Shown here: positions 1 to 42,726 of the stretch, one piece after another
Layout of the letters: each line of letters opens with the position of its first letter
How positions within the stretch are numbered: the first letter of the stretch is position 1
Virus record (IMG/VR): IMGVR_UViG_3300029566_000029
Source: a virus
Direction: 5' to 3' (one strand)
DNA length: 42,726 bases
Translations under genes and position numbers: made by a program
Notes under the pieces: generated by a model
The model's database searches: none
What the model was told of the DNA's origin: nothing
Seen by the model: only the letters and a program-made list of their open reading frames with translations

Positions 1-99
1 GAGCCGTACCCAATGACCGAGACAGACACGGACGGGGAGCAGCAGTTCGGCCACTTTGACCGCAACGACTTTTTGAAGCGCGACGCTGCCGGGGAACTG
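1..99. repeat. Terminal direct repeat, left copy (circular-assembly overlap)
   Basis: Bases 1-99 (GAGCCGTACCCAATGACCGAG...GGGGAACTG) are identical to 42628-42726. The repeat lies inside one continuous ORF, so it is the overlap of a circular or permuted molecule rather than a biological repeat. Confidence 0.9.
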
Positions 100-414
100 T
101 ATTGGAACGATGAATTCATCTTTGAGGTAGACCCGGCCAGCAACCTTGCCAGCAACCGGGAACGGCTGTGGGATATGGCAAAGGTGGATTACCAGGCTGG
201 CGCGTTTGGCCCCATCAACGACTTGGAGAGCCAGCGCACCTATTGGACGTGGCTGCGCAATACCAATTATCCGTATTCGGCCACTGTGCTGGCGGATATC
301 CGACAGCGGCTTAGTGAACAGCAGCAGATGCAGGCAATAATGAACCAGGGAGTGGGGAACAATGACATGGCAGCAGATCAAGTTAGCGGCATTACAGAAG
401 ATGTTCGCCAGTGA
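1..414 (+). CDS. Portal protein, C-terminal part (continuation of 41143..42627)
   Basis: Base 1 is codon-phased with 41143 (42628-41143 = 1485 = 495 codons). The track ORF 13..414 is just the internal Met of ...DEPYPMTETDTDGEQQFGHF... Confidence 0.7.
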   Translation, partial: EPYPMTETDTDGEQQFGHFDRNDFLKRDAAGELYWNDEFIFEVDPASNLASNRERLWDMAKVDYQAGAFGPINDLESQRTYWTWLRNTNYPYSATVLADIRQRLSEQQQMQAIMNQGVGNNDMAADQVSGITEDVRQ

Positions 415-961
415 CGGCACAGACATCTCGAACCCAGACGAAGCGACAAAAGAATATTTAAACGCTATGCCGCAGGCAGCCAACGAAGCCATTGAAATGA
501 TTTGCACTGCCGGGCGGTACTTGCGCAAAAGCTACACGACCAGCAAGGACAAGGGCGAAGCCCTGACGGTAAACCTTGAATACGAAGTGCCGGACTACTG
601 GCGCATGGGGAACATGGAGGTTTACAAGCTGGTGGACGATACCCCGGAACCTGTGGACGGTGTGGCGCTGTACGGCGGTAAGTATCTGGTATTCCCGGCG
701 GAATATGAGGGGGACTTTGAGTTTTTTTACGATGCCAAGCCCACAACCATTACGCTGAGCACGCCGGATTCCAAGAAGATTGATTTGCCGGATGACGCGG
801 TGGTGCTGCTGCCGCTGTACATTGCCAGCCAGCTATACAAGGATGATGACATTGCCATTGCCACTTACTACCGCAACGAGTTTGAGACCGCCTTTGAACG
901 ACTGACGAACCCGAGAACCGTAAGCAAGGAAAGCTTTACAAGCAATACAGGGTGGTGGTAA
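362..961 (+). CDS. Hypothetical virion protein (head-tail adaptor/neck candidate by position)
   Basis: ATG follows a GGGAGTGGGG purine-rich stretch. The ORF overlaps the portal 3' end by 53 nt and is the first gene after the portal. I recognise no motif. Confidence 0.6.
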   Translation: MTWQQIKLAALQKMFASDGTDISNPDEATKEYLNAMPQAANEAIEMICTAGRYLRKSYTTSKDKGEALTVNLEYEVPDYWRMGNMEVYKLVDDTPEPVDGVALYGGKYLVFPAEYEGDFEFFYDAKPTTITLSTPDSKKIDLPDDAVVLLPLYIASQLYKDDDIAIATYYRNEFETAFERLTNPRTVSKESFTSNTGWW

Positions 962-963
962 GC

Positions 964-2826
964 ATGGCTACCTTTACGATACCCAGCCAGGTTGCCCGCA
1001 GCAAACTGGCGATTGATAAACTGCTTGGCATTGATTATACCAGCAACACCGCCAATGTAAGCGTGAGCCAAAGCCCCAACGCGCAGAACATGATACGGTC
1101 AGAACCCGGCAAGGTGCGCAAGCGGATGGGATATAAGCTGCGAGCGGCTTTTCCGGCCCGTGTGAACGGTTTCCACGAGCTAAAGGGTAAGAGCCTTATC
1201 CATGCTGGAACGGCGCTATACGAGCTGCCGGAGGGCGGCAAGGAAGTTGGCAATGCACTGTACAGCGACATGGCAGATGCCCGCAGCAAAAGTTGGCAGA
1301 TGGACGATAAGCTGTTTATTGCCGACGGAAAGTGTCTGCTGGTATATGACGGCGAAACTGTAAAAAAAGCCAGTGACGATGCAAAAATCCCAACGCTGAC
1401 GATTGCCAAACCACCGCAGGGCGGCGGCAAGGAATACGAAGCGCTGAACCTGTTGCAGCCGAAGTTTAAAGAACTTTTTGCCAGCGATGGAAAAGCTACC
1501 GAGTATCATCTTAGTTTTTCGGGGCTGGACAGCGCTGACGTAACTGTACGTAAGCTGAACAGCAGCGGAGAATGGGAAAATGTGACCAGCGGGTTTAGCT
1601 GCAACAAAACAACCGGGGTTGTTACGTTCAGCACAGCACCGGAGAAAAGCCCTGTTGAAGGTGAGGACAACATTGAGATTACGGCAACCAGAACGGTAGA
1701 GGGCTATGCCGACCGCATCAACAAATGCTGCATTGGCATTTTGTTTGGTGTGAATGGCGCAGCAGACCGCCTGTTTTTGAGTGGTAACCCGGATTATCCG
1801 AACCAGGACTGGTACAGCGGACAGTATGACTTGACCTATTGGCCGGACACCGCCTACAGCAAACTGGGCACGGCAAAAAGTGCCATTATGGGCTACTCTA
1901 TCATTGAGAACCGCATTGCAGCCCATAAGGACGAGAACGAGACCGACCGAAATGTTGTGATACGACAGGGTAATTTGGTGGACAGCGAACCGGCTTTCCC
2001 CATTACCAACACGATACAAGGCCCAGGCGCAATTGCAAAATACAGCTTTGCTTACTGCGCCAATGAGCCTGTTTTTTTGACCAATTTAGGAATTTACGCC
2101 ATTACCCCCAGCGACATTGTGGGCGAACGATTCAGCCAGAACAGGAGCTATTACATGAACGGCAAGCTGCTGGATGAAGCAAACAAAGCGGATGCTTACG
2201 CCTGTGTGTACAAGGACATGTATTGGCTGTGCCTGAACGGCGTTGCTTATATTTTGGACGGGCAGCAGAACTTGGGCACAAACAAAAACGAGCCGTACTC
2301 GACCCGGCAATATGCCTGTTTTTATGAGACGAATATCCCAGCGCGGGTCATGTGGGTAGATGGCACCAATTTGTTTTTTGGGGCAGACAATGGCAAAGTA
2401 TATGAGTTTTACACTGACCCGAACGAGATTACAAGCTACAATGATGACGGTGCTGCGATTTCTGCGGAATGGGAAACCCCAGATTTGGCCGGTGCATTAT
2501 TTTATAAAAATAAGAGTTTCCGCTATTTGGCCTTGCAGATGGCACCGAGCGTTGTTACTTCTGTTGCGGTATACGCAATGAAGCGCGGCATATGGTCAAA
2601 CATCTGGAACGACAATACCCACGCACGATTTTTTAGTTATCATCAGCTGCGTTATTCGCGCTTTACTTATTCCAACGACCAGACGGCGCGAACGCTGCAC
2701 AACAAAATCAGGATTAAACGGGTAGACAAGGCAAGGTTCCGGTTTGTAAACGATACGTTAAATGAGCCGTTTGGATTGATGCAGATTGCCGTCGAATTTG
2801 TAGAAAACGGAAACTTTAAGGGGTGA
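964..2826 (+). CDS. Large tail/nozzle structural protein candidate (620 aa, hypothetical)
   Basis: ATG 964 lies just after the stop of the previous gene (959-961); the track uses an upstream GTG at 952. Repeated beta-strand-like motifs are present ([27 protein letters not shown]). It sits between the neck gene and the fibre genes. Confidence 0.6.
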
Positions 2827-2830
2827 GATT

Positions 2831-4315
2831 GTGGCCTTTAAAAAAATTAGCGATTCCGATTTGCAGAATAAGGGAAACATTGGCATGCCGGATACGCCCG
2901 GTTTAAGCACAGCTGACATGCAGAAAAAAATGGATGAAATCCCGCGTGAAGTCATTATCCCTGTTTTAAATGGCCTGATTGACGGGCTAAACGGGATGGA
3001 TTTGGATAAAAGAACCCATAACGGCGGCGGCTGCCTTTATATCCGTGTAAACAGTGACCGCGTTATTGAAACCAGCAATGACGGCACTTCCTGGCAGGCG
3101 ACAGGTAGCAGCGGGCACTTAATCATTGACGAGACCGGCAATGAAATGCCGCAGCGAAACCGCATGCAGTTTTTGGGGGCCACCGTTACCGATACGGGGC
3201 TTTACACGGTTATTCAGGCGCGAAAAGGCGACCCGGGGCAGCAAGGCCCCCAGGGGCCGGTAGGACCGCAAGGCCCGCAGGGCGTGCAGGGGCCTATTGG
3301 CCCGGCAGGCCCACAGGGCGCACAAGGCTTACGCGGTGCAACGGGCGACCCCGGCCCAGCAGGCCCGGCAGGCGCAACAGGTCCTACCGGACCGAAAGGG
3401 GAAAAAGGCGAAAAGGGAAGCGACGGTTCCAGCTTTGTTGTGAAAGGCTTGTATGCCACGCTTTCCGCACTGAAAGCTGCACACCCAACCGGCGTGGCTG
3501 GAGACGCTTACGCGGTTGGAACGGCTGACAACAACGTTGTGTATTTGTGGGACGTTGACCAGAGAGCATGGGTATCTGTTGGAACGCTGCAAGGCCCGCA
3601 AGGTCCTACTGGCCCGCAGGGACCGCAGGGGCCTACCGGCTCTGTTGGGCCGCAGGGACCTACCGGCCCGCAGGGTGAAACCGGCCCGCAGGGTAAACAG
3701 GGCGTACAGGGTGAGCCTGGCGAAAAAGGTGAGCAGGGAATCCAGGGTTTGCGCGGTGAGCAAGGCCCTACCGGACCGCAGGGGCCGCAGGGCGAAAAGG
3801 GAGACCCCGGACTTGTACAGAGCGTAAACGGCAAGAGCGGCGAAGCAATTGTGCTGACCGCAGAAGATGTTGGTGCGTTGGATGAGAGCACAGCAAAAGA
3901 ACTTATCACCAGCCAAACGTCCGGGAAAATGGCGGTAAGCACCTATGACCCGCAGGGGCGGCAGACCGATATTTTCAAGGCAATCGACAAGGTCTCCAAC
4001 ATCTACTACGCCAGGCTTACGCTGAACGGGTGGACGGCCTGCAGCAGCGCAGACCAGGCCAAAGACCTGCTGTGCCAGCAGACGGCCACGCTGACCTGCG
4101 CGAACAGCCATGCGCCGGTGGTGACGGCTGCCAGCGAGTTTTTGTCCGGCATCGGCTACGACAAGACCGGGGTGCCCGCTACCGATGATGTTCTGAATGA
4201 AGTGCAGGACATCATCAACGACGGCGTGACGGTCACGGCGTACAATTCGGTGCTGGTTAAGGTGAAAAAAAAGCCCACCGCCGAAATCCGGGCGCGGTGG
4301 GTCATTCAAAGCTGA
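2831..4315 (+). CDS. Collagen-like repeat tail fibre protein
   Basis: GTG start after AAGGGGTGAG. There are two uninterrupted G-X-Y blocks: 22 triplets at 3227-3424 and 24 triplets at 3593-3808. A globular C-terminal domain follows. Confidence 0.8.
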
Positions 4316-4353
4316 TGGAGGTTTAGCATGAAACATTGTAAGAAATCTGCGGC

Positions 4354-4752
4354 ATGTGCTGCGCGGGGGTACTGCTGATGGGTGTAGCACCGAGGATTCC
4401 GGGAGAGAACGCAAAAGGGAAAACGCTTGCACAAATCTATGAATACGGGATGGGGTCGGCAAGCATTAAGGCACTTTACTGTAACGAGAAATTGGCAAGC
4501 GCTTCAGATGGCGCTTTTGAAATCCATATTAAAAAAGCGGGTACATATCGGCTTATTGGCTGGGTGCAGGCACGGGATTCCGCCTATAAGGCTTATTTGA
4601 AATGCAACGATGCTACAATTTTCGGTCCTTTTATTAACAGCGGTTTTGACCTTGAAAAAAAATTAAGTGCAGGAGATGTCATCAGTATCCCCAGTCAGTA
4701 CATGGATTATTATTCTACAGCATCTGCAACATTGATTATACTTACAACTTAA
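4354..4752 (+). CDS. Small beta-rich tail-fibre-module protein (hypothetical)
   Basis: The ORF has an in-frame alternative start at ATG 4378, which overlaps the stop of a 16-codon upstream ORF (4328-4378, TGATG). It shares the N-terminal motif MG-x-x-PR-x-PG with the next gene. The segment is AT-rich. Confidence 0.6.
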   Translation: MCCAGVLLMGVAPRIPGENAKGKTLAQIYEYGMGSASIKALYCNEKLASASDGAFEIHIKKAGTYRLIGWVQARDSAYKAYLKCNDATIFGPFINSGFDLEKKLSAGDVISIPSQYMDYYSTASATLIILTT

Positions 4753-5102
4753 TGGAAGCGAGTGATTTTATGGGAATGTCGCCGAGAACACCTGGCGGTA
4801 AAAAATTGAAGTTGCTTACGACCGTTACATTTACACCTATTAACGGCAGCAGTACCGCCACGAGCTCGTTTCAGACGTATGACCTTTCAGAATTTAATGT
4901 GGCAGGAAAAAAGGCGGAGGACTTTTTCGTTCGTATTTCCGGTTTTACTTCCAGCCCTGCCGAAAAGCAAAGCCGTAGTTTCACGAATTTGGAAATTACC
5001 GGTTTTTCCAACTCGGTTTTAACCCTGAAGGGGACATATACACAGTATGACTACCACGCCAACAATCTGTCCTTAACTGTAGAAATTTACGTCTACAAAT
5101 AA
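4752..5102 (+). CDS. Small beta-rich tail-fibre-module protein (hypothetical, N-terminus paralogous to 4354..4752)
   Basis: TAATG overlap with the previous gene. Internal MGMSPRTPGG matches MGVAPRIPGE of the previous protein. Confidence 0.6.
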   Translation: MEASDFMGMSPRTPGGKKLKLLTTVTFTPINGSSTATSSFQTYDLSEFNVAGKKAEDFFVRISGFTSSPAEKQSRSFTNLEITGFSNSVLTLKGTYTQYDYHANNLSLTVEIYVYK

Positions 5103-5113
5103 CGAGGTACAAA

Positions 5114-5431
5114 ATGAAAATCTACGATGAAATCACCAACGAGGAACTGACCTCTCCCGACCTGTCAGCCGGTTATCTCTACACCGCCAGGCGGGTTGCC
5201 GAGCATGTGCCGGAGAGCCAGGAAGTGATGCAGGGCACTGTCACCGAGGATAACCCGCAGGGGCTTATGTGCATCATTCCTGCCCATGACGTGTACGAGG
5301 ACTGCCAGTTCTACCACGCTTACACGGCAGAGGAACTGGCCGAGCGGGAAAAACCCACGCTGCAGGAACAGGTGGACGCCAACGCGGCGGCCATTTTGGA
5401 GCTGGCCCAGATGCTGGCCGGAGGTGAATGA
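5114..5431 (+). CDS. Hypothetical protein in the tail-fibre module
   Basis: GAGGT RBS lies 7 nt upstream of the ATG. It is compactly spaced with its neighbours. Confidence 0.6.
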   Translation: MKIYDEITNEELTSPDLSAGYLYTARRVAEHVPESQEVMQGTVTEDNPQGLMCIIPAHDVYEDCQFYHAYTAEELAEREKPTLQEQVDANAAAILELAQMLAGGE

Positions 5432-5433
5432 TA

Positions 5434-5537
5434 TGGTACAGTTTTATATCTGCTGCATCAAGCGCGGGCTGATTACGCTGGACAAAGTGCCGGAGAAATG
5501 GCGTGAGGCCGTAATGGCAGAGATGGAGGGAGCATGA
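5434..5537 (+). CDS. XkdX-like small protein (34 aa)
   Basis: ATG 5434 follows GGAGGTG (5420-5426). The product is MVQFYICCIKRGLITLDKVPEKWREAVMAEMEGA, which has the size, the G-x-IT-x-x-x-VP-x-x-W pattern and the position (between fibre genes) typical of XkdX-type proteins. The longer track ORF 5286..5537 is an out-of-frame overlap of the previous gene. Confidence 0.5.
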
Positions 5538-7744
5538 CGCATGAAGTAGTGCTGCAGGGGTACAACGTAAAGCCTGGCTCTCTGCAGCTTGGAACTTTTG
5601 ACAGCTACGGCATTGAGGAAATCCACGTGACGGCAGATGATGAATGGGCGGGGCTGGGCATTCTGGGCGTATTCCACGCGCCGGACGGGACTGCGAAAAA
5701 GGTTGTTGTTGGGGCAGACGGTATGCTTGCCGTACCGCCGGAAGCTACGGCGAAGCAGGCAGGCGTCGGCAGAATTGTTTTTGTTGGGCTTGCGGAAAAC
5801 GTGCAGCGCATTACTGTGGATATTGGATACAATATCAAGCCGCACTCTGACATCGAGGGAGACAACCCCGGCACGCCGACGCCGGACGTGGTGCAGCAGA
5901 TTCTTGCCAACTCGAACAATGCCGTCAGCATTGCCACGGCGGCGCAGAACGCCGCTGAGAACGCCCGCCAAGCCGCTGAGGACGCGGCCAAAAAGGCGGG
6001 CGAGGGAGCGGGCGGTGCGGCTGCCAGTGCAGCGGCCGCCAAGAAGAGCGCTGAGGATGCGGCAGCATCCAGTGAGAGCGCGGCGGGCAAAGCAGAGGAG
6101 TCCGCATCCTCCGCCCACGCGGCCAACGAGAGCGCCAAAGCAGCTCAGAACGCACAGGGCAGCGCCGAAAATGCTGCTCAGACAGCCGCTGATGCAGCGG
6201 GTGTCGCTAGACAAGCTGCTGGCGAGGCCGGCAGTGCCGCTAAGGCTGCCAGCACCAGTGCTGGCGAGGCCGCACAGAGTGCAAAGGCGGCTGAAACTGC
6301 CAAGCAGAGAGCAGAGGACGCAGCAAAAAAGGCGCTTGAAGCAAAAACGGGCTCGGAAAACGCCCTGCAAGATGCTGACGCAGCAAAAGATGCCGCAAGT
6401 GGCTATGCCGATGCTGCGGCAGAAAAAGCTACAGCAGCAGCGACCAGTGAGAAAAATGCAGCGAAATCCGCGAACAGCGCTGCTGATAGCGCGGCGGCGG
6501 CTAAAAAGTCGGCGGATGATGCCGACAACACTGCCAACAGCATCAAGGATTCTATGACGCAGATTGCCGCGAACAAGGAGGCAGTTAGTCAGCTAAAGGA
6601 AGATATAGAGAATACAAATTCTATTCTTGAAGAAAATTTAGTTCGGATTAGCGCAAACCTTATAAACCCATACAACATGCTTGAAAACACAGCTATTACA
6701 ATTTCAAATAGAATTTCGACCTCATCAAATACAACGTACAAGTCCTATCTAAACATACCTGTTAAAGCCGGAGAATCGTATTATATTGGAAATTCGCATA
6801 GGGTGGCTTGTGTTATTGACAACGCAGAAAATAAGTTGGTCTTGCAGTCTAATACACAAAATAAAACAGACCCGTTTATTTTCAACGTAGAAAAAAGTGG
6901 CTTGCTATGCGTATGCTTTTACATGACAGAAGAAAAGCCGTGGGTTGCACTTGCTGAAAAAGAAACGGAATACGAAGAGTACGGAAGTAAGTTGTTGCAG
7001 GAATGGCTTAAACTACAAATTGAGAAGTATGGCTATTCAAATCCGCTAAAAGGGAAAACAATATATAATTTCGGTGATAGCATATCAAATGGGCACGGCA
7101 ATTTGGTAGGCGATAAACGCCTTGGCCCCGCAGAGCTTGTTGCTCTTGACAACGATATGGTCTGCACTGATTTTGCTGTCAGTGGTTCCACAATGTCTAC
7201 TGCTGGAGGCGGGAATTATACCTTAAAAATGATTAATGATGCTATATCGGCGAGCCCTATTACGCCCGACTTTGTGCTTCTTGCCGGAGGAATCAATGAC
7301 CTGAAAGTTACATCGGTTGGCGATTTTTCAGAGCCGTCAAGCAACGATGACTTCGGAGAAAAATACATCGGTTTGCTCGATACATCGAATTTTTCCGGTG
7401 CATTTGAAACTGCAATTTATAGAATTTTGAACGCTTGGCCCGGAACACAGTTGATATATATGACGGAGCACAAAATGCCAAGCCATTACAATGATGGAAC
7501 GGAAACTCTATATCAAACTGCGAAAAAAATTTGCAAAAAATGGTGCGTTCCCATATTGGATATGTGGAATAGTGGCGGGTTAAATATGTCCGTGCTCGCA
7601 AATAACAAAGCGTATGGAACGGGTGATGTAAACTTAGATGGTGCACACACAGATACAACACACCCTAACGGAGAAGCATACAGACTATACTATGTTCCAA
7701 AGTTAAAGTCAAAACTTTTAGAGTGTTGCCCTAAAACCAGTTAA
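5534..7744 (+). CDS. Tail fibre/spike with Ala-rich coiled-coil stalk and C-terminal SGNH/GDSL esterase domain
   Basis: ATGA overlap with the previous gene, and a GGAGGG RBS. An Ala/Ser/Glu/Lys repeat stalk spans about 5930-6560. SGNH blocks are FGDSISNG (GDS at 7073-7081), GGINDL and DGAHTDTTHPN (D-x-x-H). Confidence 0.85.
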   Translation: MTHEVVLQGYNVKPGSLQLGTFDSYGIEEIHVTADDEWAGLGILGVFHAPDGTAKKVVVGADGMLAVPPEATAKQAGVGRIVFVGLAENVQRITVDIGYNIKPHSDIEGDNPGTPTPDVVQQILANSNNAVSIATAAQNAAENARQAAEDAAKKAGEGAGGAAASAAAAKKSAEDAAASSESAAGKAEESASSAHAANESAKAAQNAQGSAENAAQTAADAAGVARQAAGEAGSAAKAASTSAGEAAQSAKAAETAKQRAEDAAKKALEAKTGSENALQDADAAKDAASGYADAAAEKATAAATSEKNAAKSANSAADSAAAAKKSADDADNTANSIKDSMTQIAANKEAVSQLKEDIENTNSILEENLVRISANLINPYNMLENTAITISNRISTSSNTTYKSYLNIPVKAGESYYIGNSHRVACVIDNAENKLVLQSNTQNKTDPFIFNVEKSGLLCVCFYMTEEKPWVALAEKETEYEEYGSKLLQEWLKLQIEKYGYSNPLKGKTIYNFGDSISNGHGNLVGDKRLGPAELVALDNDMVCTDFAVSGSTMSTAGGGNYTLKMINDAISASPITPDFVLLAGGINDLKVTSVGDFSEPSSNDDFGEKYIGLLDTSNFSGAFETAIYRILNAWPGTQLIYMTEHKMPSHYNDGTETLYQTAKKICKKWCVPILDMWNSGGLNMSVLANNKAYGTGDVNLDGAHTDTTHPNGEAYRLYYVPKLKSKLLECCPKTS

Positions 7745-7790
7745 CTAAAGAGGGCTTTAGCTGACTAACAAACAGAAAGGACAACAAATC

Positions 7791-9053
7791 ATGAGACTTT
7801 CAAACGGTGAAGTCCTGCTGCACTGGCCGCTTGACCTGCACGTTTTAACGCAGGGCTGGTACTACAACGACGGCAGTTCGCATCAGGCCACTGACTGGCG
7901 CACGCAGAACGGCACGGACTACAAGCGCCCGGTCTACGCGGCAGAGGACGGCACGGTTGACCAGGTGCAGGACTGGGACGGCCACACAAAAACCGGGATG
8001 CAGAGCTATGGCAACATGGTGCGCATCAAGCATGACCCCTACAAGGGAAAGACTTTACAGACGCGGTACGCGCACCTGAGCAGCTATTGCGTCAAGGTTG
8101 GGCAGAAGGTCAAAGAGGGCGAACTTATCGGCTATTCTGGCGTGACCGGGAATGTGTTTGGTGCGCATCTGCACTTTGAAGTTATCCTGAACGGCAAGCG
8201 CACCAACCCGCTGGTGTGGCTTGACAGCGACTTCACTACGGCAAGTGGGCAGGTGTTTACATACCGCGCCGGAGAACATGCTGTGGAAAAGCCTGCGGAT
8301 GCTGCACAGCCCAACAGTGAGGAAGTGCTGATTGATGTATCCCACCACCAGGGCGCTATCGACTGGGCGAGTGTTCCCTACCGCGCCATTGTTCGCATTG
8401 GCTATCGCGGCTACGGCAGCGGAAAGCTTATGAAAGACGATCAGTACGATGCTAACCTTGCAGGGGCAAAAGCAAGCGGAAAGCTGTTCGGCTTTTACTT
8501 TTTCTCGCAGGCCATCACGGTGGACGAAGCCCGCGAGGAAGCAGACTTCTGCGCAAGCATTGCTCCGGCTGGCTACCCGCTGTTTTTCGACAGCGAATGG
8601 GGGCATACGACCGATGCTGGCATACATGATGGTCGCGCCGACAACTTGACGAAAGACCAGCGAACGGCAATCGCAATGGTGTTTTGTGAGAGAGCCAAGA
8701 CGCACGGATTTACGGCAGGCGTCTACACCTTCACATCGTTTGCGAGCACGAATATCGACTACGCTTATATGTGCGAGGATTATATCGGCTGGCTGGCCGA
8801 TACGCGCACGAACTACGATAAGACGCTGCCGCGATACATCCACCAATACGGGCAGGGCAGCGTCGCAGGTATCACCGGCGTGGTTGACCTTAACCATTTA
8901 GTTAAGACCCTGCCTGCAGTGGACAAGCCTGCAAGCAAGTTACAAGTGATTACCATTGGGCCAGTATCGCAGGGAGATGCAGACGCAATCTACTTGCTGT
9001 GCAGGGAACGCGGCCTGACGGATGCCGGGCTGTACAAATCTGAATGGGCCTGA
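7791..9053 (+). CDS. Endolysin: M23 metallopeptidase + GH25 muramidase + short C-terminal domain
   Basis: M23 motifs are HQATDW (H-x-x-x-D) and GAHLHFEV. The GH25 signature is IDVSHHQGAIDW...GFYFFS...FFDSEW. Holin-like genes follow immediately. Confidence 0.85.
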   Translation: MRLSNGEVLLHWPLDLHVLTQGWYYNDGSSHQATDWRTQNGTDYKRPVYAAEDGTVDQVQDWDGHTKTGMQSYGNMVRIKHDPYKGKTLQTRYAHLSSYCVKVGQKVKEGELIGYSGVTGNVFGAHLHFEVILNGKRTNPLVWLDSDFTTASGQVFTYRAGEHAVEKPADAAQPNSEEVLIDVSHHQGAIDWASVPYRAIVRIGYRGYGSGKLMKDDQYDANLAGAKASGKLFGFYFFSQAITVDEAREEADFCASIAPAGYPLFFDSEWGHTTDAGIHDGRADNLTKDQRTAIAMVFCERAKTHGFTAGVYTFTSFASTNIDYAYMCEDYIGWLADTRTNYDKTLPRYIHQYGQGSVAGITGVVDLNHLVKTLPAVDKPASKLQVITIGPVSQGDADAIYLLCRERGLTDAGLYKSEWA

Positions 9054-9074
9054 CGCCCAGAACGGAAGTGAAGA

Positions 9075-9326
9075 ATGACAGATTGGGATATCGTCAAGGA
9101 CATTGTTGTGCTTATCGGACTGATTGTTACTGTCACAACACCGCTTTTAAAACTGAATACCAGTATTACGCAATTGAAGGCGCTACTGGACAGTGTGGTA
9201 AAGCAGGTGCAGGATAACGACAGGAGCAACAGTGCGAGCCATAAACGGTTGTGGGAGCACAACGAAGAGCAAGATGAAACGCTGCAACGGCATGAGCAGC
9301 GTTTGCACGATTTGGACGGAAAGTGA
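9075..9326 (+). CDS. Membrane-anchored coiled-coil protein, BhlA-type holin-like
   Basis: An N-terminal TM segment (IVKDIVVLIGLIVTVTTPLL) is followed by a charged coiled coil. It lies adjacent to the lysin. Confidence 0.45.
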   Translation: MTDWDIVKDIVVLIGLIVTVTTPLLKLNTSITQLKALLDSVVKQVQDNDRSNSASHKRLWEHNEEQDETLQRHEQRLHDLDGK

Positions 9327-9337
9327 GGTACAGCTCT

Positions 9338-9532
9338 ATGGGTGATTTTATCAAGAACCTTGCAGCGCTTATCAAGGTGAAAACCATTGTAACGCTGGTG
9401 GTGGTTGCGGTTTTTGCAGTGCTGGCATTGCAAAGCAAATTACAGCCTGACACGGTCATGACCATTGTGACAATGGTCGTGGCCTTTTATTTTGGCACAC
9501 AGACCGAAAGCAAGAACAATAAGGATAAGTAA
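9338..9532 (+). CDS. Holin candidate (64 aa, two TM segments)
   Basis: ATG 9338 lies 8 nt after GTGAGGT. Two hydrophobic helices and a charged C-terminal tail (ESKNNKDK) are present. It is part of the lysis cassette. Confidence 0.6.
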   Translation: MGDFIKNLAALIKVKTIVTLVVVAVFAVLALQSKLQPDTVMTIVTMVVAFYFGTQTESKNNKDK

Positions 9533-9544
9533 GGAGGCGCTTTT

Positions 9545-10357
9545 ATGCCGAAACCAGTAACAGGTTCTACAAAGGATTATTATGTGAAGCCCGGCACGAC
9601 AACGGCCAACAAGTACGGCGGCAGCCGCAACTATTCCACTGGCAGCAACAAATTCGCCAGCAGTAATGCCGGCAGCAACTCTAATGGCAGTGGCTACAGC
9701 AGTGGAAACCGATACAGCGGCAGTTCCGGCAGTGCGGCAAGTGCAGCAGCGGCAGCGCCTGCCGCGACCAACAGCGGTATGAGTGCTTGGCAGCAGGCAC
9801 AGCAGGCCATTCTTGCCGCGCAGAATGCTGCCGCCGAACAGCTGCGTGCCGCGCAGGAAGCGCAGCGGAGAGCCCGCGAAGAAGCATACCAGAAAGCCGC
9901 TGCGCAGCAGAAAGCAAATTACGACTTTTCTGCCGGGCAGGTAAACGATGCGACCGGCAAAGCATTGCAGGAAGCCTATATAAACCGCATGCTGCAAAAT
10001 AAGAATTTGCAGCAAAGCCTTAGTGCGCAGGGGCTAAACGGCGGTGCAAGCGAGACCACGACCGCCGGTATGTACAACAACTACAACAACGCCCGCAACG
10101 ATTTGGAAACCGAACGCCAGAGCCAGCTTGCAAACCTTTTGAACACCTATCAAAACAACATGGCGCAGTTGGAACAGCAGAGAGCCAGCGGCGCGGCAGC
10201 GGATTTGAGCCAGTACCAGACCGCTTTACAGAACCTTACAGCCGGGAACACGGCGAACCTTATCAGCCTGCTGCAAGGTTACGGCGATATGGCAAGCAGC
10301 GTGCCCGCCACGACCGCGCGTTATAATGCCCAAACCGGGCAGTGGGAATACGTTTAA
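9545..10357 (+). CDS. Low-complexity S/N/G/A/Q-rich virion protein candidate (internal/ejection protein?)
   Basis: Strong RBS TAAGGAGG. It precedes the giant gene and is followed by a terminator. I recognise no enzymatic motif. Confidence 0.5.
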   Translation: MPKPVTGSTKDYYVKPGTTTANKYGGSRNYSTGSNKFASSNAGSNSNGSGYSSGNRYSGSSGSAASAAAAAPAATNSGMSAWQQAQQAILAAQNAAAEQLRAAQEAQRRAREEAYQKAAAQQKANYDFSAGQVNDATGKALQEAYINRMLQNKNLQQSLSAQGLNGGASETTTAGMYNNYNNARNDLETERQSQLANLLNTYQNNMAQLEQQRASGAAADLSQYQTALQNLTAGNTANLISLLQGYGDMASSVPATTARYNAQTGQWEYV

Positions 10358-10363
10358 GACTAT

Positions 10364-10388
10364 GCCGCCCGCAATGGGCGGCTTTTTT
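10364..10388 (+). terminator. Rho-independent terminator
   Basis: GCCGCCC-gcaat-GGGCGGC followed by TTTTTT. Confidence 0.8.
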
Positions 10389-10407
10389 AGCATAAGGAGG
10401 ACACCTG

Positions 10408-13400
10408 ATGGCTAAAATGAGAAGCCGCACCGAAGCGCTTGTAAATGCCTACCTGAACAATTACCAGAATGCAAACGCTGCTACGGTTAGCGGCGGGCGG
10501 AGTGCGCAGCAAATCGCCCAGAGCCGGGGCAGTGCCATTATGAACGCTACCGACAAAACGCTGCCTGCGCTGAAAGATTACAGTGCTGACGTGCTGAACG
10601 GTATTATAAAGAGTGCCGACAATGCGCAGAACACCGCTATCAGCAATTTTAAGCTGGCGAAAAAGCAGATAGAAGCGGAGCAGAAAGCGGCAGAAAAAGC
10701 GGCGAAAGCAGCGGCGAAAAGTTCCGGGAAATCCAGAAGTAAAAAGTCCGGCAAAAAAAGCAGCAGTACGAGCAGCACAGACGATGCCAGCGGCAACAAT
10801 ACATCGCTAAACAGCTTGTTTGGCGGCGCTGCAAGCACCAGTAGCGGCACGACGGGCAGCACAGCAGGCAGCAAGCCTAAGGCAGATGACACGAAAAAGG
10901 ATAGCGAAAAGACAAAGGGAAAGAGCGCGCAGGAAAAGTATCTGGAATCCAAGAAAGCAGGCGCGCGCACGACCGCTGCAAAGAGTTATGCCGAGCGAAA
11001 CGGGACAGGCCGCGTAAGCGCCGCGCAGCCCGCGCAGAGCCGCGCTGTGGCGCGGGGCGGGAAAGTTATCGGCAGCAGTTACGCCGCCGCAGGAAGCGCC
11101 CCCAGCGCGGCAGAGACGCAGGCCGCAAAGAACAAGCGCAACGACTACAAGAGCCGGCAGGAGGACATTGCCGCTGCGCTTAAAAAGCTGCAGAGCGATG
11201 CGGATTACCGTGCCGAGCTGGCTGCTCCGGGCCGCAAGCTGACTGGCGCCGAAATCCAGGCGGTAAAGGAATATAACCAGAAGCCAGGAGACTTGTACAA
11301 GCAAATGCAGGCCGGCGAACTTTCGCTGGATGACTATAACAAACAGGGGCAGGAACTTGCCCGTATGAACCAAAAAGCCGACCTGCACGGGCTGGGGCAG
11401 GATATGCAGGCGTTTACCGCCGGCCTGATGACATCTGTGCCATTTTTGAAACAGGTGGACAGCGCTATTAAAGATTATGGCAACAAAGCCACCAACGGGC
11501 AATACGGGAAATCCCTTGAAAGCGGAGCTGTGGCAGACTTTTTGCCGGCGCTGGAAAACTCTAAGGAACAAAACCGCATTGCTGCCGGTGCTGGCACAAT
11601 GACCGGCAAAGCGGCGCAGTACAGTTTGTTTAATAACCTGATGGAAGGCACGCCGCTTGCGGAGACGATGGGCAAGGTGGGCGGCAAGGTGGCAGGTGCG
11701 GCCAGCAAGGTGCCCGTACTGGGACAATTTGCCACGCCGGCCGCCGGTGAAGCGCTGGGGCGCATTTTGACCGACCAGACGGCTGATACCGTTTTGGATA
11801 CCGTACCAAGCCTTGTGAACGATTTGCAGACCTACGATGACCAGCAGAGCCGCATCAAGAACGGGGAGCAGGTAGACAATGCCCTGACACCCGGGCAGAT
11901 TGGGCTGAACACGCTGGGCAACGTTGCGCAGAACTTTGCGTTTAACGCTATCCCGGAAGTGGGCGGCGCGGTGCTGAACCGGCTGAAAGGCCCCCTTGAA
12001 AATGCCAAAGCGGCCCGGGATGCGCTGGATGTGGAGCAGGCACGCGGCATGGTAGATGCCTATGAGGGCTTGCAGCAGAACAGCATTGCCCGCCCGGCGG
12101 AGGCCCTGAATGATGTGAATACCAGCATCGACTCAGCATCCGCGTTGAAAGACGGAAGTGCTGTGGATGATACCGGCAGATGGGCTGTGCAGAATGCGGA
12201 GAATTTGCCGATTGACGCACAGCTGGCAGAAGCCTACAATAGAGGCAACGGAGGTGTTGTAAATGACAACTTGGGAGCGGGCGTTCGAGCAGACGTTCCC
12301 GGGAACGCTGACGCTGGCGCAGGCATTGAACAGCAACCCGGAGGAACTGGAAGCGGGATTGCTGGACAAGCTGCAGAAGCAGGGATTGGTAGCACCGCGA
12401 GTGGCAACGGAGCAGGAGTACAAGGAACTGCTGCAGAAAACGCTCAAACGGTGGCTGAGTGGGCAAAATCAATAACCGGCAAGAACCGACAGAGCGTGTA
12501 CACACGGCGCATTGAGGACCTGTATGCCCGGATGCAGAACGGGGCCAGCCGGGATGAGCTTTTGGAAGAAGCCGGAAACATTGCCGCCGGAATTGTGAAA
12601 GAGCGGGACTTTGCGGAGCCGCTGGACGAAGCGACAACGGCTTTGCGGGATTACTTTAAATCGACCCCTGTACGTCTGGATGAAAAGGCGGCAGGGGATA
12701 TTTTGTCGGCCAGCGGGCTGAAAAGCATCCAGCAGTACAATTTCCAGAACGGAACCAACTTCTCGCTGACGAAGGGCGTGCCCTATGATTCGGCCATGAT
12801 GGAGCTGGCGGAGATGGGCACCGGCGTAAAGGGAACATCGGTAGATGACCTGATGGCGGCGGTGCAGAGCAGCAATGCAAAACCGCTGGTGGACATTGAT
12901 ATGGCGGCTGCCAGCACGGACTACTACCGGGACGCGATTTTGAACGGGCCGACCGGGCAGGAGATCGGCGGGGAAGATTTTGAGAACTGGCTGAATGTGC
13001 AATCCTTTGACCGAGATGCACCGGATTATGTACAGCGGCTTTTGGAGCGAGATAGCATCCCCGCGTTGAACCAGACTGCGGAGACAGTGAGTGAACCTGT
13101 TCCCGGTATGGGAACTGCGAATAATGCGCGGCAGGTTGTGCAGGAACAGCCGCTGAACGGCAGCGAGAGTGTACCGAAAAATGCCATTGGTGCGGAAGAA
13201 ACGCAGTATAACAGGGCGGAAGTGCTGAACCAGGACTACGCCAACCAGCGTGTAATGCGGGGCGACATGGATGCCCAGACCGCCGCAGAGCTTGGCATTG
13301 GCGAGCAGACCCACACCGTTTACAGCCGGGCAGAAGGGCGCGACACAGCAGCCCAGGACTTTGATGTACTGGTGCAGCAGACCGGCAGTGTGACCGGAGC

Positions 13401-16400
13401 CGGACGCACAGTGGCAGATGAGCTGAACAGGAAAATCCAGAATGGGCAATGGGATGCTTCCGATGTGTACGCGGGCAGCCATGCGGCAGAACAGCTGCGC
13501 CAGCGTTTGGCAGAACTTCCGGAAGGCAGCGCGGAAGCCGATGTAGTGAAAGCCCAAATTGCGAATATCAACCGCGCCGTAAGCGCCGGGCAGAGCAAGG
13601 CCGGACAGGCACTTGTTTCCGGACGATATGCGCAGCCTGACGAATACAGCGGAATCCGGCGGTTTGAACAGTACACACAGAACAGTGTTGACCGCTTTGC
13701 CAATACGCGGCAGGGTCAACAGCTGCACGATGTAGCGCAGGAAGTTGCCGACACGATGAATGGGCCGATGGATGATGAGTTCACGGCCTTTGTGCATGGT
13801 CAGGGCGTGGACACCGGCGATGATGTGCGTGACCAGCTTGAGTATATGGCCGAGCAAATTCAACGCATGGGCCGCGCACGCAACGTAAACATCAACGAGG
13901 AACAGGCCAGAGCTGCCGCAGCCAGACTGCAGGCAGGTGGCACCGCCGAAGACATTTACGGTGCGTTTGCACGGCAGGCCCTTGGCATCGGCGATTTAAG
14001 TCAGGAAGATTTAGACTATGCCGTTGACACTTTCCGCCGGATTTCGGACATGCCGGACAGCCGGGAGCGTTACGACCTTGAGATGAGTGTTTACGGCCGC
14101 ATGGCAAACTATATGCCTGCGCGCGGGTTTGCAGACAGACTGAATAACATCCGTTACCTGTGCATGCTTGGAAACAGCCGCACGCACATCCGTAACCTGA
14201 TGGGCAATGTCATGATGGGCACGGTAACGCGCGCAAAGGACAATATTGCGGGCGTAATGCAGCTTGCCTTGCCGCAGAACGAACGTACGAAAGCTGTCGG
14301 CACAATGCTAACTGCGGATGGGCGGCGAATGGTAAACCGCGCCAGAGACTACGCGGATAACCAGATGTACAGCATACTGTATCAGGATGGCCGCTGGAAC
14401 ATGGATACCGGGCTGCAGGCCGCACGAAACACCTACACCACGCCTGTTGGGCGAGCGATCGGGCGTTTAAGCGACATCAACGGCGGCGCGCTGGAAGCAG
14501 AGGATAATTTCTTTTTGCGCAGCGCGTTCGGCAACAGCATGGCAAGCTTTTTAAAAGCACGCGGGTATGACAGCAGCATTTTTGACGCTACGAATGAACA
14601 CAGCCGGGCTGTACTGCGGCAGGCTGCGGCGCAAGCGCTTGAAGATGCGCGGGAAGCTACATTCCACGAGGACAACTTTTTGAGCACGGCGTTCCGCAAT
14701 TTTTCAAACGATACGCGGCGGCACGGCCCGGCCGGGCAGCTTGCTTATGCGGTGACGGAAGGCATTTTGCCGTTTAAGAAAACGCCCATCAACATTGCAA
14801 AGAACGCATTGGAGTACAACCCTGTCGGCGGAGCTGTTGAAGCGATCTACCGTGGGGCTACCGGGCAGGGCGCAACGCGGGTCATGGACGCTGCAGCAAA
14901 GGGTGTAACCGGCACAGCAATTTTAGGCGCCGGTTATTTGCTTGCCAAGAATGGTATGCTGACCGGCGGTGCGAGCGGAGATGACCGCGCCGACAACTAC
15001 AATGAAATGCTGGGCGACCAGAATTATGCTGTAAAAATACCCGGGAAGGGGACTTACACGCTGGACTGGGCGAGTCCTTCGAGCGTGCCGCTGTTGATTG
15101 GTGCGCAGATTGCTAAAGACCAGGAAGACGGCGGAGAGTTTAATTTGACGCAGACGCTGGACAGGATGCGCCAGATTACGCAGCCCGTACTAGAAACCAC
15201 GATGCTGCAAGGCTTGAATGACACGCTGGACAGTGTAAGCTATGCAGATTCCAATGACAAGTTGGCAACGCTTGCGACAAGCGCACTGGGCAGCTTTGCA
15301 AACCAGTTTGTGCCTACGGCTTTAGGACAGGTGGCGCGGACGGTGGACGATACCCGGCGCAGCAGCTACGGCGGTGGCGACACAAAGACCGAACGGGATA
15401 TTGGGTACAATATCCGCAAGATGGAGAGCAAAATCCCCGGGCTGAGCAAAGAAAGTGAGCCGTACATTGACCAGTGGGGCCGCGAAGAGGCAAGTCTTGA
15501 CGGAACGGACGATTCAGCGGGAGGCACGTTCCTGCGCGGTGCGTACAACATGCTTAGCCCCGGTTATGTGAGCGCCGAAAACATTACCCCGGTTGACGAG
15601 TACCTGCAGGGGCTGTACGGCAGTACGAACGACAGCCATGTCTTGCCTGAAAAAGCCAGCAGCAAAATTACCGTTGATAGCAAAGACTACTACATGACCC
15701 CGGAGGAAAAGACCGAGTATGCCAAGACGAGCGGGCAGACGGCCTATGACATTATCGACAGTCTGCGGCAGAACGATATGTTTTTGAAGCTGCCGGAGGA
15801 CCAGCAAAGTGCACTTGTGCAGGAAGCATACAGCGTTGCCAAGACCGTTGGCGGCGTGGCGGCTGTGGGTGACGGCGTGAGCGGCACGAACTCGAAAGCC
15901 TACGAAGCGTATCAGCAGGGCGGCGTTCCGACGCTGAAAAGCTATCTGCTTGCCAAAAACGCAACAGATATTGCCAGGGATGAAAAGCGAGAGGCGACAG
16001 GGAGCGATACTGCGAGCCTGGACACGGTGGAGACATGGAATACACTGTACTCGCAGTTTGGTGATGATGCAGTAAGCAACTTTGTAAACAGCACCAGTAA
16101 GGACAGCGTGGTACGCAACATTAGCAACCTTGCCGGAGATAAAGCGGTCACCGCGTACATGCAATCTTACAGCGCTGTTTCAAAAACGCTGGACGATGGG
16201 CAGACACCGGACAAGTTTACGGTCGGTTACGGTATGCAGAAATACGGCCTGAGCGGAAATGACTTTGCCAAAGCATACCTTGCGGCCTATTACAAGAAGA
16301 CCAAAGACGGCAGTTACCCGGATAAGGGCAGCTCTTACGTAGATAAGGCAGGCGCGAACATTTACCAGCAGTACGGTGCGGATGCTCTGCAAAGCTGGGT

Positions 16401-16551
16401 AAACTACCGCGCTACCATTGAGGACGCGAACGGCAACGGCAAAGTCGATAAAGACGAGGCTGTTGCCCGGCTGAACGAAATGAGCCTTACGAACGAACTG
16501 CGCCGCGCCTACCTTACGAACACAAACAAAAGCTGGAAGAATCCCTATTGA
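10408..16551 (+). CDS. Giant 2047-aa virion-associated multidomain protein (internal/ejection or polyvalent-type protein candidate)
   Basis: RBS TAAGGAGG is followed by a single uninterrupted ORF. The N-terminus is K/S-rich and low in complexity. A canonical EF-hand loop DANGNGKVDKDE is encoded at 16423-16458. No tape-measure context is present, because there are no tube or sheath genes. Confidence 0.7.
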   Translation: MAKMRSRTEALVNAYLNNYQNANAATVSGGRSAQQIAQSRGSAIMNATDKTLPALKDYSADVLNGIIKSADNAQNTAISNFKLAKKQIEAEQKAAEKAAKAAAKSSGKSRSKKSGKKSSSTSSTDDASGNNTSLNSLFGGAASTSSGTTGSTAGSKPKADDTKKDSEKTKGKSAQEKYLESKKAGARTTAAKSYAERNGTGRVSAAQPAQSRAVARGGKVIGSSYAAAGSAPSAAETQAAKNKRNDYKSRQEDIAAALKKLQSDADYRAELAAPGRKLTGAEIQAVKEYNQKPGDLYKQMQAGELSLDDYNKQGQELARMNQKADLHGLGQDMQAFTAGLMTSVPFLKQVDSAIKDYGNKATNGQYGKSLESGAVADFLPALENSKEQNRIAAGAGTMTGKAAQYSLFNNLMEGTPLAETMGKVGGKVAGAASKVPVLGQFATPAAGEALGRILTDQTADTVLDTVPSLVNDLQTYDDQQSRIKNGEQVDNALTPGQIGLNTLGNVAQNFAFNAIPEVGGAVLNRLKGPLENAKAARDALDVEQARGMVDAYEGLQQNSIARPAEALNDVNTSIDSASALKDGSAVDDTGRWAVQNAENLPIDAQLAEAYNRGNGGVVNDNLGAGVRADVPGNADAGAGIEQQPGGTGSGIAGQAAEAGIGSTASGNGAGVQGTAAENAQTVAEWAKSITGKNRQSVYTRRIEDLYARMQNGASRDELLEEAGNIAAGIVKERDFAEPLDEATTALRDYFKSTPVRLDEKAAGDILSASGLKSIQQYNFQNGTNFSLTKGVPYDSAMMELAEMGTGVKGTSVDDLMAAVQSSNAKPLVDIDMAAASTDYYRDAILNGPTGQEIGGEDFENWLNVQSFDRDAPDYVQRLLERDSIPALNQTAETVSEPVPGMGTANNARQVVQEQPLNGSESVPKNAIGAEETQYNRAEVLNQDYANQRVMRGDMDAQTAAELGIGEQTHTVYSRAEGRDTAAQDFDVLVQQTGSVTGAGRTVADELNRKIQNGQWDASDVYAGSHAAEQLRQRLAELPEGSAEADVVKAQIANINRAVSAGQSKAGQALVSGRYAQPDEYSGIRRFEQYTQNSVDRFANTRQGQQLHDVAQEVADTMNGPMDDEFTAFVHGQGVDTGDDVRDQLEYMAEQIQRMGRARNVNINEEQARAAAARLQAGGTAEDIYGAFARQALGIGDLSQEDLDYAVDTFRRISDMPDSRERYDLEMSVYGRMANYMPARGFADRLNNIRYLCMLGNSRTHIRNLMGNVMMGTVTRAKDNIAGVMQLALPQNERTKAVGTMLTADGRRMVNRARDYADNQMYSILYQDGRWNMDTGLQAARNTYTTPVGRAIGRLSDINGGALEAEDNFFLRSAFGNSMASFLKARGYDSSIFDATNEHSRAVLRQAAAQALEDAREATFHEDNFLSTAFRNFSNDTRRHGPAGQLAYAVTEGILPFKKTPINIAKNALEYNPVGGAVEAIYRGATGQGATRVMDAAAKGVTGTAILGAGYLLAKNGMLTGGASGDDRADNYNEMLGDQNYAVKIPGKGTYTLDWASPSSVPLLIGAQIAKDQEDGGEFNLTQTLDRMRQITQPVLETTMLQGLNDTLDSVSYADSNDKLATLATSALGSFANQFVPTALGQVARTVDDTRRSSYGGGDTKTERDIGYNIRKMESKIPGLSKESEPYIDQWGREEASLDGTDDSAGGTFLRGAYNMLSPGYVSAENITPVDEYLQGLYGSTNDSHVLPEKASSKITVDSKDYYMTPEEKTEYAKTSGQTAYDIIDSLRQNDMFLKLPEDQQSALVQEAYSVAKTVGGVAAVGDGVSGTNSKAYEAYQQGGVPTLKSYLLAKNATDIARDEKREATGSDTASLDTVETWNTLYSQFGDDAVSNFVNSTSKDSVVRNISNLAGDKAVTAYMQSYSAVSKTLDDGQTPDKFTVGYGMQKYGLSGNDFAKAYLAAYYKKTKDGSYPDKGSSYVDKAGANIYQQYGADALQSWVNYRATIEDANGNGKVDKDEAVARLNEMSLTNELRRAYLTNTNKSWKNPY

Positions 16552-16559
16552 GGTGAAGC

Positions 16560-16748
16560 ATGAAGTTTGATTTTTGTATGAGCCGGGACGAGTATGACGA
16601 CCTGGTGTTCAGCCTGACAGACGACGAGAGGGAAGTGCTGGACATGCGGCGGCATGGACGGCGCAACGCTGAAATAGCAGCGGAAATGAACTGCTGTGAG
16701 CGGACAGTGAACCGGCATGTAAAAAGCATTAAGAACAAATGGAAATAA
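16560..16748 (+). CDS. Small sigma-70 region-4 / LuxR-type HTH regulator
   Basis: LTDDEREVLDMRRHGRRNAEIAAEMNCCERTVNRHVKSIKNK has the L-[ST]-x-x-E-x-x-V...I-A-x-x-x-x-x-S-x-x-T-V pattern. The RBS is GAGGTGA. Confidence 0.65.
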   Translation: MKFDFCMSRDEYDDLVFSLTDDEREVLDMRRHGRRNAEIAAEMNCCERTVNRHVKSIKNKWK

Positions 16749-16760
16749 CCACCTGATTTT

Positions 16761-16806
16761 GCGGGGGCAATGTGCTGAAAAGGCATGTTGCCCCCGCTTT
16801 TTGTTT
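16761..16806 (+). terminator. Rho-independent terminator
   Basis: GCGGGGGCAA...TTGCCCCCGC (10 bp) followed by TTTTTGTTTT. Confidence 0.8.
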
Positions 16807-16920
16807 TGGCGCAAAGATGGCGTGAAGGCGGCGCGTTAGTGGCCTACAGGAGAACCATATACACGGTATACTATAAGTACCATAAGCGCTATGGAAATTA
16901 TTACGAAAGGAACCTGAACT

Positions 16921-17484
16921 ATGGAATTGAATTATGCTTCCAAAGGCGTTGCCAATGCTGGCCTTGCCACCGGCATTATCGGCACCAGCCTGGGGGCCCT
17001 GAATGCGCTTGGCGGCATGGGCGCACTTACAGGTGTGATTGGCCCGCGCGGCACTTGCAGCGAAGACCACACCATCAACCGCTATGAGCTGGCGCAGGAG
17101 CGGAAAATTGCAGAATTGCAGAGCCAGATCGCGTTGCGGGATGCCAACACCTACGGCGACCAGAAAATGCTGGAAATGTACAAGTACATTGACGGCAAGC
17201 TGAGTGCCATTGACACGAAATTCTGTGAGCAGGCTGTGCACAACCAGCGCACGGAGGACAGCTTTACGCTGGCGCGGCAGGACATTGCATCGGTGCGCAG
17301 TGAGCTTGACCAGAAGATCAAGCTGGAAGCCGAGCGCCGTTGCTGCGGTGATAACTCCATCGTGACTTACGCAAACGCTACCTTCTACCCGAAGATGGTT
17401 GCGGACGTTACTGTCGGCACCGCCACGACTGCGCAGACGCTGTACAATCCGCTGCCCAAATGTGGCTGCGATTGCAACAGCTGA
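16921..17484 (+). CDS. Glycine-zipper / coiled-coil / C-terminal Cys-cluster protein, unknown function
   Basis: The N-terminal segment is GLATGIIGTSLGALNALGGMGALTGVIG. A central heptad-like segment follows. The C-terminus carries RRCCG and KCGCDCNS. Terminators flank the gene on both sides. Confidence 0.6.
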   Translation: MELNYASKGVANAGLATGIIGTSLGALNALGGMGALTGVIGPRGTCSEDHTINRYELAQERKIAELQSQIALRDANTYGDQKMLEMYKYIDGKLSAIDTKFCEQAVHNQRTEDSFTLARQDIASVRSELDQKIKLEAERRCCGDNSIVTYANATFYPKMVADVTVGTATTAQTLYNPLPKCGCDCNS

Positions 17485-17490
17485 ACGCGA

Positions 17491-17518
17491 GGGGGCGGCA
17501 ACAGCCGCCCCTTTATCT
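17491..17518 (+). terminator. Rho-independent terminator
   Basis: GGGGCGGC-aaca-GCCGCCCC followed by TTTATCTT. Confidence 0.7.
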
Positions 17519-17538
17519 TATGATGCGAGGTGTATCAC

Positions 17539-17880
17539 ATGGTCAGTATCGAGAAAGTACAGCGCGGCATTGCCGCCTACATGGAGCAGGAAATCATTGC
17601 CAGGTTGCCGGAAGGCAGTCTTGGAAAAGCAGCGGCAAAGGGTGCAAAGTTCGTGTTTTTGGCACGGAGCAAACAGGCTCTTGATACGCTGGCACAAAAC
17701 CCGGTTGCAAAAGCGTTCGGGCTTGCAGACACCGGGGAACTGGACGTGGATATGGCGTGCGATGCGGCAAAAGAAGCCATTGGGGACAGCGGGCTTACCG
17801 TTACTTTGCCTGTGCTTGGCAGCCTTACTTTTTACCCTGCTGATGTGGATACGCTGAAACGCATGATCGTGAGTGCATAA
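17539..17880 (+). CDS. Hypothetical protein (113 aa)
   Basis: ATG 17539 lies 6 nt after GCGAGGTG; the track uses an upstream GTG at 17530. Confidence 0.6.
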   Translation: MVSIEKVQRGIAAYMEQEIIARLPEGSLGKAAAKGAKFVFLARSKQALDTLAQNPVAKAFGLADTGELDVDMACDAAKEAIGDSGLTVTLPVLGSLTFYPADVDTLKRMIVSA

Positions 17881-17889
17881 GGAGCCAAC

Positions 17890-18330
17890 ATGAACTATCT
17901 TGAAAAGCTGGAAGCGGAAAAGCTCAATTACATGGAGCTGCCTGTAACGCTGGGCAGCATGGAGATGATCCGCGAGATTGAAAAGACAAAAGAATGCTTG
18001 CATTGCAGCCGAACCGGAGAAGAACTTACCCGGGAAGACGCAGAAACATGGCAGCGCCACATGCAGAACGCCGACGGCACAACGGGTGCCCATTGGGAAC
18101 CGGAACAGACCCGCGTGTATATGGAATCCCGCGGAGTTGACTGCGAGGTTTGGAAGTGGGCCGCTGTGATGAACATGATGTACAGCGACTACTGCAAGGC
18201 CGCACGCAAGAACAGCGTGGACCGGCCGGAGTTTTATGCAGATCTTGCGGCGGCGTTTTTGGAGGACAAGGACGCGCCGGAGGACAAGGCCGGGCGGTAT
18301 TACCACAGTATTGCGGCAGTGCAGGAATAA
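17890..18330 (+). CDS. Hypothetical protein (146 aa)
   Basis: RBS TAAGGAG. It is the last gene of the plus-strand block and ends at the bidirectional terminator. Confidence 0.65.
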   Translation: MNYLEKLEAEKLNYMELPVTLGSMEMIREIEKTKECLHCSRTGEELTREDAETWQRHMQNADGTTGAHWEPEQTRVYMESRGVDCEVWKWAAVMNMMYSDYCKAARKNSVDRPEFYADLAAAFLEDKDAPEDKAGRYYHSIAAVQE

Positions 18331-18336
18331 AAAATC

Positions 18337-18375
18337 AGCCCGCAGCTGACGAGGATTTTTCGTCAGCTGCGGGCT
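18337..18375. terminator. Bidirectional terminator between the convergent late and early blocks
   Basis: A perfect 15-bp stem, AGCCCGCAGCTGACG / CGTCAGCTGCGGGCT, has an A-run upstream and Ts downstream. Confidence 0.85.
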
Positions 18376-18383
18376 TTGCTGTG

Positions 18384-18830
18384 TCATGGGAGAATATCAA
18401 GTTCCCATCCGGAGGGAAGTTCTAAGAGAAACAAGCCGGTGCGTTCCTGGGCACGTACCCAGAAATCAGAGCGGTTCAGTTCTTTTGCTGTATCCCGGCG
18501 CGATTTGCCCTCAAAGTAAATGGCAATCAGGACGGATTGCTGGTCGGAGTTGAGGGGTTTCATAGCTTCGTGCCGCTTGGAATAGGCTGTGTTCATCTCG
18601 GCGCGGGCACGGCAGTACCGGACATAGGCTTTATCGTACCGCTCTGCCAGGCGGGCCACCGGGTCGGAGCGGGCGTTGCCTTTTGGCATACCATCGGCAG
18701 GGTGAGCCGACATGGCGGCGTTGGATTCATAGAATTTGTCGCGGGCCTCGATGAAGGCTTTCTGATAGGCGGCGTATTTTTCCATCCATTTTTGACGCTG
18801 GGTGTTGCCGCAGGGTACATTATTTTCCAT
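18384..18830 (-). CDS. RinA/ArpU-like late transcriptional activator candidate (sigma region-4-like HTH)
   Basis: The start is taken at MENNVPCG (ATG 18830, GGAGGG RBS), overlapping the upstream gene by 11 nt. The C-terminus SDQQSVLIAIYFEGKSRRDTAKELNRSDFWV resembles sigma r4 and phage activator HTHs. It is the last gene of the early operon. Confidence 0.55.
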   Translation of the reverse strand: MENNVPCGNTQRQKWMEKYAAYQKAFIEARDKFYESNAAMSAHPADGMPKGNARSDPVARLAERYDKAYVRYCRARAEMNTAYSKRHEAMKPLNSDQQSVLIAIYFEGKSRRDTAKELNRSDFWVRAQERTGLFLLELPSGWELDILP

Positions 18831-19179
18831 TGCTGATTCCCTCCAACCAGTAATCTTTTTTGCACTGTTCACAGGGTTTACCATCCCTTACACATTTGGT
18901 TTTATATGATTTATCAATCTTTTTAGGGCATATATTTATAATGCCGTTTTTCATTGGGGCATCTGAAAAATACCTTTTAAAAGCATCTTGCCTTGTACGC
19001 GGCCACTTTTCCGCCCAATCAATTAGCTTTTGCGTTCTCTCTATAACTTTTATCGTGTCATAGTTGCATAAAACACAGCCCATACTTTTACCATCACTGT
19101 TTAGCGGGCATGCTGCGCAAAGGCCATTGTACATATTGCAAAGCTGAGCTCGATATATTTCGTATTGAAAAGCGTCCAT
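18820..19179 (-). CDS. Cys-rich hypothetical protein, paralog of 21118..21489
   Basis: Strong RBS AAGGAGGTG. It shares W-A-[EK]-x-x-P-x-x-TRQ-x-x-F...C-x-x-C-x-x-x-YWL-x-E with the paralog. The segment is AT-rich. Confidence 0.7.
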   Translation of the reverse strand: MDAFQYEIYRAQLCNMYNGLCAACPLNSDGKSMGCVLCNYDTIKVIERTQKLIDWAEKWPRTRQDAFKRYFSDAPMKNGIINICPKKIDKSYKTKCVRDGKPCEQCKKDYWLEGISNGK

Positions 19180-19220
19180 GTGACACCTCCTTTTCTAAAC
19201 TGCGAAAGGGTTGGCTGGCG

Positions 19221-19637
19221 TTACTTTTTATTGCCATCCTCCTGATAATATTCTTTGCTTTTTTTCCTAACAAGTTTGCACCATTCATTCCAACCATCTG
19301 AAATCGGTAAGCTCCCATCTTTTATTGCAGCTTTATGCTCTTCTAGTGTGGCTCTTTTTATGAGCTTGAGCTTTCTGAAATTGAAGGTTTCATATTTGCC
19401 ATTTCCAAAATCAATTGTATAGTTGTTGTCTTCAAGCGGGGAATCTTCATCATCATAGCTAATGGATAAAACCCTTCCTGCCTGATCATAATAATCAGAA
19501 AACGAATCAGCGACACGGACAGTATCTCCAAAATCGAAACAACGGTTCACAATATCTGCAAGATATTGTGATGGGCTCATTTTAGAAAATTCAGAAAGTC
19601 TTGGGTCATTCGCAATGCTTGATTCTTCTCGTTCCAT
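19221..19637 (-). CDS. Acid-rich hypothetical protein (138 aa) in an AT-rich islet
   Basis: RBS AAAGGAG. The N-terminal two-thirds is D/E-rich and the tail is basic. The segment is markedly AT-richer than its flanks. Confidence 0.65.
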   Translation of the reverse strand: MEREESSIANDPRLSEFSKMSPSQYLADIVNRCFDFGDTVRVADSFSDYYDQAGRVLSISYDDEDSPLEDNNYTIDFGNGKYETFNFRKLKLIKRATLEEHKAAIKDGSLPISDGWNEWCKLVRKKSKEYYQEDGNKK

Positions 19638-19758
19638 TTTTGCTCCTTTCTTGCAGTTTCATGCAGCGCGGAAGCGTGCAAATATCGCCATTCTTCCACT
19701 CGCATGTCGCGCAAAGATGTTTGCGGGCGTATTCATCAACTAGTTGCTGTTTTGTCAT
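19606..19758 (-). CDS. Small Cys-rich ORF (50 aa), below the track cutoff
   Basis: Its ATG overlaps the stop of the upstream gene (ATGA at 19755-19758). The product is MTKQQLVDEYARKHLCATCEWKNGDICTLPRCMKLQERSKNGTRRIKHCE. Its 3' end overlaps the next gene by 32 nt. Confidence 0.4.
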   Translation of the reverse strand: MTKQQLVDEYARKHLCATCEWKNGDICTLPRCMKLQERSKNGTRRIKHCE

Positions 19759-20348
19759 GGGGTCACCTCCGGGGGTTTAGGGAGCGGCATCCAATGGGTG
19801 ACGGCGGTCCCGTTAAATTTTCTTTCTTTTCCGTAGTGAAATATCGCTTGAAATCCATCTCCGATATTGCAAAAACACAATACATACTCGTCTTTTTCCG
19901 GCAGCCTGTCTTTAACGCTTATCCATTCACTCATTTGCGGTCGCTCTGGCTCTTTCCCTACTTCCTTGCAGAAGTCCAAGTAATCATCTACGGCATTGCG
20001 GAACTCTTTCTCAATATTTTCGATTTCAAACGCATGAAAATTTACCAAATCCTTGATGCCATCCAATGTTCCATGCCAGAGTTTATCGTCTTCATCATAC
20101 TCTACCGTAGCAGTGTACCCGCGATAAGCAAGTTTTGGCTCTTTCATGTGATCCACGGTTCCGCGCATAATGTGCGCCGTAGACCGTATCGCGTCCGGGT
20201 TATCTGCCAATTTCTGCAACTCATTCAGGTCTTCAAGTATACATGTAATGCCGCATGTATTGCACTCTTTTGTTATGTCCGTACACATGCCACAGGCATC
20301 GCTGTATTTCGTGATTTTATCGCGGATTGCTTCTTGAAGTTGTGTCAT
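19755..20348 (-). CDS. Fusion protein: Cys-cluster N-terminus + HicB-like antitoxin fold + DUF551-like C-terminus
   Basis: The start is taken at MTQLQEAI (ATGA overlap at 20345-20348). YRGYTATVEYDEDDKLWHGTLDGIKDLVNFHAFEIENIEKEFRNAVDDYLDFCKEVGKEP matches the HicB-family pattern. WISVKDRLPEKDEYVLCF...VTHWMPLPKPP matches the DUF551 pattern. Confidence 0.6.
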   Translation of the reverse strand: MTQLQEAIRDKITKYSDACGMCTDITKECNTCGITCILEDLNELQKLADNPDAIRSTAHIMRGTVDHMKEPKLAYRGYTATVEYDEDDKLWHGTLDGIKDLVNFHAFEIENIEKEFRNAVDDYLDFCKEVGKEPERPQMSEWISVKDRLPEKDEYVLCFCNIGDGFQAIFHYGKERKFNGTAVTHWMPLPKPPEVTP

Positions 20349-20932
20349 TCTGATACCTCCTCTACATACGCCATGTTCTGGCGCAGATTGAGGGATTTCG
20401 GATTGAGAACACAAGCCGGGGCAACAGCGCCGCAGTTGCACGCACCGTAGTTGTACAGCAGACCACCCGCGTTCACAGTGCGAACGATGCTCGATCCTCC
20501 CGCGTCGGAATCCTTATCACCACAGCCCCACGGTGTGGCAGTCCAAATCCATCTGTCGTAGTGCGGGATGAACTCACGGTACTTGCGGTACTCGTCACAA
20601 GTGAGGATAAAAACAAAGTCCTGTACAGTGCCATAAGCTCTGTCTCCGTTGTCGGCAACAAGGTCAACGGTATGTGGCAGCAGACTCTTTTCCTCAAAAA
20701 CAGCGTTCGCCATATCAGATAGAATCTCACGTACATTACTGGTGCGGTAGTTATTCCAGTTTCCTTTCTCATCTGTGAATTTATCACTTGGGCAGAATTT
20801 TACATCTTTTGTCCACGGCGTTGCCATAATAGCCAGCACGCCGCCGTCAGGGTGGTTCGGGTCAAGGCAGACCCACTCAAAATTCTTGAACATGAAGTGT
20901 TCGCCTGGGCGCAGGGTTGTAATGTTAGTCAT
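20345..20932 (-). CDS. Hypothetical protein with DUF6273-like C-terminal signature
   Basis: The start is taken at MTNITTLRPGE (ATG 20932, GAAGGTG RBS). FILTCDEYRKY...WIWTATPW...VRTVNAGGLLYNYGACNCGAVAPACVLNP resembles the W-W-x-x-[ST]-P...V-x-x-x-G...G-V-x-P-A motif. Confidence 0.5.
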   Translation of the reverse strand: MTNITTLRPGEHFMFKNFEWVCLDPNHPDGGVLAIMATPWTKDVKFCPSDKFTDEKGNWNNYRTSNVREILSDMANAVFEEKSLLPHTVDLVADNGDRAYGTVQDFVFILTCDEYRKYREFIPHYDRWIWTATPWGCGDKDSDAGGSSIVRTVNAGGLLYNYGACNCGAVAPACVLNPKSLNLRQNMAYVEEVSE

Positions 20933-21134
20933 TGTCAAGCACCTTCTTTCCCTTTGCATCGTAGCGCGTATTCCACTGAGCGATTTGGTCAGCTCCAACA
21001 ATGCCACGGAGGCTCAGCAAACAACTGTTTTGCGGATGACACCAGATAGTGCTGGGCGCTTCGTTTTCTAGGAAGGCACCACAGAACGGGCAAGGCTTTA
21101 GTTCGATATCATCATCATCAATAAACGTTACCAT
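20925..21134 (-). CDS. Lar-family restriction-alleviation-like protein
   Basis: LKPCPFCGAFLENE...WCHPQNSC...IAQWNTRYD has the K-P-C-P-F-C-G ... C ... W-N-x-R layout of the Lar family. This is a motif-level call only. Confidence 0.5.
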   Translation of the reverse strand: MVTFIDDDDIELKPCPFCGAFLENEAPSTIWCHPQNSCLLSLRGIVGADQIAQWNTRYDAKGKKVLDND

Positions 21135-21489
21135 TGTCGGTTACCTCCGTGAGCCAGTATTTGCGGTAGCAGTCGTCGCAGCCTTTTCCATTTGTGCATC
21201 CAATGCTTTCATCAATGGTGCAAGGTTTAATACATAAAATTCCATTATCTTCATCTATTGTTGCATTAGGAAACAACTTCAAGAACTCACTCTGACGGGT
21301 CTTGACGGGGTGGTCTTTTGCCCATTGCTCAACTTTTGAAACCGTTTCCTCAATGCTTTCAACTAAACCGCCGTCGATCCTAACCATGTTCATGACCATG
21401 CACACGCCCTCTTTACAAACAGGACATTCCCTGCAGCTTTGATTTTCGCATAATCTGTTTACCGTCTTGAAAAATTCAACTGCGTCCAT
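21118..21489 (-). CDS. Cys-rich hypothetical protein, paralog of 18820..19179
   Basis: It shows the same architecture and conserved motifs as 18820..19179 (NQSCRECPVC...WAKDHPVKTRQSEFLKLFP...CDDCYRKYWLTE). Confidence 0.7.
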   Translation of the reverse strand: MDAVEFFKTVNRLCENQSCRECPVCKEGVCMVMNMVRIDGGLVESIEETVSKVEQWAKDHPVKTRQSEFLKLFPNATIDEDNGILCIKPCTIDESIGCTNGKGCDDCYRKYWLTEVTDNGNVY

Positions 21490-21815
21490 TACAATACCTC
21501 CAATCTCAAAATTTCATCCCATATGATTTTGTCATACCCGCGCTGCACATACTGGCCGTAGGATATGTCCAGCGCGGCGGCTTCTCTTACGCATTGTTCA
21601 ATGGATTTGATGCGGGGTTTCAGTGCTGCCTTTTTATCCGGCTTCTTTGCCTGCATGGCGGAAATAACGCCTTGCTGCTGCGCTTTCTTTTTTTCGTAGT
21701 TCAGCTTCGCCTTTTGCTTTGCTTTTTCTTTTATGCAAGCATCGCAAAACCGCTTGCAGGGCTGCACGTCCCACATCATCTTGCCGCATTTCTCGCAGAA
21801 TTTAGATACTGTCAT
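21489..21815 (-). CDS. Zinc-ribbon protein with K-rich linker (hypothetical)
   Basis: CEKCGK...CKRFCDAC lies at the N-terminus. ATGA/TAATG overlaps couple it to the flanking genes. Confidence 0.65.
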   Translation of the reverse strand: MTVSKFCEKCGKMMWDVQPCKRFCDACIKEKAKQKAKLNYEKKKAQQQGVISAMQAKKPDKKAALKPRIKSIEQCVREAAALDISYGQYVQRGYDKIIWDEILRLEVL

Positions 21816-22150
21816 AGCGGCTCCTCCGTCTTTTTGGCATCAATGCCGATGCCCTGTAGTGTTACCTGTGCCCAAAGGTCTGCAAGCTGTTCGTTGCGGT
21901 ACTCATTGTATTTGTCGGCCACCGGGCCGGTCATGTAATTCTGGATTCTGACTAAGGTCCTGGGCGACAGGCCGGCCTGATAGCAGGCCAGCAGGCATAG
22001 ATATGTCGCCCGCGTGGCAATGTCGTTGCGCTCTTTCATTACCGCTTCATAGGCGCGGGATTGAATGTCCTTGATTTTTTCTTCGGCATATTCGTCAACG
22101 GCTTTCTGCAATGCCGGGGTAGGGTGTAGTCTTGCTTTCACGTCTTTCAA
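21812..22150 (-). CDS. Hypothetical protein (112 aa)
   Basis: The ORF is coupled to the upstream stop. The start codon is non-ATG (TTG at 22150, or GTG 9 nt downstream). Confidence 0.55.
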   Translation of the reverse strand: MKDVKARLHPTPALQKAVDEYAEEKIKDIQSRAYEAVMKERNDIATRATYLCLLACYQAGLSPRTLVRIQNYMTGPVADKYNEYRNEQLADLWAQVTLQGIGIDAKKTEEPL

Positions 22151-22353
22151 CTCTTTCCTGTTTTGTATAATCCGTATTTTCTGACATCGCGGCGGATTTT
22201 GATTCCGCGCTCTGCATCTGCCGCGTCCGCTGCGGCATCTGCAAGCCGCTGTGCGCGGATTTTCTCAAATATGGCCGCATACTCGCCGTAGCGATTGCAA
22301 GCGCTGTGGCAGTGCGAATGGCGGTCTGGGCAGTCTTTACAGGGGCTGGTCAT
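22147..22353 (-). CDS. Small Cys/His-cluster protein (68 aa)
   Basis: The start is taken at MTSPCKDCPDRHSHCHSACNRY (ATG 22353, GAGGAG RBS). The longer track ORF extends into RusA out of context. Confidence 0.55.
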   Translation of the reverse strand: MTSPCKDCPDRHSHCHSACNRYGEYAAIFEKIRAQRLADAAADAADAERGIKIRRDVRKYGLYKTGKS

Positions 22354-22735
22354 CGTCCGACATCTCCTCGATAAAAATTTCTGTGCGTGGATTGGCTTTG
22401 TCGTACAGTACGCGGGAGCCGTCCACGCTGGCAATGATGGTGTTATTGTCGTCTGCAAGGATTTTGGCGGATACAAGCGTGTCATGGCAGGCTTCGAGCA
22501 AGTTCGTCAGATCTACGCGGCGGCGGGTTGGCATGTAGAACACCGCAGCAACGCGATAGCGTCCCGCCAGCGGGGCTTTCGGCTTTGGGGTGAGATACCA
22601 CATCGCGGCCTGTTCGTACTTCTTGTACTGCTTGCTGGGGGCGATGAACGGCTTGCCAGTGCGGTGGTTTGTAAGTATCTGCTGAGAGTTCTTCTTGGTA
22701 ATAGGGGGCAGGGAGATTATGTATTTTTGTATCAC
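22337..22735 (-). CDS. rusA: RusA-family Holliday junction resolvase
   Basis: The size is 132 aa. The layout is PPITKKNSQQI...VAAVFYMPTRRRVDLTNLLEACHDTLVSAKILADDNNTI, with the catalytic D-x-x-N / DD motifs. Confidence 0.8.
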   Translation of the reverse strand: MIQKYIISLPPITKKNSQQILTNHRTGKPFIAPSKQYKKYEQAAMWYLTPKPKAPLAGRYRVAAVFYMPTRRRVDLTNLLEACHDTLVSAKILADDNNTIIASVDGSRVLYDKANPRTEIFIEEMSDDDQPL

Positions 22736-22920
22736 GGTACAATCTCCTTTACTTTCGCGTAGTACTTCTCGCTGTACCAGATGTCCTGCAGGCGGGGATT
22801 TTGGGTAAAGCCCGCCTTTTTCAGTTCCTTTTCGGCAGCGCCGGCGGTGGTGTAGGTCTGGTGAGAGTGGCGGATGTCGCCGGTAGAGCGGGAGTAAGTG
22901 ATGATTTCAATGCGTTTCAT
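22732..22920 (-). CDS. Hypothetical protein (62 aa)
   Basis: ATG 22920 (MKRIEIITY...). The ORF is coupled to RusA. Confidence 0.5.
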   Translation of the reverse strand: MKRIEIITYSRSTGDIRHSHQTYTTAGAAEKELKKAGFTQNPRLQDIWYSEKYYAKVKEIVP

Positions 22921-23068
22921 CGGCACAAAGCGCCTCTTCCAGGTGCTTTTTCGCGGCTTCTACCAGCATATCTGCATCGCGCAGCTTTTCTTTGGCTTCA
23001 TCCCGCATTTTCTTCGCATGTGAAAGCTCAACGCAGGCGAAATTAAATAAAAATTCTTTCTCACTCAT
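22907..23068 (-). CDS. Small helical hypothetical protein (53 aa)
   Basis: ATG 23068 overlaps the DnaB stop by 8 nt. The 112-aa track version is an antisense-free extension into dnaB and is unlikely. Confidence 0.45.
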   Translation of the reverse strand: MSEKEFLFNFACVELSHAKKMRDEAKEKLRDADMLVEAAKKHLEEALCADETH

Positions 23069-24278
23069 AGTCTGCAACCTCTTTGAACCGTTGATAGGTT
23101 CCGTCAAATGTGATGGGCAGTTCTGCGCATTCTCCGCGCTTGTTTTTGGCGAGGATGAAGCAGTATTTTGTGCCGATGACCTGCCCGCTTTCATCACAGT
23201 TGTCTTTCTTGCCAAGCAGGATAACAGCATCGGCATCCTGCTCAATCTGGCCGGATTCCTTCAAATCGCGCATGGATGGTTTTTCATCTCCGCCGCGATT
23301 TAGCTGTGCAAGTGCAACCACAAGCCGCCCGGTAGTCTGCGCCATCGTATGCAGCTGCATTGAGATGTTTGTTACGGTCTCGTATCGGCTAACGCCCTTG
23401 CAAGGAATCAGCTGCAAATAATCCACAATCACCACATCGGCATGTTTGGCGGCGGCTGTTGCCGAAATCCATGCCACACTTTGCCCGCCTGCGTTTATAA
23501 GCCATAGCGGAAGCTGACTGACAGCGGCACATGCTTTGGCGTACTGCGCATCCTGCGCCGGGCGGCGCTTGAATACGATCTCATCCATCGGGATAAGCGC
23601 CCAGCAGGCCATCAGCTTATCGAACAAGCCTACCTGATCGGTTTCGTAGCTGAAAAAGCAGACGTTTTTACCGGCTTTTGCAAATTGCAAGGCCATCTGC
23701 AAGCCCAGTGCCGTTTTACCGGCAGACGGCCTGCCGCCAACAACAACCATCTGGCCGGGCAAGATAGAGCATTTTCTATCCAACGGTCCCAACATGGTTT
23801 TGAAGCTGCGGTCTGTCTTGTCGTTTTGGTCCATCAGCCAACGTCCTGCCGTTTCCGATATGCTCATGCAGCGGTTATCCACCGAATCTTCTGTAAGGAC
23901 GCTGGCAAGCTCTGTAAACGTTTCGCGCAGCTGGTCGATACTTTTCCCGTCCTCTGCCAAAGAAAGTCCCAGAAGCGCTGCTTTGCGGCGTATGGCGTTA
24001 TCCTTGACGGCTTTGACAAATTTACGGTAGCCGGATATAGGCGGCATGATCTCTGCGCAGTACATCACGGTATCCTTGTTGCGCATGAGAATAACATCGT
24101 CTTCGCTGTAGTAGCCGCGCGATGTGTACAGGTCGCGGATTTCAGTAAAGGCAGCCTTACAAGCGCCGTCGGCGAAATCATCCTCGCTCAAGTGGTCGAT
24201 GCAGTACAGGATGGTTTTAGAATCCAGTGCCATGATGCCGACAACGCACTGTTCCGGTGTTGCTGGTGTTGCTATCAT
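23061..24278 (-). CDS. dnaB: DnaB-family replicative DNA helicase
   Basis: Walker A is GGRPSAGKTALGLQMA and Walker B is VVIVDYLQLI, with the RecA-like C-terminal domain LAQLNRGGD. ATG 24278 forms an ATGA overlap with the upstream stop; the track GTG at 24287 is also possible. Confidence 0.9.
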   Translation of the reverse strand: MIATPATPEQCVVGIMALDSKTILYCIDHLSEDDFADGACKAAFTEIRDLYTSRGYYSEDDVILMRNKDTVMYCAEIMPPISGYRKFVKAVKDNAIRRKAALLGLSLAEDGKSIDQLRETFTELASVLTEDSVDNRCMSISETAGRWLMDQNDKTDRSFKTMLGPLDRKCSILPGQMVVVGGRPSAGKTALGLQMALQFAKAGKNVCFFSYETDQVGLFDKLMACWALIPMDEIVFKRRPAQDAQYAKACAAVSQLPLWLINAGGQSVAWISATAAAKHADVVIVDYLQLIPCKGVSRYETVTNISMQLHTMAQTTGRLVVALAQLNRGGDEKPSMRDLKESGQIEQDADAVILLGKKDNCDESGQVIGTKYCFILAKNKRGECAELPITFDGTYQRFKEVADYE

Positions 24279-24940
24279 CAATACCACCCCGATTCTGTTT
24301 TTGGCTGCGGTGCGTTTTGCTTACGGGAACGCTCCCAGGTTCGTACTGCTGCTTTCCAGTCTTTCATTGGGTTCTTACCTACCTTCCAGCCCTTGCTTGT
24401 GTAGAAGTCGCAAAACTCGCTGCCGTCAATGCCGTTGTTTCGTTCCCGGCAATAGACGTTGACTTCTTCCGGCGTAGGGGGAACAAACCGCTTTGAAACG
24501 GACACACCCTCGTCCCCCTGCGGGGGATTATAGGGGGTATATTCTTTACTTCTTACCTTCTTAGTATTAGAGAAGTGGTTGCTAAGTGGTTGCTCGTTGG
24601 TTGCTCGTTGGTTGCTGTTCTGGTTGGTTGCTTGGTAATCGGCGTAGTTTTTTACCGTAAATACGGTATATTTGCCCTCTTTTGATGTGGTTACTTCACT
24701 GGTTGAAATTAGCTTGGAAATTGCAGTGCGGATTTGTTGGCGTGATAAACCGGTCTGCTTGCTGATTTCTGCTACAGTTGCAACGACTTGACCGCGCTCC
24801 AAAGCAATGCCGCGATACGCTTTATCCTCATAGCTGGCAATCAGCAGCAGGTGAATAAACACGTCCTTTGTGGGGCCGTCATCATACCAGCCCCATTCGA
24901 GCATTTTTCTATATAGCTTGATGAAGCCCTCGTTTGCCAT
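24278..24940 (-). CDS. Replisome organiser / replication initiator (winged-helix N-terminus, DnaD-like C-terminus)
   Basis: The N-terminus FIKLYRKMLEWGWYDD...ATVAEISKQTGLSRQQIRTAISKL is typical of phage replisome organisers. The gene lies immediately upstream of dnaB and contains iterons. Confidence 0.7.
   Translation of the reverse strand: MANEGFIKLYRKMLEWGWYDDGPTKDVFIHLLLIASYEDKAYRGIALERGQVVATVAEISKQTGLSRQQIRTAISKLISTSEVTTSKEGKYTVFTVKNYADYQATNQNSNQRATNEQPLSNHFSNTKKVRSKEYTPYNPPQGDEGVSVSKRFVPPTPEEVNVYCRERNNGIDGSEFCDFYTSKGWKVGKNPMKDWKAAVRTWERSRKQNAPQPKTESGWY
24514..24632. repeat. Candidate origin of replication: GC hairpin, AT-rich tract and 11-bp-phased iterons
   Basis: TGGTTGCT occurs at 24576, 24587, 24598, 24609 and 24625, the first four exactly 11 bp apart. 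An AT-rich tract precedes them at 24536-24575. The inverted repeat CCCCC-tgc-GGGGG lies at 24514-24526. Confidence 0.6.
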
Positions 24941-24943
24941 TTT

Positions 24944-25153
24944 TCAACACTCCAGGTAATACTCGGCATAGCTGACTTTTTCGCCGTAGCGGTTCTTGCT
25001 GCTTGCCGTTCGCTTTTGGATGGGTACGCCGCGTTTTTTCAGATCATTGATGCGGGAAGCAAGGCGGTAGATTCCGTACTCCTGCATGGCCTGTGCAGCG
25101 GTCAAGCTGCCGCCGCTCTCTAAGTGGCGAAGGATTCTATCACATTGTGTCAC
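24944..25153 (-). CDS. Small winged-helix DNA-binding protein
   Basis: CDRILRHLESGGSLTAAQAMQEYGIYRLASRINDLKKRG has the pattern of the small phage HTH family. The start is GTG after AGGTGA. Confidence 0.65.
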   Translation of the reverse strand: MTQCDRILRHLESGGSLTAAQAMQEYGIYRLASRINDLKKRGVPIQKRTASSKNRYGEKVSYAEYYLEC

Positions 25154-25181
25154 GGTGCATCACCTGTCTTTCTTTCAAAAA

Positions 25182-25625
25182 TTAAAAGGGAAGGTCGCCC
25201 TCGTCATCGTCAATCGGGGCGTAGTCTGCATCGGGTTCGCCCTGCGTGCGCTGTGAGTGGGCTGCGGGGCGCTGTGCAGCGTTCTGCGGGGTGGGTCTGG
25301 TACTTTCCTTACTCCCACAGAAATTCACGTTCTGGGCCACGATTTCGGTCGTTGTGCGGTTCTGGCCGTTCTTGTCCTGATACTGGCGGGTCTGCAAGCG
25401 GCCATCAATGGCGATCAGCGCACCTTTGGGGAAGTATTTGCAAACAAACTCTGCTGTTTTGCCCCAAGCAGTAACGTCCAGCCAGTTGGTCTGGTTCTGG
25501 CCGCTGGCATCCTTATAGCCGGAATCGTTGGCGATGCGGAAAGAACAGACGGACTTGCCGCTGTTCGTGGTTTTGAGTTCCGGCGATGCAGCGAGTCTTC
25601 CGATAATAGCAACAACATTCAACAT
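25182..25625 (-). CDS. ssb: Single-stranded DNA-binding protein
   Basis: The OB-fold N-terminus is MLNVVAIIGRLAASPELKTT...WLDVTAWGKTAE. The tail is disordered and ends in the acidic tip DDDEGDLPF. Confidence 0.95.
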   Translation of the reverse strand: MLNVVAIIGRLAASPELKTTNSGKSVCSFRIANDSGYKDASGQNQTNWLDVTAWGKTAEFVCKYFPKGALIAIDGRLQTRQYQDKNGQNRTTTEIVAQNVNFCGSKESTRPTPQNAAQRPAAHSQRTQGEPDADYAPIDDDEGDLPF

Positions 25626-25628
25626 AAA

Positions 25629-26000
25629 TTAGTCCTCCGTAATATCGAGATAGTTTTTGTAAAAGCGGCTGCGAAAATCTGCCACCGTCCAGTGATAGTA
25701 GGCCATTGCATGGCGTTGGCCATCTTGTTCAAGCCACAGCCGCGTAGCGGCACAGTTATGTACAGCATCAGGCGCGTTTCTATGGCAATCTGCACACAGA
25801 GGAACCCAAAGACCGTATTGCTTGCTTTTGTCGCGGCGGCCATTGTATTTGCTTCCGCTGCCAAAAAAGATTTCATGGCGCTCGGTCGGTTTCCATTGCT
25901 GGCATTTGTAGCATTTAAACCCATCAATTGGCATAATAGATGGCGCATAACCGTTTCGGTCAAGCTGAATGCCGTATTCATTGTGCGTCGGTCGGCGCAT
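25629..26000 (-). CDS. HNH-type nuclease, RecA-dependent (Ref-like) family candidate
   Basis: CYKCQQ...HEIFFGSGSKYNGRRDKSKQYGLWVPLCADCHRNAPDAVH has the C-x-x-C ... H-[EH]-I-F ... C-x-x-C-H layout. Confidence 0.55.
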   Translation of the reverse strand: MRRPTHNEYGIQLDRNGYAPSIMPIDGFKCYKCQQWKPTERHEIFFGSGSKYNGRRDKSKQYGLWVPLCADCHRNAPDAVHNCAATRLWLEQDGQRHAMAYYHWTVADFRSRFYKNYLDITED

Positions 26001-26529
26001 CGTCTGTCAGTCCTTTCAGTTTTGCGATTTCTTCCGGGGTCATGGTGGGAATGCCCTGCTGTTGGCATTCCTGCACAATCAGCTCAATCAGGCGGTGCAT
26101 CTGAGATGTATCAAACACGCTGGAACCGTACCAGCATTGCAGGGTGTAGAACGCGCCCTGCGGGGTTGCCATTTCGTCCAACTTATGCACCTGCCAGCCA
26201 TCGCCTTTTGTTTCCCATCCGACCTTAAACGCCTTAGCGGCGGGGGCTGAAATGGTGATAATAGCAGAGCTGCCGCCAATGTCGCGTATCAAATCGCGGT
26301 AGATGTCCAGTACAGGGCGGTTGATTTTGGCGGCAAGCTGATTCATGAGCGTCCAAGCATAAGCGTTGGCAGACAGGCTGCGCTTTTGCGTGGACGTGCC
26401 GATGACGGCGGCAAGGGGCTTGTTTTCGTCGATGACAGCGCGTACTTTATCGCAATCAGCCGGGGAACATTCCAGCGTGATTGTGTTGCCGATAACAACG
26501 GCCTGTTTGATGGAGATTTGTTGCTTCAT
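25978..26529 (-). CDS. Recombination-module protein (putative HNHc-nuclease-family-like), function uncertain
   Basis: The RSLSANAYAWTLMNQLAAKI motif resembles proteins found beside Sak/Erf genes in Firmicutes phages. ATGA coupling links it to the upstream gene. Confidence 0.45.
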   Translation of the reverse strand: MKQQISIKQAVVIGNTITLECSPADCDKVRAVIDENKPLAAVIGTSTQKRSLSANAYAWTLMNQLAAKINRPVLDIYRDLIRDIGGSSAIITISAPAAKAFKVGWETKGDGWQVHKLDEMATPQGAFYTLQCWYGSSVFDTSQMHRLIELIVQECQQQGIPTMTPEEIAKLKGLTDDAPTDAQ

Positions 26530-27233
26530 TTTCTGTGTTCAAACTCCTTTGCAACGCTGCGCCAATCATCATCGGTGAAGTCCTTAAACAACTTGCCAAT
26601 AAAGGTCTTTGCTTCTGTTTGGACTGTCTTTTTGTCCTTACCAGTTCGCTGTGCATATCCTGCCAGCGCAGTTGTTGCCATGTCCTTTACGACCTGTGCG
26701 GTAACTTCTGGCGCTGCTGTGACAGGCTGCGGTTCTTCTTCATAGCGCTCTTTAAATTCATCTGCTTCACTGTCGGAATAGATGCCGTCAAACGCAAGTT
26801 TGCAGATTTTTAAAACAACACGGTCAAACAAGCGTTTGTATGCCATCGCATAAGGGTAAGCATTCTTACAGTTCTGCGCGGATGCTTCGCCAACTTCGTA
26901 AAGCCCCTGCTGCTTGTTGGTGTAAGTGAACACAAGAGAGTTCCCATATCCAGCTTTATCAACGGATACGCAATCCGGGTTGAACTTGTCTTTTTCAGGC
27001 ATGTTATCGTTAATCTTCAAGCAGGCGTTGTGGCTGATAATCAAGCCGGTGTACATCATTTTCCCGGTTTTGGTTTCGTTCATGAGAATCCAGAAGTCTG
27101 CCTCGTTGAGGTAGGGCCGTTCCTGAATGGCCTTTATGGCTTTGGCACGGCTGGCAAGGTATTTCGCGCTCTGCACGACAGGGATTTGTTGCCGAGTCTT
27201 GAGAGAATATTCAGAAGTTTTTTCGTTAAACAT
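26526..27233 (-). CDS. Putative single-strand annealing / recombination protein (Sak/Rad52-like?), function uncertain
   Basis: The start is taken at MFNEKTSEY (ATG 27233, TGATG overlap). It lies in the SSB/nuclease/RusA neighbourhood. The functional call rests on context plus the GEAS...N..N.YP.AMA.KR..DR.VL motif recalled from memory. Confidence 0.4.
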   Translation of the reverse strand: MFNEKTSEYSLKTRQQIPVVQSAKYLASRAKAIKAIQERPYLNEADFWILMNETKTGKMMYTGLIISHNACLKINDNMPEKDKFNPDCVSVDKAGYGNSLVFTYTNKQQGLYEVGEASAQNCKNAYPYAMAYKRLFDRVVLKICKLAFDGIYSDSEADEFKERYEEEPQPVTAAPEVTAQVVKDMATTALAGYAQRTGKDKKTVQTEAKTFIGKLFKDFTDDDWRSVAKEFEHRK

Positions 27234-27550
27234 CAAATAGATTCTCCTTCCGGGTCGGGGGTGGTGAGGTGGATGCGGTAGCATTCTGCCGGGCAGGTGT
27301 GCTCCAGCGGTACAGGGCGGACGATGGGAACCTCGATTTTCAGCCCTGCATAAGGTGTGTTAAGGGATACGTAACGCTTCTTTGACGTGCCATAAACGCG
27401 GCTGCCGGTAAAGGATGCGATGGCGTATAGGTCGTTGGGGTAGTAAGCGGAAACGATGCCGTTGTTGTTGCATGCAAAAAACCGCGCTTCGGGCTGTTTA
27501 AGTGCCTTTGCGGCTGCCGCAGCAGCGGAAAGCTGTTCAAATAAATTCAT
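27233..27550 (-). CDS. Hypothetical protein (105 aa)
   Basis: ATG 27550 follows AGGAGGA. Confidence 0.6.
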   Translation of the reverse strand: MNLFEQLSAAAAAAKALKQPEARFFACNNNGIVSAYYPNDLYAIASFTGSRVYGTSKKRYVSLNTPYAGLKIEVPIVRPVPLEHTCPAECYRIHLTTPDPEGESI

Positions 27551-27734
27551 TGGGTTCCTCCTGTTCGTTCTGCCATTCCCAGGCATTGACTTCTATAATG
27601 CAGTTCTCGCAGCCGATAATCTCATTGCCCTGACGGTACAGGGTTTCACATTCATCGCCGCAGATTGGGCAGATGGGGCAGTTATCATCAGATGGTGGAA
27701 ATGGGTTATCTTGATGGCCATAAAAGCTGGTCAT
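27537..27734 (-). CDS. Small zinc-ribbon protein (65 aa)
   Basis: CPICPICGDEC ... CENC. The ORF is coupled to both neighbours. Confidence 0.6.
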   Translation of the reverse strand: MTSFYGHQDNPFPPSDDNCPICPICGDECETLYRQGNEIIGCENCIIEVNAWEWQNEQEEPNEFI

Positions 27735-28699
27735 TCTGCGGCCTCCTGTCTTCCTTCATCATCAGAAAAATGCAGCTCCATCAAGTCAGCAATCGCAAGG
27801 TACTCTTTGGCGTATTTGCTGTCTCCGTGGGTTTTCTTGACAATCTCGCGGAACTCCGCTAAATCGCCATAAAAGCAACCGCACTGCACGCGGAGAATTT
27901 TATCCTTGCAGCGAAAAAATGTGGTCGCGCGAAAATATCGGCCAAAGCCTTCAACGACGGCGTAGTCCGCATTGCCGTAGACCTGCGCATTGCCGGAGAT
28001 TCGCGCATCGTCGGAGACCGACGCATTGCCGGAGATTCGCGCATTGCCGTAGACCTGCGCATTGCCGGAGACCCACGCATCGTCGGAGACCGACGCATTG
28101 CCGTAGACCTGCGCATCGTCGGAGACCGACGCATTGCCGTAGACCGACGCATTGCCGGAGACCCACGCATCGTCGGAGACCGACGCATTGCCGTAGACCT
28201 GCGCATTGCCGGAGACCCACGCATCGTCGGAGACCGACGCATTGCCGGAGACCTGCGCATTGCCGGAGATTCGCGCATCGTCGGAGACCGACGCATTGCC
28301 GTAGACCGACGCATTGCCGGAGACCTGCGCATTGCCGGAGACCCACGCATCGTCGGAGACCGACGCATTGCCGGAGACCGACGCATTGCCGGAGACCTGC
28401 GCATTGCCGGAGATTCGCGCATCGTCGGAGACCGACGCATTGCCGAAGACCGACGCATTGCCGGAGACCTGCGCATTGCCGGAGATTCGCGCATCGTCGG
28501 AGATTCGCGCATCGTCGGAGACCCGCGCATTGCCGGAGACCCACGCATTGTCATCGTTGGAGAGGTTTTCTTCCTTTTCCACAAAGCCCCCAAGTTCGCC
28601 AGCTCTTATGGTACCGAAATCGACAATAGCCTTGATGCGGAACAGCTTATTACCGAAAGCGTTTGTTATAAATTCATCGGTGAGTTCAAATTTCTTCAC
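27731..28699 (-). CDS. Hexapeptide-repeat (left-handed beta-helix-like) early protein
   Basis: The start is GTG after AAGGAGGA. A 50-aa N-terminal domain precedes about 32 consecutive hexapeptides of type [ND]-A-x-[VI]-[SYF]-[GD]. An 80-aa C-terminal domain follows. Confidence 0.8.
   Translation of the reverse strand: MKKFELTDEFITNAFGNKLFRIKAIVDFGTIRAGELGGFVEKEENLSNDDNAWVSGNARVSDDARISDDARISGNAQVSGNASVFGNASVSDDARISGNAQVSGNASVSGNASVSDDAWVSGNAQVSGNASVYGNASVSDDARISGNAQVSGNASVSDDAWVSGNAQVYGNASVSDDAWVSGNASVYGNASVSDDAQVYGNASVSDDAWVSGNAQVYGNARISGNASVSDDARISGNAQVYGNADYAVVEGFGRYFRATTFFRCKDKILRVQCGCFYGDLAEFREIVKKTHGDSKYAKEYLAIADLMELHFSDDEGRQEAAE
27974..28549. repeat. 18-bp tandem repeat array (about 32 units) inside the hexapeptide-repeat gene
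   Basis: The units are variants of GACGCATTGCCGGAGACC / GCGCATCGTCGGAGACC. The array lacks stop codons in nearly all frames, which generates the spurious track ORFs 27859..28593, 27919..28629, 27951..28544 and 28314..28850. Confidence 0.95.
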
Positions 28700-28862
28700 G
28701 GCGGGATTCCTCCTTAAAATACAGTCCGCACAGCGGATTCAGAGCCAGCAGTGCGAGGATGGTTACGGGAATGTTCATGCTGCCGAGCGCCGCCAGCAGC
28801 AGCACCAAATCAGCGGTGATTGCCAGCTTGACGGCGGCGCGTTTCAGTGATACAATGCTCAT
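28686..28862 (-). CDS. Small membrane protein (58 aa, two hydrophobic segments)
   Basis: ATG 28862 follows AAAGGA. The product is MSIVSLKRAAVKLAITADLVLLLAALGSMNIPVTILALLALNPLCGLYF... Confidence 0.5.
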   Translation of the reverse strand: MSIVSLKRAAVKLAITADLVLLLAALGSMNIPVTILALLALNPLCGLYFKEESRREEI

Positions 28863-28886
28863 GTAATAGTTTTCCTTTCTGCTTTT

Positions 28887-28927
28887 GCCGCGTCGGTGCG
28901 CCAACACCGATGCGGCGTTTTTTGTTT
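28887..28927 (+). terminator. Plus-strand-oriented intrinsic terminator inside the minus-strand early operon
   Basis: A 12-bp stem, GCCGCGTCGGTG / CACCGATGCGGC (one mismatch), is followed by GTTTTTTGTTT on the plus strand only. Confidence 0.6.
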
Positions 28928-29124
28928 CAGCATATAAGGCTTGCTATTTGTTCGCAGGTCATGTTGTGGATGCTGCCATAGTGCATCCATACCCAGTTGC
29001 GGGAGCGGCCGAGAATCTTTGCAACCTTAGTGGGGCCAAAAAGCATCTCGCCGGGGTAAAGCTCGGCAGCGCGGGCACGGACTGTGACAAGGGTGTCACG
29101 GTATAGGGGTTTTTCACGGGGCAT
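28927..29124 (-). CDS. Small putative DNA-binding protein (65 aa; HTH-like FGPTKVAKILGRSRNWVW)
   Basis: It is the second gene of the early operon. The function is not established. Confidence 0.5.
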   Translation of the reverse strand: MPREKPLYRDTLVTVRARAAELYPGEMLFGPTKVAKILGRSRNWVWMHYGSIHNMTCEQIASLIC

Positions 29125-29130
29125 GGCGGG

Positions 29131-29328
29131 TTACTCCTTTCTTAAAAGGTCGTCAATCGTGCAGTGGTAAAGCTGCGCGATCTTGGGGAGAAGGGCGGCG
29201 CGGGGAGCATAAGAGCCAGTTTCCCAGTTATAAACAGTAGCGTCTGAAACCTTTAAAGCTGTCATAACCTGTTGAACGGAAAGCCCAGCGGATATGCGCG
29301 CCTTGCGAAACCCAGTTTCATTCGACAT
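29131..29328 (-). CDS. Cro-like XRE-family HTH regulator
   Basis: FRKARISAGLSVQQVMTALKVSDATVYNWETGSYAPRAALLPKIAQLYHCTIDDLL is a classic HTH_3 pattern. The gene is divergent from the CI-like gene. Confidence 0.85.
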   Translation of the reverse strand: MSNETGFRKARISAGLSVQQVMTALKVSDATVYNWETGSYAPRAALLPKIAQLYHCTIDDLLRKE

Positions 29329-29356
29329 TATTTCACCTCCGAATACTAAGTTTAGC

Positions 29357-29385
29357 TTGACAACTTAGCAAAGCGGTTGTATTAT
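29357..29385 (+). promoter_or_regulatory. Rightward promoter TTGACA-17-TATTAT
   Basis: The -35 is at 29357-29362 and the -10 at 29380-29385, with an exact 17-nt spacer. An operator abuts the -35 and another lies in the spacer. Confidence 0.6.
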
Positions 29386-29459
29386 TGAATTGCGATATAC
29401 AATAATTTTTGTAGGCCCACAACAGGTTTTGCGGGTTCTGCTTTTGCTTTGCTAAACTT

Positions 29460-29488
29460 AGTATATCCTAAGTTTAGCAAAAAGTCAA
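29460..29488 (-). promoter_or_regulatory. Leftward promoter TTGACT-17-TATACT
   Basis: On the minus strand the -35 is at 29483-29488 and the -10 at 29460-29465, with a 17-nt spacer that contains an operator copy. Confidence 0.6.
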
Positions 29489-29546
29489 TGCATAACTTAG
29501 CATTTCCTAAGTAGGGCAAAATCTGCACAAAAGGACGGATTTTGCT

Positions 29547-29924
29547 ATGAGTGAACAAAAAACACCGCTTGATAATGCACCCATTGATAACGCACCGATT
29601 ATTAAAAGAATAGAAATTCTGCTTGCAGTGAAGGAAGCTACAAAAGCAGACTTTTACAAACAGACAAGCGTATCATCGGCAACTTATGCGCAATGGAACG
29701 CGAACCAGTATAAGCCAAGCAGGAAAAAGCTACAGGCGATAGCTGAATATTTCGGCGTAACCGTTGACTACTTGTTGACGGGGGAGCAAAAAGAAAACCC
29801 CACCAGCGTTGCCGCTGATGGGGTGGATGAGCTTGATAAAGAGGCGCTGAACATTATGCACCAGCTGCCGCCGGAGAAGCGGGCGGCGGGTCTGGCGATG
29901 CTGCGAGGGCTTTTAAATAATTAA
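29547..29924 (+). CDS. CI-like XRE-family repressor without a peptidase domain
   Basis: The HTH_3 core is IKRIEILLAVKEATKADFYKQTSVSSATYAQWNANQYKPSRKKLQAIAEYFGVTVDYLL. The protein is only 125 aa and has no S24 Ser/Lys module. Confidence 0.8.
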   Translation: MSEQKTPLDNAPIDNAPIIKRIEILLAVKEATKADFYKQTSVSSATYAQWNANQYKPSRKKLQAIAEYFGVTVDYLLTGEQKENPTSVAADGVDELDKEALNIMHQLPPEKRAAGLAMLRGLLNN

Positions 29925-30367
29925 CATAGGCTGCTTTATCTGGCAGCTGGTGAAGCATGGCAATAAATTCCCGGTCACTGATTTCCTGCATGGTCGTTCT
30001 CCTTCTTTATGTAGCTGCTGTTTTCGATACAACTATAACACAACTAATAGTTGTGTTTCATTGACAAAATGCACAAAATAGGTTGTATTGGTTTTACTGT
30101 ACGGATTATGGGACGTTTTCTCTTTCTGGTTCTGCCGTGATGGACGGGCGGAGGCTCTTGCACTTTGCACATATTGCAGCTCCTTTTATTTAAAGTGTAC
30201 TACACCCACAATAGGATTTTTGTCAGAGCGTGTAAACAGCCAGAAAAGAAAATGCGATACATGACGGAATGTATCAGCTTACTGGGGTGAGTTGCGGAAA
30301 ATGTGGCTGGTGCTTGATGTGTTGATTGGGTCGATTGGGTTTGTGAGGTATTAAAGAGGTGGCATAG

Positions 30368-31123
30368 ATGCCGAAACCGTTAGTCTTTTGGCGTACTGAT
30401 GAAGAGGATGACTATGTACACACAGAAAAAGACTGTGTAGAAATAGTCAATGCAAAGACGGTACAATGTGGGGCGATTGAGGATGCGCAACGGAGCGGGC
30501 ATACAAGAGCTTGCCCATACTGCCAGAGAGCGCGGAATTTACCAGAGAGAAAAGAAGCCGCTGTTGTAAAAATTAAGGCGGACGCGCCAGCAGTACAAAA
30601 AGCTCCCGTATTGATTGCAACGCTTGCAGCTGTTGCGTGTACATGGCTGTGTTGCTTGTTATACTATAATGAGCAAAGCACAGATATAAAAAATGCTGCA
30701 TATAACGATGGGTATGTTGCAGCAGAAACGGATTATTCGGAAACGTACGAAAGCCGTTACCGCGAAGGGTATGACACAGGTAAATCCGCAGGTTATGACT
30801 ATGGAAAACGCGAAGGATATACAAGCGGATACGCTGAAGGATATACAAAAGGGAAAGATTCTGTAGATACCGATTCAAGCTATCAGGACGGATATAACAA
30901 CGGCTATAACAAAGGATACGATGCCGGTTATGATGACGGTGCCGGAAGCTATAGCCAATACAGTGCACCACAAAGCAGTTATACATATACTGTTTATATC
31001 ACCGCAACAGGGAACAAATATCATGCGGCGGGGTGCCAGTATCTTAAAAAGAGCAGTATCCCTATAGATATAAACCAAGCAATATCGCAAGGATACACGG
31101 CATGCAGTCGATGCAATCCGTAA
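30368..31123 (+). CDS. Membrane moron protein: duplicated His/Cys motif domains, one TM helix, GY-repeat region
   Basis: RBS AAGAGGTGG. The N-terminus carries YVHTEKDC...ACPYC. The TM segment is VLIATLAAVACTWLCCLLYY. Repeats include EGYDTGKSAGYDYGKREGYTSGYAEGYTKG...GYNNGYNKGYDAGYDDG. The C-terminus carries KYHAAGCQYL...GYTACSRCNP. Confidence 0.7.
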   Translation: MPKPLVFWRTDEEDDYVHTEKDCVEIVNAKTVQCGAIEDAQRSGHTRACPYCQRARNLPERKEAAVVKIKADAPAVQKAPVLIATLAAVACTWLCCLLYYNEQSTDIKNAAYNDGYVAAETDYSETYESRYREGYDTGKSAGYDYGKREGYTSGYAEGYTKGKDSVDTDSSYQDGYNNGYNKGYDAGYDDGAGSYSQYSAPQSSYTYTVYITATGNKYHAAGCQYLKKSSIPIDINQAISQGYTACSRCNP

Positions 31124-31228
31124 CAAAGTAAAAAGCCCCTGCCGGTGGGACGAGCACCGACAAGGGCAAAGGGTGTCAGCATTTAGCTGGCATCTTTTAG
31201 TATATAGCGATTTTAGGAGGGTGTCAAC

Positions 31229-32371
31229 ATGGCAAGAGCAAAAGCGCGGGCCGATGGGCTGATTGAACGAACAAAAACCTACGACGGCAAGCGGGTACAC
31301 TTTTACGGCAAGACCGCGAAAGAGGTCGCCGCAAAAATTGAAGAGTACGAACGCCAGCGGGAAGAAATGAAAGAGAACGGCCCACTGTTTGAGGATGTGG
31401 CCGGTGAATGGTGGGAGACCCATTCAAAAAATATCAAGACAGGCGCTGAAAGAGCCTACAAGGGCAGCTACAAGGCCGCGCTGGAAGAGTTTAGCGGGTA
31501 CAGAATGAAAGAGATAACCCCTGCTGTGGTGTCGCTGTGGGGCGAGAAATTCAAGGCCGCAGGCTATGCAGGGAAGACGGCAAGCAACGCCCGGAGCGTG
31601 TTGTCTTGCGTGTTCAAGTTTTGGTGCGTCCGGGATGGCGAAACATACAACCCGGTAACAGTTACAGATTTGCCGCGAGGAATGAAAAAGGAGCGCCGGG
31701 AGCCTCCAACGGTGGAACAGCTGGAAACGGTCAAGGCACACCCGGAAGGGTTCGGGCTGTGTGCCTGGCTGTTCATGTACACCGGCTGCAGGTTGGGCGA
31801 GGTGCTGGCTCTGCAGTGGGGGGATGTGGATTTTGAAAACAACAAGATCGTCGTCAACAAGGAAGTCGCATGGGTAAATGCGAAGCCCGTTGTACAAACA
31901 CCGAAAACCGCAAACGGTGTGCGAGTAGTGCCGCTGCTGACACCGCTGCGGGCCGTGCTGGAGCCGTTGAAGGGCGGCAAGAATGATTTTATATTAAGCG
32001 GGAAAAAACCGCTTAAAAGCTACGAATACCATAATAATTGGCTGCGCTATTGTGTTGCTGTCGGCATGGCTGAAATAGATGCAAAAGCAGAGGCAGCACG
32101 AGAACGGAAGCGGGCCGCAGCTGCCGGAGGGTCAGAACGGAAAAAGCAGTGCAAGACGCACTGCTACAAGGCCAGCGTAACGGCACACCAGTTCCGGCAC
32201 GAGTATGCCAGCATGTTATATGCTGCAGGCATCGGAGAAATGGAAGCTCAAAAGCTGATGGGGCATGCCGATATATCTACGACACGGAAAGTTTACACGC
32301 ATATCCGAGAACGACAGCTAAACGGAGCGGCGGAAGCTCTCGAAAAATTTATAAACGATAATACGAAATAA
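31229..32371 (+). CDS. int: Tyrosine recombinase / phage integrase
   Basis: The catalytic region is GCRLGEVLAL...HQFRHEYASMLYAAG...LMGHADISTTRKVYTHI (R...H-x-x-R...Y). The gene lies adjacent to attP. Confidence 0.95.
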   Translation: MARAKARADGLIERTKTYDGKRVHFYGKTAKEVAAKIEEYERQREEMKENGPLFEDVAGEWWETHSKNIKTGAERAYKGSYKAALEEFSGYRMKEITPAVVSLWGEKFKAAGYAGKTASNARSVLSCVFKFWCVRDGETYNPVTVTDLPRGMKKERREPPTVEQLETVKAHPEGFGLCAWLFMYTGCRLGEVLALQWGDVDFENNKIVVNKEVAWVNAKPVVQTPKTANGVRVVPLLTPLRAVLEPLKGGKNDFILSGKKPLKSYEYHNNWLRYCVAVGMAEIDAKAEAARERKRAAAAGGSERKKQCKTHCYKASVTAHQFRHEYASMLYAAGIGEMEAQKLMGHADISTTRKVYTHIRERQLNGAAEALEKFINDNTK

Positions 32372-32377
32372 ATTTCA

Positions 32378-32410
32378 AACCGGCTGTTCCAAAAACAGCC
32401 GGTTTTTTTA
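32378..32410 (+). terminator. Rho-independent terminator after int
   Basis: An 11-bp stem, AACCGGCTGTT / AACAGCCGGTT, is followed by TTTTTTT. Confidence 0.85.
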
Positions 32411-32465
32411 CGACGTTTTTACGACACTAGTACAAGAATTACTGCGTTTACGACATGTTTACGAC
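32407..32465 (+). repeat. attP arm-type repeats, left arm (4 x TTTACGAC)
   Basis: Direct copies occur at 32407, 32418, 32447 and 32458, as two pairs spaced 11 bp apart. Confidence 0.7.
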
Positions 32466-32510
32466 CTGTTTTTTTACTGTTTAGGACGTAAAAAGACATA
32501 CAAAAACAAG

Positions 32511-32557
32511 AAAAAAGCGCGTTGCAAAGTGAATTTGCTTTGCCAACGCGCTTTTTT
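32511..32557. terminator. Bidirectional terminator in attP region
   Basis: AGCGCGTTGCAAAG / CTTTGCCAACGCGCT forms a stem with one bulge, flanked by an A-run and a T-run. Confidence 0.7.
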
Positions 32558-32560
32558 AGG

Positions 32561-32587
32561 TGGAGCTAGTAACAGGAATCGAACCTG
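32561..32587 (-). other. attP core: 3' end of a tRNA gene (T-arm, acceptor strand, CCA)
   Basis: The reverse complement is CAGGTTCGATTCCTGTTACTAGCTCCA, comprising a GTTCGATTC T-loop region, a 7-nt acceptor strand, a discriminator and CCA. No matching 5' half lies upstream, so this is a fragment and not a gene. Confidence 0.75.
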
Positions 32588-32621
32588 AATAGATTGACGA
32601 TATACAGTCAATAATAAAACA

Positions 32622-32693
32622 TCTACGACTTAATTACGACTGTTCAAAATAATAAAGCCGCCCAATATGAGCGGCTTCTTGTTCAGTCGTAAA
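32622..32693. repeat. attP arm-type repeats, right arm
   Basis: TCTACGAC occurs at 32622 and ATTACGAC at 32633, 11 bp apart. An inverted copy, GTCGTAAA, lies at 32686-32693. Confidence 0.6.
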
Positions 32694-32850
32694 GTTCATT
32701 AAACCATATCGGACCGAAGCGGTAGCTGATGACGTAGCCGGAGCCGGACGGGCCGACGGGTTGCGCGTTGAGCATCGCAGCGCGACATCCAGCAGCGAAG
32801 GACGCCGCCAGCGCGGCGGCGATGATGATGGCGGCAAATGCTTTCTTCAT
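32683..32850 (-). CDS. Small lipoprotein (55 aa)
   Basis: ATG 32850 follows AAGGAGG. The signal peptide and lipobox are MKKAFAAIIIAAALAASFAAGC. It is the last gene before attP. Confidence 0.7.
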   Translation of the reverse strand: MKKAFAAIIIAAALAASFAAGCRAAMLNAQPVGPSGSGYVISYRFGPIWFNELYD

Positions 32851-32855
32851 GGTGT

Positions 32856-33233
32856 TTAGTCCTCCTTGTTGGCTCTTCGGATGATCTCGGCCAGAATCTT
32901 GTCGCGGTTCTCGTTTGTGGCGGGCAGCATCCAATCGAAGTCAAGCACCAGGCGCTTGCCGCTCTCGTGTAGCTTGGTGGTGGGGTTGTAGCGGCCCCAG
33001 CATCCGCGCTCATCGTAAACGTAAACATCTACAGACCAGTAGGACGGCAGCACGTAGGAAATGAAGCCGTGACGGTGCCAGAGGTTGGGCAAGCTATTTT
33101 TATAGCTGTTGTCGGGGTGGATGGCGGTAAAATCAACCGCGACGGTTTCGCCGCGCGGGGTAGTCCCGGCGAAGTTGTAGGTGGTGAGCGTGGCGGTTCG
33201 CTCTTGGATGGTGCAATCTTTCAAGTCGATCAT
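32856..33233 (-). CDS. Hypothetical protein (125 aa)
   Basis: ATG 33233 follows AAAGGAG. The 174-aa track version lacks an RBS. Confidence 0.6.
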   Translation of the reverse strand: MIDLKDCTIQERTATLTTYNFAGTTPRGETVAVDFTAIHPDNSYKNSLPNLWHRHGFISYVLPSYWSVDVYVYDERGCWGRYNPTTKLHESGKRLVLDFDWMLPATNENRDKILAEIIRRANKED

Positions 33234-33303
33234 GTTATTAACTCCTTTTCTGTTTTTGGATATGGGGCGAGGCTGCTTTGCGCTGTGCAGCCCTGCGAGA
33301 GTT

Positions 33304-33768
33304 TCAGCGGTGGACAAGTCCATAATAGAAGTGCTGCAGGCCGTGACGGACAAAAGCCATATATAGCAGCCCTTGTGCATCGCTGCTGTGCGGTTCGCCC
33401 ATCAAAAAACCCTTGTGACCATCGCGGCGCAGATCGCGCGGCAGGCTGTACGGTGGCATGCAGTTCAGCATATCGTCATACACATCGGCGGTAATGGCCT
33501 GGCCTGGGCGGGCGTTAAACGTTCCACTGCGCTCCCAGTCGGCGCGGGTGTAGGTGCCGGCGGTGGGCCGGTCGGCGGCCAGGTCGCAGTAGTGGTTGAA
33601 AATCAAGCGGGCGTCCTTCGGGTCGTGGGTGTGGTAGCACTCGATTTCCAGGCCGTCGGGGTACATGGCCATTACTTCAATATAGCCACATTCGGCGGTG
33701 AGGTCTGCCGCGTCGATGATGATCTTGCGGCCTTGCCAGGTGGTTTCGGTGTGGTGTAGGGTTTTCAT
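33304..33768 (-). CDS. Hypothetical protein (154 aa)
   Basis: ATG follows AAAGGAG. I recognise no motif. Confidence 0.65.
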   Translation of the reverse strand: MKTLHHTETTWQGRKIIIDAADLTAECGYIEVMAMYPDGLEIECYHTHDPKDARLIFNHYCDLAADRPTAGTYTRADWERSGTFNARPGQAITADVYDDMLNCMPPYSLPRDLRRDGHKGFLMGEPHSSDAQGLLYMAFVRHGLQHFYYGLVHR

Positions 33769-33834
33769 GGTGTAAATCTCCTTTTCAATTTTGTAGTGGG
33801 ATAGGGTCGCTTTGCTGTGCGGCCCTGCAAGGTA

Positions 33835-34368
33835 TCAGGCGGGAATGGTTTCGCGGTCGCGGGTCTGGTAGCTCTGGCCGCTGTACTTGTTATAGATGTC
33901 TTGGTAGCTGGCTTTACGGTTCCGGCGGCTGGTGTCGCCGGTGGGGTGCCAGTAGTACTTGCAGCGGTTAGCAGACCAACGGAAACCGAGCTTCTCGAGG
34001 GTGTGAAGCCACTTGTGGTTTGTGTCGGCCCAAATCCAGGAGCCGACAACGTCGAACTGCAAACCGGGGCACTTGGCCAGCTCTTCGACCATCTTGACGG
34101 TCTCTGCATCTTGCGCGGCCTTGGCGGCATCATCTGCCGCTTTGGTCTGCTCGTACTGCTGGCGGCCTTGCTTGGCCTGCTCACTGCAGAAGCGGGGAAG
34201 CGTGGGCTTCAGCTCGTCCCATTCGGCGTTGATTTCCTGCATGTCGGAGACGCTTCCGCCGTGATCGGGGTGATGCTTGCTGGCTAGGTCTCGATACATC
34301 GCGGTGCCTTCGGTGATGGTGCTGGGGCGGGGGTTAAACCATTTATATGTTTTATATGTGGTAGTCAT
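33835..34368 (-). CDS. J-domain (DnaJ-like HPD) protein
   Basis: ATG 34368 follows AGGAGG. The J-domain core is YRDLASKHHPDHGGSVSDMQEINAEWDEL, with HPD encoded at 34264-34272. The C-terminus is GSWIWADTNHKWLHTLEKLGFRWSANRCKYYWHP. Confidence 0.7.
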   Translation of the reverse strand: MTTTYKTYKWFNPRPSTITEGTAMYRDLASKHHPDHGGSVSDMQEINAEWDELKPTLPRFCSEQAKQGRQQYEQTKAADDAAKAAQDAETVKMVEELAKCPGLQFDVVGSWIWADTNHKWLHTLEKLGFRWSANRCKYYWHPTGDTSRRNRKASYQDIYNKYSGQSYQTRDRETIPA

Positions 34369-34419
34369 TTTGTAGGCCTCCTGTTTTGTTTGGTGGGGTT
34401 GTTTGCTTTCGATGTCTGT

Positions 34420-34448
34420 ATTATACATGCTAGCATGAACAATGTCAA
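34420..34448 (-). promoter_or_regulatory. Leftward consensus promoter TTGACA-17-TATAAT for the J-domain operon
   Basis: On the minus strand the -35 is at 34443-34448 and the -10 at 34420-34425. The 17-nt spacer contains the palindrome CATGCTAGCATG. Confidence 0.7.
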
Positions 34449-34522
34449 CATGCTATCATGAAGATTGGAGAAATGCACAATAATGCTAGCATGAATTTAT
34501 GCGATTTGTACATGCTTGCATG
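34426..34522. promoter_or_regulatory. Four palindromic operators (CATGCTAGCATG family)
   Basis: The copies are 34426-34437 CATGCTAGCATG, 34449-34460 CATGCTATCATG, 34482-34493 AATGCTAGCATG and 34511-34522 CATGCTTGCATG. Confidence 0.75.
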
Positions 34523-34544
34523 ATTCGGCGCTCTGTGCTATAAT
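34516..34544 (+). promoter_or_regulatory. Rightward promoter TTGCAT-17-TATAAT for the RHH gene
   Basis: The -35 is at 34516-34521, inside the operator 34511-34522. The -10 is at 34539-34544. Confidence 0.65.
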
Positions 34545-34574
34545 GTGGGTACTATACAAAAGGAGGCACGCAGA

Positions 34575-34775
34575 ATGTCCACCGATGCAAAACGGGCCGG
34601 GAATGCGCGATACTTGGCAAAGCTGAAAACTATTACAGTAAGGATGCAGCCGGATACAGCGGAAACTATCCAGCAGGCAGCAGCAGCAGCCGGGGAAAGC
34701 GTGAACGGCTATATCCTGGCGGCGATTGATGAGCGCATGCAACGCGAAAACCACGATAAACCGAAAAACACTTGA
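34575..34775 (+). CDS. Ribbon-helix-helix (Arc/Mnt/CopG-like) repressor
   Basis: ATG 34575 follows AAGGAGG. KTITVRMQPDTAETIQQAAAAAGESVNGYILAAIDERM fits the beta-strand/helix/helix pattern. Palindromic operators lie adjacent. Confidence 0.7.
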   Translation: MSTDAKRAGNARYLAKLKTITVRMQPDTAETIQQAAAAAGESVNGYILAAIDERMQRENHDKPKNT

Positions 34776-34801
34776 CAAAATCGCACTTGCATGCTAAAAT
34801 G
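34772..34801 (+). promoter_or_regulatory. Rightward promoter TTGACA-17-TAAAAT plus fifth operator copy
   Basis: The -35 at 34772-34777 overlaps the RHH stop codon. The -10 is at 34795-34800. CATGCTAAAATG at 34790-34801 matches the operator at 10 of 12 positions. Confidence 0.6.
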
Positions 34802-34897
34802 TGTATAATGAGCGAACCACGCGAGGAAGCGAGCTTCCGCGACGGGGCTCACTCATTATACAGTTTTAACGTATCAACGCGAAAAATTGGGTTTCTG

Positions 34898-34928
34898 GCG
34901 TCCAGCTTTACCGCTGGGCGCTTTTTTT
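34898..34928 (+). terminator. Intrinsic terminator in the leader upstream of terS
   Basis: A 9-bp stem, GCGTCCAGC / GCTGGGCGC (one G-U), is followed by TTTTTTT. It ends 26 nt before the terS ATG. Confidence 0.75.
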
Positions 34929-34953
34929 GTTGCTATAAAAGGAGGGCGGCAAC

Positions 34954-35508
34954 ATGGCAGAAAAGAAGGCGGCGCAGGCCGTCCAGCAGATGAGCAAGGC
35001 GCAGCAGGGTGTTGAACGAGCGAGACGGCAGGCAGAGCGCGGGGAACTGGTGGACAGTCTCGGCCGAGTGGTTAAACCGTCGCAGATTGCGGCGCTGTCT
35101 CCAAAATCCATAGGAGACCAGCCAGCAGAACGCAAGCGGGCAATTCAACAGGCAGGAGCAGCAGCAAGCAACGAGCTACAAGCGAAGAGACGGACTATTA
35201 AGGACATCTACAACGACTTACTGCAGCAGCCAGACGACATTACAGGGATAGAGGATCAGGAGCTAGCAGAGAGGGCACAACAGCGAGCACAACAGCAGGG
35301 GAAAGCAATAACCGTATACGACAGTATTGCTATTGCGATGGCGGCAAAAGCGAAGGCCGGAGACGTCAAAGCGGCGGTGTTTGTGCGGGATTCGGCAGGG
35401 GATAAACCGGCTGACCAGATGGAGATTACAGCCGAAGCGGTGACAGATGCGGATAGAGAATTGATGCAGAATATACAGAAGCGGCTACAAAAGAACGATA
35501 ATGCGTAA
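34954..35508 (+). CDS. Terminase small subunit candidate
   Basis: RBS AAAGGAGGG. The product is 184 aa and charged. The AKAGDVKAAVFVRDSAGDKP motif is recalled from Firmicutes TerS proteins. It is the first gene of the packaging block. Confidence 0.5.
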   Translation: MAEKKAAQAVQQMSKAQQGVERARRQAERGELVDSLGRVVKPSQIAALSPKSIGDQPAERKRAIQQAGAAASNELQAKRRTIKDIYNDLLQQPDDITGIEDQELAERAQQRAQQQGKAITVYDSIAIAMAAKAKAGDVKAAVFVRDSAGDKPADQMEITAEAVTDADRELMQNIQKRLQKNDNA

Positions 35509-35935
35509 ATTTGCTGTTCGCTAAATAAGTATTTAGCGAAATACAGCCGAGAAAAGCGGGCACATGCAGCATAAAGAGGAAGCCGAAAGCCTGCCGGGGG
35601 TGCATTGCATCAAGGCGGGGCGGGGCTTCTTTTTTTATGGGGCTGTCCAGCGGCAGGCAGCAGGGGACCGGGGGTACCCCCTATAAAGGGGGAGGCGGGG
35701 TTCATAGACAGCGCGGCCGGGTACGAATATGTCAGTTCCCCCACCGAATACAAAAATAAAATTTACCCACCCCCCCATGCAGGGACATGCCGAAAAAACT
35801 GACAGGTTCCCCAGAACAAAAATGATATAAAGTATATCCCGGCGCGGAAGTAAGTTAACCTCCTACTTACTATTTGGATTAGGGCCGTCCGCTTCAAGAC
35901 CCAGCGGCCACTATATGAAAAATGTGAGGGTAATT

Positions 35936-36202
35936 ATGAAAGAGTTACGCGACACTATTCAGGGTATGACAAGCGGTGATTACAACCAGCGTTTCATTGC
36001 GGAGTACGAGCAGACAAAAATTCGTTACGAGAAACTAAAAGCACTAAATACAAAAATTGAAGCACATAAACGTAACGTTTATACTTTTGAGCCGAAACAC
36101 GACTGCCCATACGACGTTTTAAGAGAACAGCAGACTGCAATGGGTCAATATCTGCACATTCTGGAATTAAGGGCTGTTCTCGAGAACATTGAATTGAATT
36201 GA
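35936..36202 (+). CDS. Small helical protein (88 aa), crAss001_48-related-like family candidate
   Basis: ATG 35936 lies 6 nt after GTGAGGG. The pattern is EYEQTKIRYEKL...LREQQTAMGQYLHILELRAVLENI. The insert is AT-rich and has its own terminator. Confidence 0.55.
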   Translation: MKELRDTIQGMTSGDYNQRFIAEYEQTKIRYEKLKALNTKIEAHKRNVYTFEPKHDCPYDVLREQQTAMGQYLHILELRAVLENIELN

Positions 36203-36207
36203 TGCAA

Positions 36208-36240
36208 AGCGTTCTGCTACGGCAGGGCGCTTTTTTATTT
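36208..36240 (+). terminator. Rho-independent terminator with UACG tetraloop
   Basis: A 10-bp stem, AGCGTTCTGC / GCAGGGCGCT (two G-U), has loop TACG and is followed by TTTTTT. Confidence 0.75.
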
Positions 36241-37060
36241 GCTGCATAGCTGACCATTTTGGTGACGTTACCAAGATGGTATGAGCGCTGCGTTCCGAAG
36301 CAACGGCGCGGCAAAGGTGCAAGACCTATGTGCAGTACCAATGCCGATGATACGGGTAAAGGTAGCAGGGCCGGACGCTGCAATTGTGTTCCCCGTTAGG
36401 CAACCGCCACGAGCCTACTGACAGTGCGTAACATGTGGCGGGTTCTGCAATACAGGGTGGCTCTCTGCCGTGGAAGTCGGCCAACTTTAGCTGAAACATT
36501 GCTATGGATTGCCAAGCCAAACAGGTTCATGCCGATATGCCCCGCTAAAGAAATTTGCAGGGCAGAGCGCATGAGCCTTATATGCCAACATAGCTTAACT
36601 GGTAAAGCCGGGCCTTATGACAGCATAGCTGCGGGTTTAGTTGTAGGTTCAAATCCTGCTGTTGGCGAAAGCTGGGTCGCTCCCACCGGTGAAAGCCCGG
36701 CGCAGGCAAAACGCGATAGATCAACCTAAACGCTGTAAGCAAAGCGGCAAGCCGATCAGGAGCGCGGCGCGATGGCAAGACGCAACGGGACTTCGAGAGC
36801 CTGAAAAAGTCTGCCCGGCATCTGCTTGTGCGGACTCCGTTACTGACGCAGTTACGCATCGCCGAAACCCATTACATCAAAGCAGAACCGCGAATCCGCA
36901 CGCGGGGGATAAATGCAGCGGATGAAAAAAACGTGTGGACAGCAGGCACGTTAAATTCTGACTGTACAAAAGCGTTGCGGATTTGCTCACCGCAACGGGT
37001 GAGACCGGCACAGCATAAACCGGTAGGGCGGGTATGGGGAATTTTGAGGTAGAGAAATGG
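36241..37060 (+). ncRNA. Candidate large structured ncRNA (boundaries approximate)
   Basis: No RBS-preceded ORF is present on either strand in an otherwise tightly packed genome, and the composition is GC-rich. Helices paired by hand are 36253-36280, 36285-36309, 36402-36444 and 36973-36997. Many GNRA-type loops are present, plus an embedded tRNA-like cloverleaf. Confidence 0.5.
36584..36667 (+). ncRNA. tRNA-like element with non-canonical anticodon arm
   Basis: The 7-bp acceptor stem is GCCAACA / TGTTGGC. The D-arm is GCTT-AACTGGTA-AAGC. The T-arm is GTAGG-TTCAAAT-CCTGC. The anticodon position holds a 29-nt arm (GGGCC...GGTTT with an inner CAGC-ata-GCTG hairpin) in place of a 5-bp stem and 7-nt loop. 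CCA is not encoded. Confidence 0.5.
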
Positions 37061-37224
37061 ATTGCAGGTTAGATTTTGAGATTTACGGAAAATCATTCTT
37101 TCTGTTGCCGTCGCTTTCGTTTTTGCATGACAACATGGTGTATGCGAGACCGAACTTTGCAATCAAGTTTGATTGGTTGGTTTTTCACGCAAGACTTTTG
37201 CTGTTTTGCTGAAAGCGGGGTGAT

Positions 37225-38718
37225 GTGTTGACGCTGGAAGAGATGCGGGAGCTTGAGCGCGAGGCGTGCAGGAAAGACCCGGTGTATTTTTGCGAAACAT
37301 ATTGCCACATTGAGGACAAGGACGCAGATGAGCTGATACAGCCGTTTACGCTGTGGGATGGGCAAAAGAAAGCACTGGTCGTGTTTGCCGAGAACCGGCT
37401 TGTTTGCGTGCTGAAAGCGCGTCAGTTGGGCTTTACATGGCTGGCGCTGGCAGAGGTGGCGCGGCTTGTGGCGCTGAATACAGGCCGTACCGCCATAGGT
37501 TTGAGCCGGTCAGAGGACGAGGCCAAAGAGCTTGTGCGCCGCTTGGCTGTGATACTGCGGTACATGCCGGGGCTTATCCGCGAAGTGGACACGCCGGGCG
37601 GCAGCGTTGCAGGCTGGACAGGGCCGGTATTCTACAAAAGCACAATGCAGGTGGTTGTGATGTGGCCGGACGGCCCGGAGAGCGTGTTTAAGGCGTTCCC
37701 ATCCAGCCCTGCGGCTGGCCGTTCGTTTACTGCCGACTTGATTGTGATAGACGAATGGGCGTTCCAGCAGTATGCCGAAGAGATTTGGCAGGCTGCATAC
37801 CCGGTTATCAACCGACCGTTCGGCGGGCGGGTCATCGGCTTGTCTACTATCAAGCTGGGAACGCTGTTTGAGGAAATCTACACGAACCCCGGCAACGGCT
37901 TTACCAAGCTGTTTTTGCCCTGGTCAACTGACCCGCGCCGTACCGAAAAATGGTACGCACAGACGGTCGCTGCGCTGGGCGAGGATAAAACGATGCAGGA
38001 GTACCCTGCAACAGAGGAAGAAGCGCTCTCCGCCCCCGGAGGGCGCTTTTTTAGTGAGCTTGATAAAGATGCCCACTTGGTTGATGCACCGCCCACAGGG
38101 CCGCTAAGACGCTATGTGGCGATAGATTATGGCCTTGATATGTTGGCGGCAATCTGGATTGCCGTTGACCCGAACAACCATGCAACGGTGTACCGGGTAG
38201 ACGGCGGGCCGAACAAGACCATTGGCGAAGCGGCGGATTTGATTTTGCGAGATTCCGAAGGCGAAGAAATTGATATGTACCTTGCGCCGCCTGATTTGTG
38301 GAACCGCAGCCAGGAGAGCGGCAAGAGCCGTGCGCAGCTGTTCAGCGAAGCGCATCTGCCGTTGGTGCAAAGTTCCCGCGATTTTCCTGCCGGGTGTGCG
38401 GCCATGAAACAGTGGCTGCGCAAGGACGAGAAAACAGGGAAAGGGTATCTGACGTTCTATAAGCCGGGCAAGTTGTGGACGTGCCTGACGAAGATACAGA
38501 AAGACGACAAAAATGCCGACGTGTATGCGAAAAATCCGCATGGATTGACGCATTTCCCGGATGCTTTACGCTATTTTTGCGTTTGGTGGACGAGCCCGGC
38601 GAAAAAGCCGGTGAATATCAAAAAGCGGCCGTGGACGGCAGATATGTACGAGGACTACCGAAATGCCAATGCGGAAGAGCGAAAGATGCTGATGGAAAGG
38701 TGGGGACACCCTGCATGA
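37225..38718 (+). CDS. terL: Terminase large subunit
   Basis: Walker A-like VLKARQLGFTW and Walker B LIVIDEWAF are present, with nuclease-domain Asp motifs (YVAIDYGLD). The start is GTG 37225, or ATG 37243. Confidence 0.9.
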   Translation: MLTLEEMRELEREACRKDPVYFCETYCHIEDKDADELIQPFTLWDGQKKALVVFAENRLVCVLKARQLGFTWLALAEVARLVALNTGRTAIGLSRSEDEAKELVRRLAVILRYMPGLIREVDTPGGSVAGWTGPVFYKSTMQVVVMWPDGPESVFKAFPSSPAAGRSFTADLIVIDEWAFQQYAEEIWQAAYPVINRPFGGRVIGLSTIKLGTLFEEIYTNPGNGFTKLFLPWSTDPRRTEKWYAQTVAALGEDKTMQEYPATEEEALSAPGGRFFSELDKDAHLVDAPPTGPLRRYVAIDYGLDMLAAIWIAVDPNNHATVYRVDGGPNKTIGEAADLILRDSEGEEIDMYLAPPDLWNRSQESGKSRAQLFSEAHLPLVQSSRDFPAGCAAMKQWLRKDEKTGKGYLTFYKPGKLWTCLTKIQKDDKNADVYAKNPHGLTHFPDALRYFCVWWTSPAKKPVNIKKRPWTADMYEDYRNANAEERKMLMERWGHPA

Positions 38719-38812
38719 TCGAATTTTGGTTGAACGCGCAGCCCTGTTTTAGAATTTGCCGCTATTACGGCGGCAAGGTACGGAACAGCATTTTGGTAAT
38801 GGAGGGGATTTT

Positions 38813-38977
38813 TTGAGATGCCCGACTTGTGGAATTGAGTGCAGGACCGATTCCGGCACGAATGTGCTGAAATTTATCTGCCGCAGCAAACAGTGCCCGG
38901 ATTATGGGCATGTGATGGGGGAAAAGCCCCTGAATGAGCCTGTTGTACGGGTGAATTACCCGGTGCAGGACGATTGA
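38813..38977 (+). CDS. Small zinc-ribbon protein (54 aa)
   Basis: A TTG start lies 6 nt after GGAGGGG. The motifs are RCPTCGIEC ... CRSKQCPDYGH. The start is uncertain, because the track uses an upstream TTG at 38756. Confidence 0.4.
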   Translation: MRCPTCGIECRTDSGTNVLKFICRSKQCPDYGHVMGEKPLNEPVVRVNYPVQDD

Positions 38978-39010
38978 AGCGGATATAGAATCCGCACTTA
39001 CGATAGAAAT

Positions 39011-39045
39011 AGCGCTTATCCCATTGGGGGTAGGCGCTTTTTTTA
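39011..39045 (+). terminator. Rho-independent terminator
   Basis: A 12-bp stem, AGCGCTTATCCC / GGGGGTAGGCGCT (two G-U), is followed by TTTTTTT. Confidence 0.7.
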
Positions 39046-39086
39046 TACCCATTTTTAGCCGACGGGCGTTGTACGTGGAGGAACCA

Positions 39087-39902
39087 ATGGAAAAACTTGA
39101 AAACGGCGTGACCGAGAGCGTAGCCGACTCTGAACCCAACCTGGAAGAAACTGCTGTGGAAGAAACTACGCAGCAGGTGGAAGAACCTGCTGCAGAAGAA
39201 CCGGCGCAAGAGCCGGAAATCCCCGATTCAGTTTGGGCCATTGCCCGCAAGCGCAGCGAGCGAGAGGCACAGGCAAGAATCGACCGGCAGATCGCGCAGC
39301 GTTTTGGACAGTACAAAAACCCCGCCACAGGCAAGAACATTGCAACACTGGATGATTACTTTGCCGCAATGGATGCCCAGGCGGAACAGAGCCGCCAGGA
39401 TGCCATCGACCGTATGACGGCCAACCAGAGCAGGGAACAGCAGGAAGCACTGCGTCAAATCCTTGCAAACGACCCGGAAAAGCGACGTTTGAATGCCCGG
39501 GTGCAGGAATTGGAGCAGAAACAGATTGATGAGCAGGCAGGAGCTGCGTTTAACCGCGATTTTGCCGAGCTGCAGAAGCTAGAACCCGCTTTGAAAACCG
39601 TAAACGACCTGGAAAAGCTGGACGGCTTTGACAAAATTGTACAGCTTGTACAAGAAAAGGGGCTTGACATGGTAACGGCCTATAAGGCTGTGAACTTTGG
39701 CAGGGCCACGCAGGCCAGCCAGGCGGCAGGAAAGCAGGCGGCTATCAATGCTGCCAAGGGGAAGAACCACCTTGCCGCCCACGATGGGCAGGCGCAGCCG
39801 GGAACCCAAAAGGTAATGAGCGAAAGCATGCTGAACCTTGCGAAAGAAGCGTTCCCGGACAAATCCGATGCAGAAATTCAGAAACTTTATAACTCGATTT
39901 GA
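39087..39902 (+). CDS. Scaffolding protein candidate
   Basis: ATG 39087 follows GGAGGA. The N-terminus is acidic and the body is long, helical and rich in Q/E/A/K. The gene lies immediately upstream of the capsid gene. Confidence 0.6.
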   Translation: MEKLENGVTESVADSEPNLEETAVEETTQQVEEPAAEEPAQEPEIPDSVWAIARKRSEREAQARIDRQIAQRFGQYKNPATGKNIATLDDYFAAMDAQAEQSRQDAIDRMTANQSREQQEALRQILANDPEKRRLNARVQELEQKQIDEQAGAAFNRDFAELQKLEPALKTVNDLEKLDGFDKIVQLVQEKGLDMVTAYKAVNFGRATQASQAAGKQAAINAAKGKNHLAAHDGQAQPGTQKVMSESMLNLAKEAFPDKSDAEIQKLYNSI

Positions 39903-39917
39903 AAGGAGCCACGATAA

Positions 39918-40919
39918 ATGGCAGTTATTTTTAGTAAATCCAGCGGCGCAGCCAATGATTATTGGAACGAATGGGCCGACATGATCCAGATGAAGATGAA
40001 GGACACCGACAACGAGAAGAACAACGACGACGAGCTTGTCAATGCCCTGTTCAACGTGAAGAAGTCCAAGCGTTTTGGTGAGAAGATCGCGGGCCTGTCT
40101 ACCTTTGGCAACTTTGAGGTTGTGGACGAGGGCGCAGAAGCTCCGGCCGATACCCTGAAAGAGACTGAGCCCAAGCTGATTACCCACAGCGAGTTCAAGA
40201 AACTGTTTGAAGTCACCAAGACCATGAAAGAGGACTTGCAGTTTGACATTGCTGCTACCAAGGCAGCCGCCAATGTACGCTCCTACAAGCGCAGCCGTGC
40301 AGAGTTTGGCAGCAACGCGCTGACCAGTGCCGCCAAGACCTTTACCTACGGCAGCAAGACCGGACTGGACAGCACCACCGCCGACGGCCTGGCCCTGTTT
40401 GATAAGGCGCATACCGGCCTGACCGGCGTTGCGACCCAGTCCAACGTGTTTACCAATGCCTTTGGCAATGACGACGCCATGCTGAACCGCCTTGCCAACA
40501 TTGGCATGAACTTTAAAAACGCCACCGGCCATGTGATGGGCTACACCTTCGATACCCTGATCGTGCCCGGCAACGCCTACCGCCTGATTACGTTGGGCAA
40601 AAAGATCATCAACAGTGACCAGCAGGTTGGCAGCAACTACAACGATGCAAACGTGAACAAGGGCATGTGGAAGCTTGTAGTTGACCACCATTGGCAGTGC
40701 GCAGATGGCACCGAGCCGTACATCATCATGTCCAGCCAGGCCAACAAAGACCTGATGGGCAACATGTTCTACGACCGTACCCCGCTGGAAATTGAGCAGG
40801 ATGTGGATGTGCGCACCCAGAACCTGATTTCCAGCTGCCGCTGCCGTTTCAGTGTCGGTTTTGGCGATTGGCGTCACATCCTGCTCGGAGGCGCCGCTGC
40901 CGGTACGGAGTTGACCTGA
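39918..40919 (+). CDS. Major capsid protein
   Basis: The product is 333 aa with RBS AAAGGAG. It follows the scaffold gene and a strong terminator lies downstream. I recognise no sequence motif, so the call rests on size and position. Confidence 0.7.
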   Translation: MAVIFSKSSGAANDYWNEWADMIQMKMKDTDNEKNNDDELVNALFNVKKSKRFGEKIAGLSTFGNFEVVDEGAEAPADTLKETEPKLITHSEFKKLFEVTKTMKEDLQFDIAATKAAANVRSYKRSRAEFGSNALTSAAKTFTYGSKTGLDSTTADGLALFDKAHTGLTGVATQSNVFTNAFGNDDAMLNRLANIGMNFKNATGHVMGYTFDTLIVPGNAYRLITLGKKIINSDQQVGSNYNDANVNKGMWKLVVDHHWQCADGTEPYIIMSSQANKDLMGNMFYDRTPLEIEQDVDVRTQNLISSCRCRFSVGFGDWRHILLGGAAAGTELT

Positions 40920-40920
40920 T

Positions 40921-41070
40921 ATGGCCCCGAAAGGATTACAGCCAGGGGATACCTTTGCCGAGGGCAAGCTGACCTATGTGGTTGTGGCGGTAAACGCCGA
41001 CGGCAGCTATGATGCCAAGCTGGCAGAGAAAACCCCGGAAGTAAAACGCGGCAGACCCAAGAAAGCATAA
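40921..41070 (+). CDS. Small ORF (49 aa) with AT-hook-like tail, below the track cutoff
   Basis: The ATG lies 1 nt after the capsid stop (TGATATG). The product is MAPKGLQPGDTFAEGKLTYVVVAVNADGSYDAKLAEKTPEVKRGRPKKA. It ends just before the terminator. Confidence 0.45.
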   Translation: MAPKGLQPGDTFAEGKLTYVVVAVNADGSYDAKLAEKTPEVKRGRPKKA

Positions 41071-41075
41071 GCACA

Positions 41076-41105
41076 GCGGCCCTGTTTATGCAGGGCCGCT
41101 TTTTA
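41076..41105 (+). terminator. Rho-independent terminator between capsid unit and portal
   Basis: GCGGCCCTG-tttatg-CAGGGCCGC followed by TTTTT. Confidence 0.85.
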
Positions 41106-41142
41106 TCACATTTGCGGGGGCATGACCCTACAGGAGTGAACA

Positions 41143-42726
41143 ATGAAGAAGAACGATGATAAAGACAAAAAGCTGCTGGAAAAATGGCAAGGCAAGTTAT
41201 CTGCCGCAAAAGCACGATACAGCGCAGAGCTTGCAGCCATGCAGCGGCGTGAGGATATGTACTACGGAAGCCACACTATCCAGGGAGCCAAAAAGACGGC
41301 AAGCAATGTGCGGAATGTGGTGTATGAGCTGATCGAAAGCGAAGTGGACACCAGTATCCCGCAGCCGAAGGTAACAGCCATCCATGCAGAGGATGTGGAA
41401 AAGGCCCGGAAAATCGAGAATCTTTTGCGAAACGAGATTCGACGGATGCCTATCCCAGAAATGAACGATAGCAGCGAGAGAACCGTGACCATCCAGGGCG
41501 GCGATTTTTTCCATGTGGAATGGAACCCGGTTGCCGGGTATCACTGCACTTTGGGCGATGTGGAAGTTAATTTACGCCATCCGAGACAAGTCATACCGCA
41601 GCCGGGCGTATATCGGCTGGAAGATATGGACTATGTGTTTTTGCAGATGAGCAAGAGCAAAGAGGCTTTGGAGAACAAATACGGCGTAGAAATTGACACA
41701 GACACCGAAGATGCCCCGGAGGTGCGCGGCAACGATGCCAGCACGGCCAGCGGTGTTGTGACCCAGAACATTGTGTACTACAAGCACGATAAGGGCACAG
41801 TGGGCATGCTGAGCTGGTGCGGCAACCAGATTTTAGAGAATTACCCGGACTATTACGCCAGAACCAGTGAGGTTTGCACCAAGTGCGGACGCAAGCGGGT
41901 AGGGGATGTATGCGTTTGCGGAAACAAACGATTTAAAGAAGCCCCGGTACAGACCATTACCCTGACGCAGGATTTGGTGATGAGCGACGGCGAGACCATC
42001 CCGGCGCAGACACGCGGCGAGGATATGCCGATTTTAAACCCGGACGGCAGTATGCAGCTGGACAACGATACCGGCGAGATGATCATGATGCCCGGCGAAC
42101 TGGAAGCAACCGAAATCCCCGCCTATAAACCGCACGGATTCCCGATCATTGAGAGAATCAATATCTCGGCAGCTGACCGCTTTTTGGGTGTGAGCGATGT
42201 GGATATTATCTCGGACCAGCAGCAGGCAATTAACAAATATGGCACAAAAATCCAGGAAAAGTTGCTGAAAGGCGGCAGTTATGTCACCTTGCCGGACGGT
42301 GTGGATGTTGACAAAAGCGACGATGAGTTAAAGATTTTGCGCATCCAGAACCCCAGCCAGGCAAACCTTATCAGCGTTATCAATGTGCAGCCAAATGTGC
42401 AGAATGACCAGAACATGTTGGAGTACAACTATAACTGGGCAAAATCTGCTTTGGGTATTACCGATGCTTTCCAGGGCAAGTACGACAGCTCCGCTACTTC
42501 TGGCAGTGCAAAGCAGTTCAGTGCGAACCAGAGCGCAGGACGTTTGCAGAGCAAGCGTGAGATGAAGAACAACGCCTACGCCAGGCTGTACCGGCTGATG
42601 TTTGAGTACTTGCTGGCCTATGCGGACGAGCCGTACCCAATGACCGAGACAGACACGGACGGGGAGCAGCAGTTCGGCCACTTTGACCGCAACGACTTTT
42701 TGAAGCGCGACGCTGCCGGGGAACTG
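41143..42726 (+). CDS. Portal protein, N-terminal 528 codons (ORF runs off the window end and continues at base 1)
   Basis: ATG 41143 is preceded by AGGAG at 41132-41136. The frame stays open to base 42726 with no stop, so the ORF is absent from the supplied track. It continues in frame through the 99-bp overlap to the stop at 412-414, giving 632 aa in total. Size and position (after the capsid gene, before the neck/tail genes) fit a portal. Confidence 0.7.
   Translation, partial: MKKNDDKDKKLLEKWQGKLSAAKARYSAELAAMQRREDMYYGSHTIQGAKKTASNVRNVVYELIESEVDTSIPQPKVTAIHAEDVEKARKIENLLRNEIRRMPIPEMNDSSERTVTIQGGDFFHVEWNPVAGYHCTLGDVEVNLRHPRQVIPQPGVYRLEDMDYVFLQMSKSKEALENKYGVEIDTDTEDAPEVRGNDASTASGVVTQNIVYYKHDKGTVGMLSWCGNQILENYPDYYARTSEVCTKCGRKRVGDVCVCGNKRFKEAPVQTITLTQDLVMSDGETIPAQTRGEDMPILNPDGSMQLDNDTGEMIMMPGELEATEIPAYKPHGFPIIERINISAADRFLGVSDVDIISDQQQAINKYGTKIQEKLLKGGSYVTLPDGVDVDKSDDELKILRIQNPSQANLISVINVQPNVQNDQNMLEYNYNWAKSALGITDAFQGKYDSSATSGSAKQFSANQSAGRLQSKREMKNNAYARLYRLMFEYLLAYADEPYPMTETDTDGEQQFGHFDRNDFLKRDAAGEL
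42628..42726. repeat. Terminal direct repeat, right copy (circular-assembly overlap)
   Basis: Exact 99-nt copy of bases 1-99. Confidence 0.9.

Follow-up and report, generated by a model that had tools for sequence, protein, structure and literature searches.

Between attP and the packaging genes of the virus record IMGVR_UViG_3300029566_000029, a module is present at positions 32654-34775 of the 42.7-kb stretch of DNA that was analysed as a whole, called the window here. The source phage is a temperate gut phage with a host from the Oscillospiraceae (Gemmiger / Allofournierella type); this host group is a monoderm Clostridia relative. The module contains an operon of four genes, g1 to g4, on the minus strand (34368-32683), which runs from a sigma-70 promoter to a terminator and is transcribed towards attP, as well as a small RHH gene (Table 1). 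Four tightly spaced genes with strong ribosome-binding sites had been predicted here. Four genes are indeed found, all with GGAGG or AAGGAG 8-10 nt 5' of the ATG, but only g3 and g4 are tightly spaced (5 nt), the ribosome-binding site of g4 lying inside the 3' end of g3. The spacers between g1 and g2 (66 nt) and between g2 and g3 (70 nt) each harbor a structured RNA motif. In close relatives among the IMG/VR loci the gene order is constant, with TerL, orf184 and RHH on one side and J, variable genes, lipoprotein, attP and int on the other. A DNA similarity search with the window gave no match among isolated phages.

Table 1. Features of the module and of the adjoining attP, with positions in the window.
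Feature	Position	Strand	Characteristics
attP	32400-32650		arm-type repeats GTCGTAAA and tRNA-3'-end-like core; integrase adjoins
Terminator-like hairpin closing the operon	32678-32654	-	11-pair stem followed by T-rich tail
g4, 55-aa putative lipoprotein precursor	32850-32683	-	signal peptide and lipobox
g3, 125-aa orphan	33233-32856	-	116 homologues, none with a Pfam domain
RAGATH-5-like hairpin, copy 2	33256-33308	-	RF02685, 43.5 bits; begins at g2 TGA stop
g2, 154-aa orphan, two parts	33768-33304	-	46 homologues
RAGATH-5-like hairpin, copy 1	33790-33839	-	RF02685, 43.0 bits; begins at g1 TGA stop
g1, 177-aa two-domain J protein	34368-33835	-	phrog_15863, invariant HPD, AF2 fold
Operon promoter	34448-34420	-	TTGACA-17-TATAAT, 12/12 consensus match
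Operator palindromes (four)	34426-34522		O1 34426-34437, O2 34449-34460, O3 34482-34493, O4 34511-34522
Putative RHH promoter	34516-34544	+	TTGCAT, 17 nt, TGcTATAAT (extended -10); inferred by reading the sequence
RHH repressor gene, 66 aa, Arc/CopG-like	34575-34775	+	divergent from operon; ATG 34575 behind AAGGAGG

The attP region is situated between the integrase gene (31229-32371, plus strand) and g4. Here, four arm-type repeats are located at 32407-32465, and five of the six GTCGTAAA copies lie within 32.4-32.7 kb, compared to 0.8 copies expected in the whole window. The core, read from the sequence, resembles a tRNA 3' end and is found on the minus strand at 32559-32587. That the operon would occupy the extreme end of the prophage next to host DNA can be seen directly in the integrated relative L001, where the phage DNA ends with the homologous operon, followed by tRNA-Pro and the ATP synthase operon of the host.

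The operon promoter, one of only two promoter-like sites detected in 2.7 kb by a promoter scan, agrees with the original prediction of a perfect consensus promoter carrying an operator. The 12-bp palindrome CATGCTAGCATG occurs in four copies with 0-1 mismatches and, at this stringency, nowhere else in the 42.7-kb window. The perfect copy O1 is placed between the -35 and -10 of the operon promoter, O2 directly borders the -35 of the same promoter and O4 overlaps the -35 of the putative RHH promoter. The latter is absent from the list of the promoter scan, because its -35 matches only 3/6 positions. In L001, palindromes are present at the same operator positions.

The RHH protein matches Pfam TacA1 with 27.9 bits (cut-off 21) and, below the respective cut-offs, NikA-like (26.8 bits), HicB, RHH_1 and Arc. 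Within the PDB, the best sequence matches of the RHH family profile are P22 Arc, ParG, NikA and TacA, with P22 Arc being the best match of known structure. Six RHH alleles are found in related phages, each paired with a different repeated palindrome at the same positions; where the palindrome changes, the part of RHH around the N-terminal beta-strand changes as well. Neither the promoter hexamers nor the late leader farther downstream differ among the alleles. In L005, the RHH protein is only 57% identical, the beta-strand (KTITLRM) is the same and CATGCTAGCATG is retained. Since the six RHH/operator pairs co-vary, RHH is probably the cognate repressor of the operon palindromes, and the covariation provides strong comparative support for this putative binding. 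RHH would then bind the four palindromes over the operon promoter (O1, O2) and over its own promoter (O4). The predicted gating of the cassette by a repressor is supported, and the covariation points to RHH as the gate. CI could be ruled out in this role, as the CI/Cro operators at 29343-29520 are of the GCTAAACTTAGTAT type and differ from CATGCTAGCATG. Control by RHH of the strong promoter just 3' of the RHH gene was also considered and rejected, since this region is invariant across RHH alleles. An operator-like CATGCTAAAATG is present in the same strong-promoter region and does not change with the RHH allele.

This arrangement resembles the immI region of phage P22 (Mnt, Pant, Arc, Ant), where a small Arc-type RHH gene and a very strong promoter likewise point away from each other, both promoters are overlapped by operators and the module stands apart from the CI/Cro immunity region. 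In contrast to immI with its two operators, four operators and at least six specificity alleles are found here, an Ant homologue is absent, Arc is not the first gene, and the J protein comes first and the lipoprotein last. The likeness might suggest an anti-immunity function, in which RHH restrains an antirepressor and the J protein, alone or together with g2/g3, hands CI to DnaK for unfolding, so that de-repression would induce the prophage or overcome immunity. The lack of a peptidase domain in CI would suit such a function, and the diversity of RHH/operator pairs, similar to heteroimmunity, would be expected from an arms race over anti-immunity. Nevertheless, the earlier suggestion that the operon may include the antirepressor needed by the peptidase-less CI was not borne out. 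None of g1 to g4 matches an antirepressor family (Ant, KilAC or Bro-type) in Pfam, PHROG or NCBIfam, and L013 carries a CI that is 100% identical yet has neither g2 nor g3. Since a phage with an identical CI manages with neither gene, g2/g3 are not an obligatory CI antirepressor. Nor does the J protein change along with CI; L032 and L016 keep it at 90-98% identity while CI falls to 39-57%, and its family resides mostly on plasmids, where CI is absent. Furthermore, no LexA-type box was seen at the promoter by sequence reading and therefore no SOS link is evident. Taken together, an anti-immunity function is quite unlikely.

The product of g1 starts at the ATG in Table 1, an in-frame upstream ATG at 34428 falling inside the promoter. 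Its minimal J domain, made up of helices II and III with the HPD at residues 33-35 between them, is connected by a long linker helix (residues 63-98) to a C-terminal alpha/beta domain with the motifs WIW and LKxLGFRWS. The residues H33-P34-D35 (34272-34264), on which the original prediction of a minimal J domain was based, are invariant in 17 close homologues; across 30 diverse members of the family the H and P of HPD never vary and D reaches a conservation of at least 90%. The AF2 model (pLDDT 82) displays helices at 18-32 and 40-56. Using Foldseek, it matches Tim14 with an rmsd of 1.1 Å over 40 residues and a probability of 0.98, as well as the J domains of DnaJ and of polyomavirus T-antigen; such a short domain yields weak E-values. 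Against Pfam DnaJ (PF00226), g1 reaches 14.6 bits, which is below the gathering threshold of 27.8, and covers profile positions 19-47 of 63, whereas 28 of 30 sampled relatives match DnaJ at E<=0.01 (best E 1e-8). From this partial match and the matches of the relatives it follows that g1 has a truncated J domain, which lacks helices I and IV and whose helix II is not as basic as that of DnaJ. The assignment of g1 as a J-domain protein is supported by both sequence and model.

On sequence level, g1 belongs to phrog_15863 (E 1.5e-17, residues 5-169), which is matched by all 30 sampled members of the family with invariant WIW...LKxLGFRWS...YWH motifs. The family comprises 3,003 representative clusters, 831 of them at E<=1e-10, and 2,719 plasmids, 2,209 of them conjugative, carry homologues. 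The plasmid proteins (IncX4, IncI2, pCF10-like plasmids of Enterococcus, MOBF plasmids of Acinetobacter) share the two-domain architecture with 25-47% identity over the full length. Their genes are also located in strings of small same-strand genes, near genes for relaxase, ssb, toxin-antitoxin systems and AcrIIA9. Unlike in the phage, the neighbors of the plasmid J genes are not homologous to g2-g4, and a scan of the plasmid loci L007 and L008 with our covariance model R1 (see below) revealed neither RAGATH-5 nor an RHH gate. A literature search on phage or plasmid J proteins yielded no functional description of this family.

A phage J-domain protein, Rki of RB43, reportedly acts on DnaK and stabilizes sigma-32. 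Both Rki and g1 are small phage proteins that carry a J domain at the N-terminus, followed by a C-terminal part, and are presumed to redirect the host DnaK. In contrast to Rki, g1 is a phrog_15863 member with a WIW/GFRWS C-terminal domain, is encoded by a temperate Firmicute phage under a repressor gate and belongs to a mainly plasmid-borne family. A recruitment of DnaK by g1 is plausible; here, the HPD hairpin would dock on the host DnaK and trigger its ATPase, and the C-terminal WIW/GFRWS domain would supply the client. A GFRWS-type C-terminal module is common to the J protein and a 301-aa protein.

DnaK and DnaJ are needed by lambda P/DnaB, P1 RepA and R6K pi. Hence a helper in replication or establishment might be envisaged, with the J protein directing DnaK to the DnaD-like loader and the DnaB helicase, both of which the phage encodes, or to another nucleoprotein complex. 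In IncX4 and IncI2 plasmids, only a few kb separate the J gene from that of the replication initiator, which would fit to this, as would the weak resemblance of the C-terminal domain to DUF5710 (matched by 3 of 30 sampled members), a domain found on primases and topoisomerases. However, g1 lies 23-27 kb away from the replication module under a separate repressor, its neighbors being a lipoprotein gene and swappable orphans instead of replication genes, and the copies on Enterococcus and Acinetobacter plasmids are found in transfer-proximal clusters away from the replicon. A role of this kind must be considered very unlikely.

For g2 and g3, the original prediction had named no recognizable motif, and no usable match for either was obtained from Pfam, PHROG, NCBIfam and PADLOC; for g2 this extends to its homologues, and profile searches against the PDB returned no matches for either protein. 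The N-terminal domain of g2 (~68 aa) is common to a 180-aa protein of L005, while its C-terminal domain (~85 aa) recurs at the N-terminus of other proteins. The structure prediction proposed as a check for g3 resulted in a confident fold (pLDDT 95.1, pTM 0.87) without a solved counterpart in the PDB by Foldseek (best E 0.46, TM 0.30). Since g2 is missing or replaced in L001, L009, L011, L013 and others, it is, like g3, an exchangeable orphan cassette.

The RNA motifs in the first two spacers resemble RAGATH-5 (RF02685). RAGATH-5 is said to have been identified in gene neighborhoods of twister and hammerhead ribozymes, and to our knowledge no biological role is established for it or for the nearby bacterial twister, twister-sister and hammerhead ribozymes. 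Both copies match RAGATH-5 over the full length (positions 1-53 of 53), sharing its hairpin as well as its conserved single-stranded flanks, although they are divergent and at about 43 bits stay below the Rfam gathering score of 50. Copy 1 has an E-value of 3e-5 in a local search and 6.7e-4 in the whole window, and for copy 2 these values are 2.3e-5 and 5.3e-4. With our own covariance model R1, 67 bits (copy 1) and 77.6 bits (copy 2) were obtained. Within the stem, 6 of 10 pairs have changes on both sides and the covariation score is 0.30 compared to 0.14 in shuffles; none of 500 shuffles reached 0.30, slid controls stayed at or below 0.10, and the result was unchanged on 111 distinct copies. 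By thermodynamic criteria, the stability of the hairpins is unremarkable (z -0.8 and -1.2). The case for an RNA motif is therefore built on the covariation and the Rfam model, whereas thermodynamic support is weak.

Homology breakpoints between relatives coincide with the edges of RAGATH-5, and the hairpins mark the sites at which related phages gain, lose and swap cassettes. In other gut phages, same-strand arrays with 4-9 RAGATH-5 copies at or above the gathering score are present, the copies in related arrays scoring 52-72 bits. The array is divergent from the RHH gene in 22 of the 32 loci that have an RHH homologue, and most of these loci contain a TTGACA promoter ~120-135 nt from the RHH start, a distance as in the window. 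A literature search on RAGATH-5 found nothing functional and no description of an intercistronic setting at stop codons and cassette boundaries together with an RHH gene. One related array includes a twister-sister ribozyme. A 403-aa protein of other arrays had been read by eye as ArdC-like, which Pfam did not confirm. The intercistronic RAGATH-5, the exchange of g2 and g3 and the link of the J protein to conjugative plasmids go beyond the original prediction.

Such arrays are reminiscent of integrons, since promoterless cassettes on the same strand are separated by imperfect-hairpin repeats, served by one upstream promoter and gained or lost at the repeat. In contrast to integrons, an IntI-type integrase is absent and the repeat of 50-60 nt is an RNA motif and not an attC site. 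The sole tyrosine recombinase in the window is the phage integrase, which gives weak, sub-threshold matches to integron-integrase models. The exchange of cassettes could be plain homologous recombination between the repeats.

As predicted, g4 carries a signal peptide and a lipobox. The precursor starts with MKK, followed by AFAAIIIAAALAASF and the lipobox SFAAG/C, and the mature part would comprise ~34 aa. This call is a pattern reading (basic n-region, hydrophobic h-region, lipobox [LVIAF][ASTG][GAS]C), and Cys22, the residue that would be lipidated, is invariant in 20 distinct variants, which also keep the motif SYRxGxxWxNxxY. Pfam, PHROG, NCBIfam and PADLOC contained nothing usable for g4. 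An assignment as the arbitrium peptide AimP was rejected, as the NCBIfam match of 28.1 bits is below the cut-off of 35 and covers residues 1-29, the signal peptide, only; an AimR-like gene was not found near g4. Like Llp of T5, Ltp of TP-J34 and Cor of phi80, g4 is phage-encoded, has a signal peptide and lipobox and has no virion role. Unlike these, it is encoded in a phage of a monoderm host and shows no sequence similarity to any of them, and its mature part is short compared to ~61 aa for Llp and ~120 aa with repeat domains for Ltp. Most plausibly, g4 is a small secreted putative lipoprotein, acting as an envelope or exclusion factor, and superinfection exclusion by g4 is plausible.

This leads to the question whether the operon is a moron for lysogenic conversion, i.e., whether it is steadily expressed from the prophage under autoregulation, with the lipoprotein as the effector, which would exclude superinfecting phages or alter the surface, and with the cytoplasmic proteins as unrelated cargo. 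Its own promoter and terminator, the position between modules and, in the prophage, beside host DNA, and a content of middle genes that varies among relatives are features of morons; in addition, the lipoprotein with its invariant lipobox is the second most conserved member, and toxin-antitoxin cargo adjoins the operon in some relatives (PemK and SocA/Panacea in L005). Against this, a perfect operator within the promoter lets one expect strong repression in the presence of RHH. Furthermore, the J gene and not the lipoprotein gene is always first, the J protein is the member common to plasmids, and the mature lipopeptide is short and lacks similarity to Ltp, Llp or Cor-type proteins. A moron of this type is therefore unlikely.

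On balance, it is somewhat probable that the stretch 32654-34775 is a self-contained, RHH-gated accessory module, in which a J protein, swappable cassettes and a lipoprotein are combined with RAGATH-5 boundaries. The best reading, as judged from sequence comparison, is an array of cassettes that would be transiently expressed and serve entry or host manipulation. One consensus host-type promoter would drive g1-g4 up to the terminator. From the perfect O1 inside this promoter it would follow that the operon fires upon entry of the DNA into an RHH-free cell and is silenced as RHH accumulates, a transient early burst which is read from the operator geometry. The incoming operon would likewise be silenced by a resident prophage whose RHH has the same specificity. 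The J protein would act on DnaK as described above, g2 and g3 would be exchangeable orphans delimited by the RAGATH-5 hairpins at the upstream stop codons, and g4 would work at the envelope or in exclusion. An exclusion lipoprotein, however, would have to be produced in the lysogen, which is hard to reconcile with tight repression of the operon.

In a wider sense, RHH-gated arrays punctuated by RAGATH-5 might represent the phage counterpart of the leading regions of plasmids and of integron arrays, with cassettes that are expressed first and shuffle rapidly, although such a general role is doubtful. If true, RAGATH-5 and the adjoining self-cleaving ribozymes would be signals for RNA processing or insulation as well as recombination joints. 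Through their common GFRWS-type module, both the 301-aa protein and the J protein would take over one host target (DnaK in case of the J protein) for establishment or anti-defence. The RHH/operator pairs would constitute a second immunity system, by which resident prophages silence the arrays of incoming relatives. The six co-varying pairs themselves suggest that a CI-independent immunity layer may exist in abundant gut Firmicute phages.

Independently of this, RAGATH-5 gains a defined and testable setting, which is intercistronic, at stop codons and cassette boundaries, and behind one strong promoter with a cognate RHH. The J family reaches into ~2,700 sequenced plasmids, including IncX4 and IncI2 plasmids with mcr-1 and IncX3 plasmids with NDM, and a phage operon in a culturable host would offer a second system for finding the DnaK client of this family. 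A related prophage, L005, is present in Gemmiger gallinarum DSM 109015.

The window is the genome of a temperate phage, circularly permuted, and the operon lies with attP on one side and the packaging genes on the other. The locus is a predicted accessory cassette array gated by a ribbon-helix-helix (RHH) protein, of a kind widespread in gut Firmicute phages, headed here by a predicted J-domain co-chaperone of mobile elements and ended by a small putative lipoprotein. This is richer than the original prediction described. The elements named there, a four-gene minus-strand operon (g1 to g4) with good ribosome-binding sites, a perfect promoter, an operator and an HPD motif in g1, are present, together with a terminator-like hairpin. 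The operator is the palindrome CATGCTAGCATG; with 0-1 mismatches allowed, its four copies here (O1 to O4) are the only ones in the window.

Features of the phage genome and the operon, in window coordinates
Feature	Position	Strand	Remark
Tail, fibre, lysin genes	1-17 kb	+
2,047-aa single ORF	10408-16551	+	tail region
Early and replication genes	17.5-28.7 kb	-	DnaD-like loader, DnaB, NinB
Presumed CI/Cro operators	29343-29520
HTH-only CI	29547-29924		lysogeny region
251-aa protein	30368-31123	+	between CI and integrase
Integrase	31229-32371		lysogeny region; attP next
Terminator-like hairpin	32678-32654
Operon	34368-32683	-
g4	32850-32683	-	putative lipoprotein
g3	33233-32856	-
RAGATH-5 copy 2	33256-33308		full-length Rfam match, 43.5 bits
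g2	33768-33304	-
RAGATH-5 copy 1	33790-33839		full-length Rfam match, 43.0 bits
g1	34368-33835	-	J protein
HPD motif	34272-34264	-
Operon promoter	34448-34420	-	12/12 match
Operators, all	34426-34522
O1	34426-34437		perfect; in operon promoter spacer
O2	34449-34460		abuts operon -35
O3	34482-34493
O4	34511-34522		overlaps RHH promoter -35
RHH gene	34575-34775	+	66 aa
Promoter and leader	34772-34935	+	before first packaging-side gene
Long hairpin	34803-34861
Intrinsic terminator	34897-34922
tRNA-His call	36583-36668	+	86 nt
D12-methyl RNA	36973-37036	+	Rfam RF02950
TerL	37225-38718		packaging/head genes
Capsid gene	39918-40919		packaging/head genes

A position beside attP at the prophage end had been proposed and is borne out by an integrated relative (L001), in which the homologous operon is the final phage DNA ahead of host tRNA-Pro and ATP synthase genes. 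In the window, the evidence for attP consists of four GTCGTAAA repeats of the arm type and a core resembling a tRNA 3' end. The layout is fixed in close relatives among the IMG/VR loci, with TerL-orf184-RHH on one side and J-variable genes-lipoprotein-attP-int on the other. Relatives occur in Gemmiger sp., Gemmiger gallinarum DSM 109015 and Allofournierella massiliensis, and Agathobaculum is the named source of one g2 homologue.

The RHH gene is divergent from the operon, and its product matches Pfam TacA1 above the cut-off, with P22 Arc as the top PDB sequence match of its profile. Among close relatives, this gene has at least six alleles, which differ mainly at the N-terminus, the region aligning with the DNA-reading beta-strand of Arc. 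Each allele is paired with its own palindrome, in 3-4 copies whose positions do not change, and the promoter hexamers are retained: CATGCTAGCATG for allele A, ACGTAGACGT for B, AACCGTTAACGGT for C, CATGnnnCATG for D, TACTCCGTAGTA for E and GCATACTCGTAC for F. The RHH protein of the G. gallinarum prophage (L005) has an overall identity of 57% and the same beta-strand, and here the allele A palindrome is retained. We conclude from this pairing that the RHH protein is probably the cognate repressor of the operon promoter. The operator geometry suggests that the operon would be silenced first and the RHH gene autoregulated second. A strong promoter and leader just 3' of the RHH gene are constant across the alleles, so control by the RHH protein would be confined to the divergent promoter pair.

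Behind this downstream promoter (TTGACA-17-TAAAAT with TG) come a long hairpin and then an intrinsic terminator. The stretch has a folding z-score of -4.7 and is conserved in relatives regardless of RHH allele, with apparently compensatory hairpin changes; it resembles the leader of a late operon or a target for antitermination. The CI/Cro region has separate operators, presumably the inverted repeat GCTAAACTTAGTAT/ATACTAAGTTTAGC, which is present 3-4 times between CI and a leftward Cro-like gene and is unrelated to the operon palindrome.

The g1-g2 and g2-g3 spacers each contain a copy of the RNA motif RAGATH-5 (Rfam RF02685), starting at the TGA that ends the upstream gene. Both score below the gathering score of 50, with E-values of 2-3e-5 in a local search and 5-7e-4 for the whole window. 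With our own model, built from 23 copies, every related locus has 1-2 copies, always on the coding strand and within the operon. The remaining matches of this model are weak (13-17 bits, E 0.035-0.64) and lie in coding or flanking sequence, and it finds no copy in the scanned plasmids (L007, L008) or in distant J-carrying phages. In the stem, both sides have changed in a compensatory way at 6 of 10 pairs, with a covariation score of 0.30 vs. 0.14 in shuffles. No shuffle reaches 0.30, slid controls are far lower, and 111 distinct copies give the same outcome; in a folding test the hairpins of the window have no unusual stability. Homology between the window and its relatives breaks at the edges of the motif: one relative (L011) is missing exactly the segment that starts where copy 1 ends and stops where copy 2 ends, in another (L010) an additional cassette sits at the end of copy 1, and in a third (L013) divergence begins just past copy 1.

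Between the genes for J protein and lipoprotein, content differs among relatives: g2 with g3, only g3, an alternative of 109 aa, an additional RHH gene, or a 301-aa protein. The 301-aa protein has, at its C-terminus, an LKxxGFRWSxxxxxW motif in common with the J C-terminal domain (hhalign probability 85%, E 7e-6). For g2 and g3, no family matches were obtained and homologues are restricted to phages; the highly confident AF2 model of g3 (pLDDT 95) has no PDB match. L013 has a CI identical to that of the window and is missing both genes, which argues against g2 or g3 being the antirepressor that the peptidase-less CI would need. The proposal that the operon supplies this antirepressor is not supported. 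Conservation of g4 extends over 20 variants, with the lipobox Cys and a C-terminal motif invariant; its identification as AimP was rejected, the match being a signal-peptide artefact. In the G. gallinarum prophage, genes for a PemK/MazF-like toxin and a SocA/Panacea antitoxin directly follow the operon (L005 8895-9793, minus strand).

Homologues of g1 conserve the HPD motif, YRxLA and INAEW helices and a C-terminal GSWIW...LGFRWS...YYWH domain. In a PDB profile search, all matches with E < 0.025 are J domains. The AF2 model (pLDDT 82) has a helix II-HPD-helix III hairpin, superposed by Foldseek on the J domains of Tim14, DnaJ and T-antigen, a long linker helix and a small alpha/beta domain; Foldseek gave no match for the C-terminal domain. 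The family comprises 3,003 representative clusters at E<=1e-3 (831 at E<=1e-10), mostly of 150-185 aa among the 150 matches listed. Among 30 diverse members, 28 match Pfam DnaJ, three weakly DUF5710 and all 30 phrog_15863. By tblastn, the family is present in 2,719 plasmids, 2,209 of them conjugative, and in only 14 isolated-phage records; a functional study was not found in the literature searched. On plasmids (IncX4, IncI2, Enterococcus, Acinetobacter), the J genes lie within same-strand strings of small unknown genes, neighboured by relaxase or coupling-protein genes, ssb, toxin-antitoxin pairs and, once, AcrIIA9. In an unrelated low-GC phage lineage of about 40 similar IMG/VR contigs, the J gene is also divergent from a small DNA-binding gene (L045 4568-5429), by eye apparently HTH and not RHH, and lies about 2 kb from a terminase-like gene (large subunit, by eye).

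The most likely mode of action would be a burst of expression upon DNA entry, followed by shut-off by the RHH protein. The J protein might then redirect host DnaK, and the putative lipoprotein could act at the envelope.

A pattern scan of IMG/VR returned at least 120 stretches. Among the matches listed, the 23-copy model finds 167 RAGATH-5 copies in 75 loci, lined up on one strand in arrays of as many as nine, at intervals of 0.3-1.5 kb, and array copies score 52-72 bits with Rfam. One such array, on a gut phage contig, includes a twister-sister ribozyme (78.6 bits; L111 6909-6988, minus strand). In 80 loci among the matches listed, an RHH homologue is present in 32, the 301-aa protein in 23 and the J protein in 10. 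In 22 of these 32, array and RHH gene are divergent, and most of the 22 have a TTGACA promoter at the spacing seen in the window, about 120-135 nt from the start of the RHH gene. The cargo, again among the matches listed, forms 45 clusters, mostly unknown; a Pfam scan of 23 representatives gave strong matches to DUF4942 and FtsK/SpoIIIE and weaker ones including ECF-sigma/HTH protein and AAA/STAND-type NTPase domains.

Elsewhere in the genome, ARAGORN calls a tRNA-His with the unusual anticodon ATG (47 bits with the Rfam tRNA model), and a D12-methyl RNA (90.9 bits vs. a gathering score of 57) precedes the large terminase gene by about 190 nt. Both ends of the 251-aa protein are Cys-rich and resemble zinc ribbons, and it also has one hydrophobic segment and a region of repeats rich in Tyr, Gly and Asp; family searches gave no informative match. 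Next to the 2,047-aa ORF are genes for collagen-like fibres and for an endolysin/peptidase. In the operon, the coding (minus) strand is rich in C, with a plus-strand GC skew of +0.18 at 33001-34000; the sign is that of the plus-strand gene blocks, and the skew therefore fails to track transcription direction there.

Follow-up and report, generated by a model that had tools for sequence, protein, structure and literature searches.

A probable ribbon-helix-helix autorepressor node with four palindromic operators beside the accessory operon of a temperate phage

Here, we describe a control region in the 42,726-nucleotide viral DNA of IMG/VR record IMGVR_UViG_3300029566_000029, the whole of which was analysed and is hereafter referred to as the window. 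In this region a ribbon-helix-helix (RHH) protein of 66 amino acids, similar in its arrangement to Arc and Reg576, probably acts as an autorepressor that controls an accessory operon and its own gene through four palindromes. Small RHH autorepressors that act on their own promoter and on a neighbouring one are a textbook arrangement, known from Arc, CopG, omega and Reg576. The region between the two divergent promoters, P_L and P_R, which holds the four 12-bp palindromes, is 150 bp long. An earlier note on this DNA had described five such palindromes, and had proposed that one small repressor gates three units: the leftward operon, its own gene and entry into the packaging block. Our analysis retains the predicted control of the two divergent units, each with its operators on promoter elements, while the promoter of the third unit, which the note reached through a fifth site, belongs to a separate conserved module. 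The window has no DNA match to a known phage among 50,697 phage records.

Results

Operators and divergent promoters

The leftward promoter P_L (34448..34420, minus strand) consists of the hexamers TTGACA and TATAAT separated by 17 bp, a 12/12 match in the promoter scan, and has a predicted start near 34413. The rightward promoter P_R (34516-34544, plus strand), which was read from the sequence, has the form TTGCAT-17-TGcTATAAT with an extended -10, and it drives the gene of the 66-aa RHH protein. This gene (34575-34775, plus strand) starts with the ATG at 34575 and has an AAGGAGG ribosome-binding site 5' of it. The first palindrome, O1, CATGCTAGCATG, at 34426..34437, is perfect, with 0 mismatches. 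It is located within the -10-proximal part of the P_L spacer and abuts the -10. The three other palindromes have 1 mismatch each. O2, CATGCTATCATG (34449..34460), abuts the upstream edge of the P_L -35; O3, AATGCTAGCATG (34482..34493), is found between the divergent promoters; and O4, CATGCTTGCATG (34511..34522), is over the -35 (TTGCAT) of P_R. O1 and O2 therefore bracket the -35 of P_L, while O4 overlies that of P_R. Two statements of the earlier note, that one operator sits in the spacer of a perfect leftward TTGACA-17-TATAAT promoter ahead of the J-domain operon and that another covers the -35 of the TTGCAT-17-TATAAT promoter of the RHH gene, agree with what we find for O1 and for O4 at 34511.

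The four palindromes span 97 bp and, according to a repeat finder, have a single shared orientation, start-to-start spacings of 23, 33 and 29 bp, and an extended form, ACATGCTAGCATGA. Their positions are kept in relatives, among which O3 is the weakest and most variable copy. To estimate chance, the window was simulated 300 times with a first-order Markov model. Matches to CATGCTAGCATG with at most 1 mismatch were observed 4 times in the whole window against 0.19 expected, and two such matches within 100 bp occurred in 0/300 simulations, so that the cluster of four is far beyond chance. Promoter-like sites with at least 11/12 matches are found 4 times in the window, compared with 0.15 expected; P_L and P3, the promoter that lies at the end of the RHH gene, are two of these four. 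The hexamers of P_L are kept across the specificity groups of relatives described below, the TGnTAnnnT of P_R is invariant in alignment A1, and the predicted operators fall exactly on promoter elements in every specificity group.

The 66-aa protein

The 66-aa protein matches the Pfam family TacA1 (PF08681, DUF1778) with 28.1 bits against a cut-off of 21. This match is limited to the RHH part, profile positions 2-36 of 80. The scores of the NikA-like, HicB, RHH_1 and Arc families of Pfam are below their cut-offs, the PHROGs matches are an unnamed family and an 'Arc-like repressor', and the NCBIfam matches, MobA, YlcI and TraJ, are all sub-threshold. Judged by these profile scores, the closest sequence family is TacA/DUF1778, and no other named family is confirmed. 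The AlphaFold2 (AF2) model, made as a monomer with 32 homologues in the alignment, has a pLDDT of 87 and can be described as an N-terminal helix (residues 3-16), an extended segment (17-25) and two further helices (26-38 and 43-61). The best match of this model in Foldseek is P22 Arc, with a target TM-score of 0.76-0.92, followed by AmrZ, CopA, KacA, TacA, NikA, ParG and CopG; the top matches are all RHH proteins. The assignment of the protein to the ribbon-helix-helix class in the earlier note is borne out by the TacA1 score, by the confidence of the model and by Arc as its best match, and the fold is confirmed at the level of the predicted structure.

Protein and operator co-variation in relatives

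The comparison set consisted of 47 viral contigs that encode relatives of the protein at 45-100% identity, and further loci were added by way of the terS-like gene, the hairpin that precedes it, and a metagenome scan. Down to 57% identity, relatives in which the strand KT[IL]T[VLI]R is conserved also have 3-4 CATG..CATG sites, with unchanged offsets. Overall, at least 10 RHH variants were found, each with its own repeated palindrome, in 3-4 copies, at the same positions of the scaffold. The window's own operator, type A, is of the CATGCTAGCATG type (CATG..CATG), and type B is CATGWWWCATG. The operators of the remaining types are ACGTCNACGTG (type C), CATGGYGCCATG (type D), CATGTAGACATG (type E), ATACTACGGAGTAT (type F), AACGTTAACGGTT (type G), GCATACTC-TGAC-GAGTATGC (type H), ATAAGTCGACTTAT (type I) and CGATAGTATGC (type J). 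When cognate and non-cognate sites were counted for each type, the resulting matrix was diagonal. The operator consensuses of this matrix were compiled by eye on the regions that were then counted; the repeat finder, which had no prior knowledge of them, recovered the operator families independently, again with spacings of 23 and 33 bp. In 180 kb of type-A loci there were 0 further cognate sites (at most 1 mismatch) outside the control region.

This co-variation gives strong, if indirect, support to the binding of the RHH protein to its palindromes, and it is the strongest support available. It thereby supports the prediction that the sites at 34426, 34449, 34482 and 34511 are operators of the 66-aa protein. 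The conservation of the operators in related phages, which the earlier note had named as a check, takes a form that depends on the protein: relatives with the same strand keep the sites at the same offsets, and diverged types carry palindromes of their own. Comparison of the types also points to how the operator may be read. Types C and I have in common the strand DSITIRP and the operator centre GTC[GT]AC, while their N-terminal segments and operator flanks differ. For comparison, the types with the N-terminus MSTDAKRA.NA have the outer CATG half-sites in common and differ in the centre. The N-terminal segment may read the outer operator bases and the sheet the central 3-6 bp.

The leftward operon

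Four genes, all on the minus strand, make up the operon downstream of P_L. The first (33835-34368) encodes a protein of 177 aa with a putative minimal J-domain, in which the HPD motif is found, and an alpha/beta domain at its C-terminus. The second (33304..33768, 154 aa) and the third (32856..33233, 125 aa from MIDLK) have no family match. The last gene (32683..32850, 55 aa) encodes a product with a signal peptide and a lipobox (FAAGC); it adjoins attP and forms the left end of the prophage in the lysogen. Among 18 homologues of the 177-aa protein the HPD motif does not vary. The Pfam DnaJ match is sub-threshold, with E = 0.037 for this protein and 1.2e-4 in a relative (L044). In Foldseek, the N-terminal helix hairpin of its AF2 model resembles J domains with a probability of 0.8-0.99 and E values of at least 0.27, and the C-terminal alpha/beta domain has no PDB match. 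The J-domain protein is probably a DnaK co-chaperone.

In relatives the cassette is found with other cargo, and one of them (L035) carries the anti-restriction protein ArdC (ArdcN + MPTase-PolyVal). Furthermore, the J-domain protein is near-identical across different CI types. The earlier note had offered an antirepressor operon as one identity for these genes. No antirepressor of the Ant, KilA-C or BRO type was found in the cargo with Pfam, PHROGs, NCBIfam or PADLOC, and PADLOC gave no defence or anti-defence match for it; with a J-domain protein and proteins without a family here, and ArdC in L035, the operon does not bear out that description.

Genomic context and the CI-like switch

The primary switch of the phage is a CI-like/Cro-like pair at 29134-29924, and the integrase gene (31229-32371) lies just upstream in window coordinates. 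The window's exact CI was found together with a type-C RHH protein in a relative, and one CI type was found with RHH types A, C and G. These combinations support an RHH node that is separate from the CI/Cro-like switch, with CI and RHH types that reassort freely among the sequences compared. The suggestion of a second regulatory node beside the primary switch at 29.1-29.9 kb is upheld by this independent assortment. Its further description as an immI-like immunity node is upheld in part: the node is independent of the primary repressor, but no Mnt-like repressor, antirepressor or antisense-RNA match was found.

In a prophage of a metagenome-assembled genome (MAG) assigned to Bulleidia, the lipoprotein ORF is the first prophage gene and lies beside the host genes atpD and atpC, which means that the operon is directed outward from the left end. 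The genome scan, made with a single protein, gave no more than three prophages; their MAGs are assigned to Bulleidia, Acutalibacteraceae and Faecalibacterium, and the host assignment is therefore tentative.

The promoter P3 and the terS-side module

The third promoter, P3 (34772-34800, plus strand), has the form TTGACA-17-TGcTAAAAT, an 11/12 match in the promoter scan, and its -35 overlaps the stop codon of the RHH gene. The palindrome that had been claimed as a fifth operator, CATGCTAAAATG (34790..34801), overlaps the P3 spacer and -10 and matches at 10/12 positions, with 2 mismatches. All five palindromes of the earlier note are thus present at their positions, with 0, 1, 1, 1 and 2 mismatches, but the role of the fifth as an operator is unsupported. 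About 2.5-2.7 two-mismatch matches to CATGCTAGCATG are expected per window, and the fifth site is therefore not significant alone; another such match is found at 32204, inside the integrase gene. Moreover, 6 of the 10 matching positions of the fifth site are the TGnTAnnAT core of an extended -10, and the extended -10 of the RHH gene's own promoter already matches the operator at 8/12 positions.

Where P3 is present, the five bases 5' of its TAAAAT vary, and include CATGC, TATGC, CGTGC, CGTAG, AGTAG and others. Alleles were counted over 67 unique haplotypes, with the RHH type assigned from the operators actually carried. CATGC was found with 13/26 of type A, 3/8 of type B, 5/12 of type C and 2/4 of type I, and with 0/3 of type F, 0/8 of type G and 0/4 of type H. 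Half of the type-A phages are thus without this allele, and its frequency is similar with the non-cognate types B, C and I. In a first sample CATGC had seemed enriched with type-A RHH proteins (p = 0.003 by locus, 0.03 by unique sequence), an enrichment that was gone with the 67 haplotypes. No cognate site was found at P3 with types B, C, F and G, and none was apparent in the type H sequences read. Most likely, the fifth site is a frequent variant of the P3 spacer and extended -10, and not a conserved operator; the proposal of a fifth operator at the promoter near terS is set aside on account of the chance expectation and of an allele without link to the cognate RHH type. It is unlikely that 34790-34801 works as an operator in this phage, and the repressor may have a weak, lineage-specific effect on P3.

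Downstream of P3 there is a long, conserved hairpin (34802-34862, plus strand) with outer arms TGTATAATGAG and CTCATTATACA, placed at the start of the P3 transcript. The P3 -10 is followed by a second TATAAT (34804-34809). An intrinsic terminator (34897-34929, plus strand), which consists of a 10-bp GC-rich stem and a T7 run, lies just 5' of the ribosome-binding site of a 184-aa ORF (34954-35508, plus strand). This ORF owes the name terS in the earlier note to its position only: Pfam, NCBIfam and PDB gave no support for a terS identity, and there is a weak PHROG match of unknown function. The second TATAAT, the hairpin and the terminator are conserved in 25 unique sequences, with a few compensatory changes, which are found in the hairpin and in the upper terminator stem. 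In the stretch that separates the terminator from the ribosome-binding site of the 184-aa ORF, the promoter scan gave no promoter-like site. In those relatives that were read downstream, each has a terminator-like hairpin and T-run 3' of the RHH gene, even without P3. A recombination boundary is located inside the 3' end of the RHH gene, and the tail QRENHDKPKNT and P3 go with the terS-side module. P3, its 5' hairpin, the terminator and the terS-like gene form a separate conserved module, in which the resemblance to the operator is most likely incidental.

The terminator at 34897-34929 is predicted from its sequence to end both the RHH and the P3 transcripts, and P3 would therefore yield a terminated RNA of ~120 nt unless the terminator is overridden. 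The earlier note was right that a TTGACA-17-TAAAAT promoter exists here; it had this promoter pointing into terS, however, and the hairpin and the terminator intervene. Control of the packaging and late block by the RHH protein, the more exciting of its claims, needs correction, as the P3 allele ignores the RHH type, no cognate site is found at P3 with types B, C, F and G or in the type H sequences read, and a terminator follows P3, which we regard as part of the separate module. The P3 unit may provide a stabilising 5' hairpin, as has been proposed for the ardC576 leader (PMC6294495), a small RNA, or an antitermination unit similar to that of lambda PR'. A search for an antisense role of the P3 RNA gave 0 complementary targets of at least 13 nt in the window, the 12-nt matches being terminator-like. 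Rfam gave nothing in the region at gathering score, and the sub-threshold matches at 34380-35000 are those expected of chance. Genes for Q, RinA, ArpU or sigma-like proteins were not found with PHROGs and Pfam among ~40 ORFs of the window, most of which are without a family.

Discussion

The arrangement described here can be read as a self-limiting switch. An Arc-like RHH protein would bind four cognate 12-bp palindromes between the divergent promoters. Since O1 and O2 lie on either side of the P_L -35 and O4 covers the P_R -35, occupancy of O1-O4 would shut both promoters. On entry of the DNA into a repressor-free cell, the strong P_L would fire; as the repressor builds up, P_L and P_R would be silenced by negative feedback. 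In a lysogen, the repressor would keep the operon at a low set level, and if a phage of the same type came in, its copy of the operon would be silenced as well. The data fit a portable cassette, in which a strong operator-bracketed promoter, a weaker autoregulated repressor promoter and a terminator that closes the unit are combined.

Other readings of the same region have to be weighed against this autorepressor node. The RHH protein could be a homeostatic regulator of a lysogenic-conversion (moron) operon, which would have steady low expression in the lysogen and no role on entry. The operon occupies the very end of the prophage and is directed outward beside host atpC, its last gene encodes a lipoprotein-like peptide, and its transcription is independent of CI, all of which are in keeping with such a role. 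A perfect consensus promoter with two bracketing operators, however, exceeds the needs of a low set-point, and the ArdC cargo of a relative suggests an entry function. We consider this reading possible but doubtful; it is compatible with the autorepressor node and not exclusive of it. A burst at entry and steady low expression in the lysogen look alike in sequence. Less probable is an immI-type region as in P22, in which the RHH protein represses a leftward antirepressor of the CI-like repressor and the RHH specificities amount to heteroimmunity. The fold is closest to Arc, a strong repressed promoter adjoins the RHH gene, and the at least ten specificities are independent of CI, as an immunity determinant would show. 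Against this, four libraries gave no cargo match to known antirepressors, the cargo differs among relatives, the J-domain protein is near-identical across CI types, and neither a Mnt-like second repressor nor a sar-like antisense RNA was detected. There may be a novel antirepressor among the cargo, yet as a whole we hold the immI reading to be improbable.

To the same low degree we credit the reading in which one RHH repressor gates the accessory operon, its own gene and, by means of the fifth operator, entry into packaging and late expression. The 10/12 match falls exactly on the spacer and -10 of a strong promoter and lies 215 bp from the RHH start; it is as good a match as the weakest O3 copies of relatives, and CATGC looked type-A-enriched in the first, smaller sample. 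This has to be set against the ~2.6 such matches expected per window, the 6/10 matches forced by the TGnTAnnAT core, the equal frequency of CATGC with B, C and I while half of type A are without it, the lack of a cognate P3 site with types B, C, F and G and of an apparent one in H, and the conserved terminator that separates the terS-like gene from P3 and is followed by no further promoter. Finally, the protein could be an orphan antitoxin of the TacA/DUF1778 type, or a partition or transfer protein (ParG, omega, NikA, MobA) for which the palindromes are centromere- or oriT-like sites. Pfam TacA1 is above its cut-off, the NikA-like, MobA and TraJ matches point in this direction although they are below theirs, and homologues are named DUF1778 in the sources. 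But TacA1 is matched only at profile positions 2-36 of 80, and a toxin-binding tail is missing from the end of the protein. The neighbouring genes that were scanned gave no match to a GNAT toxin, ParA or a relaxase, and in each specificity group the palindromes coincide precisely with promoter elements. We regard this last reading as very improbable.

Within the autorepressor reading, the RHH/operator cassette might, as a tentative suggestion, act beside CI, and independently of it, as a second determinant of heteroimmunity: the entry operon of a superinfecting phage of the same type would be silenced, and this would drive the at least ten orthogonal pairs. If true, a resident RHH protein silences the J-domain (DnaK-recruiting) or ArdC entry operon of the incoming phage. 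Independently of this suggestion, the at least ten natural RHH/operator pairs, which share one fixed promoter scaffold and are apparently orthogonal, are a data set for the RHH recognition code and a source of orthogonal repressor parts. The pair of types C and I is useful in this respect, being alike in strand and operator centre and different in N-terminal segment and flanks.

Several known systems can be compared with this region. The P3 unit is similar to PR'-qut-tR' of phage lambda, where a near-consensus promoter gives a short terminated transcript just upstream of the packaging genes and where a second -10-like hexamer follows the real -10, as TATAAT at 34804-34809 does in P3. In P3, however, the -10-like element is only 3 bp past the -10, and no Q-like antiterminator was found in the window, so we take the lambda comparison as a lead only. 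The antitoxins TacA, KacA and AtaR have an N-terminal RHH DNA-binding domain and autoregulate through palindromic operators. In contrast to them, the phage protein lacks a toxin-neutralising segment at its C-terminus and is not accompanied by a GNAT toxin gene; its cargo operon is divergent, and the downstream neighbours of its gene are P3 and the terS-like ORF.

P22 Arc, the best structural match, is also a phage RHH repressor with an operator over strong divergent promoters, and it limits its own operon after a burst. Like the node described here, immI is separate from the primary repressor. The two differ in that Arc is encoded by the first gene of the ant operon and binds one 21-bp operator as a tetramer, whereas here the gene is divergent from the cargo and there are four 12-bp sites. 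Moreover, immI has Mnt, Ant and sar RNA; equivalents were not found here, and the ORF list contains no second RHH gene in the 32-37.5 kb around the node. As no antirepressor, Mnt or sar equivalent was found, we do not assign the region to the immI type.

The arrangement is also close to that of Reg576, an experimentally characterised RHH autorepressor of the Bacillus pumilus plasmid p576, whose operators are placed against the -35 of TGn sigma-A promoters or within their spacer (PMC6294495). Like Reg576, the phage protein would be a small Firmicutes RHH autorepressor with operators directly upstream of a -35 and in a spacer, and with TGn extended -10 elements. Reg576 is found on a conjugative plasmid and not in a phage; as operators it has direct dual heptamers (TTATCCC) located at four dispersed promoters, in contrast to the 12-bp palindromes at one divergent pair, and it has an extra C-terminal helix, while the 66-aa phage protein has an extra N-terminal helix. 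Reg576 (PDB 6GYG) was neither among the PDB sequence matches at E up to 10 nor in the Foldseek top 50, and the protein is therefore not assigned to the Reg576 family. Reg576 controls ardC and other establishment genes, with a transient burst on entry that resembles zygotic induction (PMC6294495), and the establishment genes of this plasmid family are highly variable (PMC8708921). The accessory operons are likewise variable in both systems and include ArdC, here in relative L035. By analogy, a burst on entry followed by self-silencing would also apply to the phage cassette. The burst-then-silence logic of plasmid establishment genes (PMC6294495) would then extend to temperate phages of gut Firmicutes, with a phage cargo that includes a J-domain protein as well as ArdC.

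Primary switch, early operon and likely attachment site

The primary lysis/lysogeny switch is a divergent pair of HTH genes within 29134-29924, composed of a Cro-like gene of 65 aa on the minus strand and a CI-like gene of 125 aa on the plus strand. Promoter-like sites of this pair are located at 29357 (+, 11/12) and 29488 (-, 10/12). Among relatives, the CI proteins differ mainly within the N-terminal 40 residues. Close to the Cro-like gene, the leftward early operon includes a minus-strand gene (27734-28699) for a 322-aa beta-solenoid protein, which has YdcK repeat, bactofilin and hexapeptide matches. Another promoter-like site, TTGACA-17-TATACT (11/12), lies on the minus strand at 31227-31199, just upstream of the integrase start. 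It is directed leftward, antisense to a 251-aa ORF at 30368-31123.

In the related locus L080 (1-1900), whose MAG is assigned to Bulleidia, the prophage sits immediately downstream of the host genes atpD and atpC. This position is therefore the likely attachment site, and the MAG assignment tentatively makes Bulleidia the host. The insertion stretch has a tRNA-like look when translated.

Repressor region and leftward cargo operon

O3, the operator at 34482-34493 between the divergent promoters P_L and P_R, is flanked on both sides in many relatives by an inverted repeat, TTGCACA(A/G) ... TTTGTGCA. Its presence in these relatives (e.g. L010, L018, L037 and L058) does not depend on the specificity group of the ribbon-helix-helix (RHH) repressor, and it may be the site of a second, conserved factor. 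The copy in the window (34473-34505) is degenerate, reading ATGCACAA ... TTATGCGA. The RHH homologue of the relative with ArdC cargo, L035 (1903-2205), adjoins ArdC and is 100 aa long. It continues after the first helix-helix-like repeat with a second, AAKAAGETVPAFLLRAIRETAERD, pointing to an RHH in tandem or extended form.

The last gene of the leftward operon (32683-32850, minus strand) encodes a 55-aa product with a signal peptide and a lipobox, possibly a lipoprotein for superinfection exclusion, possibly a secreted peptide. Its match to the AimP lysogeny-pheromone family is sub-threshold (28.1 bits, cut-off 35) and covers the signal-peptide part only.

Terminase region and the P3 unit

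The terS-like ORF and TerL, taken as the two terminase genes, are spaced 1.7 kb apart. Between them are an ORF (35915-36202) whose crAss001_48-related domain matches Pfam PF21825 at E = 3.8e-15, and a tRNA gene (36583-36668) detected by ARAGORN and by Rfam (47 bits); the ARAGORN call, an 86-nt tRNA-His with anticodon ATG, is odd. A D12-methyl RNA motif at 36973-37036, matched at full length in Rfam (90.9 bits against a gathering score of 57), precedes the large terminase gene (37225) by about 190 bp, with no methyltransferase adjoining.

On the 3' side of the rightward promoter P3 (34772-34800), the segment 34802-34929 comprises a conserved hairpin of 61 nt, with a second TATAAT in its outer arms, and then an intrinsic terminator, directly followed by the terS-like gene. 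No Rfam family matches this unit. In its strong promoter and short terminated RNA, the P3 unit is similar to arrangements of the lambda PR' or small-RNA type.

Follow-up and report, generated by a model that had tools for sequence, protein, structure and literature searches.

The tRNA region of phage T4 is a tRNA gene cluster that also contains the additional stable RNAs C and D. Elsewhere, tRNA-like domains such as MALAT1 mascRNA and those of YrlA and tmRNA define RNA ends or recruit tRNA-binding factors, and the geometry of acceptor stem and T-arm (with or without a D-arm) is recognised by RNase P, RNase Z and the CCA-adding enzyme. The D12-methyl RNA motif owes its name to its location upstream of genes coding for D12-class N6-adenine DNA methyltransferases. 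This motif was reportedly described by Weinberg et al. in 2017; a literature search found no paper under "D12-methyl". Finally, the large RNAs GOLLD and ROOL are found in prophages and in the neighbourhood of tRNA genes, and their function is unknown (PMC5737381).

Here we analyse a region at positions 36241-37224 of a virus genome (IMG/VR record IMGVR_UViG_3300029566_000029), of which the whole stretch of 42,726 nucleotides is termed the window. A preliminary description had proposed that this region encodes a giant ornate RNA, either of the GOLLD/ROOL class or undescribed. The region was compared with approximately 150 related gut-phage loci (designated L), the hosts of which are Gemmiger and other Oscillospiraceae; blastn with the region as query retrieved no match from 50,697 phage records. 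As judged from this comparison, the region does not form a single large, conserved RNA, but is a patchwork of small RNA parts plus a small conserved gene, and the finding of a giant ornate RNA does not hold as posed. The reading we favour, with a probability of roughly 0.6, is that the region represents a portable tRNA-array cassette that ends, on its 3′ side, in a structured leader serving the packaging genes downstream. The individual features are:

36206-36243, plus strand: M0, terminator-like hairpin and T-tract; 5′ boundary of the proposed RNA cassette.
36249-36340, plus strand: M1, dispensable spacer block with hairpins 36253-36280 and 36285-36309.
36341-36447, plus strand: M2, dispensable spacer block with a terminal hairpin (36405-36442) and a conserved 24-nt loop.
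36448-36519, plus strand: M2b, rare 72-nt insert.
36520-36583, plus strand: M3, hairpin with a subsequent UUAUAU, directly adjoining the tRNA-like element on its 5′ side.
36584-36667, plus strand: T1, tRNA-like element with intact acceptor stem, D-arm and T-arm; no CCA encoded.
36669-36817, plus strand: M5, conserved non-coding leader block, 3′ of a tRNA or tRNA-like end.
About 36771-36815, plus strand: covarying hairpin of M5 (GGCAaga...ucUGCC).
36817-36863, plus strand: M6a, long hairpin (36828-36841 with 36845-36859; flank 36817-36819 with 36861-36863).
36878-36913, plus strand: hairpin box with a candidate pseudoknot (CCGCG 36878-82 with CGCGG 36891-95; ATCCGC 36884-89 with GCGGAT 36908-13).
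36922-36966, plus strand: additional hairpin block, CGTGTGGACAGCAGGCACGTTAAATTCTGACTGTAC, optional and found in some leaders only; predicted fold.
36973-37036, plus strand: D12-methyl RNA (RF02950), consisting of hairpin 1, GGGUGAG linker, hairpin 2 and AGGGCGGG tail.
37045-37212, plus strand: 51-aa hydrophobic ORF (37057-37212) with a GAGG RBS; optional, between D12-methyl and terL.
37225-38718, plus strand: terL (phrog_2, E = 1.4e-25; weak Terminase_6N), the first large gene after the leader.

The region had been portrayed as ORF-free, GC-rich and dense in helices. The short overlapping ORFs listed at the time exist as stated, but they are disrupted by indels of 1-2 nt in relatives, which rules out a coding potential of 36241-37056, and internal indels of the same size establish M5 as non-coding. 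No conserved ORF is present across 36203-37056 among the relatives, and thus the absence of reading frames stands up to this point, but not beyond, where the intact 51-aa ORF with its RBS represents a small gene at 37057-37212. The GC content is that of the genome average (0.519 in the region vs 0.524 in the window). The minimum free energy of the whole 984 nt lies below that of 20 shuffles on the plus strand (z = -2.9), but likewise on the minus strand (z = -2.5), so that folding energy argues weakly for helix density; the energies of single modules do not differ significantly from those of shuffles (z = +0.5 to -1.9).

The individual helices fared better. Those paired by hand at 36253-36280 (11 bp including one G.T) and at 36285-36309 are present, the one placed at 36402-36444 is found as 36405-36442, and the one at 36973-36997 corresponds to hairpin 1 of the D12-methyl motif; its proposed alternative pairing CTCACC/GGTGAG (36986-37003) is not conserved in relatives. 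Covarying or compensatory pairs do occur in homologs, and they reside within local hairpins. Compensatory changes and plus-strand G.U pairs in several of these hairpins therefore indicate that genuine structured RNA elements are present on the plus strand, arranged as beads on a string. Since the relatives are close (mostly >85% identity per block), this covariation represents few independent events.

Three parts are constant across relatives, i.e., the terminator hairpin, the ~150-nt block 36669-36817 and the D12-methyl core, and the remainder is a mosaic. M0 is composed of a 12-bp G+C-rich stem (36206-36233) followed by TTTATTTGCT and is predicted to be an intrinsic terminator by a terminator scan. 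It is kept in 33/33 close relatives, with or without the 95-aa gene upstream, and in two loci (L015, L027) its T-tract directly abuts tRNA-Thr. M1 occurs in 23/44 terL-derived loci and in 51 pattern-derived loci, is missing from others, and has tRNA-Ser and tRNA-Thr/Trp genes as neighbours in relatives; its helices show one-sided changes only. The presence of M2 and M3 is variable as well. The stem of the M2 hairpin contains compensatory GC<->CG and AU<->GC pairs, and in relatives this hairpin and TTTTATAT are found directly 5′ of a tRNA-like element; M3 comprises one compensatory CG<->UA pair along with G.U pairs. The insert M2b is restricted to L001, L002 and L004 among close relatives and recurs in 6 other loci, and all copies are 100% identical.

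The association with tRNAs, which had been anticipated, is borne out by relatives that carry tRNA genes in the region: the blocks at 36249-36583 are swapped for genes encoding tRNA-Ser, Thr, Trp, Asp, Met or Gln, and in 110 relatives the tRNAs lie on the strand of terL in 98/98 cases. Among phages with 92-100% identical terL, M1, M2, M2b, M3, T1 and M6 are each independently absent, and the blocks that are present, absent or swapped for tRNA genes cover ~40% of the region. Because these blocks come and go independently, a conserved long-range architecture is ruled out. The arrangement resembles phage tRNA clusters such as that of T4 in its co-oriented tRNA genes between short structured spacers, its interleaved non-tRNA RNAs, the presumed maturation by host RNase P and 3′ processing and a tRNA content that varies between sister phages. 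In contrast to these clusters, the array in the window appears decayed to spacers and one non-decoding look-alike, is located inside the packaging operon, ends in a conserved leader and has counterparts in which several look-alikes are devoid of an anticodon arm.

The tRNA-shaped module noted at 36584-36667 is called both by Rfam (RF00005; 47 bits compared to a gathering score of 29) and by ARAGORN, which reports an 86-nt "His (atg)" tRNA with an anticodon that is not a standard His anticodon. In the covariance-model alignment the anticodon loop contains 17 extra nt, and in place of a 5-bp stem with a 7-nt loop a long irregular arm is predicted (GGGCC/GGUUU, an internal loop and CAGC-AUA-GCUG). 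T1 is filed as tRNA-like and not as a tRNA gene, because its anticodon loop is unusable. The 7-bp acceptor stem, the T-arm and a discriminator without a subsequent CCA represent structural prerequisites for a putative processing by RNase P/Z. T1 is found in 7 close relatives, and others harbour different tRNAs or look-alikes at the same place. The comparison of relatives reveals a set of apparent tRNA look-alikes with missing or defective anticodon arms, which is fixed before the leader: immediately 5′ of M5 lies either a canonical tRNA or one of five look-alike types, and the latter keep the acceptor, D and T arms without an anticodon loop, several of them lacking the entire anticodon arm.

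The spacing was assessed with independently ascertained contexts of another tRNA look-alike, T2. M5 follows in 64 of these 75 contexts and does so at exactly 14 nt in 57, and the D12 core is located 180-391 nt downstream in 57/75. This linkage at a fixed distance between tRNA or look-alike and leader indicates a role in cis. D12 function does not require a tRNA as neighbour, since in ~6 of 110 leaders neither a tRNA nor a T-arm can be recognised within 900 nt; in L135 and L138, only the last hairpin box and D12 are present, directly after a gene. The retention of acceptor and T-arm (with or without D-arm) in the absence of a decoding anticodon loop is reminiscent of the mascRNA, YrlA and tmRNA domains. 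Unlike these, the element here precedes an mRNA leader and does not follow a long non-coding RNA, its cleavage is putative, and there is no relation in sequence or covariance model, as no YrlA, tmRNA or mascRNA match was obtained.

Downstream of the tRNA or look-alike, M5 is kept in 33/33 close relatives and 58 other loci. Its global structure is poorly supported by RNAalifold, which finds covariation in the 3′ hairpin and small 5′ hairpins only. In the M6a hairpin, 98.1% of cells are paired in 20 distinct sequences, 6 pairs are changed on both sides and three plus-strand G.U pairs are near-invariant; the covariation score of 0.303 compares with 0.135 in shuffles and is reached by 0/500 of them. 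In the subsequent box at 36878-36913, for which we infer a pseudoknot, a conserved GGGGAUAAAU lies between the two 3′ strands. This type of box, CCGCN...N′GCGG plus (U)AUAAAU, recurs 1-3 times upstream of D12-methyl in relatives, with outer stems that vary by version (ATCCGC/GCGGAT, TTTCCT/AGGAAA, CCAGCG/CGCTGG or CCCTGT/ACAGGG), and a strict pattern matches 58 times on the plus strand and never on the minus strand.

The D12-methyl match extends over the full model (positions 1-64/64) at 90.9 bits, compared to a gathering score of 57, and shares with the Rfam family both hairpins, the linker, the tail and the origin from gut metagenomic phages. The core is found at >120 IMG/VR loci. Hairpin 1 occurs in the compensatory versions GCGG/CCGC, GCAG/CUGC and GCAAAG/CUUUGC, hairpin 2 as ACCGG/CCGGU or CCGGG/CCCGG, and the hairpin loops as well as the single-stranded G-rich linkers are conserved. 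A tRNA 3′ end can replace hairpin 1 in relatives: in L036-type phages and L122 the 3′ end of tRNA-Gln or tRNA-Met directly abuts the D12 core. Other variants lack hairpin 2 (L030, L047) or half of hairpin 1 (L009). Pairing of the AGGGCGGG tail with an upstream CCCGCC is seen in the minimum free energy folds of some leader types only. The four G-tracts were noted as a candidate G-quadruplex, and the UGCU and AGCA loops as a candidate kissing pair. In contrast to the catalogued motif, the conserved unit apparently exceeds the Rfam model and includes the hairpin boxes and M5/M6 upstream and the fourth G-tract downstream.

The gene context of D12-methyl differs as well. A D12-class DNA methyltransferase gene comes next in some relatives, e.g., L090 (MethyltransfD12), whereas in the window the next genes are the 51-aa ORF and terL. 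The first genes after the D12 core comprise window-type terL, GP3 terS plus Terminase_3, the SPP1 portal, D12 and N6_N4 methylases and a TAGT-family glycosyltransferase, as well as weak, sub-threshold matches to radical SAM and PLD-like proteins. Given that terS, terL, portal or DNA-modification genes may come first, the name D12-methyl refers to one cargo only. In most cases 6-60 nt separate the core from the start of the next long ORF, and the window and portal types have a small ORF or SD in this interval; a start codon is always reached within ~60 nt of the cassette. The 51-aa ORF is intact from ATG to stop in 15/15 distinct versions among relatives (51-52 aa) and has no match in family profile searches; its block is missing from about one half of the close relatives, and in these the SD of terL directly adjoins D12-methyl.

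The placement of the region between terS and terL can be upheld for terL, but the adjoining upstream gene (35915-36202, 95 aa) encodes a crAss001_48-family protein and not TerS. A 184-aa protein (34954-35508) was considered as TerS and received no support from Pfam, PHROG or NCBIfam. A tblastn search with terL revealed no cultured relative, the best match being a human faecal bacteriophage record (58%) and others reaching ~26%. The cassette itself changes position among phages and follows a DUF1492 regulator gene, a terS-like gene or a terL-like gene. The earlier suggestion that the region is transcribed within the packaging/late operon is judged most likely on sequence grounds, given the uniform orientation of the tRNAs and a promoter scan that detected no sigma-70-like site inside the region; the predicted terminator at the 5′ edge is strong. 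The TATAAAT boxes were rejected as sigma-70 promoters by their spacing and by the same scan.

According to the tRNA-array cassette reading, phages of Gemmiger and other Oscillospiraceae would carry the cassette inside their late/packaging region in the order (5′ to 3′) of a terminator-like hairpin, a variable string of units and a constant leader formed by M5, the hairpins at 36817-36966 and D12-methyl. Each unit would consist of a hairpin, a U-rich tract and a tRNA or look-alike. Most tRNAs would have been lost in this phage, leaving behind the spacers at 36249-36583 and the non-decoding look-alike at 36584-36667, and the leader would run directly into the RBS of the next gene, i.e., the 51-aa ORF and subsequently terL. 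Transcription from upstream would read through into the cassette and include it in the late transcript, which requires the assumption that the M0 terminator is passed. RNase P and RNase Z or 3′ trimming would then excise the tRNA and tRNA-like units, and the look-alike before the leader might act as "punctuation" for processing. Once released, the leader with its hairpin cap, SD-like GGGUGAG and G-rich tail may stabilise and/or gate the expression of the packaging genes in cis. GGGUGA is complementary to UCACC at the 3′ end of 16S rRNA. A possible parallel is STAB-SD of cryIIIA, a 5′ stabiliser of Firmicutes, in which a hairpin-flanked, SD-like sequence without a start codon is likewise located in the 5′ leader; the likeness would be one of functional analogy and not of homology.

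If so, the orphan D12-methyl RNA would close a portable tRNA-array cassette on its 3′ side and immediately precede the first gene for packaging or DNA modification, a setting that would apply to many gut phages of Oscillospiraceae and would render its function directly testable. "ORF-free, helix-rich" regions near phage tRNAs may thus be decayed tRNA arrays. More tentatively, the tRNA or anticodon-less mimic, M5, the hairpin/AUAAAU boxes and the D12 core might together constitute one cis-acting "array-exit" device that has not yet been described. The mimic would recruit tRNA-processing enzymes or another tRNA-binding factor and thereby make or mark the 5′ end of the packaging mRNA, the D12 core with its GGGUGAG and four conserved G-tracts would control ribosome loading, mRNA survival or antitermination, and the cassette would move en bloc from one packaging module to another, unrelated one in phages of Oscillospiraceae. 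Such a device would assign a function to D12-methyl and define a family of anticodon-less phage tRNA mimics.

Among the alternatives, a first one accepts the same anatomy and regards the D12 core and the boxes as a transcription-control RNA acting in cis rather than as an mRNA stabiliser. By processive antitermination, similar to HK022 put, EAR or LoaP leaders, or as a riboswitch-like terminator/SD switch, it would open the long late operon to RNA polymerase or ribosomes. This possibility, which we consider doubtful, is in keeping with the two hairpins with conserved loops, their conserved single-stranded G-rich linkers, and the position of the motif at the head of long late-gene blocks, downstream of terminator-like hairpins; put likewise consists of two hairpins acting in cis before a long operon, and may be compared by function, not by homology. 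Moreover, in the commonest alternative context the tail is followed by a hairpin with an anti-SD-like loop, UUUUCCUCCG, just before an SD-like AAAGGGG, and the cassette of L081 is closely preceded by a gene for a DUF1492 regulator. Yet, the D12 element is located downstream and not upstream of the terminator-like hairpins of the array, no terminator follows it in the window, and an Rfam search of 35600-37500 at E<=10 yielded no match to riboswitches or antitermination leaders, nor to YrlA or tmRNA.

Alternatively, the look-alikes and hairpin blocks might be trans-acting products, such as decoys for tRNA-targeting nucleases or toxins of host defence, or small RNAs, whose position before the leader would be incidental. 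Phage tRNAs have been linked to the evasion of anticodon nucleases, and the five look-alike types are interleaved with ordinary phage tRNAs and retain the acceptor, D and T arms; however, mimics without an anticodon cannot decoy anticodon nucleases, and the tight spacing to the leader block renders this explanation improbable.

Very improbable is an element acting at the DNA level, either a pac/cos site or an array of late promoters or regulator-binding sites with hairpin-like inverted repeats. The terminase genes adjoin the region, the repeated boxes include TATAAAT-like sequences, and many metagenomic contigs end within a few kb upstream of terL. These ends, however, are spread over 124-3681 nt upstream of terL and do not mark one site, a properly spaced -35/-10 pair was not found, and the position relative to terS, terL and portal genes varies between phages. 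Furthermore, the stems covary without sequence conservation, the invariant G.U pairs correspond to A.C mismatches on the other strand, and the boxes are strictly strand-specific.

A single structured non-coding RNA of ~1 kb that folds as a unit, GOLLD/ROOL-like or new, is highly improbable and largely refuted by the sequence data, even though an ORF-poor stretch with a tRNA-like neighbour in a temperate phage is a typical GOLLD/ROOL context (PMC5737381), several helices covary and the overall folding energy is somewhat low, for the minus strand is nearly as stable, long-range pairs cannot be conserved across blocks missing from sister phages, the D12-methyl part is already catalogued, the 3′ 170 nt are occupied by a conserved ORF, and cmscan of 35600-37500 with all 4227 Rfam families returned no GOLLD, ROOL, HEARO or other large-RNA model at E<=10. 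At gathering thresholds, D12-methyl and tRNA are the only families detected by Rfam in the whole window. Whereas prophage and tRNA-neighbour context and an unknown function are shared with GOLLD and ROOL, the cassette resides in gut phages of Oscillospiraceae, consists of mosaic, dispensable blocks without a conserved large core, and its constant part is made up of ~380 nt of serial hairpins. L027 retains tRNA-Thr, M5, M6 and D12 alone, in ~390 nt, and L036-type phages possess two tRNAs plus the D12 core and nothing else.

The locus at 36241-37224 combines four elements: a decayed tRNA array (spacers and one non-decoding tRNA look-alike), a leader, a conserved small gene and terL. The leader is a constant, structured segment of approximately 380 nt that ends in the known D12-methyl motif, and array and leader together behave as a portable cassette whose insertion point within the late region varies. 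These results partly confirm the preliminary description; a structured, tRNA-linked phage RNA within the packaging operon is supported. The relevant features are:

31229-32371, integrase
35915-36202, upstream gene, crAss001_48-family protein (Pfam E = 3.8e-15; phrog_774)
36206-36233, strong terminator-like hairpin with T-run at the end of the 35915-36202 gene
36584-36667, tRNA match, 47 bits (Rfam)
36973-37036, D12-methyl RNA (RF02950), 90.9 bits vs a gathering score of 57
37057-37212, small ORF, GAGG ribosome-binding site, ATG to stop, 51 aa
37225-38718, terL (phrog_2, E = 1.4e-25)
39918-40919, major head protein

Integrase and major head protein genes give the window the appearance of a complete temperate phage genome. 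The gene immediately upstream of the region codes for the crAss001_48-family protein and is not terS. A 184-aa protein is encoded at 34954-35508, presumably the terS meant in the preliminary description; it finds no support in Pfam, PHROG or NCBIfam, and a homolog occupies the same position in more distant relatives. A moron-like insertion, the 95-aa gene of the crAss001_48 family is found in only 7 of 33 close relatives, and where it is missing, 35915 is directly joined to the terminator at 36202. The approximately 400 nt upstream of it (35509-35914) lack a long ORF, contain C/G homopolymer runs and are only about 70% conserved among relatives. The hairpin at 36206-36233 is the sole plus-strand terminator-like site in or adjoining the region, and no sigma-70-like promoter site was found inside the region. 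The region is indeed not AT-rich, but neither is it GC-rich as had been stated (0.519 vs 0.524 for the window). Nor is it ORF-free up to 37224: the small ORF is intact in 15/15 distinct versions (51-52 aa), and therefore the last 170 nt are protein-coding.

Exactly two Rfam matches reach the gathering threshold in the window, D12-methyl and tRNA. A relaxed scan (E<=10, 35600-37500) added noise only and returned no GOLLD, ROOL, HEARO, YrlA, tmRNA, riboswitch or antitermination leader, and hence neither family of the proposed giant-RNA class. Folding energy does not establish the reported helix density: the 984-nt stretch has a folding energy of -352 kcal/mol with z = -2.9, vs -2.5 for the reverse strand (20 shuffles each), and single modules do no better than shuffles (z +0.5 to -1.9). 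The case for structure must therefore be comparative.

A terL search provided 80 IMG/VR loci at 49-100% identity and 31 prophage loci, with Gemmiger (84%), Allofournierella, Ruthenibacterium and other Oscillospiraceae/Clostridia as hosts; no close cultured phage was found. Compared across the 33 close relatives, the region proves to be a mosaic of blocks. The terminator, the block M5 (36669-36817) and D12-methyl are constant in 33/33, while seven blocks vary, namely the 95-aa gene, the spacer blocks M1 (36249-36340), M2 (36341-36447), M2b (36448-36519) and M3 (36520-36583), the tRNA look-alike and 37050-37203; the hairpins M6 (36817-36966) are also mostly variable. Because blocks come and go, a conserved 1-kb architecture is excluded and the giant-RNA interpretation is unsupported. 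The same space holds ordinary tRNA genes in relatives (Ser-GCU, Thr-UGU/CGU, Asp, Trp, Met, Gln), and the approximately 335 nt at 36249-36583 are the remaining spacers of a tRNA array that has decayed. At about 390 nt, L027 has the shortest version among close relatives and consists of terminator, tRNA-Thr, M5, M6 and D12-methyl, and L036-type phages (terL 64%) retain tRNA-Thr, tRNA-Gln and the D12 core only. Short direct repeats flank the blocks, such as 36316-36340, doubled around the tRNA-Thr insert of L002, which suggests block gain and loss by recombination.

The 36584-36667 element is a tRNA look-alike and not a decoding tRNA. ARAGORN calls it "His (atg)" (86 nt), yet in the covariance-model alignment 17 additional nucleotides fall within the anticodon loop. 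The acceptor, D and T arms are all preserved, but the anticodon loop is absent, and the arm in its place folds as GGGCC/GGUUU, an internal loop and CAGC-AUA-GCUG. M5 always starts 3-5 nt after the discriminator or CCA of a tRNA or look-alike, and the following units stand directly before it:

canonical tRNA (Thr or Trp)
T1, the look-alike of the window type
T2, 58 nt, anticodon arm wholly absent
T3, 69 nt, encoded CCA, 4-bp stem, odd loop
T4 or T5, short arm with a 4-nt loop

T2 and T3 score above the threshold of the Rfam tRNA model, T4 and T5 below it. Each tRNA or look-alike unit is preceded by a hairpin and UUUUAU(A/U)U. Searched on its own in IMG/VR, T2 occurs in 75 distinct contexts, with the M5 start following in 64 (exactly 14 nt away in 57) and the D12 core lying 180-391 nt downstream in 57. 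A tRNA or T-arm is present in 104 of 110 distinct upstream regions, where all ARAGORN tRNAs (98/98) lie on the terL strand. These anticodon-less tRNA look-alikes are one novel point of the analysis.

Structure in the leader is best documented for hairpin M6a (36817-36863), where, across 20 distinct sequences, paired cells make up 98.1% of the total and both sides have changed in six pairs; the covariation score is 0.303 vs 0.135 for shuffles (0/500 reach it), and slid partners score at most 0.17. Its three near-invariant G.U pairs would become A.C when read from the opposite strand. In M5 the 3' hairpin (GGCAaga/ucUGCC) covaries (GC/AU, AU/GU/GC, CG/UA/AU), the small 5' hairpins show CCGG/CCGG vs CAGG/CCUG and UCCG/CGGA, and the terminal hairpins of both M2 and M3 contain compensatory pairs. 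All these covariations, M6a included, amount to few independent events because the relatives are close. Coding in M5 was ruled out by internal 1-2 nt indels. A box, CCGCN...N'GCGG plus (U)AUAAAU, occurs once to three times upstream of D12 hairpin 1, and the stems around it differ wholly between versions; the strict pattern yields 58 plus-strand vs 0 minus-strand copies. At 36878-36913 the two stems of the box interleave, possibly as an H-type pseudoknot. GCAACGG(G) recurs on the 3' sides of three hairpins (36300-36309 in M1, 36779-36789 in M5, 36990-36999 in D12 hairpin 1), which may be paralogous modules or share a protein-binding box.

In the preferred reading, which is inferred, transcription from upstream would reach the cassette through read-through or antitermination. 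RNase P and RNase Z, or 3' trimming, would release the tRNAs and their look-alikes, the look-alike just ahead of M5 serving as a punctuation mark, and the hairpin-capped leader with its SD-like and G-rich single strands would stabilise or gate expression of the downstream genes. The main rival explanation treats the same element as a transcription-control RNA, acting in antitermination or as a switch. A DNA-level role, as pac/cos site or promoter, is disfavoured by the plus-strand G.U pairs, the freely covarying stems and a position that shifts with respect to terS, terL and portal.

The analysis adds an extended context and a probable enlargement to the known orphan motif D12-methyl. A scan for its core pattern gave at least 120 loci in at least 97 distinct contexts, and the first gene downstream differs widely among the matches listed:

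window-type terL
GP3_package terS and Terminase_3 terL
SPP1 portal
MethyltransfD12 methylase, to which the motif owes its name
ParB-N6_N4 methylase
TAGT-family glycosyltransferase
radical-SAM and PLD-like proteins (weak sub-threshold matches)

The gene before the cassette also varies (DUF1492 regulator in L081; terS-like in the window and L036; terL-like, 559 aa, in L099 and L150). The next long ORF usually starts 6-60 nt past D12-methyl; phages of the window and portal types have a small ORF or SD in between. The constant core comprises GGGUGAG, hairpin 2, AGGGCGGG and another GGGG run. Within it, GGGUGA is SD-like and complementary to the 16S 3' end, without a start codon after it, and the fourth G-tract is retained even with a hairpin inserted ahead of it. 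In L036-type phages and L122 the 3' end of tRNA-Gln or tRNA-Met takes the place of hairpin 1, as does the M1 hairpin in L212. Hairpin 2 is collapsed between its ACCGG repeats in L030 (~3759-3800) and L047 (~3238-3280), and L009 (~3741-3775) lacks the 5' half of hairpin 1; if these phages are viable, such natural deletion variants are potential ready-made D12 mutants. In the commonest alternative context among the matches listed (L081 and some 40 further loci), the tail runs into a hairpin GCGC-UUUUCCUCCG-GCGC, 8-45 nt past the core. The UUUUCCUCCG loop is anti-SD-like, and between the hairpin and the first gene come AAAGGGG and a GGGGG run; the hairpin is a possible SD-sequestering switch.

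In most versions the TGA of the small ORF overlaps the SD and start of terL, and in relatives without the small-ORF block about 25 nt separate D12-methyl from the beginning of terL. The window and L033 alone share an 8-nt tandem duplication, TTTTGCTG TTTTGCTG (37196-37211); it alters the C-terminus (..LLLFC vs ..LLLKAG) and abolishes the stop overlap seen in other phages.

Twister-sister, pistol and RAGATH-5 were not found in the window at gathering score, but matches to these self-cleaving-ribozyme classes reach the Rfam threshold in related phages (L003:609-687(-), L036:1383-1462(-), L129:441-521(+); L034:1424-1490(-), L036:633-699(-); L016:175-227(-)), approximately 2-3.8 kb upstream of terL in terL-oriented loci. 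The D12-class methyltransferase of L090, whose ORF starts 58 nt past the D12 core, has an extended internal stretch of LQRLQSLES-type repeats.
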